From an uncultured Chthonomonadaceae bacterium (lineage in GTDB: Bacteria; Armatimonadota; Chthonomonadetes; Chthonomonadales; Chthonomonadaceae): DNA of 64,000 nt. Each line of letters opens with the position of its first letter. Positions within the stretch are counted from its first letter, which is position 1. The position numbers and the translations under genes are program-made. Positions 1-64,000 of the stretch are shown here, piece by piece. The stretch covers positions 224,001 through 288,000 of the forward strand of contig CAWFQB010000002.1 in NCBI GenBank assembly GCA_963817895.1, given 5' to 3'. The notes under the pieces were generated by a model. It ran no database searches, was not told where the DNA came from, and saw only the letters and a program-made list of their open reading frames with translations.

Positions 1-1326
1 GCGTTGCACCGCCGAAACATTCCCCAACTCGTCGGCCTGCATTTCCACAAGGGCTGCGATCACTTGCAGGTTGTTCTTGACCCGGTGATGGGTCTCCTGC
101 ATGGCGCGGGCAAGGCGGATATTCAAGCCCTCTATCTCGGATTGGTGGCGGCGCAGGGCTTCTTCAGTCTCTCTCTGCTCGGTAATGTCCGTATTCGTTC
201 CGAACCAGAGAGTGACATTCCCGGCTTCATCCAGGATAGGAAAAGCACGGGACAAGAACCATCGCCAGTCGCCGTCCTTGCTGCGCAGCGGAAAGGTGTC
301 TTCCCATTCCCGCCTCGCACCCAGGTGTTCCGTCCACCGTTTCGTAACCGGGGCAATGTAGTCGGGGTGATGGACACCTTGCCATCCCCAACCCTGCATT
401 TCCTCAAGGGTGGTTCCAGTGTAATCGTACCAGCGGCGGTTGTACCAGAAAATCCAGCCTGTGCCGTCTGCCATCCATGCCAGTTGTACAATGTTGTCCG
501 CTAGGGCACGAAAGCGCGTTTCGCTTTCGCGCAGGGCATCCTCCGCCTTCTGGCGCTCGGTGAGATCGGCAAACGTGACACTGAAACCATCCTCCGCCTG
601 TACTGCCATAAGGCGGATATAAACGTGAACCTCCTCGTGGTCGTAGCGCAACGCCTGGGTGTAGGGTTCTCCTGTTTCAACGACGCGCACATAGGCGTCG
701 AACAGCCCTTCCTCGCGGTTGCCCGGCATTTCCTCCAGCAGCAGGCGTCCAACGAACCATTCACGCGGGCGGCCTATGATTCGGGCGGCGGCCTCATTTG
801 CGTATGTCCAGCGAAAGTCTACGACAGCGCCGACCTCGTTGCGAACGGCTGTGAGTGTCATAAATCCGTCCAAACTTGCATCCTGCGTGGTGCGGTAGCG
901 AGCCTCGCTCTGACGCAAAGCGCCTTCGGCTTGCCGGTGCGCGGTGAGGTCGCGGAAGATTTTGAGGTAGCCGTGCAGTTCCCCATCCAAGACAGGAAAG
1001 ACCAAGCCGCTGCCCCAAAAGCGGCTGCCGTCCTTGCGAAGATGCCAGCGTTCGTCCTCGGCGCGACCCTGCTCACGGGCAGTGCGAAACTCTTTGTCAG
1101 GAGCGCCTGCGTCCCGATCTTCGGGCGTGAAAAAGACGGCGGCATTCTGCCCGACAATTTCTGCTTCTTGCCAGCCCAGCACGTTCTCCGCCCCGGTATT
1201 CCACAGGACAATGCGCCCTTCGGTGTCCATCATAACAATAGCATAGTCGCGGGCGTTTTCAATGAGGAGTTGCAGCGTTTTGGCTTGGTAGGGCATGGTG
1301 TGGTAAGGGTTCTTTTCTTCGGGCAT
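1..1326 (-). CDS. PAS-domain sensor protein (probably histidine kinase), runs off the left edge
   Basis: Own translation from ATG 1326: MPEEKNPY...LLIENARDYAIVMMDTEGRIVLWNTGAENVLGW...ERWHLRKDGSRFWGSG, typical PAS/PAC. Absent from the ORF track because no stop is reached. Confidence 0.85.
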   Translation of the reverse strand, partial: MPEEKNPYHTMPYQAKTLQLLIENARDYAIVMMDTEGRIVLWNTGAENVLGWQEAEIVGQNAAVFFTPEDRDAGAPDKEFRTAREQGRAEDERWHLRKDGSRFWGSGLVFPVLDGELHGYLKIFRDLTAHRQAEGALRQSEARYRTTQDASLDGFMTLTAVRNEVGAVVDFRWTYANEAAARIIGRPREWFVGRLLLEEMPGNREEGLFDAYVRVVETGEPYTQALRYDHEEVHVYIRLMAVQAEDGFSVTFADLTERQKAEDALRESETRFRALADNIVQLAWMADGTGWIFWYNRRWYDYTGTTLEEMQGWGWQGVHHPDYIAPVTKRWTEHLGARREWEDTFPLRSKDGDWRWFLSRAFPILDEAGNVTLWFGTNTDITEQRETEEALRRHQSEIEGLNIRLARAMQETHHRVKNNLQVIAALVEMQADELGNVSAVQR

Positions 1327-1490
1327 GACAAACAAACCTCCTCGCATAATTTATACGCTTGGAGGTCATTTTCATTTCCAGATTGTTCAGCCCCAATCCC
1401 GTGACGGCATTTACCTGCCTTCATCAGGAGATTGATTGTTGTCACAGATAAAATGCGGTACAAGAGTATCTTGGTAGTGCCTGTTGCAGA

Positions 1491-1519
1491 AGGGGCCGGG
1501 GAAATTTTCTCCGGCCCCT
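1491..1519. terminator. GC-rich hairpin downstream of 1541..1834
   Basis: aggggccgg-ggaaattttct-ccggcccct inverted repeat. Confidence 0.5.
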
Positions 1520-1540
1520 CATGCAACATGTAGCCACAGT

Positions 1541-1834
1541 TCAGTCGGCGTATTCCATTGCCCCACCCTTATCCCTAACCATTACGCTGCTGGTCGCTTC
1601 CGCTGTGGTGACGGCGAATGTGGAGCCATCCTCCATATCCAAGTCAAGCGTGGTGCCCGCCTGCCGTACAGCCTTTATCGTGCCACCGCTACTCGCGCTA
1701 TTAGATGATCCTGCTGTTTTGATGGTCATGTGTGAGCCATCCGTAAAAGTGATGGTCAGTTTGTTGTCTTGGTTTTGAGTGCCTGAGATTGTACGGCCCT
1801 TGATGACACTCGTGAGTTTGTGATTGGCTGCCAT
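1541..1834 (-). CDS. Hypothetical protein with two-fold internal repeat (TITFTDGS / DLDMEDGS)
   Basis: 97-aa ORF abutting the upstream gene's stop codon. Confidence 0.65.
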   Translation of the reverse strand: MAANHKLTSVIKGRTISGTQNQDNKLTITFTDGSHMTIKTAGSSNSASSGGTIKAVRQAGTTLDLDMEDGSTFAVTTAEATSSVMVRDKGGAMEYAD

Positions 1835-2551
1835 TTAGTTCGTGCCTCCGCCTGCCGTATGATACCCGGCTTTAATCGCCTCCGATTCCGTCATGTATTT
1901 GCCTTCTTTGGTCTTTCCAAAATAGCGCGTTCCCGGACGCCAGTACGCGCCTGATTTTGTGTTCACCCACACTTGCCCATCGGTTGCGCCTGTTGGCGCA
2001 GAAGCAGATGCGTTCTTTTCTGATCGCGTCCGGCGTCCGTTGCGCGCCTTCGTCAAGGGCTGATCTGTGTGAAAGTATTTCTTGTAGGCCGCAATCCAGT
2101 CCCGTGCGATGTCCTGTTGCGCCGTCTTGATGTCGATCTTGCCTGAACAGATTTCCGAGTGCAGTTCGTTTTCAAGGGCATCTTTGACATGTGCGTTCCA
2201 GGGTTCACTTTTATACAATTCAGGCCACAGATTTTTGATGCTGTTGTTGCCGCCAAGTTCCAGCGATATGAGGTGATCCACTTCATACTCGCCAGGCGCG
2301 TGGCTCGTAATGCCATACTCTTGATACACCTGATTTTTCACGGCTTGTGGGACATTTCGGACTTTCTTCGTGTAGCCAGAAACGCAGATGTCGGCTTTCG
2401 TGACATCCAACGCATCGCCCGGCGTCATCTTGGGATCGGGCAGAATGGGCGGGTTGTTGCCGCGTTGGGCCAGGCCAGAAGAAGCGAGGGCGAGAACGAT
2501 GCCTGCGGCGGCAAAGAGGTTGGTTCGGAGGCGCATAAAATGTCCTTTCAT
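1835..2551 (-). CDS. Secreted HNH-like nuclease-domain protein with small C-terminal domain
   Basis: Signal peptide; YEVDHLISLELGG..NLWPE HNH-like motif; C-terminal VWVNTKSG..Y..KTKEGKYM.E..A..AGY module. Confidence 0.65.
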   Translation of the reverse strand: MKGHFMRLRTNLFAAAGIVLALASSGLAQRGNNPPILPDPKMTPGDALDVTKADICVSGYTKKVRNVPQAVKNQVYQEYGITSHAPGEYEVDHLISLELGGNNSIKNLWPELYKSEPWNAHVKDALENELHSEICSGKIDIKTAQQDIARDWIAAYKKYFHTDQPLTKARNGRRTRSEKNASASAPTGATDGQVWVNTKSGAYWRPGTRYFGKTKEGKYMTESEAIKAGYHTAGGGTN

Positions 2552-2580
2552 GCTTACATATTATTGTACTCTCAAGCGTA

Positions 2581-3609
2581 TTAGAAACGCGAAGGCGGCA
2601 TGTCCGTTCTTGGCAGGCGGAAGAACTCGCAATCTACCGCTTCGTTCGTTCCACAGTAGATTTTTCTGAACTTGCAGTACACAGGCGCGGTGACATCTTC
2701 ATTGCGGTTCTGTCCTTCGTAGCGGCACAACAGGCAGTTACGAATCCGTATGCCCTGCTTGTGTGTTTCTTCTACTAATTTCTTGAACACATCGCCGCGG
2801 CCCATCGGATATACCGTTCGCTTGGAATCAATGAGTTTGCGGTAGATCGTTTTCTCTTTTGTCTTGTGGATTTTGTCCTGAATAAACGACAAAGAACCTT
2901 CTTCCAGATAACATCTGCCTGAATCGAACACGAAAAAGCATAAAAACTCTTTCGTCGCGCACAAACAGTCTGCGTCTGTTGCTGCCACTAAGCGCTTGCC
3001 GAGGTTGAGGAAGGCAGCATGTTTTTCATTGATGTAGCGGTCGATGATAGGGGTGATGTCGTCCTCGGTTGCAATCGGTATTTCGATGATGCGATTGGAC
3101 GAGGCTTGCTTCTTCTCGGAAAGGAAGTGCGTCACGGCTATCTCGATATACACCTTCTGGCGCTCGTCTGCGGTGTTGTAGATCAGCAGGTCAGGGATAA
3201 AACTGTCATCTCGCTTTTCCATGCGGATGCCATTGAAACGCGCAGTCAGGTCGTGTTTCTTCGACACGGTTCCGGCGTCACAATCATGGCCCAAGAGGTC
3301 GTAAAACCGTTGACATTGCTTGGAATGCTGACGCCCAATACGAAAGGGAATGTTTTGCTCTAAACACTCCTTGTAGACGTTGTAGAAGGTTGTCTTTGCC
3401 AGTCGGTGCAGATAGGTTTCTGGCGCGCACACCACCCGCTGTTTGTGCGCGAAGTGCTTTTCCTTCTTCTCCCCTTTTGTCTTGGCGATCAAGGGTTCTC
3501 CACAGCCGACGCAGGTGAATGGCCCAAGCGGTTCACTTCTGTCCGCAGGCAGGGTGAGAATATCAACAATCTGCTCTTGTTCGTTGTGGGCGTAGCGAAA
3601 TTGTGGCAT
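2581..3609 (-). CDS. CoiA-like zinc-finger + PD-(D/E)XK nuclease
   Basis: CVGC..HFAH..C..E.YLH N-terminus; PDLLI..YIEIAVTH nuclease motif; start taken at ATG 3609. Confidence 0.65.
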   Translation of the reverse strand: MPQFRYAHNEQEQIVDILTLPADRSEPLGPFTCVGCGEPLIAKTKGEKKEKHFAHKQRVVCAPETYLHRLAKTTFYNVYKECLEQNIPFRIGRQHSKQCQRFYDLLGHDCDAGTVSKKHDLTARFNGIRMEKRDDSFIPDLLIYNTADERQKVYIEIAVTHFLSEKKQASSNRIIEIPIATEDDITPIIDRYINEKHAAFLNLGKRLVAATDADCLCATKEFLCFFVFDSGRCYLEEGSLSFIQDKIHKTKEKTIYRKLIDSKRTVYPMGRGDVFKKLVEETHKQGIRIRNCLLCRYEGQNRNEDVTAPVYCKFRKIYCGTNEAVDCEFFRLPRTDMPPSRF

Positions 3610-3735
3610 GGCTGTTTTGACGTGAGCATGGTCAGAAATTTTCTGACCATGCTCACCCAGAATAACTATTGCAGAATAGCCGTAATTACATCCCCTGTCC
3701 AATCGAATCCGAATTGGAAGCGAGAGCCATCCAGA

Positions 3736-4911
3736 TTATGCACCTATGGCGAGATTTGCTAGTAACTCAAAAGCAAATGCGCTTGCATGGTCGGCTGCTG
3801 CCTCTTGCGATCCAGAGGCGTCCGAGGCAGATTTGTGATCAATCATATCAGATATGCCACGAATCAAAATGGCGTCCACGTTTTGATTGACATGTGCTGC
3901 CTGAAGAAACCCACGCCCCTCCATTTCTACAGCAACCGCATCTCCATAAGTCGCACGAAGGAAGCGATACGTTTCAGAACGTGTATCCGCGACAACTTGC
4001 TCGCCTGCGGCGATTGGTTTGACATAGGCTTGTGGCGAGTGAGATGAAACAGGGCTATGGATGCGTTTGAGCCATTGTGTCCCGCGCGCTTCGGCACGGG
4101 CATGTTGTTCCATGCGATACGTAGAACGAAACACTTCGGGGCGTGGTTGAAACTCCACGTTGGATTTGCCTGCCTCGTATCCGTATACCTTCGTGGCGGC
4201 GACTACATCTCCGAGTTGGACATCCTTAATACCCCCGCCAACGCCAACAAACATGACTACCTGCGGTGTAAAGAAACTTATGGCTCGCTCAGTCTCAATA
4301 CCAGCACCGGGATTACCTGGGCCGGTTTCGACGACTACAACTTGCCATGATTTGTCGGAAGTTGGAAATGTGCCTTGCTCATAAAGCGTTCCCTGCGGAT
4401 GAGGCACACGCGATAAATTTTCCAGATGCGTGGCAACTGCGCGAAATTCTACAGGCAACGCAGTCAACATCACTGCACAACGTTGCTTTTGAATCAAGAC
4501 TGGTGATGGAGATGAAAGTGTCTGTGGGCCTGTGCTGGACAGGTTATTCACCTGCGAACTGTTAGTGGTTCCTTGTTGAACTGGTGAGTTGCTGACACTG
4601 CCATAAACGTTTATGACATTGCTTGGGTTGGAGTTTGAGGATGAAGTCATGTGTTTACTCGCTGTCATTTCTTGATAAAGTGCGCGCCCGCCCCATTGGA
4701 TAACTGTGGCTCCGCCTATTCCACCAATCGTTTTGACGGCGCTCTTACTACCCAAAAATTGGAGCGCATCAAGAAAGTCTCTCTCCGATATAGGGTTCTC
4801 GGAGACAAGGTAATCGTATAAACTTTGATTGGAAACAGACCTATCACGATCTGGGTTAGCCTCATTCAATGCTGCCAAAACTCGCAACGCATTTTGTTCA
4901 ATCGGGTTCAA
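3736..4911 (-). CDS. PNP_UDP / MTA-SAH nucleosidase-family effector with N-terminal helical (wHTH-like) domain and N/Q/S-rich linker motif
   Basis: [61 protein letters not shown] start overlaps the upstream TGA. Confidence 0.85.
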
Positions 4912-6503
4912 CTCTCGGCCTTTCCCTCTTGGTTGTCGAACGTTGTGTCTTCCGGCAGCGTCTCCGATCTAATGTTCGTAGTCTGTGTACTACCACTTGT
5001 TGCCAATTGTACTGGTGAGTTCACCATGCTGCCATAGTTGTTTAGGACGTTTTGAGGTGCGGCGGACTGCAAATCCTGTCGGAGCGTGTAGAACTGATGA
5101 CTGCGGCGTGCAGCATCCTCAAAGGTTTGCCCTTCCAGCAACTTGCCGAAGCCGGATTGCCAGTTTCTATCGGTCAAGTACGTGGTACGAACAACAGCCT
5201 TCTTACCCATTCGCTTTGGATACAGTTCAAGCATACTGCGTTGAAATCGCTGTACAAAGCGTTCCAGCAATTCTATCATATTGGCGCTGTTTACATTCAA
5301 ATCAACGACTGTATACGCGCTGTATGCTCCGGCAGGCGAAATGGACATCTCAATAGGCCCTGTCTTCACCATGTACACCGGCCCCTCAAAGCCATATACC
5401 TTACTCAGCCAGCGGTCAGGAAAATTGATGTCTTGGAGTGAGAAAACTTGATCTTTCACGGAGGGTATCACGAGTTCCAACAACTCTGTGTCACCGAAAG
5501 GCAGGAGTTCGCCTGCTTCGGTTTCAAAGAAAAACTCCACAAGTAAAGTCGCCCATTTAGGAGATGGTTGGTTTGATGTCGAGGCAATCTCGACAGGGCG
5601 TAGATTTGTGTCCTCTCCGTTGACGGACAAGCAGAAAGCAGGAAAGTCGGAATATGGTTGGTTGAACAGGGAGTATACTTTCTGTGTGAGCGGCGCTCCC
5701 AAACTGCTCAATTCACTCAAGATAGCACTGTCAAGTTCTGTGAGGCGAGCAGAAAATTCTACGTAGCGATTAGATCGGCAATGCCCACGCGGGTATAGCA
5801 CCGGAATCGGTTTGCATTCCGTTGGAACTTCCACCACTTCTCGAACGCGCGCCGGATCAGTAAGTGTAAGGTTGGCCTCTTTTCCCGTCCGGGGTATCTG
5901 ATCAAATAGTTCCGAGGCTCCCACACTGTATATCCATTGCTCAGGGTTCAAACTGCAATTAGCAAAACCATTGTCCATGCCATACACCCACGGCTGATCA
6001 TCAGGGGATTGCATCTCAATTTCGGGTATGGGAATCTGGATAGAAGGGGGATTGGCTAATTCCAAATTGAAACCCAATGTCGATGTTGGATACACAAAGC
6101 CCAACATCAAATCATCCCGTTCAAAAGGTATACTGCCCGCAGGCAGAAAAGCGGGGGACGGAGTCATACGTACTCCTGGCCTGCCATCCTCGGAAACAGC
6201 ATATTCACTGTCAAACCGATAAGGTGAATACGCTTTCGGCAAATACCAGTAAGCATACGAGGACAGCCATCCCCTTCCCGTAACCTGACTTCCAAGTTCG
6301 AGTTCACCTGCACTCACAGCAACACTCAGCGCAACGACATCTTCAAAACTTTTGGCAGCACGTCCTTGTCTTATGTTGGTTCCAATCCGTAATGATTGAA
6401 CGAGTTCGCGCAAGCCTGTGTAGAATCGCAATAAGTGTTGTATGTACTCATTCGTCAAAGTAGGGCACCCCTGGATTGAACTTCCCTTGTGCATATAGAT
6501 CAT
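4908..6503 (-). CDS. Hypothetical protein with C-terminal N/Q/S/G-rich motif
   Basis: 531-aa ORF, no recognised family; the true start may be the TTG at ~6458. Confidence 0.7.
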
Positions 6504-7320
6504 CTAGCCGCTTTAGAATGGAAGGCCATTGTCCGAAAAACTTGGGAAGGATTGGTTGTAACGTTAGCGTTGATTCGTGATCAGAGTATTCTATGAGGCG
6601 ATAGTCACTCGTATCGAACCACTTTGCAAAAGCCGCAGCAGAGATATGAAAGCGGCGCTCATCCCCCTCAAAAACAATGCCCATCAAATAAGGGGGTTGC
6701 GACCCATCCGGTGTCGGCCTCATCCATAGCCCGAACTGAAAAGACGACTGCAACGTTTCCGGCAAAGGCTCTCGGCATGGGCCCAGAAATTGTTTGTCCC
6801 ATCGGGAACCATCTGGGTCTACTCCTGAAACAGGAATGATAAGTTCAGCACCGGGAGCAACACTCCCGTCCACCTCAAACATCCAGGGGCGGATTACTTC
6901 ACTTTTTGAAACTCGTGCGCCGGGAAATAAGGATAGGGTTAGGAATGACCGCTCACCTTCGGGCTGCATCAGCACCCACCCCATTGTGCTCAGGTCTCTA
7001 TCATTTGCTAACGAAGAAGCCTCGATAGCCCATTTTTGATTGTCGCCTTCGACAATGATTGCGTACAGGAAAGGAACTGCCATACTGTCAGGAGCAGCGT
7101 ACAGACCCAGCGTGAAACCTTCAAAAGCCGGGGTGGTAAGCGGCAGGCGTTGAGGATTAGTGTACTCTTTATGCCAGGGCATTCCAGCAGCAATGCTGCC
7201 ATTTACACCGATGACGACTTTTGCCCCATCAGGAATGTCTCCGTCGATGGAAATTAGATATGGGCGGTGTACATCACTTCTGCCAATAAAACGTTTTATT
7301 GTTGAACTCCTTTTTATCAA
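6448..7320 (-). CDS. Hypothetical protein made of two tandem ~125-aa beta-rich repeats
   Basis: PYLISIDG..GAKVVI..W.K...P.R.PL..F.LGL..PFL..I.VEGD versus PWMFEVDG..GAELII..W.K...P.R.PL..F.FGL..PYL..I.FEGD. Confidence 0.7.
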   Translation of the reverse strand: MIKRSSTIKRFIGRSDVHRPYLISIDGDIPDGAKVVIGVNGSIAAGMPWHKEYTNPQRLPLTTPAFEGFTLGLYAAPDSMAVPFLYAIIVEGDNQKWAIEASSLANDRDLSTMGWVLMQPEGERSFLTLSLFPGARVSKSEVIRPWMFEVDGSVAPGAELIIPVSGVDPDGSRWDKQFLGPCREPLPETLQSSFQFGLWMRPTPDGSQPPYLMGIVFEGDERRFHISAAAFAKWFDTSDYRLIEYSDHESTLTLQPILPKFFGQWPSILKRLDDLYAQGKFNPGVPYFDE

Positions 7321-7430
7321 AGCGAGTTGTCAAGAGGCGCGATTTACCCATCATTGTACTCGCCATGTAGGATGTCGATAATTTACCTAATATTGTACTT
7401 CATCTGATGAAGTTATAGTAGACAGAAGTT

Positions 7431-7460
7431 GCAAGAGCCGAAGAAACTTTCGGCTCTTGC
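7431..7460. terminator. 12-bp stem hairpin
   Basis: gcaagagccgaa-gaaact-ttcggctcttgc. Confidence 0.55.
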
Positions 7461-7622
7461 GACGGAATAGAATCTGTCAATTGGCACACTTTCGGCACAC
7501 CATGAGAACATAGTTCACGCCCTACGCACTATGTATCATTAGTCTGCTCGTCTCGCAATTAGGTGACTCGCAACCGGAAATGCTCGTCGTCCTTTGCCAT
7601 TTTGTTCCTCTCGGTTGCATCC

Positions 7623-8270
7623 TCACCGATGCCTGCGGTAGTAACCGTGAACATGCACGACCTTACCCGTTTTGGTATGGCGATAGTAGTCTCGCACATG
7701 AACCGTCCGGCTGCCATGCCCATGCGTCCAGCCCGTCGAAAGTACAGGATCATTAGTAGAACCTACAGGACGCGCATAATCGTGTGCGTTGCTCTCGTCA
7801 TTAGGGCCAGCGCTGTTCCCACCCACATGCAGGCTGCCAGAGGTAGAGGACGAACCCGTATGGCTGGCCCGACGCAGCACTGTTGTACTGTGCGTTGAAG
7901 TTGACGGCGTGACAATGGAGCCAGAGGGGAGCCGATGTTCCACGCGCGCGATAGTTTCAGCGTTGCGTTCCTCGACTACCGAAATGCTTGGCTCTCGATT
8001 GCTTGATGATGGAATGTACCAGGGCTGGTGATTGAAGTAATTTTGCAGCCAGGCAGTTTGGAAGCGCCGTCCATGCCGCGCGTAGATGGTGTTGCGGAGC
8101 AGACACAACTGGTCACGGCTCAACCCGGAGAGAGCGGCTTCGTCCACAGGCTTGTTGAGGTTGATGGTGGGAATACGTATCTGCGAACGATCCTGAGCAT
8201 GACTGGCAAAACCTAAAACGGAGAGCCAGGCAATAATGAGGATGAGGAACGGTGAGCGTCGCATCTGCAT
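7623..8270 (-). CDS. Secreted YARHG-domain protein
   Basis: Signal peptide; LRNTIYARHGRRF..LQNYF..QPWY; start at ATG 8270 after aaaggag. Confidence 0.85.
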   Translation of the reverse strand: MQMRRSPFLILIIAWLSVLGFASHAQDRSQIRIPTINLNKPVDEAALSGLSRDQLCLLRNTIYARHGRRFQTAWLQNYFNHQPWYIPSSSNREPSISVVEERNAETIARVEHRLPSGSIVTPSTSTHSTTVLRRASHTGSSSTSGSLHVGGNSAGPNDESNAHDYARPVGSTNDPVLSTGWTHGHGSRTVHVRDYYRHTKTGKVVHVHGYYRRHR

Positions 8271-8330
8271 TTCTCCTTTTTGCGCGCACAAACGGGTATG
8301 TGGTTTCGGTACATCCCTCTGACACATTGA

Positions 8331-8687
8331 TTAGTGCATCTTGAACGGTTCTCCATGTGGTTCGGGAGTAAGATCAGGACGGCTGGAATCCTGAATAACC
8401 TCGTGGACTTCCAGTTTGTTCTGGGCCGTGAATGCTTCCTTTGGCAAAGAGCCAGACTTCGCATGTCCCTGCATAAATTCATCGGAGTGTATCCACGCCT
8501 CGAAGTCGGCACGCGCATTCCACAGAGTCAAAACGATGTAGGGATCGCCGGGGTTGACAGGGCGTAAAACTTGGTTAGAGATAAACCCCGGCATCCCATC
8601 CACAAGGCCCGCACGCTTGCGGAAGGCTTCTTCAAACTGTTCGGCAAATTCGGACGCTACGAAGATGCGGTTGGCAACAGTAATCAT
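8331..8687 (-). CDS. Antibiotic biosynthesis monooxygenase family (IsdG/HmoB-like)
   Basis: ANRIFV..FEEAF..GMPGF..W..F.AW..S..F..GH pattern. Confidence 0.85.
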   Translation of the reverse strand: MITVANRIFVASEFAEQFEEAFRKRAGLVDGMPGFISNQVLRPVNPGDPYIVLTLWNARADFEAWIHSDEFMQGHAKSGSLPKEAFTAQNKLEVHEVIQDSSRPDLTPEPHGEPFKMH

Positions 8688-8715
8688 TTCTATCTCCTTT
8701 GAACCTCAAATGGTC

Positions 8716-8943
8716 TTACAGAGTGGTAGGGATCGTCAAATATGTGTGTTCAAAGCGCTCGATCTCATGGTAAGTGACCTTGACAACGCGATGAGTGCTG
8801 GCAAGGTCGCCGTCCTCGTTCTCGGCGCAACGGGCCAGTTCGATCAAGCAGCCGATTTGTACCACCATGTACAGGCCAGCCGGAATCTCACCCAGATTAA
8901 CAGGCAGGCGCAGCACATCGCCGGGATTTAGGTTGTGGAACAT
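8716..8943 (-). CDS. Small hypothetical protein
   Basis: 75-aa ORF in the same orientation as its neighbours. Confidence 0.45.
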   Translation of the reverse strand: MFHNLNPGDVLRLPVNLGEIPAGLYMVVQIGCLIELARCAENEDGDLASTHRVVKVTYHEIERFEHTYLTIPTTL

Positions 8944-9149
8944 GTTTGCTCGTCTGACATTTGCCTTCTACACAACAGGATTGCCGTTATATTCAGACGC
9001 CGTGCAAAGATATTCCTGCACGGCGTTTGTCGGAATTTATCAGGAGGATTTTGAGTTCCGTTCAGCGAAAAGAATGCGGCGTCTTGAACCATGTTTTCCA
9101 CATTTTTATGCTGTATGGTAGTGGCTTGGACAGGAGTGAGGTACTTGTA

Positions 9150-11585
9150 TTGAGCGATGATAATTTACTACAACCTGAACTGCTCAACGAAGCCGATACT
9201 TGCCGGAAGTACGTCACGCCACGCCTGCAAGCCGCAGGCTGGGAAGCCGAGCCGCACTCGCTCGTGGAGCAGTACACCTTTACCGCGGGCCGCATCCAGA
9301 TTAGGGGCCAGAAGGCGAAGCGCAAGCCCGGCAAGCGTGCCGATTATCTACTTCGCTATACCCGTGATTACCCCATCGCAGTTGTTGAGGCAAAGGCCGA
9401 AGAATTGCCCGCCGCGCAAGGCGTTGAACAGGCGAAAGAGTACGCAGAGGTGCTTGGGCTGTATTTCGCCTATTCTACAAATGGCAAAGAAATCATTGAA
9501 TTCGACTACCTGGCAGGAACGGAACAGGTTGTTGCCGACTATCCCACCCCTGCCCAATTATGGCAGCGGCTTCGGGTAGCACGCAAAGTGACTAAAGACT
9601 CCGAGGCGGTTTTGCTGTCGCCCTCCTACCATCAGGGTGTAGGTGCAACACGCTACTATCAGGACATCGCCATCCAGCGCGTACTGGAAGCCGTCCTTGC
9701 CGGACAACGCCGGGTTCTTCTCACCTGCGCTACGGGTACTGGCAAGAGCAATATCGCCTTTCAGATTGCTTGGAAGTTGTGGAATGCGCGCTGGAACCAG
9801 ACAGGCCGCCAGGGACGCCCGCGTGTTTTGTTTATTGCTGACCGCTCGGTGTTGGTTGACGACCCTATGGACAAAATGTTCGCGCCGCTCGGTACAGCGA
9901 GACACAAGATCGAAGGCAAGGCAGAGACCGGGCGCGACATCTACTTCGCCACCTATCAATCTCTTGCCGGAGACGAGCGGCGAGACGGGTTGTATCGTGA
10001 GTTCGATCCCAACTTCTTTGACCTGGTGATTGTGGATGAAGCGCATCGAGGCAGCGCACGCGAGGATTCCAACTGGCGCGACATCCTCAACCATTTTGCA
10101 CCGGCCTATCAGTTGGGTATGACCGCCAGCCCCATACGCGATTCAAATCGCGACACCTACCAGTATTTCGGCAACCCCGTTTATACATATAGTCTCAAGC
10201 AAGGAATAGATGACGGCTTCCTCGCACCGTACCGCGTTTACCGCATCCAAACTGTCTGGGATGAGATTGGCTACCGCCCCGGCAAGGGAGCCGTAGATCG
10301 ACATGGGCAGGCTATCCCCGACGAAATCTTCAAGACCAAAGACTTCGAGCGCGTCATTGTGTTGCAGGCGCGCACGGAGGCCATTGCTCGTCACCTCTCC
10401 GACTTTCTCAAGTCCACAGATCGGTTCGCCAAAACCATCGTGTTTTGCGCGAACCAGGAACACGCGCTCGCCATGCGGCAGGCGCTTATCAATGAGAACC
10501 GCGACCTGGTAAAAACCTACCCCAACTACGTTTGTCGGGTGACGGCTGACGAGGGCGACATCGGACGGGCTCATCTGTCACGCTTTCAAGAAGTGGACAC
10601 CAAAACGCCCACAATCCTGACAACGAGCCAACTGCTCACTACGGGCGTAGATGCCCCCACTTGCAAGAATGTCGTTCTCGTGCGCCCGATTGACAGCATG
10701 GTGGAATTCAAACAGATAATCGGCAGGGGAACACGGGTTCGGGAAGACTACGGCAAACTGTTCTTCAACATTCTTGATTACGCAGGTTCCGCGAGCGAAC
10801 GCTTCGCCGACCCACAATTCGATGGCGATCCGGCCCTGCTCACTGAAATAGAATTGGACGAACACGGGCAGGCCACTGAGGAGAACATCCGCGCCGCTGA
10901 GGAGAAAGAAGCCTCTGATCCCGAAGACGAAGATGCCAATGTAGGTGAGGAGGATGCCGATGAAGGTTATACTGGCGGCTACAAAGGCGGCGGGCGACGC
11001 AAGAAGTATTATGTAGACGGCGGCATCGTTCAGATTGCCAGCGAGATTGTACAGGAATTAGACGCGGATGGTAATGTCCTGCGAGTCATGCGTCTGACCG
11101 ACTACACGGCAGACAAGATGCGGATGCTGTGCGCCACGCCCGAAGAAATGCAGCAGTCATGGAGCGACCCGGTACAGCGGGGCGAGATCGTGAACGCGCT
11201 GGAAGAACGCGGCATAGATTTTGAGGAACTGGCGCGCGTAGTGGGCAAGCCGGACGCCGATCCCTTCGACGTACTCTGCCATCTCGCCTACCAAGCGCCC
11301 CTGCTCACCCGCCGTGAGCGCGCCGACCGATTGAAGCGCAGTAAGCCCGACTTCTTTGACGCCTACGGCCCTACCGCCCGTGCCATTTTGGAAGAACTAC
11401 TGGACAAGTACGCAGAGCATGGCGTGGAGCAGTTTCAAATTCCCGATGCGCTGAAAGTGCCGCCGATTTCCAACCACGGCAACATTTCGGAGATCATAAA
11501 GGCGTTTGGCGGCGCGGAGGTGTTGAGAAGCGCGGTGATGGGATTGCAAGCCATGCTGTACGAACAGGCGGGAACCGCCAGATGA
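9150..11585 (+). CDS. hsdR: Type I restriction enzyme R subunit (EcoEI-like)
   Basis: EADT..ADYLL..VVEAK nuclease; ATGTGKS, VDEAHRGS, FKQIIGRGTR helicase motifs; EcoEI-type C-terminus; TTG start after aggag. Confidence 0.93.
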   Translation: MSDDNLLQPELLNEADTCRKYVTPRLQAAGWEAEPHSLVEQYTFTAGRIQIRGQKAKRKPGKRADYLLRYTRDYPIAVVEAKAEELPAAQGVEQAKEYAEVLGLYFAYSTNGKEIIEFDYLAGTEQVVADYPTPAQLWQRLRVARKVTKDSEAVLLSPSYHQGVGATRYYQDIAIQRVLEAVLAGQRRVLLTCATGTGKSNIAFQIAWKLWNARWNQTGRQGRPRVLFIADRSVLVDDPMDKMFAPLGTARHKIEGKAETGRDIYFATYQSLAGDERRDGLYREFDPNFFDLVIVDEAHRGSAREDSNWRDILNHFAPAYQLGMTASPIRDSNRDTYQYFGNPVYTYSLKQGIDDGFLAPYRVYRIQTVWDEIGYRPGKGAVDRHGQAIPDEIFKTKDFERVIVLQARTEAIARHLSDFLKSTDRFAKTIVFCANQEHALAMRQALINENRDLVKTYPNYVCRVTADEGDIGRAHLSRFQEVDTKTPTILTTSQLLTTGVDAPTCKNVVLVRPIDSMVEFKQIIGRGTRVREDYGKLFFNILDYAGSASERFADPQFDGDPALLTEIELDEHGQATEENIRAAEEKEASDPEDEDANVGEEDADEGYTGGYKGGGRRKKYYVDGGIVQIASEIVQELDADGNVLRVMRLTDYTADKMRMLCATPEEMQQSWSDPVQRGEIVNALEERGIDFEELARVVGKPDADPFDVLCHLAYQAPLLTRRERADRLKRSKPDFFDAYGPTARAILEELLDKYAEHGVEQFQIPDALKVPPISNHGNISEIIKAFGGAEVLRSAVMGLQAMLYEQAGTAR

Positions 11586-12154
11586 AAATCAACTTTGGTG
11601 TCTTCGGCAAGAAAGACGAATTCGCCATCGAGATTCCTGAGCCTTTTGCGGCGGCACCTGACGAACCAGAACATACAAGTGCCACTGGCATCATAGCGGA
11701 TGTCGAGGAAACCCACAGTCTTGCAAAGGCATTCCGTCAGGCAATTCAGAAGTGTGACCAAGATTTGCTGCCCATAAACTTTGAACGTTTTCCAAATGGA
11801 GCCTGCGGCGTGACCTCGCGCCTGCTGCAAAAGTACCTGCGTGAGCGTGATCAGGGCGAGTTTAATTACATCTATGGAATACGGACGTGGAAATCCCAGA
11901 GTTGGCGCTCTCACGCCTGGTTGGAACAGAACGGCTTGATTGTGGACATCACTGCGGATCAATTTTATGATATGCGACGGGCTGTGTTGGTTACAACGGA
12001 TCGCGCATGGCATACTAAGTTTCGTAAACGACGAATTTCTCGTGGCACAACATGGGAAAGGGGCAGTTGTTCGGCAGACGAAAATCTGCTTACCACCTAT
12101 CCGCACATTGCCACCCTCGCGGATGAAATTCGAGAAAAAAGTAGGAAGGATTGA
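11582..12154 (+). CDS. Hypothetical protein with papain/transglutaminase-like Cys-His-Asp motifs, inserted between hsdR and hsdM
   Basis: FPNGACG..S.LL; SHAWLE..GLIVDITADQF; 4-nt overlaps with both neighbours. Confidence 0.7.
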   Translation: MKINFGVFGKKDEFAIEIPEPFAAAPDEPEHTSATGIIADVEETHSLAKAFRQAIQKCDQDLLPINFERFPNGACGVTSRLLQKYLRERDQGEFNYIYGIRTWKSQSWRSHAWLEQNGLIVDITADQFYDMRRAVLVTTDRAWHTKFRKRRISRGTTWERGSCSADENLLTTYPHIATLADEIREKSRKD

Positions 12155-14040
12155 CAGAGCACATGCCTTCGAGAAAAAAGGAGCAAATGGAACTGGCAGG
12201 GATGCCCGCAAAGCCCATACGTGCTAAACGCGAGGAAAAACAGGTGACCACGGCGCAGCGTCTTGGCAGTCTCGTCAAGTCCGCGCGCGACCTCATGCGT
12301 AAAGATAAGGGACTTTCCGGGGACGCTGACCGGCTGCCGCAACTCACCTGGATTATGTTCCTCAAGTTCCTAGACGATTTGGAACGAACGCGCGAGGAGG
12401 CGGCTCCGCTATCCGGGGAGGTGTTCCGCCCTATTCTGGAAACTCCCTACCGCTGGCGCGATTGGGCGGATCGTGAGAGTGGGCCAACCGGCGACGACCT
12501 TTTGGATTTCATCGGCGGGCAGGAAGTTGTAATTGGCAAGGATGCGACTGGGGCGGACATCAAAAAGCCGGGGCTGTTTCGGTATTTGCGCGGCTTTCAA
12601 GGCAGTGATAATCCGCAACGCGCCGTCATCGGCAACATCTTCCGAAATGTCCAGAACCGCATGAACGACGGGTATCTCCTTCGCAGTGTTTTGAACCTTG
12701 TAGATGGGATTCATTTCGACAGCAGCGAGGAAATTCATACCCTGGGCCGGTTGTACGAGTCCATGCTCAAGGAGATGCGTGATGCAAGTGGCGACGCCGG
12801 GGAGTTTTATACGCCGCGCCCGGTCGTAAGGTTCATGGTCGAGGTGATGAACCCTCGCTTGGGCGAAACTGTGTACGATCCTGCCTGCGGCACAGGCGGC
12901 TTCCTGAGTGAGGCGTTCCTCCACCTCAAGCAGCAGTGCCGCAGGGCAGAGGATAACTCTACATTGCAGGCGCGCAGCATCCTGGGCGGTGAGGCCAAAC
13001 CGCTGCCGTATCTGCTGTGTGAAATGAATTTGCTGTTGCACGGGTTGGACGCGCCGGACGTGCGCTTCGACAATAGCCTCAAGGTACGGCTGGGCGAAAT
13101 TGGTGAACAAGAGCGCGTGAGCGTGGTACTTACCAACCCACCTTTCGGCGGTGAGGAGGAGGCGAGTGTGCAGAACGGCTTTCCAGCCGACAAGCGCACA
13201 TCGGAGACAGCCCTGTTGTTTCTGCAACTCATTATGAGGAAATTGCATCGTAGTCCTGAGCCGGGGCGAGCAGGCGTGGTTGTGCCCAACGGCATCTTGT
13301 TTGCGGACGGCGTTGCGGCGCGCATCAAGGAGGAACTGCTCACGGAGTTCCGCCTGCATACCATTGTGCGACTGCCCGTTGGTGTCTTCGCGCCGTACAC
13401 CAGCATCCCCACGAACCTGCTGTTTTTCGAGGCGGGCGCACCCACAACAGAAATCTGGTATTACGAGCAGCCTTTGCCCGAAGGCCGCAAATCCTACTCT
13501 AAGACGCAGCCCATGCAGTACGAGGAGTTTGCCCCGCTCTTAGCCTGGTGGGATGTGCGCGAGGAGAATGAGCGCGCCTGGCGTGTGGATTGGACACAGA
13601 CCTATGAGACGGCGCGCACGGCGGCACAACCGCACTGGGACGCCGCGCAGGAAGCGGAAGCCAAAGCCCGCGAGTATGGCGCGACAGCGAAGGAGGCGGG
13701 TGAGCAGATGCAATCGGCGCAACGTCTTCTGCAATCCGGGATGCTGCCGCAGGAGGAGCGCGCTCGCATACAGGCTGAAATCGAGAACCAGCGTGCCCGA
13801 CGCGATCAGGCCCAAGAAATCGAACGCAGCCTTCGGGAGCGCGTCCGCGAGGAGCAGACAAAAGGCGATGCCCTGTATTGGCCCATCTACAACCTGGATC
13901 GCAAAAATCCGAGTCGTGCTGAGGACTTTGAACATTTGCCGCCTGAACAACTGATTGGCGATATTCTGAATAAAGAACTGCAAATTATCTCTTTGATGCA
14001 AGAGATCGAGCGAGCGCTTTTGGTAGGGGTAACAGCATGA
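12151..14040 (+). CDS. hsdM: Type I RM N6-adenine methyltransferase
   Basis: GEFYTPRPVV, YDPACGTGGFL, LTNPPFGG; ~100-aa coiled-coil insert near the C-terminus. Confidence 0.93.
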   Translation: MTEHMPSRKKEQMELAGMPAKPIRAKREEKQVTTAQRLGSLVKSARDLMRKDKGLSGDADRLPQLTWIMFLKFLDDLERTREEAAPLSGEVFRPILETPYRWRDWADRESGPTGDDLLDFIGGQEVVIGKDATGADIKKPGLFRYLRGFQGSDNPQRAVIGNIFRNVQNRMNDGYLLRSVLNLVDGIHFDSSEEIHTLGRLYESMLKEMRDASGDAGEFYTPRPVVRFMVEVMNPRLGETVYDPACGTGGFLSEAFLHLKQQCRRAEDNSTLQARSILGGEAKPLPYLLCEMNLLLHGLDAPDVRFDNSLKVRLGEIGEQERVSVVLTNPPFGGEEEASVQNGFPADKRTSETALLFLQLIMRKLHRSPEPGRAGVVVPNGILFADGVAARIKEELLTEFRLHTIVRLPVGVFAPYTSIPTNLLFFEAGAPTTEIWYYEQPLPEGRKSYSKTQPMQYEEFAPLLAWWDVREENERAWRVDWTQTYETARTAAQPHWDAAQEAEAKAREYGATAKEAGEQMQSAQRLLQSGMLPQEERARIQAEIENQRARRDQAQEIERSLRERVREEQTKGDALYWPIYNLDRKNPSRAEDFEHLPPEQLIGDILNKELQIISLMQEIERALLVGVTA

Positions 14041-15189
14041 GCATAGGGTGGCCTCTCGTTCCATTGGCAAAAGTCGCTCGTCCTATCTCTCGCGTAGTGT
14101 CCGTTACATCTGGGGAAACCTATCGCACGATTGGGGTAAGGTGGTGGGGAGAGGGAGCGTATGAACGGCAAACCATAGACGGCTCCCAGACTGCCGCAAA
14201 AACCCTGAACATCGTCCGCGAAAACGATTTGATCATTAACAAAATATGGGTGCGACATGGTTCGACCGCAATTGCGTCTGCTGCGGTGGATGGATGTGCG
14301 GCTTCCGGCGAGTTTCCGATGTTTGAACTTGATCCAAGTCGTGTTATGCCACGTTGGATACACTGGTTGACCAAAATGCGTCCCTTCTGGGATAGTTGTG
14401 ACCGACTTTCTCAAGGAACAAGCGGCAAGAACCGCATACGTCCAGAGTTATTTCTCACAATCTTAGTTCCACTTCCGCCCCTACACGAACAGCAGCGCAT
14501 CGTGGCGCACATTGAGGAGTTGGTGGGCAAGATTACGCAAGCGGGGGAACTGAGACGTGAAAGCCGGAGAGATATGAGGGCTGCTCTACTGGCTTCCTAC
14601 TCGGCGATCATTAAAGACGCCTGCCGATTCACCATGTCAACTGTCGCTCCGCTGGTGCGCCGTCCCATCAATGTTATCGAAGAAACACTTTACCCGGAAC
14701 TTGGAATTCGGTCGTTTGGTAAAGGTACTTTCCATAAATCTCCAGTAAGGGGGAGTGAAATCGGCTCCAAACGGCTGTTTGGTATCGAACCTGGCGATCT
14801 GTTGTTCAACATTGTTTTCGCATGGGAGGGCGCAGTAGCCATTGCAAAACCAGAAGATGTTGGGCGCGTAGGTTCCCATCGCTTTCTGACTCGTGTTGTA
14901 AATCCCGATTTGGCGTTAGCCTCTTATCTCTGTTTCCACTTTTTGACCGAAAGAGGACTGGAACAACTACCAGCAAGCATCTCCCGGTGGCGCAGGAAGA
15001 AATCGCACTCTCGGCCTCAAAACATTGGAGAAAATTGAAGTACCGATTCCAACTCTTGACGCACAACGAACATTCGATAGATTGTTGGCGCGCAGTGACG
15101 CAATTGAAGCGTTGCAAAAAGAGGCCGATGTAAAAATAGAAGCCCTTGTACCTTCGTTGCTCGACCTGGCGTTCAGGGGCGAACTTTGA
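14037..15189 (+). CDS. hsdS: Type I RM specificity subunit; +1 frameshift at ~14971 (probable sequencing error)
   Basis: Two TRDs, PLPPLHEQQRIV; the shifted frame continues QQASPGGAGRNRTL...IPTLDAQ...SLLDLAFRGEL* (TGA 15187-15189). Confidence 0.85.
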
Positions 15190-15249
15190 TCGTATAAAGA
15201 GTCATTTAAGTCGCCCACTGAGGCTATACAATGCTTGGTGTTGTGTTCT

Positions 15250-15297
15250 TTTCCAGTGTGCAAAAATTTTGCACACTGGAAATTTTTATGCTATAAT
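15250..15297 (+). promoter_or_regulatory. Sigma70-type promoter with an overlapping 33-bp perfect palindrome (putative XRE operator)
   Basis: tttccagtgtgcaaaa-a-ttttgcacactggaaa (15250-15282); -35 TTGCAC 15269-15274, 17-nt spacer, extended TGn-TATAAT 15292-15297. Confidence 0.8.
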
Positions 15298-15352
15298 AGT
15301 CCAGACAATGAAGTTGTATTCAGAATCGGCAGAACGAGGAGACTAAACGCCC

Positions 15353-15874
15353 ATGAAAAAGAATTCAGCAGGCGGGTCGCCCCAGTCGGCCTCGGTCGTC
15401 AGTCTGGAAGATTTGGGGAAACTGATCCGCGAAAAGCGTAAGGCTGCGGATTTGACATTGGAACAGGCCGCGCAACAAGCAGGTGTCAGCGCGGCAACTC
15501 TTTCTCGATGGGAACGACAGGGAAGATTGCAAGAAGGCGTTGATGGTACAGCACGAACGATGCGCACCCCCGACATGCAGACCCTTGCCGCTATTACCCG
15601 CTGGCTCGGAGTGTCCATAGATAGGGTTAGCACTTTCGAGACACCACCGCCCGCGCACAGTGTGGTGCATCACGCAGGCGAAGCCACGCCTGACATTGTA
15701 GAAGCCCATCTAAGAGCAGATCGCAACCTTGACCCGGACACAGCCGGGGCGCTGTCGCGGATGTTTCGGGTCGCCTATGAGCAGTTTGCCAAGTTGCAGG
15801 CTGCTGCGCCGTCCGAAGATCGTCCAGAAAGGAAACCGGATAATGAGCCGGATGACGCCACCAAAACACAATGA
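15353..15874 (+). CDS. XRE-family HTH transcriptional regulator
   Basis: LGKLIREKRKAADLTLEQAAQQAGVSAATLSRWERQG. Confidence 0.88.
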   Translation: MKKNSAGGSPQSASVVSLEDLGKLIREKRKAADLTLEQAAQQAGVSAATLSRWERQGRLQEGVDGTARTMRTPDMQTLAAITRWLGVSIDRVSTFETPPPAHSVVHHAGEATPDIVEAHLRADRNLDPDTAGALSRMFRVAYEQFAKLQAAAPSEDRPERKPDNEPDDATKTQ

Positions 15875-16499
15875 GGACAAGGAAAGTAGCAATCGCGCGC
15901 CGCGTATAGTGACGACTGGATTGCGCGAGTTTCTGCGACGGATCGAGGAGAACGGACTGGCTCTGCGGCAGAAGGCAGGTATTGGGCCGGAAGAACGACT
16001 GTATCCGCGCAGACTGGCGACAGAGTTCAAGTTGCACTTCATGGAACTCAACGATATGGAAGCGCTTGCGCCCGCAGACCGGGCACACATCGAAAGCAGT
16101 GATGCCAGGAAGTGGTCGGGCAGCGGTCTTCCGCTTCCCAATGACGAGTGGTTGATTATCTTGCACCCCTGCCAAACACCGGAGCGCGCCACCGTGACCA
16201 CGATGGAAGAAATAGCGCATGTTCACTATAGACACAAACCTTGTCGCCTGGTAACAGATGCAGCCGGGGTGACGCATCGGGAGTACGACCCGGAAATTGA
16301 GGACGAAGCCTACTGGACAGCATCCGCAGCCCTATTGCCTTCTAAAGCCCTGGCGCGGCGCGTGTATAAAGGCGTGACCACGCAAGCCATTGCCGCGGAG
16401 TTCGGCGTCAGCACACAACTGGTAGAGTTCCGCATTAAGACACTGGGGTTGTGGAGTGACCACAAAGCGCGCCATCGGGAGGAGGCAGTCACCGCATGA
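15843..16499 (+). CDS. ImmA/IrrE-family metallopeptidase (EExxH variant)
   Basis: PERATVTTMEEIAHVHYRH...EIEDEAYWTASAALLP...IAAEFGVS..LVEFR; start uncertain. Confidence 0.8.
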   Translation: MSRMTPPKHNEDKESSNRAPRIVTTGLREFLRRIEENGLALRQKAGIGPEERLYPRRLATEFKLHFMELNDMEALAPADRAHIESSDARKWSGSGLPLPNDEWLIILHPCQTPERATVTTMEEIAHVHYRHKPCRLVTDAAGVTHREYDPEIEDEAYWTASAALLPSKALARRVYKGVTTQAIAAEFGVSTQLVEFRIKTLGLWSDHKARHREEAVTA

Positions 16500-17479
16500 A
16501 AGTGTCTATTGAGGAGTTCAGTGCCTTATTATCCACGCCCTTGAGGGAACTTGGGGCGAAGCAGGTCGCTCGTTCCTCCTACCATGCGGATCAAAATGGT
16601 TACCGGATGGCAACATCTCCATCCAGTACAGATGGATTATTGCAAACTCGGCTGCGAATGTCGTTTTCGGCGGCGGAGCGGGAAGCGGTGAGATTGGTGG
16701 CACAGAACCGCCCGCTCCCGTTGCGGGAGTTCGACCAAATACCAATGTACAACCGCGATCTGCTCCGTCAGGCCAAATTGATCGCACCCTATCTGGCGGG
16801 TAAGACAGTCGCCTTTGTGGGAGACATTGATAGCACTAGCCTGATGCTGGGGATGCTAACCCTCTGTAGCAACCCGTCGCCTGCGCGTATGGTACTGCTC
16901 GACTTCGATGCCCGCCTGCTCACGGCGGCAAGGAAAATGGCGTCTCGCTATGGGTTTTCACGTCTGCTGGAAACCCGGATGCACAATTTCTTTGATCCTG
17001 TGCCCGCTGACCTGATTGGTACCTGTGATTGGTTTTATACCAACCCACCTTTCGGCTCGAACAATCAAGGGGCGAGCGCACAATTGTTTATAGCACGCGG
17101 ACAGGAACTCTGCAAAGAGGAAGGGGCAAGCGGCTGTATTATCATGCCATACGACACGAACAGAGCGTGGACTACGCAGACATGGCTGGCAACGCAACGG
17201 TTCCTTGTAAATGGCGGATGGGGTGTACGCGAAAAAGTGGATGGTATGCACCGTTACCATTTGGATGATGACCCGGAACTGACCTCCTCCATGATCTTGG
17301 TAGATGCAATCATGGGAGGATTACTGGACGCTGCATCTTACGCAGGGCGGCGCGTTCCTTTTGATGAAATCCCTTTGTTCTATGGGCGTAGTGTGCAGCC
17401 GCCGTATCCGCGCTACATTCGAGAGGACGGCAGTTTCGACATGGATTGGAGCGTCGAGGAAGGCGGTTACAGCATATAG
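16496..17479 (+). CDS. BpsA/DUF43-like SAM-dependent transferase (branched-chain polyamine synthase family)
   Basis: RPLPLREFDQ, FVGDIDSTSL, LDFDARL, DPVPADL.G..DWFYTNPPF..LFIARG; ATGA overlap with the peptidase gene. Confidence 0.75.
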   Translation: MKVSIEEFSALLSTPLRELGAKQVARSSYHADQNGYRMATSPSSTDGLLQTRLRMSFSAAEREAVRLVAQNRPLPLREFDQIPMYNRDLLRQAKLIAPYLAGKTVAFVGDIDSTSLMLGMLTLCSNPSPARMVLLDFDARLLTAARKMASRYGFSRLLETRMHNFFDPVPADLIGTCDWFYTNPPFGSNNQGASAQLFIARGQELCKEEGASGCIIMPYDTNRAWTTQTWLATQRFLVNGGWGVREKVDGMHRYHLDDDPELTSSMILVDAIMGGLLDAASYAGRRVPFDEIPLFYGRSVQPPYPRYIREDGSFDMDWSVEEGGYSI

Positions 17480-17480
17480 C

Positions 17481-17960
17481 ATGGAAGAACAAATGGATAA
17501 CTCAACCCGCCGAACGTGGATTTTTCAAGGAAATCCTGATAAGTACCGTCTCGAAAATGCGCTGCAAAACGAAAAGGAAGAATGGTGGAATCTGAATCAA
17601 CACGCCAAGAGTGTGCGCGCCGGGGATCGCGCTTTGATCTGGATTTCTGGAGAGAAGGCAGGGATTTATGCGATTGGCAGTGTGCTGACCGCCCCGGAAG
17701 TCCGGCCTGACTCCACGACTGGCACAGGTTACTGGTACAACCCCACCGAAGGTCTAAAAGCGAAGTCCCGTGTCCGTGTGCGCTACGAACGTCTGCTGTT
17801 CAAACAGCCATTGCGAAAGGCATATTTACAAGCCGACCCCAACCTGTGGGATATGACCATTCTCCACATGCCGCGCGCGACAATCTTTGCGGTCAGCGCG
17901 GATGAATGGCAGGCTATTGAAGCCTGGTTGGATGAGAATACAGACGCCGAAGTATTATAG
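17481..17960 (+). CDS. EVE (PUA-like) domain protein
   Basis: TWIFQGNPDKY..W..VRAGDRALIWISG..AGIYAIG.V; starts 1 nt after the upstream stop. Confidence 0.8.
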   Translation: MEEQMDNSTRRTWIFQGNPDKYRLENALQNEKEEWWNLNQHAKSVRAGDRALIWISGEKAGIYAIGSVLTAPEVRPDSTTGTGYWYNPTEGLKAKSRVRVRYERLLFKQPLRKAYLQADPNLWDMTILHMPRATIFAVSADEWQAIEAWLDENTDAEVL

Positions 17961-18131
17961 GGATTAAACGCCCAGTGGTGGGCGTGTCTCTTAAACAAGA
18001 ACATACCTGTGCCTAGAAACGAGGGCCTGCATTTTAGTCCCAACCTGAAAAAATAATGCGGTAGTTTCCTGATTTCATTTTGCTGTCGTAGTGGTCAAGT
18101 TTGAATTCCAAATAGGAGGTCGTCTACAACA

Positions 18132-20471
18132 ATGCCACAGACCACAAATCAGACCAACAACACCAGCCTACTTCTGAATATCGCTCCGGTAGAGTTTCAG
18201 GATAGGGAGATCGCAGTGGGCGTATTCGCCTATGCTGACAATCAACAATTGCGCACCCTACGAAGCGAATACCGAGAGACACACCTTTTCCGACGTGAAC
18301 GCAACAATGAGCAAGACGAGATTTTGTGTGTTCCCCTCATTTCAGACGTTGAACCACTGGGTGACAAGACACGAACCATTCGGCTTTACAATCATCTTCA
18401 CCTTTGTGCGGCGCTCGTTCGCGAGGCCATGCTTGAATTTCTCTATAAGCATGGCATCCAGAGTTTTGGGTATGATCCAATCGAGTACGTGGTCAACGCA
18501 GTCGGTGATGATCTCCTGCGCGCCTCGCTACCTTCTGGCGTGGTGGCACCCTCATGGATTTCCGTTAAGGTACTCAACGCATTGACAATCCGCCCGATGC
18601 ACATGGAACGCCAAGCGCCGTTTGTGGGTGTCGCGCTTGACTTTCACGCACAGCACCTTGTGAATGTTCCCTGCGATCAGTTGATTGCAATGGGGTTGAA
18701 CATCAAGGGATTATACGTCAGTCAGGCATTGCCCGAATCAGACCCGCGTGTGTTTCCGCGTGAGCGACTGTTGGGGCGCGTTCAGTCTGTGCAGAATGGA
18801 AAATTGTCGCTTTCAGATGTGCGCCATGACGATGGCCCGGACTGTGTAGAGGCCAGTGCCGTATACCTTGAACCACGTCACGACGCCTTCGATGTATGTC
18901 TGAACCATGCGTTCAAGCAGCGTGTCAGGCAAGTAAGAGACAACCTACACCGCAACCTGCACCAAATTCAAAGTGGCCCAGATAAGTTGGATCGGCTTCG
19001 CAAACGCATGGAAACGCTAACTAACCGCAAGACACCATTGGAAATGCTGCCTGGCATTCCGTTCTCGTTCCAGCCATTTCTCGCGGAGGGGACAAGCAAA
19101 ACGTTTCCGCTCGTGAACCACGCCAAGCGCCCCGTCTACGTGTTCGATCCTACTGGTACGCGCACGGCAGAGTATAATGACCCCGGCATCACCCAATACG
19201 GCCCATACAGTGCCTACGGCAACCTGTTCACGCCGAACCTACCCAACATGGTCGTGATCTGCCAGAAGAACAAAAAGGGACTCGTCGAACAGTTTCTCGC
19301 CAAGTTCAAGACAGGCATCGCCGGGTCGCGTTTTGAGACCGGATTTGTGGGTAAATACCGGTTGGCAGATGTCAACTTCGAGTTTTTCCTTACGGAGACG
19401 GAGAGTGCGGAAGACTATGAGGAAGCGGCAAACCGCGCCATTCACGCCTACGCCAAAGCCGACAAGCGCATCCACTTAGGCTTTGTGCAAATAGAAGACC
19501 GGTATCGTGAATTGCGTGGAGGGACAAATCCCTATTTGGTAACAAAGGCTGCTTTTTTGTCACACCAAATCCCTGTTCAGGAGTTCACCATCCAGAAGGC
19601 GACACAGGAAGACAAATATCTCTCGCATATTCTGAACACGATAGGGCTGGCGGTATATGCCAAACTTGGCGGAACGCCCTGGCTCATGCCATCCAACCGT
19701 GTGATCGCTCACGAACTGGTTTTCGGATTGGGCAGCGCGCAGGTGAATGAAGGACGGTTTGGAGAGCGACGCAGATATGTGGGCATCACCACGGTGTTCA
19801 GTGGAGATGGCAATTACCGTCTCGCCAATCTGTCGCAGGCAGTGCCTCTAAGGAGGTATGAGGAAGCGTTGCTCGACTCCCTGCGGGAAACCGTAACTAA
19901 AGTGCGCGCCGACAATAACTGGCAACCCGGCGACACTGTACGCCTGATATTCCACGCATTCAAACCCATGAAATATGCTGAGATCGACGCCGTAACTGCG
20001 TTGATGGATGAACTTGGCGACTACGAAGTAGAATTCGCCTTTCTACACATTGCCGAGGAACACCCGTACCTCCTGTTCGACCCGGCGCAGAAGGGTGTGT
20101 ATTCCTACGAAATCCGGGCCAATAAAGGCGTATATGCCCCTATGCGCGGCATATACTTCCGCCTTTCCGAACACGAAACTCTGATGTCGCTTGTCGGCGC
20201 GCGTGAAGTTAAAAGACCAGAAGATGGTCTGCCACGTCCAGTGCTTTTGAAACTACATCCACGCTCCACGTTCGCGGATCATATCTATCTCGCCCGCCAA
20301 GTTTTTATGTTTTCCTGTCACTCATGGCGAAATTTTACGCCTGGCGCACACCCAGTTACGATTCATTATTCATCGCTGATAGCACGTATGCTCGGCGAAT
20401 TGGAAACAGTGCCGACGTGGAATCCAAACGTTATGTATGGAAGGATTGGCGAAACAAGGTGGTTCCTATAA
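18132..20471 (+). CDS. ago: Long-B prokaryotic Argonaute (RsAgo-like, catalytically inactive PIWI)
   Basis: 779 aa; MID NPYLVTK..IPVQ..YAKLGG; PIWI HELVFGLG, GITTVFSGDG, WQPGDTVRLIFHA, PVTIHYS; ends RWFL; no DEDX tetrad. Confidence 0.92.
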   Translation: MPQTTNQTNNTSLLLNIAPVEFQDREIAVGVFAYADNQQLRTLRSEYRETHLFRRERNNEQDEILCVPLISDVEPLGDKTRTIRLYNHLHLCAALVREAMLEFLYKHGIQSFGYDPIEYVVNAVGDDLLRASLPSGVVAPSWISVKVLNALTIRPMHMERQAPFVGVALDFHAQHLVNVPCDQLIAMGLNIKGLYVSQALPESDPRVFPRERLLGRVQSVQNGKLSLSDVRHDDGPDCVEASAVYLEPRHDAFDVCLNHAFKQRVRQVRDNLHRNLHQIQSGPDKLDRLRKRMETLTNRKTPLEMLPGIPFSFQPFLAEGTSKTFPLVNHAKRPVYVFDPTGTRTAEYNDPGITQYGPYSAYGNLFTPNLPNMVVICQKNKKGLVEQFLAKFKTGIAGSRFETGFVGKYRLADVNFEFFLTETESAEDYEEAANRAIHAYAKADKRIHLGFVQIEDRYRELRGGTNPYLVTKAAFLSHQIPVQEFTIQKATQEDKYLSHILNTIGLAVYAKLGGTPWLMPSNRVIAHELVFGLGSAQVNEGRFGERRRYVGITTVFSGDGNYRLANLSQAVPLRRYEEALLDSLRETVTKVRADNNWQPGDTVRLIFHAFKPMKYAEIDAVTALMDELGDYEVEFAFLHIAEEHPYLLFDPAQKGVYSYEIRANKGVYAPMRGIYFRLSEHETLMSLVGAREVKRPEDGLPRPVLLKLHPRSTFADHIYLARQVFMFSCHSWRNFTPGAHPVTIHYSSLIARMLGELETVPTWNPNVMYGRIGETRWFL

Positions 20472-21682
20472 GCAAAACAAGCAGTATTCTTTTCAGCGAT
20501 GTACGGGCAACACTGGCACGGGTGGCACAACAAGCCGAAGGCCGCAATGATGCCGTAGAAGCCGCTTGCGCATGGTTGCTCCCCGGTCTGGATACAGTCT
20601 CAAGACTGGCAACAATGGCAGAACACGCGGCTACCTGTAAAGGGCAGATGCGCTCCTACAAACAGGTTGCCGTCTTAGGGTATGCGGCAAGTCTGTTGCT
20701 GGACAAGTTCCAACAGCAGGCTGCACTCGAAAATGGTCTGAAATGGCTTTCTGGCTTGCCTGCTATGAGTGCGGGCGCACTTATGGGCTTCGCCACTGAT
20801 CCCGTCTCGTTGCTTGGTATCGCACTCGGAACAAGATGCGCTTGTGATGAAGTAAAGTCTGCCGTACGGAATTGGGCTGCTAAATTTCTTTCTGACGAGT
20901 ATAACGCTCTGGGTACGGAACCGTGGCACAGTTGCTTGCTGGCGGTCACAGCACAGATTTTAACAATAGAACCTGTGTTACCCATTCCCATTGAGACGGA
21001 AGCAGCGTGTGTGCGGGTCGCCATGCGATCAAAAGGATTATTGCCTGCAAACTCCTCGAATGAAGCGGACGAGGAGTTTGTCTTAACACTTCTGAAAGAA
21101 AGCCGTGCTACAGAAACGGATTGCACCCATGCTGCCATTCAGATGGTCGCACTCGACTGGATTAGGCGCAAAGCGCCAACCGTTATACCAGCGCGCATGA
21201 CGCCTGAAGATGTCGTCAGTCTGTTGAAACATACGGAGTTCGCCCTCAAGCGTTGGACTTGGGAGGACAAGCCCAAAACCACAACAGGAATCGCTCGACA
21301 GTGGCACATAGACAATGAGTACCATTTGCAAAATCTGCTGTGGACACTCCTCGCCCCCATATTTCCTGACCTCACAGACGAGGAATATACCATTCAACTC
21401 GGCTCTAAAAATCCTCGCATTGATCTTGGCATTCCTTCCCTCAAATTGATCATTGAAGCAAAATTCATGCGCATGGGCGACCCGCCGAAAAAGTTTATTG
21501 AGGAGATTGCGGCAGACGCCAGCCTTTATTTGGTGGAAGGGGCGCGGTACAACCAGATTGTCGCTATTATTTGGGATGACACAGCACGCACAAACCTGCA
21601 CACAGAGATGATACGCGCTATGAACCAGATTGATGGTGTGCTGGATGCCGTAGTTGTGTCCCGCCCAGGAAACTGGACATGA
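20459..21682 (+). CDS. Argonaute-associated PD-(D/E)XK nuclease (C-terminal DpnII/MboI-like REase domain)
   Basis: NEYHLQNLL..F.DL.DEE..RIDL..IIEAK..EEIAAD..Y; GTG 20459 overlaps the ago stop, ggaagga upstream. Confidence 0.8.
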   Translation: MVPISKTSSILFSDVRATLARVAQQAEGRNDAVEAACAWLLPGLDTVSRLATMAEHAATCKGQMRSYKQVAVLGYAASLLLDKFQQQAALENGLKWLSGLPAMSAGALMGFATDPVSLLGIALGTRCACDEVKSAVRNWAAKFLSDEYNALGTEPWHSCLLAVTAQILTIEPVLPIPIETEAACVRVAMRSKGLLPANSSNEADEEFVLTLLKESRATETDCTHAAIQMVALDWIRRKAPTVIPARMTPEDVVSLLKHTEFALKRWTWEDKPKTTTGIARQWHIDNEYHLQNLLWTLLAPIFPDLTDEEYTIQLGSKNPRIDLGIPSLKLIIEAKFMRMGDPPKKFIEEIAADASLYLVEGARYNQIVAIIWDDTARTNLHTEMIRAMNQIDGVLDAVVVSRPGNWT

Positions 21683-21783
21683 GGCGGCGGAATATCAACT
21701 GCACCAGAGTATATTCCAATACAAGCACCCGACTATCTCGCACCACGCCGCTCCGGTGCTAGTTTCCACTGCACACATAATAA

Positions 21784-21815
21784 AAGCGGGACTGCAAATT
21801 TTTGCAGTCCCGCTT
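21784..21815. terminator. 15-bp stem hairpin between convergent genes
   Basis: aagcgggactgcaaa-tt-tttgcagtcccgctt. Confidence 0.65.
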
Positions 21816-21860
21816 GAACGAAATAGAAGGTTGTTCACTTCCTGACCTTGCGGCATGTAC

Positions 21861-23237
21861 CTAAACGCTGTGAACGACATCAGGTTTCGCTGAAGTTGCA
21901 ACGCCACTGGTCATGGCTTGTGTGTTGGTCAGGTGGGCGGCTTCGGCGAGCCAGCCGGTCAAAGGTGCTGCGATGTCAGTTGTATTGTGGTTTTCGCGCC
22001 TCAACCTGATTTGGACATGAACGCAATTGCCACGCCATTCATATTGACTACAAAACAGGGCTGTCACCTTTTCTCGATATGCACTGACCATGAACTCGGC
22101 GACGGCACGCACAAACACTGCTCGGTCAGTACCTTTATAGAGGTAGATGGAAGGCAAAAGGCGTATTGTCCACTGTCTGGCTGGCAATAGTTCAATGGTG
22201 TAAAGCCCCGTGTTCGGATTATGCTCGAAGTCCAGCGCAAACCGTGCTGGCTCACAGTTGAGTAGATTGAGCGTTTGGAGTAGCCCTTGATCCAGAAACA
22301 GCCTTGCCGCATCCGGCTTGGGGGTGGGCTTGGGCCGCGTTGGGTGCGCGGCTTCTGCAAGCCAGTGCGCGAGCGCTCCGCGAGGTGGCGTCTCGTCGTC
22401 TGTATTGCGGGACATAGATGCGAAACTTATTGTGTCGTCGTGGAACTTGCTGGCGTAGGGGTAACGCGCATACAAGTCGGCGATGGCGCGTGCAAACATC
22501 GCCGGATCATCGCCCTCGTACATTACTTCAAACGCTTCTGGTGACATTGGTTGCAGACGCGACGCGTGCAACCTCTGATTATCGCGTACTTTGATGCAGA
22601 ATAGCCCATCCTTTGTACCGATTCCATTGATATGATGATGCACAAATTTGATGTAAAAATCCGCATCAGGATGGTCAAGTCCAAGCGTTTTCAGAAAAGC
22701 CACGATGCCGCGCCTTCGTAGTCTGTGGGGGCGGTTCTTCTCCTCACGTATCTGCCTCTTGAGCGAAACAGCCAGTTGAAAGTCCGGGCTTCCAGGGGCC
22801 AGATCAATGGCCTCTTTGCGCTTCTCCAACGGCTGGATATAAGGAGCCGCTCCTCTTTTTATTTTTGCAAAAGGATCGGCATTTTCGCAGACAGAACAAA
22901 CATTGCTGCATCCAAATCCCCCGTCTTGCACGACATCGCAGCGAGTAATGTAGGGCGAAGCCATAAGTCTTTGAAACAAGTACATCATTTCCATCCAAGA
23001 CAAGTTCTCAAGCCGCAGAAAGGGCGTGGAAACCGAACACATGCCCGGCTCACCGACAACATCTGACCTTCCCCCTTTCTTTCGTTCCACACTGAAGCGA
23101 ATCGGCGTCTTGGCCTCTTGCATGGCGTCATAAACCAGGCTGCGTCCATCCTCGGACAAGCGATAGCGTGTGGGGTTGATGGCCCCGGTTTCATCTCGCA
23201 GAGAGTTGAGCAAACGATGAATGCGTCCCATTTTCAA
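21861..23237 (-). CDS. Hypothetical protein, paralog copy 1
   Basis: 458-aa ORF nearly colinear with 25756..27100. Confidence 0.75.
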   Translation of the reverse strand: MKMGRIHRLLNSLRDETGAINPTRYRLSEDGRSLVYDAMQEAKTPIRFSVERKKGGRSDVVGEPGMCSVSTPFLRLENLSWMEMMYLFQRLMASPYITRCDVVQDGGFGCSNVCSVCENADPFAKIKRGAAPYIQPLEKRKEAIDLAPGSPDFQLAVSLKRQIREEKNRPHRLRRRGIVAFLKTLGLDHPDADFYIKFVHHHINGIGTKDGLFCIKVRDNQRLHASRLQPMSPEAFEVMYEGDDPAMFARAIADLYARYPYASKFHDDTISFASMSRNTDDETPPRGALAHWLAEAAHPTRPKPTPKPDAARLFLDQGLLQTLNLLNCEPARFALDFEHNPNTGLYTIELLPARQWTIRLLPSIYLYKGTDRAVFVRAVAEFMVSAYREKVTALFCSQYEWRGNCVHVQIRLRRENHNTTDIAAPLTGWLAEAAHLTNTQAMTSGVATSAKPDVVHSV

Positions 23238-23292
23238 ACTCCTTTTGCCGTTTGTTGTAATCTGCCCGCGTGGGCAGGCGCGCTACAGCCAT

Positions 23293-23327
23293 AGAAATGA
23301 CCACCTTGCCATTAGGTGGTCATTTCT
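23293..23327. terminator. 14-bp stem hairpin
   Basis: agaaatgaccacct-tgccatt-aggtggtcatttct. Confidence 0.5.
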
Positions 23328-23370
23328 GGCATCTTGTATTGTGGTATGCGGTGCAACGCCGCCCTTTGCA

Positions 23371-24132
23371 TCACTTGAATGTGGCAGGCTGGACGATGTA
23401 TTTGAATTTCGTGTCATCGGTCTCGAAGCCGAATTGATCAAACTCGATGTCATCTAGGGAGGCTGGCAAGGCAATGTGTTCCTCCTTCGCGCGTTCGTTG
23501 TACACGAGCAGGCTATCTTGATTCACAGTCAAGATGGGAGCCACATGTTCCGGTCGCTTGGAACTGTTCTTGTGACGAATGACGATGGCCTTCACACGCG
23601 ATAGGTAGTCGCGTAATGCCCCCATGCTCGCAAAGGGACATACCCACCACTCGGCATCAGGAACCTCCTTCCACTTCTCATGCAGTTCCATAAAGGCTTC
23701 GTAATGCGCCTGGCTTATTTTGATCTCGTGGGGCTTTAACTCTTTGCGTCGTTCGTCGGAGAGAAGGTCAAATGGCGTCTCATTGGGCCATGGCATCAGG
23801 ATAACTCCATTGGTTTGCATGGTCGGGCGAATGTGGTAATGAGGATAGGGCCGCGCTCTGGCAATGAAAGACATGTGGAACTGATTACTGACAAACGAAC
23901 ACTGATCTTGCGACCAGCCCTGCTCGAAGGTGTCGTCGAGCAACGCGTAAAGCACCTTCAGTGCTTCATTAATCTTGGCATGGCGCTTGCGGCTTGCTTT
24001 GTACACCACAGTTCCGTCTTTGCGGATTTGCACCAAGTCAGGCCAACACTGAAATGAGACGGAATAATTCTGTCGGTCGCTGATCCTGTGCTCGGCGGAA
24101 ATTTGCTCGCCCAAATTGTTGTCAGTGGTCAT
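23371..24132 (-). CDS. Hypothetical protein
   Basis: 253-aa ORF with aaggagg RBS. Confidence 0.7.
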   Translation of the reverse strand: MTTDNNLGEQISAEHRISDRQNYSVSFQCWPDLVQIRKDGTVVYKASRKRHAKINEALKVLYALLDDTFEQGWSQDQCSFVSNQFHMSFIARARPYPHYHIRPTMQTNGVILMPWPNETPFDLLSDERRKELKPHEIKISQAHYEAFMELHEKWKEVPDAEWWVCPFASMGALRDYLSRVKAIVIRHKNSSKRPEHVAPILTVNQDSLLVYNERAKEEHIALPASLDDIEFDQFGFETDDTKFKYIVQPATFK

Positions 24133-24171
24133 TATTTTCCTCCTTCTCTGGCATTATTCCAGAACATAGTT

Positions 24172-24918
24172 TTAGTAGTTGACAGTGTGCGAGTCTGGAG
24201 CGGCTCCGGCTTCGATCAAAACATGCGCCGTGTCGGGAACGCCATACAGCAGCGCATAATAGAGCGCGCTTTTGTCATTGTTGTCGCAGGCGTTGACATC
24301 AGCCTGATGCGCGAGCAGACAAGACACGATTTCGGTGTTCCCTCTGGACGCGGCATACATCAGCGCAGTGCAGCCTCTTTCATCGCGCGCTTCGATGTCG
24401 CTTCCTCCGTCGAGTAATGCTTGCACGACCGCCTCTCTGTTGCACCATGCCGCGTATTGTAAGGGCGTAAGTCCAAGTTCATTTCGCGCCTCCAAATCGT
24501 GGGCCGCCGCCACAACCAAGTGATTGATTCGGGGTGAGAAACCCATGAGCGAATGCAGTTCAGTGTTGCCGTCCGCCTGTTTTGCGCTGGGATCGATTCC
24601 CAGTTGGCAGAGGACTTCCACAACCTCCACCCTGTCGCATATCTCTGCCAGGCGGAGAAGTGTCATCGACTTATGCACGGGATGGTAAATGTCCACTCCC
24701 TGCTCAATCAAAAATCGCACTTGCTCCACGTTGCCAGTCAGTACCGCGTTGCCCATTGGCGTATAGCCGCCCTCCCCAACAGCGTACAAGTCGGCCTCGT
24801 TGGATGGCTCGGCTTTGCGGAAGTGGGCGGCAATGGTGAGGGAAGTGACTGCACTCCGGGATGATTTCCAATTGCGGATTACATTCTTGCGCGTGCGTTG
24901 TGTTTGTCTCGTAGGCAT
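24172..24918 (-). CDS. Ankyrin-repeat protein
   Basis: G.TPL..AA..G..E.V..LL..GAD.NA.D repeats; ATG 24918 after aaggag. Confidence 0.88.
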   Translation of the reverse strand: MPTRQTQRTRKNVIRNWKSSRSAVTSLTIAAHFRKAEPSNEADLYAVGEGGYTPMGNAVLTGNVEQVRFLIEQGVDIYHPVHKSMTLLRLAEICDRVEVVEVLCQLGIDPSAKQADGNTELHSLMGFSPRINHLVVAAAHDLEARNELGLTPLQYAAWCNREAVVQALLDGGSDIEARDERGCTALMYAASRGNTEIVSCLLAHQADVNACDNNDKSALYYALLYGVPDTAHVLIEAGAAPDSHTVNY

Positions 24919-25209
24919 TTCTGTCTCCTTGTTGTGCGGCTTGGTCATTTGTATTGCGATGATTGCGATAGTAGCGTAATAGAGCCGTCTGCTCGCCATC
25001 AATTCCTAAATCCTCAACGTCAACTTGCGCTTGGTTGGCTTGGTCATCGGCCCAACTGCCAAGCAAAGGTATAGTTGTAGGCAACGAGGAAAAGGAAGTC
25101 GTATCATGTGGCAAGGGGCAGGAAGCCCGCACAACCGCCTGCCCCGCCTTGCCCAATTTAATAGAAACACCCGAAATCCGTACTTGCGCATCCGGGCGTA
25201 AATTTCGAT

Positions 25210-25419
25210 TTAGCACACTTCCGGCGAATTATCCGCCTTCCAGCACACCTCACATCGAGTGCGCTTGGGCACACGCAGCGTGCCCTGTCGGTACACCGTA
25301 TGTCCACATTGCAAGATCAAACGATGTGAGCCGACAGCCTGCCGTTGGGTTGCTCGTTTTTCCAGTTTGTTTTCCACCACCTTACGCAGGTAGGAAGACG
25401 GGCGTGAACACTTGGACAT
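25210..25419 (-). CDS. Small zinc-ribbon-like protein
   Basis: LQCGH...RCEVC; strong RBS; a degenerate paralog lies at ~29160-29341. Confidence 0.6.
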   Translation of the reverse strand: MSKCSRPSSYLRKVVENKLEKRATQRQAVGSHRLILQCGHTVYRQGTLRVPKRTRCEVCWKADNSPEVC

Positions 25420-25487
25420 ATTCCTCTCCTTTCTTCTCCATAAGGCCGCACCAAAATGTGTCAGCCTTCAATGTCGCTGTCGCCCAG

Positions 25488-25528
25488 TGTTGAACGCCCA
25501 CGTAAAATATTTACGTGGGCGTTCAACA
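25488..25528. repeat. Perfect 19-bp-arm palindrome
   Basis: tgttgaacgcccacgtaaa-ata-tttacgtgggcgttcaaca. Confidence 0.9.
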
Positions 25529-25546
25529 TGATCTTTGGGCATCTCT

Positions 25547-25620
25547 CAGTCTTCGGAAGCCAGCATGATGGTTGCGCTGCTTCGATCCGCTTTGTCAACA
25601 CATAGATTTTCTCCGAGCGC
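25547..25620 (-). pseudogene. 3' remnant of a paralog of 27757..28026
   Basis: RSEKIYVLT/KADRSSATIMLASED* versus RDEKIYVITEADRSATTIMLAGEN*. Confidence 0.65.
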
Positions 25621-25755
25621 ACCCCGGATCAGTGTCGGATACCGATCATAGGAAAAGGTGACACTCTGCAAAGACCAGGGCGAGCCGTCCGCGCAGCCAA
25701 TGGACGCCTGCCCTTCAACTGATGTGAGGGGTAAACCACCCCATCTGCAACGTTA

Positions 25756-27100
25756 TCATCGTTGATCCGACTCACTTGCCGTTGGAAGCCGCGCTGCCTC
25801 CTCAAGCCAGCCCGTTAAAGGTGCTTTGATGTCGGTGATATGGTAGTTTTTGTGCCTCAACCTGATTTTTACATGAACGGTGTTGCCAGCCAAATCAGAA
25901 TGTCCGCAGTACAGGGATGTAACCTTCTCTCGATAGGCGCTTTCCATGAACTCAGCCACGGCGCGCACAAACACCGCTCGGTCAGTGCCATTATAGAGGT
26001 AGATGGAAGGCAGAACCCGTATTGTCCACTCGCGGGCAGGCAATAGTGTAATGGTGTAAAACCCCGTTTTCGGATTATGCTCGAATTCCAAAGCAAAACG
26101 TGCTGGTTCACAGTTGAGTAGATTAAGGGTGTGAACTAATCCCTCTACCAGAAAGCAGGCTCGCCATATCCGGCTTCGGGGCGGGCTTGGGCCGCGTTGG
26201 TTGCGCGGCCTCGGCAAGCCACTGTGTGAGCATTCCGGGTGGCGGCATCTCGTCGTCTATGGAGACGCGAGACGAAGTGAATGTTAGTTCGCAGCCATGT
26301 GTATCAAGGGAATGCTGGTGGAATTTGCTGGCGCAGGGATAATGTGTATGAAGGTCGGCGATGGCGCGGGCAAACATCGCGGGATCATCGCCCTCATAGA
26401 GCATGACAAACGCTTCGGGCGAATTTGGTTGCAGACGCGATGCACGTATCTGGTGGTTATCGCGTACCCTGATGTTGAACACCCCATCCTTTGTGCCGAT
26501 CTCATCGATGTGATGGTGCAGGAATCCGATGGAGAAATCTGCGTCCGGTTGATCGAGTCCAAGCGTTTGCAGAAAAGCCATGATGCCGCGTCGTCGTAGC
26601 CTATGGGGGCGGTTCTTCTCCTCGCGCACCTGCTTTTTGAGCGAAACGGCAAGTTGAAAGTCCGCGCTTCCAGGAGTGAGATCAATGGTATCCTGGCGCG
26701 TTCCCCACTTTCCTCCGCTGGGAACATACTGTGTGGAGGCGATCAACGGATTAGGGGTTTCTGTCACCGTTATTCTTGGCACAAAACCCTGTATGCTACC
26801 TGAGTGTATGTTGCAGCGGGTGATGAAGGGAGATGCCACTATTTGTTGGTGCAAGTAGACAACTTCCAGCCAAGAGAGATCGCGCAGGCACATCCCCGGA
26901 CACGAAATGGAGTAACCACAGGGGACAGGCCGTATGTCACGTTCGATGCGATGTTTAATGTGAAAGTGGAGGGGTGTCTTCGGCGGTAACGTCGCGTCAT
27001 AAAGCAGGCTGCGCCCATCCCCGGACAAGCGATAGCAGGTGGGGTTGACAGTGCCGGTTTCATCTCGCAGATAATTGAGCAAACGATGGATGCGTCCCAT
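25756..27100 (-). CDS. Hypothetical protein, paralog copy 2 (frameshift ~26150)
   Basis: ORFs 26123..27100 plus 25756..26217 together match 21861..23237. Confidence 0.7.
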
Positions 27101-27291
27101 TTTGGGTTCTCCTTTGGTCGGTCTGTTGCCAGCCGCCTTCTGTGGCAGCGATGACAGTGCAGACAGGGCAGTGTTCCTTGATCAGTGCGGAATGGTAGGC
27201 GCGACCGATGCAGGGCTGACCGCACATCAGCCCTGCGGCGGTGGTGTGGGAGGGCAGGCGATCCCGCACAGAAGCACCCGCGATTATTTCC

Positions 27292-27344
27292 CACAATATA
27301 TCTAGTCAAGCCCAGAATCGATATTTCTGAATCCTCGCCATTTT
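27292..27344. repeat. Conserved 53-bp intergenic element, copy 1
   Basis: cacaatatatctag.caag....a..tcgatatttctgaatc.tcgcc.tttt; 46/53 identical to 29044-29096. Confidence 0.85.
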
Positions 27345-27709
27345 TAGCCCCTTTTGGGCTTCGTCTGAAAACTTTTTTCGGCAAGCGTAAATTGCCTACA
27401 GAAACCCGGTCATAACGAATGTATATGACACGGCTGCAAGCGCGCAAGGTATCGAGGCAGCAGGGTTCCGAAGGAATGCGGATGCGTTGGGTGCAGCCCA
27501 GGCTGATGCCGGGCCTGATCTTGCGCACAGCCATCCGAGGCAAGTGAGGATTGATATTTGGCGGTTTGTTGCTGTGATGCGGCTGGCGGAAGTGGTAGAT
27601 GTGCTCAACCTTTAATATAAGGGCGTGGTGGGCGTGGCATCGCTGGCGACGGCAGAAAAGCATGTTCCGACTCGAATTGCCTTTGGTGCGCCCGATCATT
27701 ATGAATCCA

Positions 27710-27743
27710 AAAACCCCGGATGAAATTTTTCATCCGGGGTTTT
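27710..27743. terminator. Bidirectional intrinsic terminator-like hairpin
   Basis: aaaaccccggatgaaa-tt-tttcatccggggtttt. Confidence 0.7.
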
Positions 27744-27756
27744 GTTTGTTTCAGAA

Positions 27757-28026
27757 TCAGTTCTCGCCAGCCAGCATGATCGTTGTGGCACTTCGATCCG
27801 CCTCGGTGATGACGTAGATTTTCTCGTCGCGCACAAAGTACACAGAAAGCAAGCGTCCGCCTTCCACCAGCGCCTCCTCATTGCGCTGCCAATCATCAGG
27901 AGTCACGTCGCCCCAATCCCCTCTGTGGTGGCGCTCAAATAGGCTTTGGGGCGTGACACCAGCCTCCTCAAGCAGTGCCACTACCGTCGCCGTGCCCACT
28001 GTCCTACCCATTTCAAACAGGCTCAT
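27757..28026 (-). CDS. Small plasmid/ICE-associated protein (GDWGD family)
   Basis: LFERHHRGDWGD..D...NEEAL..GGRLLSVY..KIYVITEADRSATTIML. Confidence 0.8.
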   Translation of the reverse strand: MSLFEMGRTVGTATVVALLEEAGVTPQSLFERHHRGDWGDVTPDDWQRNEEALVEGGRLLSVYFVRDEKIYVITEADRSATTIMLAGEN

Positions 28027-28957
28027 TCGCTTCGCCTCCTTCCTTTTGGCGTTTTTTCAGTGCTTTCCAGTCCTCATGCCACACTTTATCATCCCAATTC
28101 CACGATACCACCTTCTGCGCCCAGGTCGCCATTTCGTCTGTGGTGCAGATAGAAGCGTCCGGGTAGCCCCTTTTGAGTTTGGGGTTGATCGCATTCCAGG
28201 CACAGTTGGGTTTATACTCGACGTAGGCGCAACCGACCTTGCCATTCACACCAGGGTCGAAGTCATCCACGCCCACAATGATACGGTACTCATTGCACGC
28301 GCGGCGCACAATCATGCCTTCCTTGATGTCCGGGCCTGTGAGTGGTTGAGCAGGCGTTCTACCCAGTTCGATCATCAGGTCATCGTCTAGCCAGAAAATG
28401 GTGGTCATTGCCGCCTTCCGCGCGTCAGGAGACATGCGCCTGATCCGCTCACGCCGGGAAGCGGGATGCAGGCGCAGAAGGTCGGTTTCAAACTTCGGGA
28501 ATTTATAGCCTGTGGGTTTTGTACCTGTGTCGAAAGGTATCCGTACCACGTTGGGCAAGTCGGGCAGGTAGCCAGTGGTCGGGCCGTCCAGAATGCTTAG
28601 ATCGTCCAGGCCCACCACTTCCCATCCGACACGGTGCATACCATCTTGAGTCTGGATGCTTTCCACCCAGAGGAGCATGGAGAGGATGCAATAGTCCGTG
28701 CGCTCGGAAGCGGCATACGCGACATCGATCTCACATTTCAAGCAGCCCCGCTCGTCGAAGTTGGGACAGAAAATCTGCCTCATTTCAATGCTGCCCTCAA
28801 TTGCGCCATTTTCGTCTTTGCCCAGTTTCAGGGCTGTCCATTCAACCTCGTAATCGAAATCGCAATTTTTCAGGATTTCCACCACCTCGTCGGCTTCGGC
28901 CTGGTTGTTGGGAATGCGTCTCACCCACATGCTGTTCTGATCATTCGCTGCTGACAT
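28013..28957 (-). CDS. Hypothetical protein
   Basis: 314-aa ORF, aggag RBS, overlaps the next gene. Confidence 0.7.
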   Translation of the reverse strand: MSAANDQNSMWVRRIPNNQAEADEVVEILKNCDFDYEVEWTALKLGKDENGAIEGSIEMRQIFCPNFDERGCLKCEIDVAYAASERTDYCILSMLLWVESIQTQDGMHRVGWEVVGLDDLSILDGPTTGYLPDLPNVVRIPFDTGTKPTGYKFPKFETDLLRLHPASRRERIRRMSPDARKAAMTTIFWLDDDLMIELGRTPAQPLTGPDIKEGMIVRRACNEYRIIVGVDDFDPGVNGKVGCAYVEYKPNCAWNAINPKLKRGYPDASICTTDEMATWAQKVVSWNWDDKVWHEDWKALKKRQKEGGEANEPV

Positions 28958-29043
28958 CGGTTTTTCTCCTATGTGCGGTAAAGGATTGGTTGTGTAGCGT
29001 GACGAGGGGCAGGCTTTCCCCGCACAGGTTGGCCCGCCCGCGT

Positions 29044-29096
29044 CACAATATATCTAGGCAAGGCGATATTCGATATTTCTGAATCGTCGCCGTTTT
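29044..29096. repeat. Conserved 53-bp intergenic element, copy 2
   Basis: Matches 27292-27344. Confidence 0.85.
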
Positions 29097-29159
29097 CAAG
29101 GCCCATTCAGCCTTTTTCAGGGTGGTTGAGAAATTATTTTTTCGGGCATCCATCCAGTT

Positions 29160-29341
29160 GTCAGCAAAAGTGGCAACGAGTTCTTCGGGGAACGCGCAGA
29201 GTGCCCTGAATATAGAGTGTGTGCCCGCAGTCTAACAGCAGGCGATGCGAACCGACAGCCTGCCGTTGCACTCCGCGCTTCACCAGTTCGCTTTTAATAA
29301 CCTGGCGAAAGTAGGCGCTGGGAACAAGACATTTTGACATC
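29160..29341 (-). pseudogene. Frameshifted paralog of the 25210..25419 zinc-ribbon gene
   Basis: QRQAVGSHRLLLDCGHTLYIQGTLRVPRRTRCHFC* versus QRQAVGSHRLILQCGHTVYRQGTLRVPKRTRCEVC. Confidence 0.65.
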
Positions 29342-29423
29342 GTTCTACTTCCTTGCTCTTGTATCCTTAATAGACTCTTATATGCCTATACATTGGGGTT
29401 CAAAAATCAGAAGATGTCGGCAG

Positions 29424-30216
29424 TCAGTCATCGAAGGAAATGGCGTCTAGTGCCGCAGGCGCGACGTTCTGGCATTCGTCTAACAGCGGGCAAAATTGGC
29501 AGTGTTCGCTTCGGGTAGGTAGAAATTCGGTTGCTGATTTCGTAGCGTTGCACCAGGGCTGCGACGTGCTTGTGGATGCCCTTTAGATCGCGCGAGTGGT
29601 AGGTGGTGGTTTCAAAACCATCATCCGTCAGGTTGGTCAACTCCAAAACATGGTACTTGAAAGCACTCTGATGAGCCAATTTTGCCACCGCGAGATTTAT
29701 GAAAATTTGGATCGGATCGAGAGGACGAAGTGAGGAGGCTACCTTATAATCGCGGACAATTAGAGTGTCAGGAGCGTCAGGGCGAATCAGTATGCGGTCG
29801 AGGCGGGCACTGACGTGAAAGGCTACCTTGCCCGGAGACAATTCGATGGGGAAGTTTCCAGACAATTCGACAGCCGTGGTGCAGTTGGCATCTTCATCCT
29901 CATCCAAATACCTGCTGATGATCCTGTGGGCGCGGTGCATATCCAGTTCACGCGCGGCCTCGTCCTTGTTGTAGAAATGTTGTTGAAGGAACGCCATGCG
30001 AACGTATGTGGCGAGGTTTTGGGAATGGGGTAGCGGGCCAGGGGTGAGAGGATCGTAAAGATGGCGCAGGATTTGATGGCACGCCGAAGAAAACGACAAG
30101 ACGCTGCTACGCTGTGAGCGGACAGCAGGGTATTGCTTTTTGACAGCGAGGCGATCAAAGCGTTTGGCACAAGTCGCCAGCCATGTGGCGTTGCTGGGCG
30201 TAAGAGTTAAGGGCAT
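29424..30216 (-). CDS. Cas4/AddB-like PD-(D/E)XK exonuclease with Fe-S cysteines (frameshift ~29530)
   Basis: LTPS..ATC N-terminus; ARLDRI..VRDYK; the shifted frame gives EHCQFCPLLDEC C-terminal motif. Confidence 0.75.
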
Positions 30217-30349
30217 TTCCTTCTCCTTTTGTTCGCCCTGCAAACACGAGTGTGCGGCACGCGCAGCAGGTGGGGTATAGATTTGTCGAGTTGATTTATA
30301 GCACAGCCAAAATTTGGCTGTCAACTACGCAGGCGCAAAAATCTATTCG

Positions 30350-30377
30350 GCCCGCCAAAAAACATTTTCTGGCGGGC
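30350..30377. terminator. Hairpin downstream of 30414..31022
   Basis: gcccgcca-aaaaacattttc-tggcgggc. Confidence 0.45.
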
Positions 30378-30413
30378 AGAATGGTGGCGATGAGCGGAAT
30401 ACGTTACGCAGCG

Positions 30414-31022
30414 CTATTCCCCCTCATCATCCTCGTCGTCCTCATCGTCTTGAGCGTCGTCCTCAAGGTTTTGGCGATAATATTCGAGGGCGGAGGGTAT
30501 GCCGGAATAGTGTATGTATCCAGCGTTGTCAAGAGCGGTTTCAACGTCTGCGGCGATGCGATCCAAGTCAACATCTGATGTTTCTGCTGTGATTTCTCCC
30601 AGCGATGGTACGTCGATGTCGTCTGGAATATCTGTTATGTCTGTCACTTCAAGTGTTTTCAAAACGTAGGCATCGCTTGCGTAATCCGCCAAACATTGAA
30701 GCGCATTTTGTGCGTTCTCGTCCAGTTTGCCGATCAGATTTGTGTTGTGCCACTCCTCCGTGTAACCGGCAGCGATCTGGTCGAGCAGATTCTTGTGCTC
30801 TGTCATGCCGCGCGACAATGCTTCCGCGTCCACGTTGTCCGGCAAGACCAACGCATAGAGCCGATCATGCACCACGCTCTCAAACGTGTCAGGATTATCG
30901 ACATGCTGATGGTATTGTTGCACCGACCAAGTGTGGGTGTCGGGATCGATCATCAGATAGTTCGCGTACTGTTCGTCGTCACCACCTGTTAGCAAAAATT
31001 GGGTCTGAGTGTATCGAGGCAT
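30414..31022 (-). CDS. Very acidic hypothetical protein
   Basis: ATG 31022 after ggag; roughly a quarter of residues are D/E; acidic tail. Confidence 0.7.
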   Translation of the reverse strand: MPRYTQTQFLLTGGDDEQYANYLMIDPDTHTWSVQQYHQHVDNPDTFESVVHDRLYALVLPDNVDAEALSRGMTEHKNLLDQIAAGYTEEWHNTNLIGKLDENAQNALQCLADYASDAYVLKTLEVTDITDIPDDIDVPSLGEITAETSDVDLDRIAADVETALDNAGYIHYSGIPSALEYYRQNLEDDAQDDEDDEDDEGE

Positions 31023-31195
31023 CTGGCCCTCCGCGTGTATTGATGTTGTGGCCCGCGGTTCCGGCACGGGCCGGGTTGTTGCGTAGCATCCAACCTCAGC
31101 GATGGCTTATTCTACCAAATGTGCATTGATTTGTCAAATTTGTAATGCAGATTTTCCCAAGTAGATGCGAGGTACAATATGATGGGAGGCTGAAT

Positions 31196-31522
31196 ATGGC
31201 AAAAGAGTATGATCCAGACGACAAACGACCTTTTTCTGCACGTTTAAGACCGGAGGCTTTCGCATCATTGGAAAAACTAGCAAAAGATTGGGGTATCAGC
31301 CAAACTGCTGTAGTCGAGTCATTGCTAATAAGCGTTGCATCACATCCTTCAATTGCAAGTATGCCACCATTCCATAATTTAGCGCTGGCACGCAAACTTA
31401 TGCTCGATGCCATCCATATTATGGAGACATCAATACATATATTACCTATCAGCGTAGAGCCGCAGTCATCACCACGCGGACGCAAACCAAGTAACAAACA
31501 ACCTGATACTGACGCAACCTAA
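31196..31522 (+). CDS. Ribbon-helix-helix (CopG-like) regulator
   Basis: KRPFSARLRPEAFASLEKLAKDWGISQTAVVESLL. Confidence 0.65.
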   Translation: MAKEYDPDDKRPFSARLRPEAFASLEKLAKDWGISQTAVVESLLISVASHPSIASMPPFHNLALARKLMLDAIHIMETSIHILPISVEPQSSPRGRKPSNKQPDTDAT

Positions 31523-31541
31523 CGTGCCATTAGCGCTGCCA

Positions 31542-31787
31542 CTATCGCCCCGCGCCCCACAACAAATAACGCCTGATATATTGCCCGTGCGTTAGTATTT
31601 TGAGCGGCTGTCCGCAGGAAGGATACGCCATCGCCTGCTTGCTGACTTGGTGGGCGCAGGCGGGGAAGGGTTCGAGGCTGATCGTGGATGCAGGCGCGGC
31701 AGTAAATGTTTGAACCGGGAAGCCGCAATGCGGGCATTCAACCTGGCTGATGGCAAACGAGCGGGTACAGTTGGCGCAGGCGGTCAT
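31542..31787 (-). CDS. Double zinc-ribbon protein
   Basis: CANC..CPHCG..PAC..PSCG. Confidence 0.5.
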   Translation of the reverse strand: MTACANCTRSFAISQVECPHCGFPVQTFTAAPASTISLEPFPACAHQVSKQAMAYPSCGQPLKILTHGQYIRRYLLWGAGR

Positions 31788-32543
31788 TTAGTTGGTTGTT
31801 GCAATTGTCATTGTTTTGCCTTTCCTAACGCGCGACGTTGTTCGGCTGCCGTGCGGCGGGCGGCAAGCCACTCTTGAAGGTGCAGGTAGGATACGTGGTT
31901 TGAGGTAAGGGCTGGTATATGCCGGTTGACGCTCGATTTCGGCAACACCCATGAGCGTAGCGGCCTCGGCTTTTGTCACCGCCCGATCCTGGGCCTGGAC
32001 GCTTGCCGCCTGCGCTTCGAGGGCGCTGGTGAGGCGTTGCATCAGCGGCAAAAGTACGGACATTGAATTTTCACCCGATTGCCGGATCGCCATGCTTATC
32101 ACCTCACCGATCACGGTTAAAGCGGAAGTTGAACTTGCGTCTTTTCCGGTGAGAAGCGCATTGCCCGGCGTGGGCGCGAACGTCATGGTTTTAAGATATT
32201 CGTCGGCGTTGGCAGGGCTGACGAGGGGATTGGTGACGAGAAAATGCAACTTGGCTACCGCGGATTCTGGGTAGCGGAAGCCCTTACCGCCTGCCCGCAC
32301 CGCGCCCAGGAGATTGCGCACAGACTCGTGTTCAATCAGTCTCTTGACCTTTGCGAGTACGCCTCCATGCTTGCGCTCGTCCGGTTCGATGCGCCGGGTG
32401 ATTTCCACCAGCGTCAACAGGCCGTCATGTGCGTCGCGGCTGTCAAGAGAAAGTGCGACAGTTGAACTATCGTCTTCCGGGGCGAGAGTTGAACTTCCGG
32501 TTTTTCCGTTTCGCCCATTTGCAAGCATTGTCGTAGGTGTCAT
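31788..32543 (-). CDS. Putative DNA-binding protein (MerR/excisionase-like HTH features)
   Basis: GKGFRYPESAV wing-like segment; AVTKAEAATLMGV HTH-like start near the C-terminus. Confidence 0.5.
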   Translation of the reverse strand: MTPTTMLANGRNGKTGSSTLAPEDDSSTVALSLDSRDAHDGLLTLVEITRRIEPDERKHGGVLAKVKRLIEHESVRNLLGAVRAGGKGFRYPESAVAKLHFLVTNPLVSPANADEYLKTMTFAPTPGNALLTGKDASSTSALTVIGEVISMAIRQSGENSMSVLLPLMQRLTSALEAQAASVQAQDRAVTKAEAATLMGVAEIERQPAYTSPYLKPRILPAPSRVACRPPHGSRTTSRVRKGKTMTIATTN

Positions 32544-32567
32544 GGTGTTAATCTCCCTTCCAAGCCG

Positions 32568-33956
32568 TCAAGTGGCTGTTCGCATCGTGTTTTGATCGTC
32601 TTGTACTATCACGCAATCCTGTTGTTTTGCGCCCTTCTGCATCATGGCGTTGATAATCGCGCCATTAATCGCAGCGGCATACACGGGGTTGGTAGGGTTC
32701 TCCCGCGCGTTTTGGGACACCCTACGCAGTGCCTCATTCCGCACCGCCTCCTTGTCCTTGTCCGGCAGGCATTTCCACGCCGACAGCAATTTCGCACTTT
32801 TCCTGTCTTCCCTCGCTTTGAGTCGCTGCGCTACATTATCGAGCGCGGATTGACGCTTTTCCTGTTTGACCTGTGCCTCATACTTCGCGTCAGCGTTCCA
32901 CTCGCATTCGATGGCGCGTACAAGCGCGCCAACGGTATTCCCGAAGGCCCCCTTGCCACGGTTCCAAGCGGCAATGCGGCGCAAGATGCCAACTGCGTCG
33001 TGCTGGCTTGCCAAGCATATCGCCACGTTTTCCCCCACGTCCACGTCTGTCAGCGCCTTGACGATGCTCTCATCAGGCTGATGGGCATTGACCCGCGCCG
33101 CTCTTGCCGCCGCCGTGATGATATTGCCTGCTGCTTTTGCGGGATCACCCACGATTTCATCAACGCGCGCAAAACCGTTGACGCTGGTAGGTTCGGGAAT
33201 GGAATCATCATTTACATGAGGAACAACAACACTTTTTCTCGGACTGGCAGCGGCTTTCGGTGGCGGGGGGGTGTTTGTTGTTGTCTTTGGTAATCTCTGT
33301 GTAGTCTCTGTTGTAATCTCTTTTATGAGCGGGGAATCTCCATCTGGGCAAACGGGAATGTCCACTTGCGGAGATGGGCTTTCCCATCTGGGCAGATTGG
33401 AATTTCCATCTGTACAAACGGGAATATCCATCTGGGTAAGCGGAGGGGCCAATCTGGGCAAACGGGAATATCCATCTGGCAGATTGGAATTTCCATCTGG
33501 CAGATTGGAATTTCCATCTGGGTAGGTGGCAGTACCGGTGGGCGCTTCAGGGGCTTGGAGTACCAACCCATCCAAGAAGGCATCGACGGCTTGGTGGTTG
33601 CGATAATAGTAGGTAATGCCGTCACGCTTGTCGAGGAACGAGCAGTAGAATTTGCCCTGGAACTTGTCTGCTGCCGCCTCAAATTCCGACCGCGTTCGAT
33701 AGCGCGTCGCAATGTGGTCGAAGGCGGAGCGGAACTCATCGGGTGTGATCGCCAGTTCTTCAGCCCAGGATTGCCCCGATTTGTAGGCGCGGTGAGAGCA
33801 GGGTTCCATAAATTTATAGAAACCGTCCGGGTAACGGGCAAACCAGTATTCCAATTGTTGCATCAGGATGCACCCGGCAACGCTCTTGGTTACGGGGCGG
33901 AGTTCTTTGACGTAGGGAATGGTATTGCGCGTGATGACAAGGAGGCGATTTCTCAT
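32568..33956 (-). CDS. Phage/plasmid-type replication initiator with internal repeats
   Basis: AGCILMQQLEYW..GFYKF..SWAEELAIT wHTH; PDGNSNL repeats; KEITTETT linker typical of phage O-like proteins. Confidence 0.7.
   Translation of the reverse strand: MRNRLLVITRNTIPYVKELRPVTKSVAGCILMQQLEYWFARYPDGFYKFMEPCSHRAYKSGQSWAEELAITPDEFRSAFDHIATRYRTRSEFEAAADKFQGKFYCSFLDKRDGITYYYRNHQAVDAFLDGLVLQAPEAPTGTATYPDGNSNLPDGNSNLPDGYSRLPRLAPPLTQMDIPVCTDGNSNLPRWESPSPQVDIPVCPDGDSPLIKEITTETTQRLPKTTTNTPPPPKAAASPRKSVVVPHVNDDSIPEPTSVNGFARVDEIVGDPAKAAGNIITAAARAARVNAHQPDESIVKALTDVDVGENVAICLASQHDAVGILRRIAAWNRGKGAFGNTVGALVRAIECEWNADAKYEAQVKQEKRQSALDNVAQRLKAREDRKSAKLLSAWKCLPDKDKEAVRNEALRRVSQNARENPTNPVYAAAINGAIINAMMQKGAKQQDCVIVQDDQNTMRTAT
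33340..33522. repeat. Iteron-like ~21-bp repeats (putative origin) inside the rep gene
   Basis: Recurrent ccatctgg(g)cagattggaattt and ccatctgggcaaacgggaata units. Confidence 0.75.
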
Positions 33957-34162
33957 TTCTCTGCCTCCTTCAACAGCCTGGTTGCAGTTGTCTCACCGGC
34001 AGTAAAGAAATCGACAGCAAAATGCAGATAGTTGCGAATGACTACGCGCTGGACACGCAGGCTACTGGCGATCTCCTCGATTGTGCGTACATCCTCGGCT
34101 TGGGCGAGAATTTCGCTAATGTGCTTGCGAACCGATTGGGGTTGTGGTAGAATCAAACACAC
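33953..34162 (-). CDS. Small HTH-like protein
   Basis: GTG after aggagg; RTIEEIASSLRVQRVVIRNYL; overlaps the rep start. Confidence 0.5.
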   Translation of the reverse strand: MCLILPQPQSVRKHISEILAQAEDVRTIEEIASSLRVQRVVIRNYLHFAVDFFTAGETTATRLLKEAEK

Positions 34163-34316
34163 GATTTTGCACCTCCTGCTTAGGTGTGGGTCGAGGGCGC
34201 GATAGGTGTTGCAACCACCTGTTGCGCCCGATTTAGTTTGTCGTGTGTATTGTGTCTCTAGTGAGGAATAAATGTCAAGGATAAAGGCGAAAAAACCTGC
34301 GTCATGGGGTATTAGA

Positions 34317-35045
34317 ATGTCTTTAGAGGAACTGCCGGAGTTCGCCAGGGATGCGCTGGAAGTGCTGCGCCAGCCGCTCGAAGATGGCGTGGTGAACGTG
34401 TCGCGCGTCAACGCTTCCTACACCTACCCCGCCGATTTCTGCCTGATTGCCGCCATGAACCCGTGTCCGTGCGGCTACTACGGCGATGTGTTCCGGCAGT
34501 GTTCGTGCGCCCCGTCTGCGGTGGCGAAGTACCAGAAGCGCATCAGCGGGCCGCTGCTGGACAGGATAGACCTGCACATCGAAGTGCCGCGCCTTTCGGA
34601 AGAGGAACTGCTGCAAACCCGACTGGGCGAGAGTTCGGCTGCCATTCGCGCAAGGGTGTGCCGCGCCCGCGACATACAGGCCAGGCGTTTCGCCTGCCCG
34701 CCGCCCCCGCCTGCTCAACCGCTTGCCGAGGGGATGCCGCCCCATCCCGCCGACCAACTCGCCGCGCAGCAGGAGAAGCCGCGCAATGCGCAGGTTCGCC
34801 CGCTGTTCTGCAACGCGCAGATGAGCAGCCGGGAACTGCGGGCGTACTGCGCCCCATCCGACAGCGTACAGGCATTACTTCGGGCGGCGATTGGACAGTT
34901 AGGATTGTCTGCCCGCGCCTATGACCGCCTGCTTAAAGTGAGCCGCACCATTGCCGATCTAGACGCCGCCGATGACATTCAGACCGCCCATGTCGCCGAA
35001 GCCATTCAGTACCGCAGTTTAGACCGCAAACTCTGGGGCGCATAG
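34317..35045 (+). pseudogene. comM: 3' half of the ComM/YifB Mg-chelatase-family AAA+ gene, disrupted by the island
   Basis: ELPEF..LEVLRQPLEDG, AAMNPCPCG, RISGPLLDRID, LSARAYDR..KVSRTIADL, EAIQYR; N-terminal half and Walker A missing. Confidence 0.9.
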
Positions 35046-35095
35046 AGTGGCCGTCATGGTATACTGAGGCAGATTGGAAAGCTGGACAAACCAGA

Positions 35096-35692
35096 ATGGA
35101 TGTAGAGAATGATTATCAGCGTGTTTTGCGAGAGTTGCAGGAGATCGAGCAGGCCATTGAGGAACTGACGCCCTTGCGTTCGCGCTGGAATGGCACACTC
35201 CGCCTGGAAACATTAAGAGGAGAACGGGGCGGAAAGTCTTTTTCGTGTGACATCAAACTGCGTCCTCACCTGGCAGTAAGTCCTATGCGTTGGCGCACCC
35301 TGATACACGAAATGTTTCACGCCTGCTCTGCCGGCTTCCAGATTTATGATTTCAACGCCAATCTTGGCTGGGAAGAAGGCGTCGTTGAACAATTAAGCCG
35401 TTTGTACCGCGCGCCCGTTTTGGAACGGCTGGATGTTGAAGTTGATCTGAATACGTTGGCGGTTTCCGACGAAGATCATCCATTCAACAAATATATTGCC
35501 GCCCTGGAAACGATACGAGTGGAGATGGAAGCCCATCCGGTCAACTTCTATATTGACTTGCTGATGACACCCATTCGAGAGCGCTACTCCAGTCTGCTGC
35601 AAAAAGCTTTACGTCTGGAGACAGTTCAGCGCAAGAGCGTCATTGCAGCGCTTTCTGCGGCGCGTCCTGTGTTGGAGAGGAGCATTCCATGA
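35096..35692 (+). CDS. Zincin-like metallopeptidase-motif protein
   Basis: TLIHEMFH...WEEGVVE. Confidence 0.65.
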   Translation: MDVENDYQRVLRELQEIEQAIEELTPLRSRWNGTLRLETLRGERGGKSFSCDIKLRPHLAVSPMRWRTLIHEMFHACSAGFQIYDFNANLGWEEGVVEQLSRLYRAPVLERLDVEVDLNTLAVSDEDHPFNKYIAALETIRVEMEAHPVNFYIDLLMTPIRERYSSLLQKALRLETVQRKSVIAALSAARPVLERSIP

Positions 35693-35916
35693 GCGAGCAA
35701 AATCGCGCCGAACGGGAACAGATTCTTTCGCGCGCGCTGACGGCGCGAACATTACCGGAAATCGAAGCGGGAATTCAGACTGTTCAAGAATGGCTGCGTT
35801 CGCATCCTGACGATGTGGGTGTAGAGGATGTTTTGGAACCGCTCACGATGCTGTGGGAGGGATTGCAAACAGAAGCGCAGGAACGCGGTTTCGTTGCCGT
35901 CCTCTCACCGCTTTGA
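35689..35916 (+). CDS. Small acidic hypothetical protein coupled to the upstream gene
   Basis: ATGA overlap; 75 aa. Confidence 0.6.
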   Translation: MSEQNRAEREQILSRALTARTLPEIEAGIQTVQEWLRSHPDDVGVEDVLEPLTMLWEGLQTEAQERGFVAVLSPL

Positions 35917-36597
35917 TCTTGTTGTCGAGTGCCGATACCGTCAGATTAGGCGGAACAATCCAGAACGACCCGACAGAGGCGAACGGCAAGCCGGCAACCT
36001 TCATAATGAGCCAGAGGTACGGCTGCCATGAAACCGAATGTATCAGGTAGGTCTGCTTAGTGCGGCAACCCAAATGGCGCGGCGCATGACTTCGCGAAAA
36101 GCTAAATAGTTTTCCAGAGAAATTAAGTTCAGGAATTGACATTTAATGGATGAAGAGTACACACGCGTCACCGGGCGTAAGTAAGATTATTCCCAATTTG
36201 GGCGACAGCAGGCAACCGCGCTTGTGTCGGTCCTTAGACGGGCTCCAACGGCATGTCTGTATGTAGTGGCTTAACAAGCCTTGTACCGTACAGGCCGCTT
36301 GCCATATCATGGAGTTTCAGTGTCACATTTGTGATCCGCCGCTGACCTGTATGGTTGGGCGGCGCGGTTGCCACGACTATAAGTGTTCGGAACTTGGAAT
36401 TGGTGCGTTCGATTGCAGCTCTGAAGCAAGCGGCTGCAAACCATTCACCTTAAACTGGGTAGAGTGGGCTTTGCCCAATCAGGCGGTGCAGCAAAGGGGC
36501 CACGCGACTGTTGTGTGACGAGAGTTTGAACAGTGGCCCGCCGCTGACCTTGTTATGATAGCGGTAAGGAAAACTTGCCATGTGAAAGGAAAGGGTT

Positions 36598-37192
36598 ATG
36601 ATGCGCAAAAGCCGTTTCATTGTGAGCGTGGCGTTCGTCGCCGCCGCTTTGAGTTTCGGGTTGCCGGGTTGCGGGGAGCGGCAGTTCCACGACGCCAACG
36701 CCGATCAACTACACGCCGGATGGCCGTGCTCTGCCCGGGCAAACGAATCTGTCTACCCTGCGTTTCAAAATCAGCGCGGACAAAAGCACGTACAAGACGG
36801 GCGATCCGATCAGCCTGACGATTTCCGTTACCAATTCGTCGAGTTCGCAAAGCACCGTGACGTTCCCCACCGCGACCCAAAATACGTGGTGGGGTTATGT
36901 GATTGCGCAAAATGGCAAAATTGTGTCGTATGAATACTGGCCGGGGCATAATCTCCTCTTTCCACAGGTGATTGGCACGGACACTTACGCGCCCGGTGAA
37001 ACGAAAAATTTCTCTTACGCCTTTCCCTACACGCCCGCCTCCGACAGTCCGCCGCAGGTCAGCGTTCTGCCGCCCGGAACCTATCAGGTGTATGCCCGCC
37101 TGCCCGCCCTGCTGTTCGACAACGGCAACCGCGTGGCGAACGATGTCCCGACCCCGGTTTCCGACGCCGTTACGCTTACCATCACCAACTAA
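36598..37192 (+). CDS. Lipoprotein with BsuPI-like Ig domain (frameshifted)
   Basis: Lipobox-like LPGC; YKTGDPISLTISVTN..TFPT..LPPGTYQV in another frame. Confidence 0.55.
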
Positions 37193-37463
37193 TCGCAGGA
37201 ACAGCGTCAGACAAAATAAGCCGTTTCAATTCAATTCGCCCTCAACCCCTCACCCCTTCTCCCACAAAAGCGTATTTCCAAATCGAAGCCGAAATACGCA
37301 ACATGGGGGAAGGGGAACTGGCGGCGCAAGTTTTGGTTCAATGCCCGTTGAACCGCTTAAAAAGCGCTCACGCCTGAAAACGCGCGCACTTTTTGTCGCT
37401 GCCAATTCTATCGTTGTGGAAATTCCTGTTGAGAAATTCGGCGTTCTAAGGTACTCTATCGTT

Positions 37464-38606
37464 ATGAGTACAATAGCCTCCCCCGCCCGCGTTTTATGCG
37501 TATTTGGAACCCGCCCGGATGCCGTGAAAATGGCTCCCGTCGTGCAGGAATTGCGCCGTTTTCCCGAAACGTTTGCCGTGCAGGTTGTCGTCACGGGACA
37601 GCATCGCGAACAACTGGATCAGGTGCTGCGCATCTTCGAGTTGACGCCCGACCACGACCTTGCCATCATGCAGCACGGGCAAACGCTGACACAGATCACC
37701 ACCCGCGCCTTAATCGGATTGGATGCCTGGCTGACCGAGCATCCCGCCGACATCTGTTTGGCGCAGGGGGATACCACGACCACGTTTGTCGCGTCCCTCG
37801 CCGCCTCCTACCACAAAGTTCCGTTCGGGCATGTGGAGGCGGGCCTGCGCACCCACGAGTTGTACGATCCCTTTCCCGAAGAGATCAACCGGCTGTTGAC
37901 AGGCCGACTGGCCCGCTGGCATTTCGCCCCGACCGAAGACACGCGCCAGAACCTGCTGCGTGAAGGCATTGACCCGGCAAGCCTGTACGTAACCGGGAAT
38001 ACGAGCATTGACGCGCTACGCTCGGTTGCCGCCTGCCCCTACACCTTTGAGGAGCCGGAACTGCGGCAAATCGTGGAGGGGGATAAGCGGCTGATTGTCG
38101 TGACCGCGCATCGGCGCGAAAATTGGGGCGAACCGATGGCGCAAATCGCCCATGCGGTTGCTCAAATCGCGCGGGAACATCCGGATACGGAAACGGTTGT
38201 CGCCATGCACAAAAACCCGATTGTGCGCGACACGCTGCAAGGCATTTTGGGCGATGTGGAGCGCGTTCATCTGGTGGAGCCGCAGGATTATGTTCCGTTC
38301 ATCAAACTGATGCAGCGGGCGACCCTGATTTTGAGCGACAGCGGCGGCGTTCAGGAAGAAGCGCCCGCGCTGGATGTGCCCGTCCTCGTCCTGCGCCACA
38401 CGACCGAACGGCAGGAAGCCGCCAACACGGGCGCGACCCAACTCATCGGAACCGACACGGATGCCATCGTCACTGCGGCCCGCGAACTGCTCACCAATCC
38501 CGCTTCCCACGCGGCAATGGCCCGTTCCCTGAATCCCTACGGTGACGGCAGCGCGGCCCAACAAATTGTTTCTGTCCTGCGGACAGCGGTGGTTGGTGAT
38601 CGGTGA
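37464..38606 (+). CDS. wecB: UDP-N-acetylglucosamine 2-epimerase (non-hydrolysing)
   Basis: VFGTRPDAVKMAP, TGQHRE, QGDT, HVEAGLR, HRREN, DSGGVQEEA, NPYGDG. Confidence 0.95.
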   Translation: MSTIASPARVLCVFGTRPDAVKMAPVVQELRRFPETFAVQVVVTGQHREQLDQVLRIFELTPDHDLAIMQHGQTLTQITTRALIGLDAWLTEHPADICLAQGDTTTTFVASLAASYHKVPFGHVEAGLRTHELYDPFPEEINRLLTGRLARWHFAPTEDTRQNLLREGIDPASLYVTGNTSIDALRSVAACPYTFEEPELRQIVEGDKRLIVVTAHRRENWGEPMAQIAHAVAQIAREHPDTETVVAMHKNPIVRDTLQGILGDVERVHLVEPQDYVPFIKLMQRATLILSDSGGVQEEAPALDVPVLVLRHTTERQEAANTGATQLIGTDTDAIVTAARELLTNPASHAAMARSLNPYGDGSAAQQIVSVLRTAVVGDR

Positions 38607-38710
38607 TTGGTGGCTGGCAAACACCTGAGCGTGGCTTGCAGTCATTGAGCCAAAAGCGCACAACCAACAAACGCCAATCACCAATCACCGGTCACCAACC
38701 ACCAACCACC
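38591..38710. repeat. Heptamer tandem repeats in inverted arrangement (ggtgatt / aatcacc type)
   Basis: ggttggtgatcggtgattggtg ... accaatcaccggtcaccaaccaccaacc. Confidence 0.6.
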
Positions 38711-38711
38711 T

Positions 38712-40456
38712 ATGAAAAGACACACCTCCAAACGCTGGAAAATGCTTCCCAGCGACATACAGGCCGAAGCGCGGCTGCAAATCGAACTGGGCGTTCATCC
38801 TATCCTTGCGCGCCTGCTCGTGCAGCGGGGATTGGACACGCCGGAAGCGGCGGAACGCTTTCTCAATCCCTCGCTCGACCGCCTGCACGATCCGTTTTTG
38901 CTGCCGGACGCGGAAAAGGCTTGCGAACGCCTGAAACAAGCCCTTGCCAACAAAGAAAAAATCCGGGTGCATGGCGATTACGATGGGGATGGCGTCACTT
39001 CCGCCGCGCTGTGGACGCGGGTTTTGCGCAGTCTGGGCGCGGACGTGGACGTGTTTGTGCCGCACCGCAAGCGCGACGGCTATGATATGCGCAAGAGGCT
39101 TTATCGAACAGGCCAAAGCGGACGGCGTCGGCTTATCGTCACGACGGACTGCGGCATTCAGCGCATGGAGGAGGTGGAACACGCGCGGGAAGCGGGCATG
39201 GACGTGATTATCACAGATCACCACACGCCCAACACGAGCGGCGAGCTGCCCCGCGCCGTTGCCGTCGTCAATCCGCACCGCAAGGATTCCAAATACCCGT
39301 TTCCCAATATCGCGGGCGTGGGCGTGGCGTTTAAGATGGGCGAGGCCCTGACGCGCTATCTGGGCCACAGCCCACAACGGCTACCGCAAAGCGTTTCTCG
39401 ACCTGACCGCGATTGGCACGATTACGGACGTGATGCCGCTCATGGACGAGAACCGCATCATCGTCAAGTACGGTCTGGAAGCCCTGCAAAACACCAAAAA
39501 GCCCGGACTTCGCGCCCTCATTGACGTGTGCGGCTACAAGGACAAGGAACTGGATGCCCGCGCCGTCAGTCACGGCATGGGGCCGCGCCTGAACGCCGCC
39601 AGCCGCATAGATGAAACCCGCGTCGCGCTGGATTTGCTGATGACCAAAGACGCGCAGGAGGGCGAACGACTGGCGCAAAAACTAAACGAGTACAATTTGC
39701 AGCGCCGGGACGAGCAGTCGCGCGTTTTCGAGGAGGCGATGGAGCAGGTTGTGCGGCAGGACATGGCCGAAGTCGAAGTGCCTGGTGATTTCGGGGCATG
39801 GCTGGACGGGCGGCATTGTCGGGCTGGTGGCAAGCAAGATGATGGAGCGGTTCAATCGTCCGTGCGTGGTGATTTCGATGGACGAGGCGACGGGCATGGG
39901 CCGGGGTTCCGCCCGCAGCATCCGCGCGTTCAACATTTTCAAGGCCATAGACGCCTGCAAGGATTTGCTGGACGAGTACGGCGGACATGAGTTCGCGGCG
40001 GGGTTGGGCATCCGGCAGGAGAATGTCGAGGACTTCACCGCGCAGATGAATCGCCTGGCCGGTTCCCTGCTTTCGGACGAGGATTTGCTGCCCACGCTGG
40101 ATGTCGCGGTGGAGGTGGCTCCCGGCGAAGTGTGCCCGCAATTGCTGGATCAGATGCAGACGCTTGCCCCCTTCGGCAGCGCGAACCACGAGCCGCTGTT
40201 TGTCAGCCGGGGCGTTCCGATTGTGGAAGTGAATCGCATGGGCGCGGAAAAGCAGCATTTGCGCCTGACCCTGCGCGCGGACGGCCTGAACGGGCGCGAC
40301 AGCGTGCAGTGTCCCTGGTTCTCGCGGGGCGAACTGGCGGACGGCTTAGACATCGGCCAAACCCTCGACGTGTGCTACAAGCCCCAATTCAACGTCTGGA
40401 ACGGCAGGCGCAGCATCCAATTCATGATCGAAGACATTCAGCCCCCGGAATGGTAA
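38712..40456 (+). CDS. recJ: ssDNA exonuclease RecJ (several frameshifts, probably sequencing errors)
   Basis: GDYDGDG, TDCG, IITDHH, GPRLNAA, GRGSARS, YGGH.AAG, APFG..N.EP spread over three ORFs. Confidence 0.9.
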
Positions 40457-40552
40457 AATATTTTTTCGTGCGGCTTTCCGGTTTGTTTGATTCTGTGGAG
40501 TCAATCAGTGCGAGGTAACAATACCTGCTTGATTCACTCACAAGGAGCAAAC

Positions 40553-41146
40553 ATGAAACAGATTCCCTTATCCAAACGCGGAAAGAACGCGGGGCTTTAC
40601 TTCGCAGAGTTTGAAGAGAAAAAGGTTGGAGAAAACTTGTTCAACCTGTTGAATGCAAGTAACTGGAACGCAACCGCTCGCGGAACAAATAGCAAAGTCT
40701 TCTACGCCAGAAGGACGGTAGGCGGTAAAGATGTATACATGCACCGTTTTATTTGGGAGTATCTCTACGGCCCTATTCCTGATGGATACGACGTTGATCA
40801 CAAGGACAAAAACGGTTTGAACAACACTCCAACGAATTTGCGTCTTGCGCCCCATGATAGGAATTGTCTAAATCGCAGACCATGCCAAACTAAGAGGGAG
40901 CAATCTAGCAGATACAAGGGCGTATCAAGAAGAGGCAACAGATGGATTGCTCGTCTACAAGGGAAGCCTTTAGGCTCTCCGTATGACTCGGAGAAAGACG
41001 CCGCCCGCGCTTATGATAGAGCAGCCTTCGCGCTCGATCCTGAATTTGCCGTTCTAAACTTTCCTGATGAATGGCCCACTTCAAGTCAGCCCAACATCAC
41101 GCAGCGAACAACTCCGATAAGGGCGCAGTTAAAATTTGATTTGTAG
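40553..41146 (+). CDS. HNH endonuclease with AP2 domain
   Basis: YMHRFI..DVDHKDKNGLNN..NLR; SRYKGV..W.ARL..G..EKDAARAYDRAA..A.LNF. Confidence 0.88.
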   Translation: MKQIPLSKRGKNAGLYFAEFEEKKVGENLFNLLNASNWNATARGTNSKVFYARRTVGGKDVYMHRFIWEYLYGPIPDGYDVDHKDKNGLNNTPTNLRLAPHDRNCLNRRPCQTKREQSSRYKGVSRRGNRWIARLQGKPLGSPYDSEKDAARAYDRAAFALDPEFAVLNFPDEWPTSSQPNITQRTTPIRAQLKFDL

Positions 41147-41209
41147 TGCCAGTGGTTGAAAGCCCGCTTGCCGAGTGCCGAGTATTGAAAATACCCGGCA
41201 GGAAAGTGC

Positions 41210-41267
41210 AAGCGTCCTACGGACGCAAACCTTTGTACAACAGTGCATCGCGTCCGTAGGACGCTTG
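41210..41267. repeat. REP-like palindromic element
   Basis: aagcgtcctacggacgc ... gcgtccgtaggacgctt. Confidence 0.65.
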
Positions 41268-41323
41268 GCGGAACGCCACCGAGACAAGCGTTTTCAACGC
41301 CTGTCTCAAAGGAAGATTATGCT

Positions 41324-41512
41324 ATGGCAATTACGCCGACACCGGAACAGGAAGACCCTTTGCCGTTCGATGAGTTGCGGCGCGAATTGGACTATGGCAT
41401 GGAAGCGTTTGAGCAGGGGCGGGTACAGCGTTTCGATGACGCCGGGTTGACGGCGCACTTCGAGCAGATTAAAGCCGAAGGACGCAAACGTTTGAAGCAA
41501 CGTCAGAAGTAG
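41324..41512 (+). CDS. Short ParD-like antitoxin fragment
   Basis: MAITPTPEQE..ELRRELDYG.E..EQG..F..IKAEGRKRL; lacks the central RHH part. Confidence 0.45.
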   Translation: MAITPTPEQEDPLPFDELRRELDYGMEAFEQGRVQRFDDAGLTAHFEQIKAEGRKRLKQRQK

Positions 41513-41542
41513 GCAGAAGAGTCTGATGGTTTATGCGGGAAC

Positions 41543-42037
41543 GTGTTCTCGCAACCAAAAGCGGGGCACAAGGATACGGATATGGCTGAAAAAGCGAATA
41601 CACAACAATCGTTTTTACCTATTCTGCCTGTACATACGTCAGGCGCTACATCAATTCTCGAATCGGCAGTGCAGGTTGGACCTAGGATTGACAGCGCAGT
41701 TTTGCCATTGCTGAATTGCCACAAAGCGCTTGTAGATCACCTGATAGATTTGCTCACACAGGAGCGGATACATTCCAACATCCCGCTGGAACAGCTTGAA
41801 ATCAAATCGTACATAGATGCGGAAACAGGACGGCAACTTATTCACATCCAGCAAACGGTGGCGACAGACGCGCAAACGGCTCTGGATTATTGGGATAGAC
41901 TCAGTGTTCCCGTTGAACAGTGGGTTGCAACTTTGCCACAACCGCTGGCAGATGCTGTACATGATGAGATATTTATGACTATTCATGGAAACCCGATGTT
42001 TCATGTCACTGATAGCATAGCGCCCAATTCTAATTGA
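41543..42037 (+). CDS. Hypothetical protein
   Basis: 164-aa ORF. Confidence 0.5.
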   Translation: MFSQPKAGHKDTDMAEKANTQQSFLPILPVHTSGATSILESAVQVGPRIDSAVLPLLNCHKALVDHLIDLLTQERIHSNIPLEQLEIKSYIDAETGRQLIHIQQTVATDAQTALDYWDRLSVPVEQWVATLPQPLADAVHDEIFMTIHGNPMFHVTDSIAPNSN

Positions 42038-42064
42038 AGACATATAGCCACCGGAGTATAAGCC

Positions 42065-42913
42065 ATGCGCCTTAAACTGCTGACAAAAGAAGAACGCAAA
42101 GCGAATGAGCAGTTTAATAAGGTAGTTGCGCGGCTCAACAGCAAACAGGAAGCGGAACGTCTCGCGGCGGCAACAGAACTGCGCGAACAATGGCCGGACA
42201 GCATCCAACGCCTGCTCATAAGCTATCAGGCGATGACAAATCTCTGGAAAAAGCGATGGCGAGGAGTGGCGTACAGCCTTCTATGGCTAATCGCAGGTAA
42301 CATTATCGCAGGCTACTTTATTCTTCATGCGGGATACAAGACGATATTCCCTATTATACAGGTGTTTTGGTGGCCGCTTTTCCTGTCGGTATTCTTCACT
42401 CTCCATGGGCCAAAAATACGCGGTTTTTATGCGCGAAACTTGCTGATTTTTGATGATGTTAAGATTGTCGGGCCGCTGGTGGACGCGCTTGCTTTTGGGG
42501 ATGAAGTCACGCAACAGGATGCGCGAAAGGCGTTAGTCAGGCTGCTGCCGCGTTTGCAGGCGAGTGACGCGAATCTGCTTGACGGAAAACAGCGCGAACA
42601 ATTGCGGCAGATGTTGTTTACCGACTACACAGAATTGAATGTGTCCATATTGAAAGCGTATGAGCATGTCGGCGATGGTCCGGAACTGGAAGCCGTCGAG
42701 CGCCTGCTGCAAAACGCGATCTGGCATGTGGAGGCTCGGGACGCGGCGGAAGCGTGTTTGCCGTTCCTGCAATGGCGGGCGCGGCAGATGCAAAGCAGCC
42801 AGACCCTGTTACGCGCTTCCCAACATACGACAACGCCCGAAATTCTGCTGCGCCCGGCTGGCAACTCGCAAACTGAAGATGAAACACAGTTGTTGCGAAT
42901 GTCCGGCAAGTAA
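42065..42913 (+). CDS. Membrane protein with HEAT-like repeats
   Basis: Two TM segments, VGPLVDAL..ALVRLLPRL, C-terminal LLRAS..LLRP..LLR. Confidence 0.7.
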   Translation: MRLKLLTKEERKANEQFNKVVARLNSKQEAERLAAATELREQWPDSIQRLLISYQAMTNLWKKRWRGVAYSLLWLIAGNIIAGYFILHAGYKTIFPIIQVFWWPLFLSVFFTLHGPKIRGFYARNLLIFDDVKIVGPLVDALAFGDEVTQQDARKALVRLLPRLQASDANLLDGKQREQLRQMLFTDYTELNVSILKAYEHVGDGPELEAVERLLQNAIWHVEARDAAEACLPFLQWRARQMQSSQTLLRASQHTTTPEILLRPAGNSQTEDETQLLRMSGK

Positions 42914-42929
42914 GTTCGTAGAGTATGAC

Positions 42930-43892
42930 ATGACCACACAAAACAAGCCCATCGGCATCTATTACGAACACCCGGACTGGTTCCGCCCGCTGTTTACCGA
43001 ACTCGACCGGCGCGGCATCTGCCCTACGCAAAACTTGACGCCCGCCGCCACTGGTATGATCCGGCTTCACGGGATGAGGCGCAGACATATTCGCTTGTGT
43101 TCAACCGCATGAGTCCCTCCGCGTACCTGCGCGACGGCGGCAACAGCCTGTTTTACACGCTCGGCTGGCTGGCGCATCTGGAACGGCAGGGGATTCGGGT
43201 TATCAATGGCGTTCAGGCGTTTACTTATGAAACCAGCAAGGCGCTGCAACTGCAACTGCTGGACTCGCTCGGATTGGCCTATCCCGCCGCGCATGTTATC
43301 AATCACGGCAGCCTCGCGCCCCTTGCCGCAGAGGGTTTGCGCTTTCCCGTCGTGGTCAAAGCCAATATCGGCGGCAGCGGCGCGGGCATCGTCCGCTACG
43401 ACAGCATGGAACAATTGAAACACGCGGCGGCAAACAACGAAATTGATTTGGGCATAGACTCGACCGCGCTGGTGCAGGAGTACATTCCAGCGCGAGGCGG
43501 GCATATCACGCGGCTGGAAACACTGGGCGGCAAATTTCTGTATGCCATCAACGTGTACACGTCCGGCGACAGTTTCAATCTATGCCCCGCCGACATTTGC
43601 CAGACGCAGTCCGGCGTCGCGCTCGACCCGCATGGCCTGCCCCGCCGACGCGCCCAAAACCGGCCTGACCGTAGAAGCCGCCAACCCGGACCCTGCAACC
43701 ATTGCGGCGGTAGAGCAGATCATGCAGGCCGCGAAAATAGACGTAGGCGGCATCGAAGTAATGGTAGATGACCGCGACGGGCGACTGGTCTACTACGACA
43801 TCAACGCCCTGTCCAACTTCGTCGCCGACGCCCGCCGCGTCATCGGCTTCGACCCGCACGAGCGGCTGGTAGATTTTTTAGAAGGAAGGTAG
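42930..43892 (+). CDS. ATP-grasp (RimK/GshB-like) protein, frameshifted
   Basis: IYYEHPDWF, FPVVVKANIGGSG, LVQEYIP, GGIE..YYDINALSNF. Confidence 0.75.
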
Positions 43893-44000
43893 ATAGGTAG
43901 AATACATCGTCATGCGAGCATGCTTGCTAATTCGCCGATAAAGAGCACGTATTGCCTACCTATCTACTCATCTACTCATCTACTTCCGAAGGGATTTTCA

Positions 44001-45106
44001 ATGCGTTACGGATACTGGCTGCCCATATTCGGCGGCTGGCTGCGCAATGTGGAACAGGAAAACATGGCGGCGACATGGGAGTATGCGTCCCGCGTCGCCA
44101 TTCGCGCCGAAGAGATCGGCTTTGACCTGACCCTCGTAGCCGAACTGAATTTGAACGACATCAAGGGCGCGAACGCGCCCTCGCTGGATGCGTGGTCAAC
44201 GGCTGCGGCGCTGGCGGCAGTCACCAAAACGCAGGAGATCATGGTTGCCGTCCGGCCCACGTTCCACTCGCCCGCCCTGCTCGCCAAGCAAGCCGCCAAC
44301 ATTGACCATATCAGCAATGGTCGGCTGTCGCTCAACGTCGTCAGTTCGTGGTGGGCGGATGAAGCCAAAAAGTACGGCGTCCACTTCGAGCAGCACGACG
44401 ACCGCTACGCCCGCACCGAAGAATGGCTCACCGTCCTCAATGGCGTTTGGCAGCAGGACCACTTCTCCCACGAAGGCCGCTATTACCGCGTGGAGGATAA
44501 TATTTTGCAGCCGAAACCGGTAGGAAGAAAAGGAGAAGAGGAGAAAAGGAGAAAAGGAGAAGAGGAGAGAGAAGCAACGGCTTCATCCTTCATCCTTCAT
44601 CCTTCATCCTTTTCCCGTCCTCTCCTCTACGCCGGTGGCGAGTCGGAGGCGGCGAAGAATCTGATTGCGCGGACGTGTGACGGGTATGTGATGCACGGCG
44701 ACCCACCCGAAAAAATCGGGGAACGCATACGGGATATGAACGCGCGGCGGGAACGAGTTTGGATTGGAACCGATGCTGTACGGCGTGGCGGGGTACAGCA
44801 TTGTGCGCGACACGGAAGCGGAAGCGCAGGCGGAAAAAGCGCGGATAACCGATGTAAACAGTTCGGCGGCGGGTTACGCCAACTATCAGCAATGGCTGGC
44901 AGGCACGAAGTTGGAACAGCAGGTTTCGCTGGAGGATTATTCGGTCAGCAATCGCGGGCTGCGTTCCGGGTTGGTGGGAACGCCCAGCGCAGGTGAAGGC
45001 GCAAATCGCCGCCTTTGAAGCGCAGGGCGTGGATTTCCTGCTCCTGCAATGCAGCCCGCAGTTGGAGGAAATGGAACGTTTCGCCGCGTCTATCATTCAG
45101 GCGTAA
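44001..45106 (+). CDS. LLM-class flavin-dependent monooxygenase (SsuD-like), frameshifted
   Basis: GYWLPIFGGW, AEEIGFD, AKQAANIDHISNGRLSLNVV, YAGGES, GLVGTP. Confidence 0.85.
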
Positions 45107-45109
45107 TTA

Positions 45110-45214
45110 TTCACCACCAAGACGCCAAGAACACCAAGAAGAACGAGAAGAACGACGTTGTGCCTCTTGGAATTGTTTTTTATCTCTTGGTGTTCTTGGC
45201 GTCTTGGTGGTGAA
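45110..45214. repeat. 30-bp inverted repeat built of 9-mer units, between convergent genes
   Basis: ttcaccaccaagacgccaagaacaccaaga / tcttggtgttcttggcgtcttggtggtgaa. Confidence 0.85.
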
Positions 45215-45218
45215 AGAT

Positions 45219-46259
45219 TTATTCTACCCGCAGCGTGATGTTCCCGCCGACCTGATCGAAATAGGGGTTTATGCCGTCTTCCGCAAGTAGCAGATGCGAG
45301 TCTAAATCGAGATAGTCAAACGCGCCTGTGCCACAGGCGACCGCAAGCGAAATGGCGATACTACGTCGGGTTTCCAACATGCAGCCGAGCATCAGTTTTT
45401 TGCCTGCCGCTTTGCCGATAGCGATAATGTCTAAAACCTCGCCGATGCCGCTTTTGTTGATCTTCAAGTTGTAGCCCTGTATGGGAGTTTGCGCCATGCG
45501 CAGGGCGTCGGCAGTGGTTCGGCAACTTTCGTCCGCGAAAACCGGAACTGGACTGCGCTGCGCCACATAAATCATGCCATCAATGTCCTCTTTGGCGACC
45601 GGCTGTTCCAGCAGTTCCACGTTCGCGCCTTCCGAAACCACGCGCTCAATAAATGCAACCGCCTGTTCCGGCGTAAAGGCTTGATTGGCGTCAATGCGCA
45701 AACGCGCTTCGGGCGCGGCCTGCCGCACCGCCTGAACGCGGGCATGGTCTTCCTCCACGTCCTTTGCGCCCACCTTGATTTTGAACACGTTGATGCCCAA
45801 TCCCCACGCAATTTCGGTCAATTCCTGCGCGTTGGGCAGAATGGGAATGGTCACGTCCGACTCAACGCTTTCTGTCGCGCCGCCAAGCAGTTTCCATAAA
45901 TGGCTGCCCGTTGCCTGTTCCCACGCCACGAAAACCGCCATTTCCAGCCCGCACCGCGCGCTCGGCGCGTCGGGAGCCTGTTCCGCAATCAGGGTTAATG
46001 CCTGCCGCCACCGCGTCACATCCACGCCCACCAATGCCGCGCCTGCCCTTTGTATGGTTTCCATTACCATTTCGCACGTTTCGCCCGTTACGTATTTGAC
46101 AGGAACCAATTCGCCCCTTGCTGTCCGTCCGTCTTCCAGTGTCAACAGCGCGGCCACGCCCAACGCTTCGTTTGCCACGCCCTGCGACGTGACAAACGGG
46201 TTGTGAAGCTGCGTGTGAAACAGTTCGGCGGTTACAGAAGCAATTCGTGGTATGGTCAT
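45219..46259 (-). CDS. L-Ala-D/L-Glu dipeptide epimerase (enolase superfamily)
   Basis: FKIKVG, IDANQ, EQP, ADES, NLKINKSG, GCMLE, DLD. Confidence 0.9.
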   Translation of the reverse strand: MTIPRIASVTAELFHTQLHNPFVTSQGVANEALGVAALLTLEDGRTARGELVPVKYVTGETCEMVMETIQRAGAALVGVDVTRWRQALTLIAEQAPDAPSARCGLEMAVFVAWEQATGSHLWKLLGGATESVESDVTIPILPNAQELTEIAWGLGINVFKIKVGAKDVEEDHARVQAVRQAAPEARLRIDANQAFTPEQAVAFIERVVSEGANVELLEQPVAKEDIDGMIYVAQRSPVPVFADESCRTTADALRMAQTPIQGYNLKINKSGIGEVLDIIAIGKAAGKKLMLGCMLETRRSIAISLAVACGTGAFDYLDLDSHLLLAEDGINPYFDQVGGNITLRVE

Positions 46260-46312
46260 AGAAGTCTCTAAAAACATTTACTTATCATGTATGCGCCGTG
46301 AGTTGAAACTCG

Positions 46313-46409
46313 CGGCTGTGGTAACGAAGTCCGCCTGCGCGGACTCAATGCGGTACAACTCGCCGTCTTACGGTGTAGTCCGCGCAGGCGGACTTCGTTA
46401 CCACAGCCG
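46313..46409. repeat. REP-like element with 33-bp perfect inverted arms
   Basis: cggctgtggtaacgaagtccgcctgcgcggact / agtccgcgcaggcggacttcgttaccacagccg. Confidence 0.9.
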
Positions 46410-46457
46410 AGGAATTTGTTCCCCGGACATCGGTTTCGGTCACCACGCCGCTTTTCT

Positions 46458-48988
46458 TCATTCCTCAGTAGCAGCAACAACAGCCACTTTTTTACGGGTG
46501 ACAGCCGCCGCTTTCACAGGCGTCTTCGTTGCGGTCGTCTTTGCGGCAGTTGCCTTTGCGGTAGTGGTTTTCAACGCCGTAGTTTTGGCAGCCGTCGTCT
46601 TTGTCGCTGTAGTTTTCGCCGCTGCTGTCTTCGTTGCCGTTGACTTTACGGCAGATGTTTTGGTTGTGGCGCGTTTCGGTTTAGCGCTGTCGTCTGCCGC
46701 GCCGTTCGCCGCTGTTTTTGTTGCGCGGACGGTTTTGGCAGTGGCTTTCGTGGCGGTTTTCTTCGCGCCCTTTTTACCCGCGTTCTCGTCGTAGGTGCAG
46801 TTGAATTGCTGATTGTCCTGTAAACTGCCGTCGGGCTTCACTTTCAGCATCGTGCGGCACTTTGGGTAGGAACTGCACCCTAGAAATGTTCCGAAACGCC
46901 CCTGCCGCGAAAGCATCACGCCCAGATGCTGCGGGCAGACATGCTCGGTCGCGTTGGGCAGGGTGGCCGGGTCTACCGCCGTCTTTTCCCCGCCGCTGAC
47001 CAGCCCGCAAAGGAAGTTCGCGCCCTCTGCCGGTTTGCCCTCCGCGTCCAGTTTCAGAATTTTCTTACACTCCGGGTAGCCGCTGCACCCCATGAACTCG
47101 CCGAAGCGCCCCATGCGCAGCAGCATCACTTTACCCGTGTCCGGGCAGTGGTACTCGGTTTCAACCGGCTGCGGCTTGAGGTTTTCCATCTCCTCTTTGG
47201 CTGCTTCAACCGTGAGGGCGAACGGATCGTAGAAGTTGCGCAGCAGGCTGACCCAATTCACGCTGCCCTCTTCCACCTCATCCAGCTTGGTTTCCATATC
47301 CGCCGTGAACGCCACATCCATAATCGTCGGGAAATGCTTGACCAATTGATCGGTCACTTTGAAGCCCAATTCCGTCGGATAAAACCGCTTATCGGTCAGT
47401 TCCACGTACTTGCGATCCCGAATTACGGAAATGATGCTGGCATACGTGCTGGGCCGTCCGATGCCGCGCTCTTCCAGCCCCTTGACAATGGTGGCTTCCG
47501 TGTAGCGGGGCGGCGGTTCGGTAAAGTGCTGGCGCGGGTCCAGGCGGTTCAGATCGAGCGACTGCCCCGTAGACAGCGGCGGCAGGGGCGGCTGCTCCTC
47601 ATCCCCGGTCTCTTCCGTATCCTTGCCTTCGGTATACACCCGCATAAACCCGTCGAACTTGACGACTGTTCCCGTCGCCCGGAAGACGTAGGGCTGAGTG
47701 GATGCGGAACTGTCTTCACCCTTCCGTGACGCGTTGATATCCGCCGTGGTTACGTCCATGATAGCGGGGTTCATCTGGCTGGCGACGAAACGTTGCCAGA
47801 TGAGGCGATACAGGCGCAGTTGTTCACTGGACAGGGAGTTGGCGATGGCTTCCGGCTCGAATTCTACATGCGTGGGGCGAATGGCTTCGTGGGCGTCCTG
47901 CGCGGCGTTCTTGGATTTGAACTGCTTGCCGGCTGCGGGAACATAGGCGGGGCCGTACTTTTCTAAAATAAACTGGCGGGCGGCGGCCTGCGCTTCGCCC
48001 GGCCACGCGCACGGAGTCGGTACGCATGTAGGTAATCAGGCCCACGCTGCCCTGTCCCGCGATTTCGATGCCCTCGTACAACTGCTGCGCGACGGACATG
48101 GTGCGCTTGTTGCCGAACCCAGTTTGCGCGAAGCCTCTTGTTGTAGCGTACTGGTAATAAACGGCGCGGCGGCGTTGCGCTTCTGCTCCCGCCGTTTCAC
48201 GTCGCCAACCGTGAAGTTGGGGCGTTGCGCCGGGGGAACTTCCGCCTGAAACGTGTCGCCTTCGCCCTCTTTCACGTCCGGCAAACCGAGTTCGCGCAAT
48301 ACGGCGTTGATCTCATCCTGCGTTTTGGGTTCGACGCGCTGCCCGCCCCGGCTGTGCAGTTTCGCCGGAAACAGAAATTTCTTTTCGGGGAGTTGTGGCG
48401 ATCAGAATGGCCGTTAACGACCAGTATTCTTCGGGTTTGAACGCCTGTATTTCGCGTTCCCGGTCACAGATCAGCCGCACGGCAACCGACTGCACACGCC
48501 CCGCCGACAATCCTTTTTGAATCTTTTTGGACAGCACGGGCGAAAGTTTGTACCCGATAAGCCGATCCAACACGCGCCGCGCCTGCTGCGCATTAACCCG
48601 ATCCATATTGACGGTACGCGGATTTGCAAGCGCCTGCTGTACCGCAGTTTTCGTGATCTCGTTGAACTGAATACGACGGGCGTCCTTGAGCTTCAGGGCT
48701 TCGGCCAGATGCCACGCAATCGCTTCGCCTTCGCGGTCAGGGTCAGAAGCGAGATACACGATTTTCACGCGCTTCGCGGCATTGGCAAGCCGTTCCAGCA
48801 CGTCGCCCCGGTCGGGAAGGGGCTGATAGGTGGGCGCGAAATCTTTGTTGACATCCACGCCGAGCCGCGACGCGGGCAGGTCGCGCACATGTCCCATGCT
48901 GGCTTCCACCAGATAGTCGTCGCCCAAGAAAGTTTTTCAGCGTTTTGGTTTTCGCGGGAGATTCAACAATGATTAGCGCTTTCGCCAT
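46458..48988 (-). CDS. topA: DNA topoisomerase I (several frameshifts, probably sequencing errors)
   Basis: [46 protein letters not shown], zinc ribbons, K/A/T-rich tail. Confidence 0.93.
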
Positions 48989-49003
48989 GCGGGTAGTACC
49001 TTT

Positions 49004-49128
49004 AGGAAGGGAAGAGGGAAGAGGGAAAAGGGAAAAGAGAACTCATGTATTGTGTGATTATCCAGTTTAAAGCAAGCAATTATCAAGAAGCGCATTACTT
49101 TTCCCTTTTCCCTTTTCCCTCTTCCCTG
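49004..49128. repeat. Inverted heptamer tracts (agggaaa / tttccct)
   Basis: ggaagggaagagggaagagggaaaagggaaaag ... cttttcccttttcccttttccctcttccct. Confidence 0.7.
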
Positions 49129-49142
49129 TATTTTCTTGTATG

Positions 49143-49619
49143 TTACCTATGTCCCGGCCCTTTGTCAAGGCGCAGGGCGTGGGATTGTACGGCGACGAAA
49201 TCGGCGGGCGGGGCGTAGCCGGGCCGTTTGCCCAACACACGCCCGTCCTCGTCGGCAAAAACCATTGTGGGGTATTCGTGAACGCCGTACTGCCGCGCCA
49301 GAGTGGGTTCCAACTCGCCATCCAATCGGATACATACAAATCGGCGAGATAATTCCACAACGCGGGGATCGGAAAACGTTTCCGCCTCCATTTTGGCGCA
49401 CCATTCACAGCCCTGAGTGTGAAACTCCAGCATCAGAGGACGGTGGACGGAGCGCGCGAAAGTCTGCGCCTGCGCCATGTCGGTATTCCAGGCGATGTCG
49501 CTGCCCGTCTGTCCGCCGCGCACCGCGCCCAGGATGCCGAAGGTGACAAGCAGCAGGAGGGGAAATCCCCATCCCAGAACGCGCGCTTTATTCGGTTTAC
49601 GCAGGTGTTTGAACCGCAT
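49143..49619 (-). CDS. Thioredoxin-like protein (SoxW/DsbD-gamma type)
   Basis: N-terminal TM; EFHTQGCEWCAKM; YGVHEYPT. Confidence 0.85.
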   Translation of the reverse strand: MRFKHLRKPNKARVLGWGFPLLLLVTFGILGAVRGGQTGSDIAWNTDMAQAQTFARSVHRPLMLEFHTQGCEWCAKMEAETFSDPRVVELSRRFVCIRLDGELEPTLARQYGVHEYPTMVFADEDGRVLGKRPGYAPPADFVAVQSHALRLDKGPGHR

Positions 49620-49704
49620 GGCAGTGTCAGGAAAAAGGAGAAAGGAAAAAGGAAAAAGCCTGTGATTTTGGCTTGCCCTACTCCCTCAATGGCATACATG
49701 CTTT

Positions 49705-50997
49705 TCAAGCAGCAAGCGCGTCCTCTTTTTCCTTTCTCCTTTCTCCTTTTTCCTGACCAAAGCAACTCAACAGCGCGGCGAGTAAAAGTGTGGGCGCGAC
49801 GTGCAGCGTCAGCCTGTCCACGCTGCTGATGATATGGGCGGGAAGCGCGGACGGCGTAATCATATAAATGCCAATGTAGCCGCAAATCTGTATTCCGGCC
49901 AGCAGCCACAGGGGACGCGCAAGGCGGATGCGGCGTTGATACGCGGCTGCAATTCCTGCCAGTAAAACTGCGCCGAACAATCCCCACGCGGGAAACCAGG
50001 GGCCGAGCCACAGCATCTGCCTGCCGAATCCATGTAGTATAGCGTACCACATTCGCCACCACAGCAGGCGAATCGTGAAATGCGGCGGATGCGCGGGCTG
50101 CATCACGTCGTTGGAAAGCGCCCATTGGTGTTTGAGCAACCACCAGGGGAGATATGCCAGGCCGGGAAGAAGCAGCCACACGAACGACGCGCGTTTGGCT
50201 TGCAAGTTATCGTGGGCGGATGACAGCGCGGGTTCTGTTGGCTCACCGGTTTCTGCCGCTAATTTGGCTGCGTTGGCTTCGGCGCTATCTACACGACTCG
50301 CCTCTTTGTTTATATTGTCGGCAGAAACCAGAGGGAAAACGCGGCGGGCATGACAAAAATGTAAGCCGATGACGCCAAAGGCGGACACGCAGGCAAGCAG
50401 ACCCTCGTTTTTCACCAGTATCACGCCTGCCAGCATCCAGCCGACAAGCCGCCACGCGCCCGTTTCCCGTTCGTTCAAAGCGCGTATCAGAAACACGCCC
50501 GCGCCGAGAAAGTACGCGGCAAGGGGAAGGTCGGCGTACCCGGAAACCGCATGAAGCGTCACTTCGGGTAGTCCACTCAACAGCGCGGTTGCCAGCAGAG
50601 CCGCCCATGCCGGAACATAGCGGATTGCGGACCCGGCGAAAATAATCAGCAGGTCGGCGTAAAACAGCAGTCCGTTCGCCTGCGCCCAATGCAGGTCAAT
50701 CCCGTCGAAGTGCCGATACGTCCACCACGACAGCAGGGGCGTCAGCAGGGGATAATCAAAATGGGCGTAGGGAAACGGCGCGGTGTTCTGCCATGCGGCC
50801 AAATTGCCGTCCACAAACAGCATTTTGGCTTTCAATTGCCAGATGGCAAGCGCGTCCCAATCCAGCCCGATCAGCCACAACCGTTCCAAAACTGTGAGTA
50901 TGCCGAGCAAAAGGGCGGCACAGTAATAGCCCTCACCCCCAACCCCTCTCCCAAAAAAGCCTGGGAGAGGGGAGTTACTTATACTTACATTTCCCAC
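49705..50997 (-). CDS. Polytopic membrane protein, GT-C glycosyltransferase-like
   Basis: WDALAIWQLKA, HFDYPLL.P, GYADLPLA, KNEG. Confidence 0.65.
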   Translation of the reverse strand: MGNVSISNSPLPGFFGRGVGGEGYYCAALLLGILTVLERLWLIGLDWDALAIWQLKAKMLFVDGNLAAWQNTAPFPYAHFDYPLLTPLLSWWTYRHFDGIDLHWAQANGLLFYADLLIIFAGSAIRYVPAWAALLATALLSGLPEVTLHAVSGYADLPLAAYFLGAGVFLIRALNERETGAWRLVGWMLAGVILVKNEGLLACVSAFGVIGLHFCHARRVFPLVSADNINKEASRVDSAEANAAKLAAETGEPTEPALSSAHDNLQAKRASFVWLLLPGLAYLPWWLLKHQWALSNDVMQPAHPPHFTIRLLWWRMWYAILHGFGRQMLWLGPWFPAWGLFGAVLLAGIAAAYQRRIRLARPLWLLAGIQICGYIGIYMITPSALPAHIISSVDRLTLHVAPTLLLAALLSCFGQEKGERRKEKEDALAA

Positions 50998-51142
50998 CCC
51001 TGACGGTTGAACATTGGATTGTATTATAGAGAGCGTTGGCTGTCTGCTTGCCGAGCTGGCAATTTAATTGTTCAGGCTCATCTCCCAATAAACCAGTCTC
51101 CCCTCTCCCAGGCTTTTTTGGGAGAGGGGCGGGGGTGAGGGC
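50930..51142. mobile_element. MITE/REP-like insert with ~45-bp terminal inverted repeats
   Basis: ccctcacccccaacccctctcccaaaaaagcctgggagaggggag and its near-perfect reverse complement at 51098-51142. Confidence 0.6.
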
Positions 51143-51847
51143 CACTAAACACAAAGCGCCCACAAGTACATAAACAGGCCATACCAGCGGCTTGCCGACC
51201 AACAAAACGCACACCTGCTGCGCGACGGCAAAGGCGGTCGCGCCGACAAGATGCGCGACGGCAACGTTCGCCCACCATGCCCCGAACGGGGGAGCGCGGA
51301 GCGTTAATTGCAGCAGCAACGCGCCCAAAACAACCACGACGATTATGCTGAACAGGCCGGAAAGCAGGCGTACAACGAATGGAAGGCGGGGATCAGGCGA
51401 ATTTAACGGAACTGTATTGGCGAAACGGGTGGCGAGGAATAACGACGCGCCTGTATCCCGTCCTGCCAACCGCCAGACGTTTGAACCGCTTTTTCGCTGC
51501 GCTTCCAGTACCGGGGCCATGCGCCCGAACGCCAAAATGCCGTCATAATGTGAAGCCGCGTCGGGAGGCAGATGGTTTAGAACAAGGTCAATGCGGTGTG
51601 GGTACAGGAAATAAATCAGGCGGGTATGGAAATGAAAATAGGTCGGGTCCTGATCGGACGCAAGCAGAAGCAGGCGCGTATGCGTGGGAAGCGGCGCAAT
51701 CCAATGCGCCGCTTCCTGTACGGCCTGCTCATCCGTGTCATTCGCCAGACGATTTTGAACAGGCAAACGCCACACGACAACCAGCGCGTTTGCCACTCCT
51801 ACCAACAGGGCCAGCGTCCATAGCCATTTCCAGCGTTGTTGATTCAT
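50975..51847 (-). CDS. Membrane protein (possibly the N-terminal part of 49705..50997)
   Basis: Several TM segments; Y.LYP motif. Confidence 0.6.
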   Translation of the reverse strand: MNQQRWKWLWTLALLVGVANALVVVWRLPVQNRLANDTDEQAVQEAAHWIAPLPTHTRLLLLASDQDPTYFHFHTRLIYFLYPHRIDLVLNHLPPDAASHYDGILAFGRMAPVLEAQRKSGSNVWRLAGRDTGASLFLATRFANTVPLNSPDPRLPFVVRLLSGLFSIIVVVVLGALLLQLTLRAPPFGAWWANVAVAHLVGATAFAVAQQVCVLLVGKPLVWPVYVLVGALCLVALTPAPLPKKPGRGETGLLGDEPEQLNCQLGKQTANALYNTIQCSTVRGGKCKYK

Positions 51848-52704
51848 GCGGCGGCGGCAAAGATGGGCTGCAATCCCCGCCCATACGCGCGCAGTTCCGC
51901 CAGTTCTTCCGCTTCGAGAGGGCGGAAATCCTGCGCCAGATCGAGCGCGAGCCGGAACAGGCGCGGGTCGCCGGGGGGAACGGCAGCGGTGACAGGCTGC
52001 GAAAGGGTGAAGCGCAGGGCAAGGCTTGCGTGATGCGGGTCAGTCAGCGGCTCGTACCAGCAGTGCGGGAACGGGCGTTCCGCGTCCTGTTTCCAGCTTG
52101 TGCGCGCCATTGCTTTCAAGGCCAGCCGCGCGACTCCCTTTTCCTGCGCGCGGGCGATAATCTGCGGGCCGAAATTGCCCTCATAATAGGTGACGAAGTT
52201 GATGGGGAACAGGGCGGACGCGAAATCGAACCTGTCCATCGCCAGCAGCGCGGCCTCGACGGAGTGCGCGCTGAAGCCCAGATGCCGTACCAGTCCGGCC
52301 TGCTGCGCTTCCACAAACGCTTCCATCGCGCCGCCGGGTCCGAAGCAGGTTTCCACTTCTTCAACCGTCGTGATGTGGTGCAGTTGATACAGATCGAAAT
52401 GATCCGTTTGCAGATACTTTAAGGAACGGTGCAGTTCCGCAACCGCGCCCGCCTTGTCCCGCGCCTCGGTTTTGCAGGCCAGAAATACATTATCGCGGTA
52501 CGGTTTCAATGCGGGGCCAAGCCGCTTTTCCGTCTCCTGCTCCCTGCCGTAACTGGGCGCGACATCGAAATACGTGACGCCCCGCTCAATCGCTTCTCCC
52601 ACAATCCGGTCAGCCTCGCCCTGTTCCATGTCCACCAGAACCACGCCGCCCAATCCGATAATCGAGAGTTTGTCCCCCGTCCGCCCCAATACCCGTTGTT
52701 CCAT
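51844..52704 (-). CDS. Aldo/keto reductase
   Basis: LGRTG..LSIIGLG, YFDVAPSYG, TDHFDLYQLH, RHLGFSAH. Confidence 0.9.
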   Translation of the reverse strand: MEQRVLGRTGDKLSIIGLGGVVLVDMEQGEADRIVGEAIERGVTYFDVAPSYGREQETEKRLGPALKPYRDNVFLACKTEARDKAGAVAELHRSLKYLQTDHFDLYQLHHITTVEEVETCFGPGGAMEAFVEAQQAGLVRHLGFSAHSVEAALLAMDRFDFASALFPINFVTYYEGNFGPQIIARAQEKGVARLALKAMARTSWKQDAERPFPHCWYEPLTDPHHASLALRFTLSQPVTAAVPPGDPRLFRLALDLAQDFRPLEAEELAELRAYGRGLQPIFAAAA

Positions 52705-52862
52705 GCTGTTGTTGCCCCCGAAATGAAAATTTAGCCGCGAATGAACGCGAATAAACGCGAATGTCAATGAGATACTGTATCATACCTGAAAGAAGAAACA
52801 AGAAACGAGATACAAGATACAAGATACGAGCCGAACACCTAACAACCTGACAACCTGACAAC

Positions 52863-54023
52863 CTAACCTCCGTACTGCTCCGGCAGCCAGTCGCGCTTCA
52901 CGCAGTCGCGGAAACTCCAGCCGCCGCCACTCTCGGTTTTGTAGGTCCAGAAGAACCAGCCGCGCGTGGTTTCGTAGCTGATAACCTGCGCGCTGCCGTA
53001 AGCGCGAACGGCGGCATCGGCAGAAAAGCCGTTCAGCCCGCGCAGGGATTGCGGGTCAAGGGCGCATGACCATTCGCCCACCATGCCCGGCAACTGCTGC
53101 TGCATCCGGTCTAATTGCCGCTTGCGCTCCAGCCCGGCGATTTCCAGATGCGCGTAGATGTCGCGCTTTTTATCGTCGTCCGTGTAACACTGGTACAAGT
53201 GCGTGTCAAGAACCACATTACTATACTCCGGCTCCCGCATAAAGTTGGCCCACTCGTTGGGCCGAAAGCCATCGTGGATAACAACCGCCGTTCGCTCCCT
53301 GCCGACATGCTTGCGGACACGCGCGTATGCGTCCTGATAATACGTTTTCAAAATGTCCAGCGGCACATCCCATCGCGGCTCATTGAGCAGTTCAAAACCG
53401 ATAAAGTTGTCATACGCTTTGCAATGCGCGGCCAGATCGTCCACGACGCGCAGGGTATGCGCGATATTCTGCGGGCTGACGTGCCAGCCGAGTTCGCCCG
53501 CTTTGCCGCTGTGATCCCAGCCGTTCTGACTGCCGGGAGCGCCATGCAAATCCAGCAAAACCCCAATGCCGTTCGCTTTTGCCGTCCGAAACGCCCAGTC
53601 CAGCGTTTCCGCGCCATTAATGAAGGGCGGGTTGTCCTCCAGAATCCAGTAGCCGACCGGCAGCCGAACCGCGTTCAATCCCCGCGCCGCGATCCACTTG
53701 AAATCCTCCGCCGTAATCCATGTTTCGCGGTGCTGTTTCAAACGCGCGGTTGCCTTATCTTTTCCCAACTCGCGGCAAAGCGCGTACTCGTCCCCACCCT
53801 GCGCGTCCGCAAACACACCCGGCGTAATCCATTTTTCCAATACCAGCCAACTGCCTAAATTAACGCCGCGCCATTTGCTGTTCGCCTTCGGAACCTGTTG
53901 ACCGGCGGGAACGGTTGCAGGCGGCGTACTCGTCTTAGCTGTCTGCGCGATTGCCGTTTGCGCATTCAGCAACCCTGCGGCCCCGGCAAGCGTCGCGCCC
54001 CGTAAAAATCTGCGTCTGTCCAT
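52863..54023 (-). CDS. Glycoside hydrolase family 5 (exo-beta-1,3-glucanase-like), Tat-exported
   Basis: RRRFL Tat signal; GVNLGSWLVLEKW, DLHGAPGSQNG, ELLNEP, VGEWS, FFWTYK. Confidence 0.9.
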   Translation of the reverse strand: MDRRRFLRGATLAGAAGLLNAQTAIAQTAKTSTPPATVPAGQQVPKANSKWRGVNLGSWLVLEKWITPGVFADAQGGDEYALCRELGKDKATARLKQHRETWITAEDFKWIAARGLNAVRLPVGYWILEDNPPFINGAETLDWAFRTAKANGIGVLLDLHGAPGSQNGWDHSGKAGELGWHVSPQNIAHTLRVVDDLAAHCKAYDNFIGFELLNEPRWDVPLDILKTYYQDAYARVRKHVGRERTAVVIHDGFRPNEWANFMREPEYSNVVLDTHLYQCYTDDDKKRDIYAHLEIAGLERKRQLDRMQQQLPGMVGEWSCALDPQSLRGLNGFSADAAVRAYGSAQVISYETTRGWFFWTYKTESGGGWSFRDCVKRDWLPEQYGG

Positions 54024-54400
54024 GAAGTTCTTCGCGCCTTTCTCATCCCGGCACAATCGGTCTTCTGACCGCTGCTCTATATAGTTCTGCGTCTATTATA
54101 CACCGCAGATTATAACTCAAGATCGGACACAGAGCAAACGCCTTGTGGAAGCATAATATTACTTCCGCAATGCGTTTGGTTTTAAATTTGGATGATGTTT
54201 TCAGAGGAATTCTGCGCAGGCATGTTGAACTGCCATAATAGCATGATTGCCTGCAAGCCCCCGAACCGTAGCCGTAGCGTAAGGAAGCGATGCGCCTGTT
54301 CCCTTCGGCTGGCAGCGCTCTTCGCAGGCGCGTACAGGCTGATGCCGTCGCTTCCATTCCCGACCAATGCTGATTTCTCTCGACCGAGAAGGAGTTACTC

Positions 54401-56033
54401 ATGTTCACTGCTCTGCGCAAATCCTGCTCTACTCGTATCGTGAAGACTGCGCTCGCGTCTGCGTTGCTTCTCCTGCCTGTGGTATCTTACGCGCAAACCT
54501 TTTTCGGTTCCGGCGGATCCACAAACACAGCCCCAAATGCGCCGAATGTGGCTCTTGGCTACCAGGCTCTCTTCTCCAACACTACCGGTGGTAACAACAT
54601 CGCCACTGGCTATCAAGCCCTCTTCTTCAATACTACCGGTTCCATAAACACCGCCAATGGCTACCAGGCGCTCTATTCCAACACTACTGGCGACAGTAAC
54701 GTCGCTAATGGCTACCAGGCCCTCTTCTTCAATACTACAGGTAGCGGTAACATCGCTAATGGCTACCAGGCGCTCTACTCCAACACTACAGGTTACGGCA
54801 ATACTGCCTATGGCGTCTCCGCTCTGCTCTCCAACACCACTGGGTTCAACAATAACGCCAATGGTACGGATGCGCTCTACTCCAACACGACCGGTACTGA
54901 TAACATCGCTATTGGCACAGCGGCTCTCTACCTCAACATCACCGGCCACAACAACACCGCCACCGGTAGTTTTGCTCTCTACTCCAACACCAGCGGTGAC
55001 AGTAACATCGCCACCGGTAATCTTGCTCTCTACTCCAACACCATCGGCGCCTACAACACCGCCAGCGGTTATCGATCCCTCTTCTCCAACACCACCGGCG
55101 CTTACAACGTTGCCAGCGGCTTTGAAGCCCTCCAGGCCAACACGACAGGCAACTACAACACAGCCAATGGCGTCGCCGCCCTCCTCTCCAACACCACCGG
55201 CGAACAGAACATCGCCAACGGCATCTCTGCCCTTGCTTCCAATACTACGGGTACTTACAACGCGGCCAACGGCGCGAATAGCCTCTTCGCCAATACGACC
55301 GGCAACTACAACACGGCCAGCGGCGCCTATGCTCTGTTCTCCAACACGACGGGCAGCAACAACATTGGCATGGGCTTCGGAGCCGGTCAGAACCTGACCA
55401 GCGGCAACAACAACATCGCAATCGGTAGTCAGGGCGTCGCAGGCGAAATCGGGAACCATTCGTTTAGGCGCGCCGGGACTGCAAGGCGCAACTTACATCG
55501 CGGGCATCAACGGCGTGACAGCAAGCGGCGGCGTAGCAGTTTATATCAACGCCAACGGGCAACTCGGCACAATCACGTCCTCACGCCGCTTCAAGAACGA
55601 GATTCAGGATATGGGTTCGGTGAGCGAGAAACTGATGCAGTTACGGCCTGTTACGTTCCGCTACAAGGACACGGCAGAGAAAGGAACGCACGCGCGGCAA
55701 TACGGCTTGATTGCCGAAGAAGTGGCGAAGGTGTATCCCGATCTGGTTCAGTACGACAAAGCGGGCAAGCCCTTCACCATCTACTACCACCTGCTCACCC
55801 CGATGTTGTTGAACGAACTTCAAAAAGAACACCGGCAGCAGCAGGCGCAGAAGACGGAACTTTCAACTTTGAAAACCGCTCACGCAGTGGAAATCGCCGC
55901 CCTGAAATCGGAATTAACAGCCCTGAAACAGACGCAGCAGCAGCAATTCGCCGCAATAACGAAACTAACAACCCTCGTGGCCGCGTCTCAGAATAAAGCG
56001 TCGGCGCAAAAAGCCGTTTATATGCCGCGCTGA
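54401..56033 (+). CDS. Secreted 14-aa repeat (beta-solenoid) protein with C-terminal peptidase S74 chaperone domain; frameshift ~55450
   Basis: ~20 copies of NTTG..N.A.G..AL.S; SSRRFKNEI..LRPVTFRYK..YGLIAEEV..YPDLV, then a coiled coil. Confidence 0.8.
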
Positions 56034-56069
56034 TGGAAAAGTCAGGTTGATTGGAAGGAAACCCCTGCT

Positions 56070-56954
56070 ATGCCCGCTACGGAGAACATTCTGGACGCCG
56101 CGTTTATGAAGAAACTGGAACGGCTGTCACTGGTCAGCCGCAAAGCGTTCGCGGGGCAGATGAAGGGCGAAAAACGATCCGTAAAGCGGGGAACCAGCAT
56201 CGAGTTCGCGGATTATCGCGAATATATGCCCGGTGACGATCTGCGCTATGTGGACTGGAACACCGCCGCGCGTTCCGACAAGATGTTTCTCAAGCTGTTT
56301 GTCGAGGAGGAGGATTTGTACCTTGCCCTGCTTCTCGACAACAGCAAAAGCATGGACTTCGGCAATCCCAAAAAGCTGCATTACGCCGTCCGCCTGTGCG
56401 CCGCGCTGGGCTACATCGGCCTGACCAATTATGACCGCGTTTCCATCCAGCCGTATGCCGACGGATCGGGACGGCCTATGCCCACGCAGCGCGGCAAGGG
56501 CGGCGTGATGCCGTTCTTCTCCTATCTGGAAAAAATTCAGCCGGGAGGAACCACGTCGTTTGCCGCCAGCATGCGCCGCTTCGCCGCAACCGTGAAAAGC
56601 AAGGGCGTGGCGATTGTGGTATCGGACTTCTTTGACCCCAACTGGCAGGACGGCCTGAAATCCCTGCTGGCGCGCGGCTTTCAGGTGGTTGTGCTGCACA
56701 CCCTTTCGGAAGACGAAATCAAGCCTGTCCTGCTCGGCGACCTGCGTATCATTGACAGCGAAACGGGCGATTCCAAAGAGATGAGCGTGAATCCGCAGCT
56801 GATGGCGCGTTACCAGCAGACCTTCGACGCCTTTTGCGCGGAAATCGAATCCTTCTGCCACCGCTACGGCATAGATTACCTGCGTACCTCCACTGCCACG
56901 CCCTTTGAAGATTTGGTATTGAAGTATCTGCGGCGGGGAGGGTTGGTAAAGTGA
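56070..56954 (+). CDS. DUF58 (vWA-like, MoxR-associated) protein
   Basis: GTSIEFADYREYMPGDDLRYVDWN, LDNSKSM, VVSDF. Confidence 0.9.
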   Translation: MPATENILDAAFMKKLERLSLVSRKAFAGQMKGEKRSVKRGTSIEFADYREYMPGDDLRYVDWNTAARSDKMFLKLFVEEEDLYLALLLDNSKSMDFGNPKKLHYAVRLCAALGYIGLTNYDRVSIQPYADGSGRPMPTQRGKGGVMPFFSYLEKIQPGGTTSFAASMRRFAATVKSKGVAIVVSDFFDPNWQDGLKSLLARGFQVVVLHTLSEDEIKPVLLGDLRIIDSETGDSKEMSVNPQLMARYQQTFDAFCAEIESFCHRYGIDYLRTSTATPFEDLVLKYLRRGGLVK

Positions 56955-56976
56955 GAGTAAGGACTCGCCAGTAAAC

Positions 56977-59388
56977 TCAATAATTGTTCACATTGCTGAG
57001 TCGCGCGTCAAACCAACCGAAGACCCGCTCCCATAAATCCTCAATTTGTCGCGGCGTCCACGAAAACCAGCTATGCGTCCCGTCTTTGTACCGGGCCATC
57101 ACTACCTCTTTGTCCAGGCGGCGCAGCCCGCAGAACATCTCTACCGCCTGTCTTATGTGGCCGTGATCCTCTTCTCCGACGATCAGCAGCAGGGGCGTCT
57201 CAACCCGGTCGAGGTAAAAGACGGGCGAATTGCGGATGTAACGCTCCTGCTGTTCCCAGAGTGTGCCGCCCATTCGCCCCTGTTCCCCCTCGAGCCACCC
57301 CGTCCAGCCGGGGCCATCGGCATCGCCCCCGCCCAGATAGAAACTCACCAGGTTTCCATTGGGAGCGCTGCTCACCGCCGCCTTGAACCGTTGCGTCTGT
57401 GTAATCAGGCAGTTGACCATATAGCCCCCGTAACTGTGGCCGATGACGCCGACACGTTCGCCATCCACCAGCCCGGTTGCAATTGCGGCATCAAGACCCG
57501 ACAAAACTACCTGCGTAATCTCCTGTAACGGCTCATTGCCCGTCAGGGGAATATCGGGATGCAGGACGCCATAGCCATGCGCCACAAAATACTCCGGGTT
57601 CAACACCACGGAAGCCTCCGCCCGATTGAAATGCTGGATGTACCCGGATACAATAGCGCCCGGATAGCCCCAGACAATCAGGGGCGCTTTCGCTTCGGGA
57701 GTGGCAGTTGGCGGAAGGAGCAAAATACCTTTCGCTGTTCGGTTGTCATCCAGGTTCCATTCCAGAAGTTGGGGCTGTGAGAAGCGGACACCGCGCAGAC
57801 GAGGGTTGACACAGGTGACTTGCCGCGCCGCATGAGTGGCCGGGTCGAAGAGATAAAGGTCGGGAGGGGTTGTCGCGTCCTCCCTGTGAAAGACGAACGC
57901 TCCCGTCTCTTCAGCGACATCCAGAAAGAAATGGTCTGCCCGAACAAGACAGTCCGACATTTCGAGCAGCGGGAATGCATCGCCCCCTGACAGCGGCACT
58001 CGGTAGAAGCCAACTTTGCCCTTTTCAGAATCGCGCGCGAAGACCATAATCGCCGCGCCGCCATCCATTGTCTGGGCCGTGCCGCTTACATTCGGGCTAA
58101 CAATCATGCGGGCTTGCAAATGGAGATTGGGCGTGAGGTTTCGGGGCGGACTGCCATCCAGAGAAAACTGCCACACCGCGCCCTCTCCAACGCAGAAAAG
58201 GCGCGCGCTGTCGGGCGTCCAGAGTGGCGGCTCGTAATCGTTGTTGAAACCCGGCAGGGGAGTTCCCTCCACTTCGAGGCGGCGCGTCTGTTCCTCCGGG
58301 CTGTTTACAGCCTCCTGCGTCAGTATGCGCAACACGCCATTCTGTACGTTTATCACAATCACATCTTGCTTTTCCGTTGATTCGCTGCCGCCGGTCGTGT
58401 AAGCAAGATGGGCGCAGTCCGGGGACCAGGCGAAAGCAACGCCGTAGCCCAGGGGAAGGCCGGTAATCCATGGAGAATGTTCGGGTGTCTGCCCATCCTG
58501 CGACAGCAACGGGTTGGCGGGAACAGGAATCAGGTAGAGATCAAAAATCGGCTCGATGCGGCTCATATCTTCAAAACGGACATTTCCGCTGACGGCAAGC
58601 TGCCTGCCGTCGGGAGCAACTTCAAAACTGCGGATGCTGGCGCCACTCTGAATACGATGCGCCACTCCCGTCTGCGCATCAGCCATCACAAGGTCCGTTA
58701 CCCCGCCAAAAGCGGTCGCGCCGCCGGCGCGCATCGGAATCGCCTCTGCCGTTGGAGCGCGCCTCGCGCGGGCTGCCGGCGACTCCCAAATTTTGGGATC
58801 ATCTGTCTTCTCCGGTTCCGTAGGCGCGGCAGACGGCGAAGGTGTTTCGCGTTGTGAAACCGGCAGCGCTTTGAAGAAAACATGGCGGCTGTCGGGCGAC
58901 CAACGGGCTGTTTCAAACTCGAAATGAACGTATACCACAGGCTCGGCAAAGACGCGCAGGTGATCGGTGTCTCGGCGCCAGACACAGAGATGCGCCTCGC
59001 CTGTGTGGTCGGAAAAGAAGGCCAGACTCTGACCATCCGGCGACCACCGCCCGCCCCAACTGGTTCCTGTCTCTGTCAAGGCCCATGACTTGCTTTGCTC
59101 AATGTCGAGAACGTATGCCGTACAGCCCACCTGTACGCGGGGCACATGGTTTTCTATGCGGCTCGCGCTCTCCTGAACCTGCTGAAGATAGTTGTGGGTG
59201 GTGTAGGCCAGGAAGCGACCATCCGGGGACAAATCCAGCGGTGTACGCCCCCAAAATTCATGGAAAGCAAGCCCATCTTTAACGGTAAATCCTCTCGTGT
59301 CAGAAGCAGTTTGCAGAACTTCAGGCACGGAGCAACCTCCTGTATAGAAAGCGGACAGTTCGCTATCCCTCCTGGTCAGGATAATCAT
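56977..59388 (-). CDS. S9 family peptidase (beta-propeller + alpha/beta hydrolase)
   Basis: WSPDG repeats; GHSYGGY; SPV..TPLLLIVGEED; Y..GTH. Confidence 0.9.
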   Translation of the reverse strand: MIILTRRDSELSAFYTGGCSVPEVLQTASDTRGFTVKDGLAFHEFWGRTPLDLSPDGRFLAYTTHNYLQQVQESASRIENHVPRVQVGCTAYVLDIEQSKSWALTETGTSWGGRWSPDGQSLAFFSDHTGEAHLCVWRRDTDHLRVFAEPVVYVHFEFETARWSPDSRHVFFKALPVSQRETPSPSAAPTEPEKTDDPKIWESPAARARRAPTAEAIPMRAGGATAFGGVTDLVMADAQTGVAHRIQSGASIRSFEVAPDGRQLAVSGNVRFEDMSRIEPIFDLYLIPVPANPLLSQDGQTPEHSPWITGLPLGYGVAFAWSPDCAHLAYTTGGSESTEKQDVIVINVQNGVLRILTQEAVNSPEEQTRRLEVEGTPLPGFNNDYEPPLWTPDSARLFCVGEGAVWQFSLDGSPPRNLTPNLHLQARMIVSPNVSGTAQTMDGGAAIMVFARDSEKGKVGFYRVPLSGGDAFPLLEMSDCLVRADHFFLDVAEETGAFVFHREDATTPPDLYLFDPATHAARQVTCVNPRLRGVRFSQPQLLEWNLDDNRTAKGILLLPPTATPEAKAPLIVWGYPGAIVSGYIQHFNRAEASVVLNPEYFVAHGYGVLHPDIPLTGNEPLQEITQVVLSGLDAAIATGLVDGERVGVIGHSYGGYMVNCLITQTQRFKAAVSSAPNGNLVSFYLGGGDADGPGWTGWLEGEQGRMGGTLWEQQERYIRNSPVFYLDRVETPLLLIVGEEDHGHIRQAVEMFCGLRRLDKEVVMARYKDGTHSWFSWTPRQIEDLWERVFGWFDARLSNVNNY

Positions 59389-59519
59389 AATGGAGAAGAA
59401 ACCGGGTTAAGGAATGGCTTTGAGGGTTTCAAAGCTCTTACAAAGCGCTCTTTTAGCGTATTAGGGCGCGCTGATATTATTAAGACTGACAGCAGCAGAT
59501 CATTAGTTCTCTATGAGGA

Positions 59520-60663
59520 ACTCACCTTACGCAGGCGAGCAGTTTGTAGTCACAGATTTGCTGTTGTTGACGGTAGAATAGTGTCATGGACAAACAACTT
59601 CTGGACCTTTACTCAGACTATCTCCTTTGTTCGTTCGGCCTGACTACCGCGACGGGCCTTTCCACCCTGCTCGACGGCGCGATTAGCCACGACAAGATCA
59701 CGCGGTTCTTGTCAGGACGTGACTTCACTTCTTCGGACCTGTGGCATCTGGTCAAACCCTTGGTACGGCAGGTACAATGTGAAGACGCAGTTCTGGTCTT
59801 CGATGACAGCATCGAAGAAAAACTCTATACGGATGAAAGCGAACTCATTTGCTGGCATTGGGATCATTGCTTCAACCGCAACGTGAAGGGCATCAACATT
59901 CTGACCTGTTTGTATCGCGCGCCCACTGCCGCTCTGCCCGTTGCCTTCGAGTTGATCCAAAAGTCGGCTTGGGAAACGCATAAGAAGACGGGCAAACCCA
60001 AGCGAGTGTGTCCCAAGACCAAGAACGAATACCTGCGCGAGATGGTGGCGCAATGTCAGAAGAACCAATTGCCTTTTCGCTATGTCCTGGCCGACGCTTG
60101 GTTCAGCGCGGCAGAAACGATGATGCACCTCAAAAACGAAGGCAAAACCGACTTTATCTTCCCGATTAAGGCCAACCGCAAGGTGGCTTTGTCCCAGGAA
60201 GACAAGTTGGCAGGCCGCTATATGCCCGTATCCTCGCTTTGCTGCGAAGCGGACGCCGTATTGAACATCTGGCTGGAGGGGGTAAACTTCCCCCTTCTGC
60301 TGTGTAAGCAGGTCTTTACAAACAAGGACGGCAGCCAGGGCGTTCTCTATCTCGTGACGAGTGACACGACGTTAAGCGGTTGCGACATCCAGACGATCTA
60401 CCAAAAACGGTGGAAAGTGGAAGAGTATCACAAATCGGTCAAGAGCAATGCGAGTTTCGCCAAGTCGCCGACCAAAACTATTCGGACCCAGAGCAACCAT
60501 ATCTTCGCCTGTTTATGGGCGTATGTGAAGTTGGAAAGTCTGCGTTTGCAGACGCGCTTGAACCATTTTGCGATGAAAGGCAGGCTCTACAAAGCGGCCC
60601 TTGCCAGCGCCTACCGCGAACTACAACTGCTCAAAGGCATGAGTGCGCCTGCGTAAGGTGAGT
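59520..60663 (+). mobile_element. Complete IS701-family insertion sequence
   Basis: 18-bp perfect TIRs actcaccttacgcaggcg / cgcctgcgtaaggtgagt; flanking direct repeat GAGGA (59515-59519 and 60664-60668). Confidence 0.9.
59586..60656 (+). CDS. IS701-family DDE transposase
   Basis: SHDKITRFL, VLVFDDS..EK, YVLADAWF, YQKRWKVEEYHK. Confidence 0.9.
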   Translation: MDKQLLDLYSDYLLCSFGLTTATGLSTLLDGAISHDKITRFLSGRDFTSSDLWHLVKPLVRQVQCEDAVLVFDDSIEEKLYTDESELICWHWDHCFNRNVKGINILTCLYRAPTAALPVAFELIQKSAWETHKKTGKPKRVCPKTKNEYLREMVAQCQKNQLPFRYVLADAWFSAAETMMHLKNEGKTDFIFPIKANRKVALSQEDKLAGRYMPVSSLCCEADAVLNIWLEGVNFPLLLCKQVFTNKDGSQGVLYLVTSDTTLSGCDIQTIYQKRWKVEEYHKSVKSNASFAKSPTKTIRTQSNHIFACLWAYVKLESLRLQTRLNHFAMKGRLYKAALASAYRELQLLKGMSAPA

Positions 60664-60811
60664 GAGGAAAAAGTCGCGCTGAAAAGCGCGCAGGTTAGAG
60701 AGGCTACGCCCCGCTCTGCGCCGCCGGGCAAACAGGGATTCAGCAGATTGGGATGCCACTGCCGCTTCGCGGGCAATTGCATTGAGAGTGATAGAAAAGT
60801 CTTGTTCACTC

Positions 60812-61582
60812 TCACTCTCCACTCTTACTTCTCCGCAGTTTCTCCAGCGCGCGCTTCCAGGCGTTTCTCTCCTCGCCCCATGCTTCGCCCCGGAAACGGT
60901 AGTCGTTTTTGCGGACGATCTCTTCCAGTTCGGTTTGCAGGGCGGCGAGTTTCGCGCTTTCCAATTGCAGCAGGCGGGCGGCGGCAGGGGGAGCGGACGC
61001 CGCGACGATTTGCGCGACATGGGGAACGCATAAGCCGGGATTAGTTTCCAGCGCGTTCCAGACGGTTGTTTGGGCGGTGGGATGATCTAATCCGGCGGCA
61101 AGGGCGCGGACATAGCGCGTGTCAGCCTGCTGCTGCTGTACGCAGGCGGGGCAGGGCGCGTCGGGGGATTGTATTTGGCGATGGCCGGAGCGCAGGCGGC
61201 GCAACAAAGACAGTTGCGATTGTTGGGGAGATTGTTGCTGCCAGCGTTCGCGCGTCAGGCGGGCAAGGTCGGCATACAGTATGGAAATGGCAAGCGCTTC
61301 ACCCATGTTCGATAACACGCCGGTATGCGAACCGCAAAATCCCTGCGCGCTCCGCAGCATTTCGCGGGCGGCAGGGTCGTTGACATATTCGGACAGAAAC
61401 GTTCGCAGCCAGCGCTCTACGCTGCGCGCGCTCAGGCGGCAAACCACGCAGGCAGTTAATGTTTCGGAGGTCGGGGAAATGGACGAAGAGGCAGGCGCGG
61501 GCGCAGGCGCTTGCAGCGCCGTCACCAGTTCGTACAGCGCGGATTCGAGAGGCATGGCGGAACGGTCAGGCGGCGTTTCCAC
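60812..61582 (-). CDS. DUF6062-like Cys/His protein
   Basis: CVVC..EYVND..R..GFCGSH..CPAC..GLCVPH..KNDYRF. Confidence 0.7.
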   Translation of the reverse strand: METPPDRSAMPLESALYELVTALQAPAPAPASSSISPTSETLTACVVCRLSARSVERWLRTFLSEYVNDPAAREMLRSAQGFCGSHTGVLSNMGEALAISILYADLARLTRERWQQQSPQQSQLSLLRRLRSGHRQIQSPDAPCPACVQQQQADTRYVRALAAGLDHPTAQTTVWNALETNPGLCVPHVAQIVAASAPPAAARLLQLESAKLAALQTELEEIVRKNDYRFRGEAWGEERNAWKRALEKLRRSKSGE

Positions 61583-61587
61583 AGGCG

Positions 61588-62853
61588 TCAGGGCCGCATA
61601 AACCAGCGACGCGGGCCACGCGGCGCATTGGCTTGTTCAGGCTCGGATGAGCGCGACTCGGATGCTTGCGAGTCGGACAACTGCGCTTCGGTTTGCGGCA
61701 AGTCGGTTTGTGAAGGTTCAGGTTGTTCCACAGATTGTTCTGAATGTGTTTGCGCAGGCGTCGTCTGAACTTCAAAATCTTCCCTGTGAAGCGCGACGCC
61801 GTTCAGCGTGCCGTGAAGAAAGCGATACTCTTGCAGTGATACCGCAGTGTTGGGAGGCGCGATGTCATTAGCAGGGGAAGCCACACGGGAAGCAACGTCG
61901 TTGGCGGCGGCAGGAACGCTCTCCGTATTATGCGCTTCCAAAAGTTCGTTAGAAGGAACATCCTCCCTGGTATTGGCCTGTTGTGGTCCCGCGGCAGAGT
62001 TCGCCTCCTCGAACGCGGGCGGCGTGATTTCAAACTCCGTAACCGGCGACACAAACGTCGTCCCCGCGTTCATCGTCGGCTCAAAAAAACCCACAGGCAA
62101 GGATGAAGGATGCAGGATGAAGGATGAATCCTCCCCTTCTCGTATCTCGTATCTCGTATCTCGTATCTCTTCTTTTCCCTGTCCGTCTTCTCCCCCGTCT
62201 TCCAGCAACAGGGGCGGGGCGTCGCCTTCGAGGGCGGCGAGTTCGTAGGGAGTCAGGCGGGCGACTTCGGAAATCTCCAGCGGGCGTTGGGTGGCGCGAA
62301 CGTTCTGGCGCAGCTGCTGGATTTCCGCGCGCTGGTACTGCATGGCGAGGCTGACAGCCTCCATTTGCCGCGTGTTCGCCTGCACCTCGCCGGCAAGCGT
62401 GGTAAAAGCGTCAACGGCCAGTCGGCGGGCTTCCGCTTCCATGTTGGCCTGATGCGCCCTGTTGTCCGTTTCCATCGCGTTCAGGCGGGCAGACAGGGCT
62501 TCCACGGTTGCTTCCAACGCTTCGAGGCTTTTGGACTGCTGAATGTTGATGCGTTCGACCTCTTCGGAATGTTGAACTACGTCTTCCATCTGTGTCTCAT
62601 GCTGACTGCGCAGTTGCGTTATCTCCTCGCTCTTATGCGCCAGTCGGGTTTGCAGAATTGCCGAGCCGAAAACGGGCAGCAGGGCCAGCAGCGCGAAACT
62701 GTCTATCAACCATAGCAGGGGCAACTGACGCTGCGCCCACCACAGGGCAGTGGGGTTCAGGCTGTTGCTGGCTTCCGCAAACGTCGCGCCCAGTACAAAG
62801 GCGACGGCAACAACCACGCTGATAATGATGCGCAAAATAGTGCCTGGTTTCAT
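61588..62853 (-). CDS. Membrane-anchored coiled-coil protein
   Basis: Two N-terminal TM segments, coiled coil, low-complexity tail with heptamer-repeat insert. Confidence 0.65.
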   Translation of the reverse strand: MKPGTILRIIISVVVAVAFVLGATFAEASNSLNPTALWWAQRQLPLLWLIDSFALLALLPVFGSAILQTRLAHKSEEITQLRSQHETQMEDVVQHSEEVERINIQQSKSLEALEATVEALSARLNAMETDNRAHQANMEAEARRLAVDAFTTLAGEVQANTRQMEAVSLAMQYQRAEIQQLRQNVRATQRPLEISEVARLTPYELAALEGDAPPLLLEDGGEDGQGKEEIRDTRYEIREGEDSSFILHPSSLPVGFFEPTMNAGTTFVSPVTEFEITPPAFEEANSAAGPQQANTREDVPSNELLEAHNTESVPAAANDVASRVASPANDIAPPNTAVSLQEYRFLHGTLNGVALHREDFEVQTTPAQTHSEQSVEQPEPSQTDLPQTEAQLSDSQASESRSSEPEQANAPRGPRRWFMRP

Positions 62854-62920
62854 AGCAAAACCTCTAAAAACCTCGAAAATGTGAAGTCCTCCAGAATTCT
62901 ATGTAGAGGCTGCTCTAGTT

Positions 62921-63469
62921 TTACTTTAACAACTTGGTATTGCATGTTAGAATAGAAATGCCTGATGCTTGAAAATCGCCGTCGTGAGTCACAAGTGTAA
63001 TATTTCGTTTTTCACACAACAGTGCCAGCATAAGATCATTGAAATCTGACACTCCCTGTTCAAAAATATCTAACATTGCAGCTTGGTCAACAGTTGACAA
63101 CCCGGTTTCTATGGGTTCACAATCGTCAAGAATGCGCCGCGAGTAATCTGCTATGGCTTCTGCTACAGGTTTGAACAGGTTGCTGTTCCGATACGCTTTG
63201 AATGTAAGCGCCTCATCTTCTCTCCGTGCCAATTCGTACTCTAAACGCGCATATCGGTTCACGTATTCCGATAGTACAAGAACATCAATATATAAATGGC
63301 TGCTTGCTTCTTTGATGTTCTTGTAGGCATCGGAGTATGCCCAGAGCGCTTTGTTGTATGGGTCAAGGTAATATGGCGCATAAATTAACAGCCAAATGTT
63401 GGCATCGAAAATCAGTTCATCATCAGAAGTAAACGTGTAATCAGAGATGCGGCGGGAATTAGAGGCCAT
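62921..63469 (-). CDS. PIN-domain nuclease
   Basis: LIFDANIWL, LSEYVN, DFND, LVTHDGDF. Confidence 0.85.
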   Translation of the reverse strand: MASNSRRISDYTFTSDDELIFDANIWLLIYAPYYLDPYNKALWAYSDAYKNIKEASSHLYIDVLVLSEYVNRYARLEYELARREDEALTFKAYRNSNLFKPVAEAIADYSRRILDDCEPIETGLSTVDQAAMLDIFEQGVSDFNDLMLALLCEKRNITLVTHDGDFQASGISILTCNTKLLK

Positions 63470-63818
63470 TTTCTACTCCTACCACTTGCCGGGCAGCTTC
63501 AAAACGAGAGGGGTCTTTGAAGTAGCGTTTGGCTGTATCAACAACCCGTTTCAGTAATGCGCGATCATCCGCGTCCATATCAGCAACGGACAGCCTCGCG
63601 CGTATAGTTTCCTCGTCAAACTCTCCATACAATTGTCCTATGGCAGGGTTTAGGAAAGCCGAGGTAAGGCTGTCAACATTCATGAACGAGATAACAACTT
63701 GTCGTCCGCTTCGTAAAGCGTCAGAAATCTGATCATGAACTTTCTGTCCATCACTGGCAGCCACGCAAGAGGCGCTGCCAACAACTTCGAACACACGTAT
63801 GGTTATAGAACTACTCAC
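63459..63818 (-). CDS. STAS-like (DUF4325) protein
   Basis: SDGQKVH..VVISF.NV..LTSAFLN.AIGQLY; GTG start taken at 63818. Confidence 0.8.
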   Translation of the reverse strand: MSSSITIRVFEVVGSASCVAASDGQKVHDQISDALRSGRQVVISFMNVDSLTSAFLNPAIGQLYGEFDEETIRARLSVADMDADDRALLKRVVDTAKRYFKDPSRFEAARQVVGVENGL

Positions 63819-63831
63819 GTTGCGCCTCACT

Positions 63832-64000
63832 TCAGAATATATCTTCATTGCTGACTTCAGAAGTCAGACAGTAAAAGGATGTGTCTGCGGTATTAACCTC
63901 AATATTTACTACTGTGCCTGGAAAGCAATTCCGGAAACTACTCATGTAAATTTGTCCACCTTTATAGCGCCAAAACCCTGTGTCTGAGGTGATCAGAATA
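63832..64000 (-). CDS. C-terminal end of a HATPase_c-like ATP-binding protein (partial)
   Basis: Own translation: ILITSDTGFW...FPGTVVNIEVNTADTSFY...EDIF*. Confidence 0.6.
   Translation of the reverse strand, partial: ILITSDTGFWRYKGGQIYMSSFRNCFPGTVVNIEVNTADTSFYCLTSEVSNEDIF

Follow-up and report, generated by a model that had tools for sequence, protein, structure and literature searches.

The window, a 64,000-nucleotide stretch of one contig from an uncultured Chthonomonadaceae bacterium, contains a three-gene operon on the reverse strand that encodes a 290-aa protein, a protein of unknown family that we call the core, and a 391-aa protein with a C-terminal PNP domain (Table 1). The ORFs and translations given earlier proved correct, and the reported TTGA overlap is present, where the stop codon ending the 531-aa ORF overlaps the TTG from which the 391-aa ORF begins. 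The core ORF is open from an ATG at 6503, which yields the 531 aa of the preliminary description, but the most likely translation start is the TTG at 6461, as indicated by an 87%-identical ortholog (P0001), and the protein would then have 517 aa. The surroundings had been described as a defence-rich island, and type I R-M and pAgo systems were indeed found in the window. A gene for a CoiA_N-type protein lies 34 nt downstream of the PNP gene on the same strand, and such a protein is also located downstream of the system in two related loci, L001 from a sister genome (E 1.7e-7) and L002 (E 3.3e-10), the zinc ribbon alone being alignable between the L002 and window proteins. It is possible that the CoiA_N-type protein is a fourth component, or a separate neighbour.

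Table 1. Positions of the operon, its domains and motif copies, and neighbouring genes in the window.
Feature	Positions	Strand	Remarks
Gene 1, 290-aa protein	6448..7320	-	Tandem repeats of ~110 aa each, at aa ~22-130 and ~147-255
Gene 2, core	4908..6461	-	517 aa from TTG at 6461
Core-side motif copy	4965..5057	-	aa 483-513 of the 531-aa ORF
Gene 3, 391-aa effector protein	3736..4911	-	~90-aa N-terminal domain, motif, variable linker, PNP_UDP_1
Effector N-terminal ~90-aa domain	4642..4911	-	
Effector-side motif copy	4534..4626	-	aa 96-126 of the 391-aa protein
PNP_UDP_1 domain	3760..4470	-	aa 148-384; nucleoside phosphorylase / nucleosidase
373-aa CoiA_N-type zinc-ribbon protein	2581..3702	-	Pfam CoiA_N, E 1.6e-7
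Type I R-M	8961..15038	+	hsdR, 190-aa ORF without assignment, hsdM, hsdS
Class II pAgo and Helical-REase partner	18132..21682	+	PADLOC E 2.3e-247 and 5.7e-108

The core consists of a globular domain (aa 1-~470, 517-aa numbering) followed by a disordered tail that bears a short motif, and it ends 18 aa past this motif (531-aa numbering). From an alignment of 49 sequences, AF2 gave a model with a mean pLDDT of 86.4 and a pTM of 0.87, in which residues 473-491 and 505-517 have pLDDT < 50. A motif in a low-confidence tail behind a confidently predicted globular domain is what would be expected for a free tag. Consistent with the earlier remark that no NACHT or NB-ARC is visible, the core gave no Pfam, NCBIfam or PADLOC match, and P-loop NTPases were not found among the top-ranked structural matches listed for the model. 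Foldseek searches of PDB and BFVD with the model yielded nothing at E ≤ 1e-3; its top VIA match, at Z 7.9, was to OB-fold domains over residues ~31-300. The OB-like barrel of the model hints weakly at sensing by the core, which we presume to be a sensor or scaffold. The family is rare, with 47 matches at E ≤ 1e-3 among 1,835,955,588 representatives.

Among the relatives of the core, an effector can be fused exactly at the position of the motif. Six relatives have a CHAT protease there (P0005, P0006, P0127, P0131, P0135 and L002), one has a PNP domain (P0128; PNP_UDP_1 at aa 489-767, E 8.9e-15), and P0004 and P0130 have other C-terminal extensions on the core, two domains of no known family. 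Judged from these layouts, the fused and the motif-linked cores form an 'all-in-one versus motif-linked pair' pattern, which is described as a criterion for amyloid-signalling pairs (10.1101/2020.01.06.895854).

The 290-aa protein had been called tandem-repetitive, and its halves match each other at E 7e-16 in BLASTP. Searches of Pfam, PADLOC, NCBIfam, PDB sequences and the Atlas gave no match to it. A 273-aa ortholog is present in L001. In L002, the gene immediately preceding core-CHAT encodes a 418-aa homolog (E 2e-35), and both members of the 290-aa/core pair are conserved there, with 30-35% identity. From these gene neighbourhoods, we take the 290-aa protein to be a conserved partner of the core. 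As L002 retains a 290-like protein together with a fused effector and has no motif, the role of this protein does not depend on the tag.

The PNP effector domain that the preliminary description had recognised in the third protein matches Pfam PF01048 at E 1.8e-26 (93.4 bits against a cut-off of 25.1). In PADLOC, this domain matches PDC-M60C (E 1.3e-19) and the CBASS 'PN-superfamily' effector (E 3.1e-17). Relatives that share 50-65% identity with it occur as fusions with EAD7, bDLD1, Cap17-like_N, iSTAND, AAA_16/NB-ARC or TIR, and four orthologs (P0008, P0009, P0010 and P0011) have the layout of the 391-aa protein. By these similarities, the PNP domain belongs to an immune-effector clade and not to housekeeping MTAN/DeoD. 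Residues 1-135 gave no Pfam match at E ≤ 1, hence no EAD or bDLD, and the N-terminal ~90-aa domain gave no PDB sequence match. Its sequence pattern suggests a putative winged helix, and a similarity to AbiTi-like proteins of the wHTH type, in their N-terminal half, extends over its C-terminal part and the motif.

The operon could also be read as non-immune, consisting of a regulated nucleoside-salvage or signalling PNP enzyme and two accessory proteins, with the defence neighbours being coincidental. The PNP protein shows similarity to the NCBIfam MTA/SAH nucleosidase and futalosine hydrolase models, and the PNP domain is the only one of all components that matches PADLOC models; the core, the 290-aa protein and the effector N-terminal domain match none, so that the term 'defence' rests on context and effector. 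However, the similarity to the housekeeping models is below threshold, and far under the cut-offs (72 against 169 bits for the best model), while the nearest PNP relatives are the immune-type fusions described above and the core relatives carry a CHAT protease in place of PNP. Furthermore, two independent loci lie beside known defence systems, with IetA/IetS directly upstream of the system in L002, and the distribution is sporadic: the system was present in 2 of the 401 Armatimonadota genomes searched, and a search of a third genome from the genus, one that is 91% complete, did not recover it. We therefore consider a non-immune role very improbable.

The preliminary description had noted that the tail of the core and the segment preceding the PNP domain have 17 of 31 residues in common while the proteins otherwise look unrelated. 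Recounting on the translations gave the same number, and the BLASTP alignment agrees, with E 2e-7 for the motif segment under composition-based statistics and E ≥ 0.95 for all other segments. In the profile-profile comparison of the core family and the PNP-protein family by hhalign, the motif alone aligns (39 columns, probability 87.6, E 3.5e-6). The motif HMM was searched against 107,787 six-frame ORFs of at least 40 aa from the window's own 7.5-Mb genome (G000, an assembly that is 81% complete) and matched just two of them, the core and the PNP gene (E 5.9e-22 and 7.6e-18), while the third-ranked match had E 0.76. Among 170 collected proteins, the orthologs alone match at E < 1e-18, and the core-PNP fusion P0128, whose linker does not have the motif, is absent from the matches. 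As DNA, the two copies are identical at 53 of 93 bases (57%), which rules out a recent DNA duplication as the origin of the motif and indicates that the similarity is old and maintained at the protein level. Inspection of the aligned copies showed that the motif is rich in N/Q/S/T/G and V/I, has no K, and is composed of G-delimited segments, with a proline at its centre that is invariant in all eight aligned copies.

We also observed that the motif is retained in homologs of both genes and that these homologs occur together, as the reading in the preliminary description requires, in three of the three orthologous loci available. These pairs are the window, L001 and P0003/P0009; P0003 and P0009 are both listed from one 5,656-base JGI contig, from which their adjacency is deduced. 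The core orthologs P0001 (87% identity) and P0003 (62%) retain the motif, and it is kept on both the core and the PNP partner at 58-62% overall identity. Across five PNP orthologs, which are 56-87% identical to the protein of the window, residues 99-123 contain 14 invariant columns and the subsequent linker, residues 124-146, contains none; the motif is the best-conserved part of the N-terminal 146 residues. This conservation pattern indicates that the motif is under selection. The trans arrangement is known from one lineage, namely the three orthologous pairs, and thus recurrent independent pairing and co-variation are not demonstrable.

The motif, as seen in profile matches, appears not to be private to the core/PNP pair and resembles the N-terminal element of AbiTi-like abortive-infection modules. 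Positions 2-30 of the PADLOC AbiTi profile match aa 97-125 of the PNP protein (E 0.0012), and positions 55-133 of an AbiTi-like profile, A6, match aa ~49-131 (E 0.0058), which is the sole A6 match among the 107,787 ORFs of the 81%-complete G000 assembly. A6 itself aligned with the A3 profile at probability 81 and E 1.2e-5 in hhalign, and the core-side motif aligned weakly with the AbiTi-like profile (probability 6, E 0.0057). In other Armatimonadota, full AbiTi-like modules, in which the motif is followed by a helical domain, occur as adjacent paralog triplets, and in L001 the PNP gene is immediately followed by an AbiTi-like gene that an IS has split. Because a motif of this type heads AbiTi-like modules and one of these adjoins the PNP gene in L001, the tag may be a mobile element of Abi-type proteins. 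The C-terminal ~85-aa helical, armadillo-like domain of these modules is absent from the core and the PNP protein.

These matches could also mean that the motif is an evolutionary leftover, a flexible linker without a pairing function. The 391-aa gene would then have arisen by recombination between an AbiTi-like gene of wHTH-motif-helical layout and a PNP effector, the core tail would have gained its segment by partial duplication or by fission of a fused ancestor, and the core and PNP protein may cooperate via other surfaces or a diffusible signal. The AbiTi-like match covers the motif together with the preceding region of the PNP protein, an AbiTi-like gene adjoins the PNP gene in L001, the existence of fused core-PNP proteins makes fission conceivable, and N/Q/S/T-rich segments are common linkers. 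Yet a mere linker does not fit well with a motif that is conserved above the rest of the N-terminal region and next to a linker without invariant columns, that is retained on both partners, that is missing from the linker of the fused P0128, and whose 57% DNA identity points to an old similarity maintained in the protein. We regard the leftover explanation as unlikely.

Alternatively, the motif might act not homotypically but as an extended-peptide handle, with a third component binding or cutting both tagged proteins. Designed armadillo-repeat proteins bind extended peptides, and the helical domain placed directly after the motif in the AbiTi-like proteins matches such designed proteins at E 1.9e-8, so this armadillo-like domain is one candidate reader, encoded nearby in L001. 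Another is the 290-aa protein, in which each of the two equivalent repeats might take up a tag, and a protease is the third, CHAT being used by core relatives. Against such readers, the A6 profile did not find the AbiTi-like helical domain anywhere in the 107,787 ORFs of G000 (81% complete), the L001 copy is split by the IS, no protease is encoded in the window operon, and the 290-like protein persists in L002, where the effector is fused and the motif absent. A handle is, in our judgement, decidedly unlikely.

We lean, by a little more than an even chance, toward a novel NTPase-free defence system in which the effector is attached in trans via a homotypic tag. The shared tag probably lets the unknown-family protein recruit or switch on the nucleosidase. 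The system would be a conflict module, most likely an anti-phage one that acts by abortive infection. Its conserved part would comprise the 290-aa protein and the ~470-aa globular domain of the core, with the effector being interchangeable at the core C-terminus. In the window lineage, a ~30-aa tag on the disordered core tail would replace the effector fusion, and the same tag lies ahead of PNP in the product of the following gene, which is coupled to the core gene in translation. A trigger would change the oligomeric state of the core, upon which the tags of the core and the PNP protein would assemble by homotypic beta-strand pairing, possibly with amyloid-like templating as for BASS or fungal motifs. 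The PNP domains would be clustered and thereby activated, and the active enzyme would use up ATP or a different purine nucleotide, bringing the infected cell to a stop. Here we infer the defence function, sensing by the core, the motif-mediated binding, the activation by clustering and the PNP substrate.

Templating of the amyloid type is plausible by analogy, and the invariant central proline calls for caution with this reading; proline substitutions abolish foci formation by BASS3 and BASS11 (PMC9815663; 10.1101/2024.11.07.622273). A wider interpretation, which is doubtful but worth stating, is that the tag is a prion-like amyloid signalling sequence of a new, mirrored family, that an OB-like NTPase-free sensor takes CHAT, PNP or AbiTi-like effectors by fusion or by tag, and that the classic lactococcal AbiT system and the PDC-M14 candidates would work by the same templated assembly, because the tag also heads AbiTi-like modules. 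About the first 30 positions of the model for AbiTi (of the lactococcal two-gene AbiT) / PDC-M14B align with the motif, which in the window occurs apart from the helical domain, on two proteins that are unrelated to each other. A review suggests a nuclease-like fold for AbiTi (PMC13064643).

Cell-death systems of fungi, and a few of bacteria, are already known to use such plug-in wiring of proteins by a shared short motif. The preliminary description had proposed a new architecture, which is an overstatement: in Bab/Agp (BASS11) of E. coli ECOR25, amyloid motifs in the products of adjacent genes drive abortive infection (Ibarlosa et al., 10.1101/2024.11.07.622273). As this non-NLR amyloid pair in phage defence has been described, the window pair does not constitute a new category. 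Bab/Agp and the window pair have in common that the genes adjoin each other within a defence island, that the sensor is of a non-NLR type, that a shared motif (~20-25 aa in Bab/Agp) is the sole similarity between the two proteins, and that abortive infection is the proposed outcome. The two differ in that Bab/Agp has the motif at the sensor N-terminus and at the C-terminus of a small pore-type (Bell-like) effector, whereas the window pair has it at the C-terminus of the presumed sensor and before an enzymatic PNP domain. For Bab/Agp, experiments have shown that the motif forms amyloid and that function depends on it, whereas for the window pair both are hypothetical.

The Bell/NLR pairs BASS1-10 (Dyrka et al., 10.1101/2020.01.06.895854) likewise have one short motif in the products of neighbouring genes and 'all-in-one' fused homologs. 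The composition of their motifs, rich in N, Q, G, V and I, is in part that of the window motif, apart from the central proline; amyloid signalling motifs are typically rich in these residues and poor in K, P and L. From the features that mark BASS/FASS pairs, we found one short (~20-40 aa) motif in adjacent unrelated gene products and fused homologs in place of the motif; the core does not have the NLR receptor that defines BASS1-10 though not BASS11. The window pair further differs from BASS1-10 by having no NACHT/NB-ARC NTPase or repeat domain in the core, a mirrored orientation and an invariant central proline. CHAT is among the non-Bell effector domains carrying BASS in that paper, and PNP is absent from the bacterial effector domains listed in the same section (10.1101/2020.01.06.895854). 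The described rule places the motif at the receptor N-terminus and the effector C-terminus (PMC12261475), and the window pair departs from it, with the motif near the C-terminus of the presumed sensor and inside the effector protein, N-terminal to PNP. For PUASM, foci were affected by where the motif stood relative to a fused domain (PMC9815663).

Fungal PNP_UDP effectors (Wojciechowski et al. 2022, PMC9815663) have the same PF01048 fold and are coupled to an unfused sensor through a short motif; unlike the window pair, their sensors are NLRs and a PUASM, sigma or HRAM-like motif is C-terminal to PNP. The FxGxGxQxxGxGxF pattern of PUASM (PMC9815663) does not fit the window motif.

Close PNP relatives carry EAD7 (PF19960) or bDLD1 (PF20689) at the N-terminal position that the tag-bearing region takes in the window protein. 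Such EADs and bacterial Death-like domains of NTP-dependent conflict systems were reportedly defined by Kaur et al. in 2020, and homotypic pairing between such an adaptor and its counterpart on the sensor has been proposed. They are folded, helical and ~60-100 aa long, whereas the window tag is ~30 aa and is predicted to be non-helical, with low model confidence; the core had no match to the EAD/bDLD Pfam domains.

Finally, PNP-domain effectors that cleave ATP in phage defence have been described (10.1101/2023.01.24.525353). Cap17 and DtcC, from CBASS and Detocs, are PNP-fold immune effectors, and relatives of the window PNP carry Cap17-like_N. The window system differs from them in having no cyclic-nucleotide-sensing or phosphorelay domain, and activation of its PNP domain would, by analogy, come from the tagged partner protein.

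The three genes are tightly packed on the minus strand, and an ORF check of that strand bore out both this packing and the TTGA overlap between the core ORF, which encodes the presumed sensor, and the gene for the PNP effector. For the core gene, the TTG at 6461 is the most likely start and gives 517 aa, because this start reproduces that of the ortholog P0001 (87% identical); it gives a 14-nt overlap with the 290-aa gene. Promoter-like sites in 2400-7800 numbered 6, versus 5.0 expected in shuffled sequence, and terminator-like sites 3 versus 6.4, neither above expectation.

Coordinates of the operon, its counterparts in relatives and neighbouring features
Feature	Position	Strand	Remarks
290-aa gene	window 7320..6448	minus	first of three tightly packed genes
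Core, 531-aa ORF	window 6503..4908	minus	middle gene
PNP effector protein, 391 aa	window 4911..3736	minus	third gene
CoiA_N zinc-ribbon protein, ~370-380 aa	window 2581-3702	minus	downstream of system
CoiA_N zinc-ribbon protein, ~370-380 aa	L001:13180-14286		downstream of system
CoiA_N zinc-ribbon protein, ~370-380 aa	L002:11217-12359		downstream of system
IetA/IetS pair	L002:2793-6569		E 3e-114 and 3e-233
PIN-domain (VapC-like) gene and small upstream ORF	L002:10192-11168		other flank of core-CHAT locus
Three adjacent paralogs	L005:107-2480; L006:99-2490		[wHTH or coiled-coil N-terminus]-N/Q motif-helical domain
190-aa ORF without family match	window 11582-12154	plus	between hsdR and hsdM of type I R-M, overlapping both ends
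IrrE/M78-peptidase-domain protein	within window 15729-17479	plus	E 4e-14; between R-M and pAgo
BpsA_C (branched-chain polyamine synthase C-terminal) protein	within window 15729-17479	plus	E 5e-17; between R-M and pAgo

The preliminary description had noticed a shared N/Q/S/G-rich peptide in the C-terminal tail of the core and ahead of the PNP domain of the effector; translation and BLASTP found both peptides in place, with 17/31 residues identical. In the BLASTP comparison of the core with the effector under composition-based statistics, the motif was matched at E 2e-7 and nothing else of note appeared. A motif HMM run against 107,787 six-frame ORFs of the 7.48-Mb genome detected the core and effector genes only (E 5.9e-22 and 7.6e-18; next best 0.76), and in a profile-profile comparison of the two families the motif alone aligns (E 3.5e-6). 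At the DNA level, the two copies are identical at 53/93 bases, which rules out a recent duplication or gene conversion. The BLASTP, genome-wide HMM, profile-profile and DNA-level checks therefore place the match beyond chance. The motif is laid out as three G-delimited segments, and its central proline is invariant in all aligned copies. Weak matches of 14-16 residues in ORFs of ~600-800 aa from other Armatimonadota (loci L007, L009 and L012; E 4e-4 to 4e-3) were treated as chance, and a match on an Azospirillum plasmid (L016) is an unannotated fragment flanked by IS elements.

The core had no match in Pfam, NCBIfam or PADLOC, and the ESM Atlas search gave no usable match. Its AF2 model from a 49-sequence alignment (pLDDT 86.4, pTM 0.87) is globular to about residue 470, with the motif-bearing tail at low confidence; a model from 5 sequences (pLDDT 45.9) was discarded. 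The decisive improvement came from adding P0136-P0170, about 35 distant core-domain relatives of ~350-450 aa (E 3e-11 to 6e-4), with no Pfam match in 12 scanned and no PADLOC match in 6 scanned. Foldseek, which the preliminary description had suggested for this protein, returned nothing for the model at E <= 1e-3 in PDB or BFVD. The best rows from VIA-align were OB-fold domains covering residues ~31-300 with Z up to 7.9, a value that by the tool's own rating possibly reflects just a common arrangement, and we take this likeness as a lead toward nucleic-acid binding, not as a result. Few proteins belong to this family: a word-based search yielded 6 matches in 5.8 billion clusters, and among 1.84 billion representatives a full pass with HMMER yielded 47 at E <= 1e-3, 9 of them at <= 1e-30. 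Among 401 Armatimonadota genomes, only the window's genome and one congener contain the core; no core was found in a third genome from this genus, which is 91% complete.

The relatives of the core differ in what follows the globular part. The C-terminus is the motif tail in the window protein, P0001 and P0003, while it is a fused CHAT protease in P0005, P0006, P0127, P0131, P0135 and the core-CHAT locus L002. In P0128 the core is fused directly to PNP_UDP_1 with no motif, and P0004 and P0130 have other C-terminal extensions. The core-CHAT gene of L002 is preceded by a gene for a 418-aa protein homologous to the 290-aa protein (E 2e-35), and IetA/IetS lies directly upstream of the system. Because L002 keeps the pair while the core C-termini differ among relatives, the 290-aa/core pair is the constant part of the system and the effector the variable part, with the C-terminus of the core as its attachment point. 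In the window lineage the motif occupies this point, and the next gene has the same motif before PNP. This arrangement is kept in the sister-genome locus L001 and occurs also in P0003/P0009, whose adjacency is inferred from both being listed from one 5,656-bp contig.

The 290-aa protein is an internal tandem duplication (E 7e-16) and had no known relative in Pfam, PADLOC, NCBIfam, ESM Atlas or PDB sequence searches. The idea that each repeat holds one tag was rejected as the main model, since L002 keeps a 290-like protein although its effector is fused and a tag is absent. A CoiA_N protein is found downstream of the system in each of the three loci examined; those of the window and L002 are not alignable outside the ribbon, and the protein may belong to the system as a fourth component or may just be a frequent neighbour.

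The PNP_UDP_1 domain of the effector spans aa 148-384 (Pfam, 93.4 bits), and the protein matches PADLOC PDC-M60C and the CBASS 'PN-superfamily' effector, with all NCBIfam housekeeping nucleosidase models far below their cut-offs. Among the 120 best-listed relatives, PNP domains 50-65% identical are fused to EAD7, bDLD1, Cap17-like_N, iSTAND, AAA_16/NB-ARC or TIR. These fusions to immune domains indicate that the 391-aa protein is an effector of the conflict-system type; beside them, a non-immune function of the operon is very improbable. PNP-fold effectors that cleave ATP upon phage infection have been described (10.1101/2023.01.24.525353).

Among the matches listed, the motif is present in only 5/120 PNP relatives, the PNP orthologs P0010 and P0011 included. 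When these five PNP orthologs are aligned, the motif stands out as a conserved island within the N-terminal 146 residues, with 14 invariant columns in aa 99-123 versus 0 in the following linker (aa 124-146). Set beside this pattern, the explanation that the motif is a passive linker, a leftover of recombination, is unlikely. A word-based homolog search with aa 1-135 yielded no protein other than the query and its L001 ortholog, and a PDB sequence search with the N-terminal domain was without match. Other close PNP-domain relatives contain short G/N/S/I/V-rich segments that look like further tag-type motifs, N-terminal to PNP in P0013, P0014, P0020, P0022, P0023, P0027, P0033 and P0035 and C-terminal in P0109.

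The motif also leads to AbiTi, which belongs to an abortive-infection system known since 2002. Positions 2-30 of the PADLOC AbiTi model match the effector-side motif (E 0.0012). A motif search of the 401 Armatimonadota genomes gave clustered adjacent matches in two genomes of another family (L005 and L006), where the paralogs match AbiTi over the full length of the model and PDC-M14B (PADLOC) over its C-terminal half; these triplets may form a hetero-oligomeric Abi module. A6, the profile of the AbiTi-like family, aligns with the motif copy on the effector at probability 81 and E 1.2e-5, but only weakly with the copy on the core. In L001, a third motif-bearing gene (10895-12955; wHTH-motif-AbiTi-like helical domain) directly follows the PNP gene and is split by an IS with a DDE transposase (11288-12619); a match to AbiTi (E 6.3e-9) comes from the second half of this gene. 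The window has neither this gene nor its IS, and the junction alignment shows that there the PNP gene's end is joined to sequence lying upstream of the CoiA-like gene; the A6 search found no AbiTi-like helical domain in the window's own genome. These AbiTi-type matches across loci suggest that in Abi-type proteins the motif is a mobile element, which in this operon was apparently detached from its usual helical domain and put on two unrelated proteins.

The helical C-terminal domain of this family (A6 positions 145-212; e.g. L005:1839-2480, aa ~140-205) resembles designed armadillo-repeat proteins, and its sequence profile matched 5mfd_A (E 1.9e-8) and 4plq_A (E 1.2e-6) in the PDB. An endoribonuclease-like fold is instead proposed for AbiTi in a recent review (PMC13064643). 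On a Nostoc plasmid (L015:1-6341), an AbiTii domain is fused to a PDC-M14B-like helical domain, with a wHTH-motif-helical gene and a PDC-M28C-like P-loop protein alongside; these genes come after DUF87 (HerA-like) and NurA genes in what looks like a composite defence locus.

The best-supported reading is that a homotypic tag attaches the effector in trans. The disordered tail of the core and the PNP protein would pair through their tags, so that triggering of the core would recruit or cluster the PNP enzyme, which would then deplete a purine nucleotide. The preliminary description had proposed amyloid pairing between sensor and effector; its observation of the shared motif was confirmed, while its interpretation is only partly supported. 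The composition of the motif and its G-delimited layout fit amyloid pairing, whereas three features speak against it: the central proline is invariant, the orientation is mirrored, and the effector carries the motif internally. A role of the motif as a handle for a third factor is distinctly unlikely.

If the tag couples both proteins, the locus would reveal a sensor family, so far uncharacterised, whose effectors are swappable; this would be a candidate new defence system that PADLOC v2 does not contain, and short signalling tags would be linked to AbiTi. The relatives would also offer a natural 'fused' versus 'tag-linked' comparison for one sensor, which makes tag function directly testable. 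Motif-based recruitment in bacteria would then include an effector that is an enzyme and depletes nucleotides, as well as a mirrored orientation that escapes current motif-pair searches, which expect the motif at the receptor N-terminus and the effector C-terminus.

A literature search (including amyloid signalling with phosphorylase and antiphage from 2021, PDC-M14/PDC-M60, and AbiT/AbiTi/AbiTii), with supplementary BASS tables outside its reach, found no paper on the motif, the core family or a motif-coupled bacterial PNP effector. Sensor/effector pairs linked by a motif have already been described, as have non-NLR sensors and PNP effectors; among the papers examined, PNP effectors with motifs are described in fungi only. 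What is new here is the sensor family, the mirrored and internal tag placement, a bacterial PNP effector so coupled, and the AbiTi tie. The tag-pair logic is the one known from amyloid-signalling pairs in fungi and bacteria, including the 'all-in-one' counterpart criterion (10.1101/2020.01.06.895854), and Bab/Agp, the BASS11 pair, is a precedent for a non-NLR sensor in phage defence (10.1101/2024.11.07.622273).

Follow-up and report, generated by a model that had tools for sequence, protein, structure and literature searches.

A patchily distributed cassette of an XRE repressor, an M78 peptidase, a BpsA-like transferase and an EVE domain, with a candidate role in nucleobase modification

Several described defence-like operons are headed by an XRE HTH protein and an M78 peptidase. 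CapH/CapP, DdrO/IrrE and ImmR/ImmA share this arrangement with the cassette described here, as well as an operator over the promoter, which is also predicted in the cassette (10.1101/2022.04.27.489752; 10.64898/2026.05.16.725639). The CapH/CapP-type pairs are divergent and their peptidases have HExxH and a GAF domain, the part that makes up the ssDNA groove in CapP and IrrE (10.64898/2026.05.16.725639). In the cassette, by contrast, the pair is co-directional with its cargo and the peptidase has EExxH and no GAF domain; the cargo itself is not among the CapH/CapP-type cargoes listed in the parts of these two papers used here.

For the transferase, the closest described enzyme is BpsA, which requires GDDD (Asp159, Asp160), Asp225, Glu259, Tyr290 and an acidic C-terminal carrier cluster, according to the sections of PMC12979288 used for this comparison. 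The cassette transferase resembles BpsA in its fold, the PF01861 profile, G-D-x-D, the FDQ loop and the Tyr290 equivalent, but it has GDxD and NPPY/F instead of GDDD and a motif IV Asp. It also differs in having no acidic aminopropyl-carrier tail, N-terminal domain or polyamine operon, and in its contexts, which are mesophilic-type and mobile (PMC12979288).

An EVE-like reader joined to a transferase, by fusion or by coupling, is known from the (PIN)-GNAT-EVE operons and the DCD-methyltransferase fusions, which have AAA_17 ATPase/kinase and XRE neighbours, lie near RM systems and were proposed to act in base modification (PMC7641849). Fusions of EVE domains to Rossmann methyltransferases are described there as extremely rare. 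The GNAT-EVE writer is a GNAT, whereas the writer of the cassette is a SAM-fold BpsA derivative under predicted M78 peptidase control, and the main text of PMC7641849 does not mention peptidase, COG2856, IrrE, DUF43 or spermidine. In Metis/PUA-Cal-HAD and Kongming, the published passages considered here describe a modified base or nucleotide as the immune cue and a PUA-like or HAM1 reader, sometimes with a methyltransferase of its own (10.1101/2025.11.05.686725; 10.64898/2026.01.15.699771; 10.1101/2024.12.20.629578). The reader of the cassette is instead an EVE domain beside a peptidase-repressor pair. The cassette contains no calcineurin, HAD, Sir2 or deaminase, and profile searches found no MisA/MisC, HAM1-Sir2 effector or PUA/HAM1 sensor domains in it.

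Neither the type of regulator nor the idea of a writer coupled to EVE is without precedent. In the main texts covered by a full-text literature search, no description of the cassette or of the transferase clade was found; the initial annotation of this DNA likewise knew of no system of this make-up. We somewhat favour reading the locus as a mobile, self-repressed writer-reader cassette for inducible, EVE-guided base alkylation; it would offer a compact, testable four-gene system with its own operator.

Gene content and distribution of the cassette

ORF calling and profile searches of the window, the whole 64,000-nucleotide stretch of DNA that was analysed, recovered the same four tightly coupled genes as the initial annotation, all on the plus strand and joined by successive overlaps or a 1-nt gap (Table 1). 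The flanking RM system and Argonaute were also recovered, as a type I RM system upstream, with a frameshift in hsdS near 14974, and a class II pAgo downstream, which together with Aga_Helical-REase is possibly a local downstream cargo of the cassette. In the PADLOC check proposed at that stage, none of the PADLOC 2.0 models fits the cassette genes, with weak generic HTH/RmrA matches only, no match for EVE and a best E of 0.0095 for the transferase, and the NCBIfam models gave no fit beyond generic HTH matches.

Table 1. Positions of the cassette genes, their regulatory elements and the flanking systems in the window
Feature	Position	Strand	Evidence and remarks
Type I RM, neighbour outside the cassette	8961..15189	+	hsdR, 190-aa unknown, hsdM, hsdS
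Candidate tandem XRE operator	15250..15282	.	dyads 15250-15263, 15269-15282
Sigma70-like promoter	15268..15297	+	extended -10 TG-n-TATAAT at 15292-15297
XRE-family repressor	15353..15874	+	HTH_3 E 1e-10; HTH and conserved C-terminal LRADxxL helical domain
M78 ImmA/IrrE-type metallopeptidase	15843..16499	+	Peptidase_M78 E 3e-14; overlaps XRE; alternative start 15852
BpsA-derived class I Rossmann transferase	16496..17479	+	BpsA_C-like (PF01861) E 4.6e-17; ATGA overlap with peptidase gene
EVE domain protein	17481..17960	+	PF01878 E 1.9e-22; 1-nt gap after transferase; alternative start 17493
Long pAgo (PADLOC class II) and Aga_Helical-REase, outside the cassette	18132..21682	+	PADLOC

A profile built from 64 of at least 120 transferase homologues led to 20 genome loci and 75 metagenome loci. 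At 14 of the 20 genome loci, all four genes follow one another as XRE-peptidase-transferase-EVE; the titles of these 14 name Chthonomonadaceae, Armatimonadaceae, Solirubrobacteraceae, Chloroflexota and Deinococcota. At locus L045, an insertion splits the transferase gene. The cassette peptidase or EVE is present in 55 of the 95 loci, and all four genes are found in 30/30 clade loci with enough flanking DNA, a group defined by having one partner gene and including near-duplicate contigs. Three strong peptidase matches came from 401 genomes drawn independently from the phylum to which genome G304 belongs; all three lie with the cassette, and two of these genomes were seed genomes already. The expectation of a conserved operon of novel make-up is borne out by these loci, and the neighbourhood check suggested for DUF43 homologues beside ImmA found the peptidase-transferase-EVE order recurring across phyla.

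The distribution is patchy: two of 41 relatives carry the cassette, and 301 genomes of the host's own phylum yielded two strong transferase matches. No relative of the transferase or the peptidase was found in viral contigs, and annotated phages gave one weak match, unannotated.

The RM and Argonaute setting, pointed out initially, does not recur as a rule. A pAgo lies beside 0/14 of the cassette genome loci and HsdM beside 1/14, so both are incidental neighbours, and a functional tie of the cassette to either was rejected. Strong PADLOC matches (Druantia, RM, Hma, DISARM-like) lie near 9 of the 26 longer loci, a raw count with no background control, taken from 110 of 184 candidate ORFs after likely antisense frames had been dropped and with one subtilase match uncounted. 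Downstream of EVE, 13 of 33 loci have a defence or nucleotide gene in the same orientation, the genes recognised being TIR, AbiJ-NTD/Ndt, Uma2, MazG, AAA_17 kinase, DUF4062, DruE and pAgo. In 20/33 loci no defence or nucleotide gene was recognised there, and no classic toxin.

The transferase and its relation to BpsA

The best match of the transferase in sequence as well as in fold was BpsA (5xnc: Z 25.2, rmsd 3.2, 238 aligned), followed among folds by the RNA m6A methyltransferase METTL5 (Z 18.9) and by PH1948 (Z 18.1), while HemK gave weak sequence matches. Motifs were compared by mapping on 5xnc and in 190 aligned sequences. The NPPF reported initially at motif IV was confirmed at residues 183-186, where it aligns with Asp225 of Tk-BpsA, and motif I was found to be GDID instead of the GDDD of BpsA, a change absent from the initial annotation. 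Across 47 sequences of the cassette clade, motif I is GDxD with a third position that is never D, the Asp159 equivalent thus being replaced and Asp160 kept, and motif IV is NPPY/F in 46/47. Canonical BpsA-type proteins have GDDD with DP[TV] in 24 of 25 cases.

Equivalents of Asp158/Asp160 and Tyr290 are kept in the transferase, the BpsA N-domain is absent and FYGR-x-V-x-PP replaces the DEE-type acidic carrier tail. The protein therefore has the PF01861 profile and the fold, but neither GDDD, nor Asp225, nor the carrier cluster by which BpsA (EC 2.5.1.128) is recognised. This failure of BpsA membership is newly described here, and on these motifs the public annotation of the clade proteins as bis-aminopropyl spermidine synthase is not supported.

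That annotation implies a stress-induced synthase of an unusual or branched polyamine, a product that had also been considered for this locus. The best sequence and fold match and the kept residues are what one would expect of such an enzyme, but the transferase has lost Asp159 and Asp225 together with the N-domain and the acidic carrier tail, and a base reader is attached in every case. Neither SpeD nor SpeE lies beside any cassette locus examined, in contrast to canonical BpsA, of which the locus checked adjoins PvlArgDC, SpeD and SpeE. In 8 of 15 cassette hosts, the search found no AdoMetDC. Among these eight are an isolate, Deinococcus saxicola, a single-chromosome assembly of 11.3 Mb and the genome that contains the window, which is 81% complete. 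This is soft evidence because most hosts are incomplete MAGs, and the PF01536 profile search matched none of its controls. Polyamine synthesis thus seems a very improbable role.

The N6A/N4C amino-group methyltransferases have motif IV (D/N/S)PP(Y/F/W), a glycine-rich motif I and a target-recognition domain. The transferase, a single Rossmann domain with a pI of 5.7, has this motif IV on a class I fold and lacks the other two features. NPPY would be the signature of catalysis on planar amino groups, and the SAM carboxylate would be disfavoured by an acidic residue where BpsA has Asp159. From its motifs, the induced transferase would use SAM and not decarboxylated SAM, and would N-alkylate an exocyclic nucleobase amine. 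The leading, though tentative, candidate for the group transferred is aminocarboxypropyl, the next is methyl, and aminopropyl would be an unlikely third. A protein target is also possible, since NPPY occurs in protein-glutamine methyltransferases too.

Sister clades and the EVE reader

Forty sister loci encode related transferases that combine NPPY with GDGD or GDDD, and 27 of the 36 with room have a 190-aa partner. This partner has no Pfam match; its atlas neighbour cluster has PF24405 Pua-like on 12% of members, and its confident model gave 17 structural matches, all of them weak (Z 2.0-3.5), most of which bear the titles YTH, THYN1, McrB N-domain or 5hmC nuclease. To judge from the model, it is probably a divergent PUA/EVE-like domain; EVE and this partner did not match in a profile comparison, and a Foldseek search at E 0.001 was without a match. 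Other sister neighbours include AAA_17 or guanylate-type kinases (11/40), MazG or Ham1 (5/40), HhH-GPD, AsnB and radical SAM, the last also in one fusion, and two loci that keep GDDD adjoin SpeD, Ham1, a kinase and a B12 radical SAM gene.

A FastTree phylogeny built from 117 trimmed sequences, with BpsA as root, separates the NPPY proteins from canonical BpsA; most GDDD forms branch off basally, and the EVE clade has a nested position. A series may be drawn from GDDD with DPxE (polyamine), over GDDD with NPPY beside SpeD and GDGD with NPPY and the PUA-like partner, to GDxD with NPPY and EVE, which would record the replacement of polyamine by nucleobase and of dcSAM by SAM. Because several deep nodes are poorly supported, this order of motif changes is only a suggestion. 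It would be in line with a bolder and rather doubtful proposal, in which the NPPY clade consists of new nucleobase aminocarboxypropyl/aminopropyl transferases that make a bulky DNA or nucleotide mark and a new messenger, and the EVE/PUA-like domain reads the mark and couples it to M78 proteolysis as an immune circuit. Should the group transferred be aminocarboxypropyl or aminopropyl, both the known DNA or nucleotide modifications and the ligand classes of EVE domains would gain a new member. The locus points to a widespread clade of enzymes that probably modify nucleobases and are wrongly annotated as polyamine synthases.

The aromatic pocket residues of EVE (W13, W36, W54, Y63, W85) are invariant. 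Among the matches listed, the top five long EVE relatives are transferase-EVE fusions, and most of the remaining fusions in the 120 listed are to AAA/McrB-type or nuclease domains. NPPY/F in 46/47 sequences, these fusions and the sister PUA-like partner make a base mark read by EVE the best-fitting branch of the initial proposals. For a transferase without a target-recognition domain, the EVE domain, fused to it in some genomes, would supply recognition of modified DNA or nucleotides.

The same partnership could be read as a protease-controlled TA or dormancy system, in which host tRNA, rRNA or a protein would be the substrate of the transferase, or SAM depletion its effect, and EVE would serve as its antidote or guide. 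We consider this improbable. The second-best folds are indeed RNA methyltransferases, GNAT-EVE systems were proposed as TA modules in the part of PMC7641849 considered, the cassette is often alone, and a Deinococcota variant has an extra gene, DUF6932, before the HTH gene. Nevertheless, the nearest fused EVE relatives beyond the transferase are McrB-type restriction proteins among the matches listed, a covalent transferase-EVE fusion suits targeting better than a labile antitoxin, and the sister contexts contain DNA glycosylase and nucleotide-pool enzymes.

The peptidase, the operator and a possible mode of action

The cassette peptidase (218 aa) has EExxH (E122, E123, H126), which the alignment places in register with the IrrE motif, and the third-ligand E153. 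Of 44 aligned peptidases, 43 have Glu where HExxH has its first His, with the catalytic Glu, the second His and the third-ligand Glu kept; catalysis is only putative because this His is a zinc ligand. The protein ends after the HTH-like part and has no C-terminal GAF domain, so that DNA-damage induction, assumed in the initial annotation, is less secure without the ssDNA groove. An EExxH, GAF-less peptidase is newly described here, EExxH being absent from the initial annotation, and raises the question of what activates M78 regulators without a known ssDNA sensor.

The phylum of genome G315 has a cassette-type peptidase, often with XRE, in 28 of 351 genomes. At these peptidase loci, a transferase or EVE lies within about 1.5 kb in 0/30 and EExxH is found in 25/30, which rules out EExxH as a cassette-specific trait. 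Since the XRE-peptidase pair also occurs cassette-free, it is a portable regulator, with the transferase and EVE as its cargo here.

The missing GAF sensor could be replaced by EVE itself in a loop like those of Metis type III and Kongming. The transferase would make a private modified base or nucleotide, and EVE would sense it as a free nucleotide, set loose when a genome is degraded or formed during infection, and switch on the peptidase, which would cleave XRE here and a 2TM/PIN-like effector in sister systems. Precedents exist in the parts of the Metis and Kongming papers considered, and the kinase, MazG and Ham1 neighbours suggest nucleotide-level chemistry. An HExxH M78 peptidase lies beside the transferase in 14/40 sister loci, with a 2TM or PIN-like gene, and a two-helix membrane protein is found in 14/40. 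On three rhizobial plasmids, genes for an ATP-binding protein, the transferase and a hypothetical protein face those for a hypothetical protein and ImmA/IrrE. We still find this loop unlikely: the XRE-linked peptidase occurs without EVE or transferase in 30/30 loci of the G315 phylum, so EVE is not an obligatory peptidase sensor, EVE is fused to the transferase but to no M78 domain among the 120 fusions listed, and most clade loci have no killing effector downstream. A complex prediction for the peptidase and the transferase with EVE as partner scored 0.75, against 0.76 for a transferase-replaced control and 0.00 for EVE-replaced controls; it gave no verdict and carries no weight here for or against any reading.

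In the EVE-guided alkylation that we favour, XRE bound to tandem operators over its own -35 box would keep the operon low. A stress or infection signal would activate the M78 peptidase and XRE would be cleaved, by analogy with CapH/CapP and DdrO/IrrE. The writer and reader would then place a replication- or translation-blocking adduct on foreign or already-modified nucleic acid, in defence against phages or mobile elements, and some loci would add variable effectors through downstream read-through. The cassette is probably an anti-virus or stress module, for which we infer damage induction and anti-phage action.

The conserved tandem operator is newly described here and was not part of the initial annotation. 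Both 14-bp dyads have one mismatch each to TTKCA-N4-TGMAA and are jointly a perfect 16-bp inverted repeat, which overlaps the -35 box, scores also as a terminator and may double as that of the RM operon. Dyads were counted without bias in 32 upstream regions, after dropping 4 near-duplicates; TTTC-N6-GAAA was present in 12 of these, and no dyad exceeded 4 in 30 shuffles. When one mismatch is allowed, TTKCA-N4-TGMAA occurs in 17 of 23 loci with the cassette XRE, against a shuffled mean of 1.0, and twice or more in 11 of them, the pattern being derived from the same locus set in which it was counted. In relatives, the operator copies lie just upstream of similar -10 boxes. This conservation points to XRE autorepression through the tandem operator. 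The pattern was found in 0/9 loci of the Deinococcota variant, which has the DUF6932 gene and a different HTH protein.

A genome-wide regulon was rejected, as 23 exact operator matches in 7.5 Mb are about the rough chance estimate. Apart from the cassette, tandem operator pairs occur in the genome at two copies of another XRE gene and nowhere else.

Genes flanking the cassette

A gap of 171 bp separates the EVE gene from the downstream unit of a long Argonaute (pAgo) and Aga_Helical-REase, which might be reached by read-through from the cassette promoter. Upstream, the first reading frame of hsdS stops at 15038, but the C-terminal part of HsdS, normal in appearance, is encoded up to 15189 in a second frame; the frameshift could be a real lesion, phase variation or an assembly error. 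The gene intervening between hsdR and hsdM has only marginal Pfam matches, and no homologue was found in the fetched loci.

Features of the window and of loci fetched from other genomes, metagenomes or genome sites (L numbers)
Feature	Location	Remark
190-aa gene	window 11582-12154	inserted between hsdR and hsdM; family unknown
hsdS	window 14037-15189	frameshift near 14974
Long pAgo (PADLOC class II), Aga_Helical-REase	window 18132-21682	same orientation as EVE
Two related ORFs (458 and 325+153 aa)	window 21861-23237, 25756-27100	minus strand; family unknown
HExxH M78 peptidase, two-helix membrane protein, transferase, PUA-like gene	L049, L100, L105, L107, L109, L110, L112, L114, L121, L124	
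HTH, long ImmA, 213-aa protein	L046:62-3457, L113, L133-L135	converging on transferase and PUA-like genes
SpeD, short GDDD/NPPY transferase, Ham1, kinase, B12 radical SAM	L050:6569-10366, L125:535-4256	operon
GDGD/NPPY transferase, radical SAM-SPASM, HhH-GPD glycosylase, AsnB, MazG, guanylate-kinase-like gene	L102, L103, L104, L106, L120	
Ankyrin/XRE/670-aa unit	L131:5690-6012, L132:4943-5265	G000 C2 220980, C4 85233

Sister transferase loci

The set typified by L049 and L100 is a sister four-gene system, possibly with a membrane effector. In the converging arrangement, the 213-aa protein appears PIN-like by eye and has no Pfam match. The SpeD operon, one example of which lies in a Woesearchaeota MAG, is a candidate pathway to an aminopropylated nucleotide, and the GDGD/NPPY cluster is a candidate base-modification cluster.

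Mobile-looking elements and another setting of the peptidase

An ankyrin gene, a small XRE gene and a divergent 670-aa gene form a mobile-looking unit present in two copies. At the very start of the small XRE in both lies a mirrored operator-like dyad pair, which resembles the cassette operator. Within the window, the related minus-strand ORFs constitute a repeat inside an ankyrin-rich stretch that itself looks like a mobile element.

Finally, the cassette-type EExxH peptidase precedes a GAF-PP2C-like phosphatase gene (named by eye) at about 23 loci within L139-L168, from the phylum of genome G315, and XRE accompanies the peptidase in some of L139-L168. This pairing is a separate, conserved use of the cassette's regulator type.
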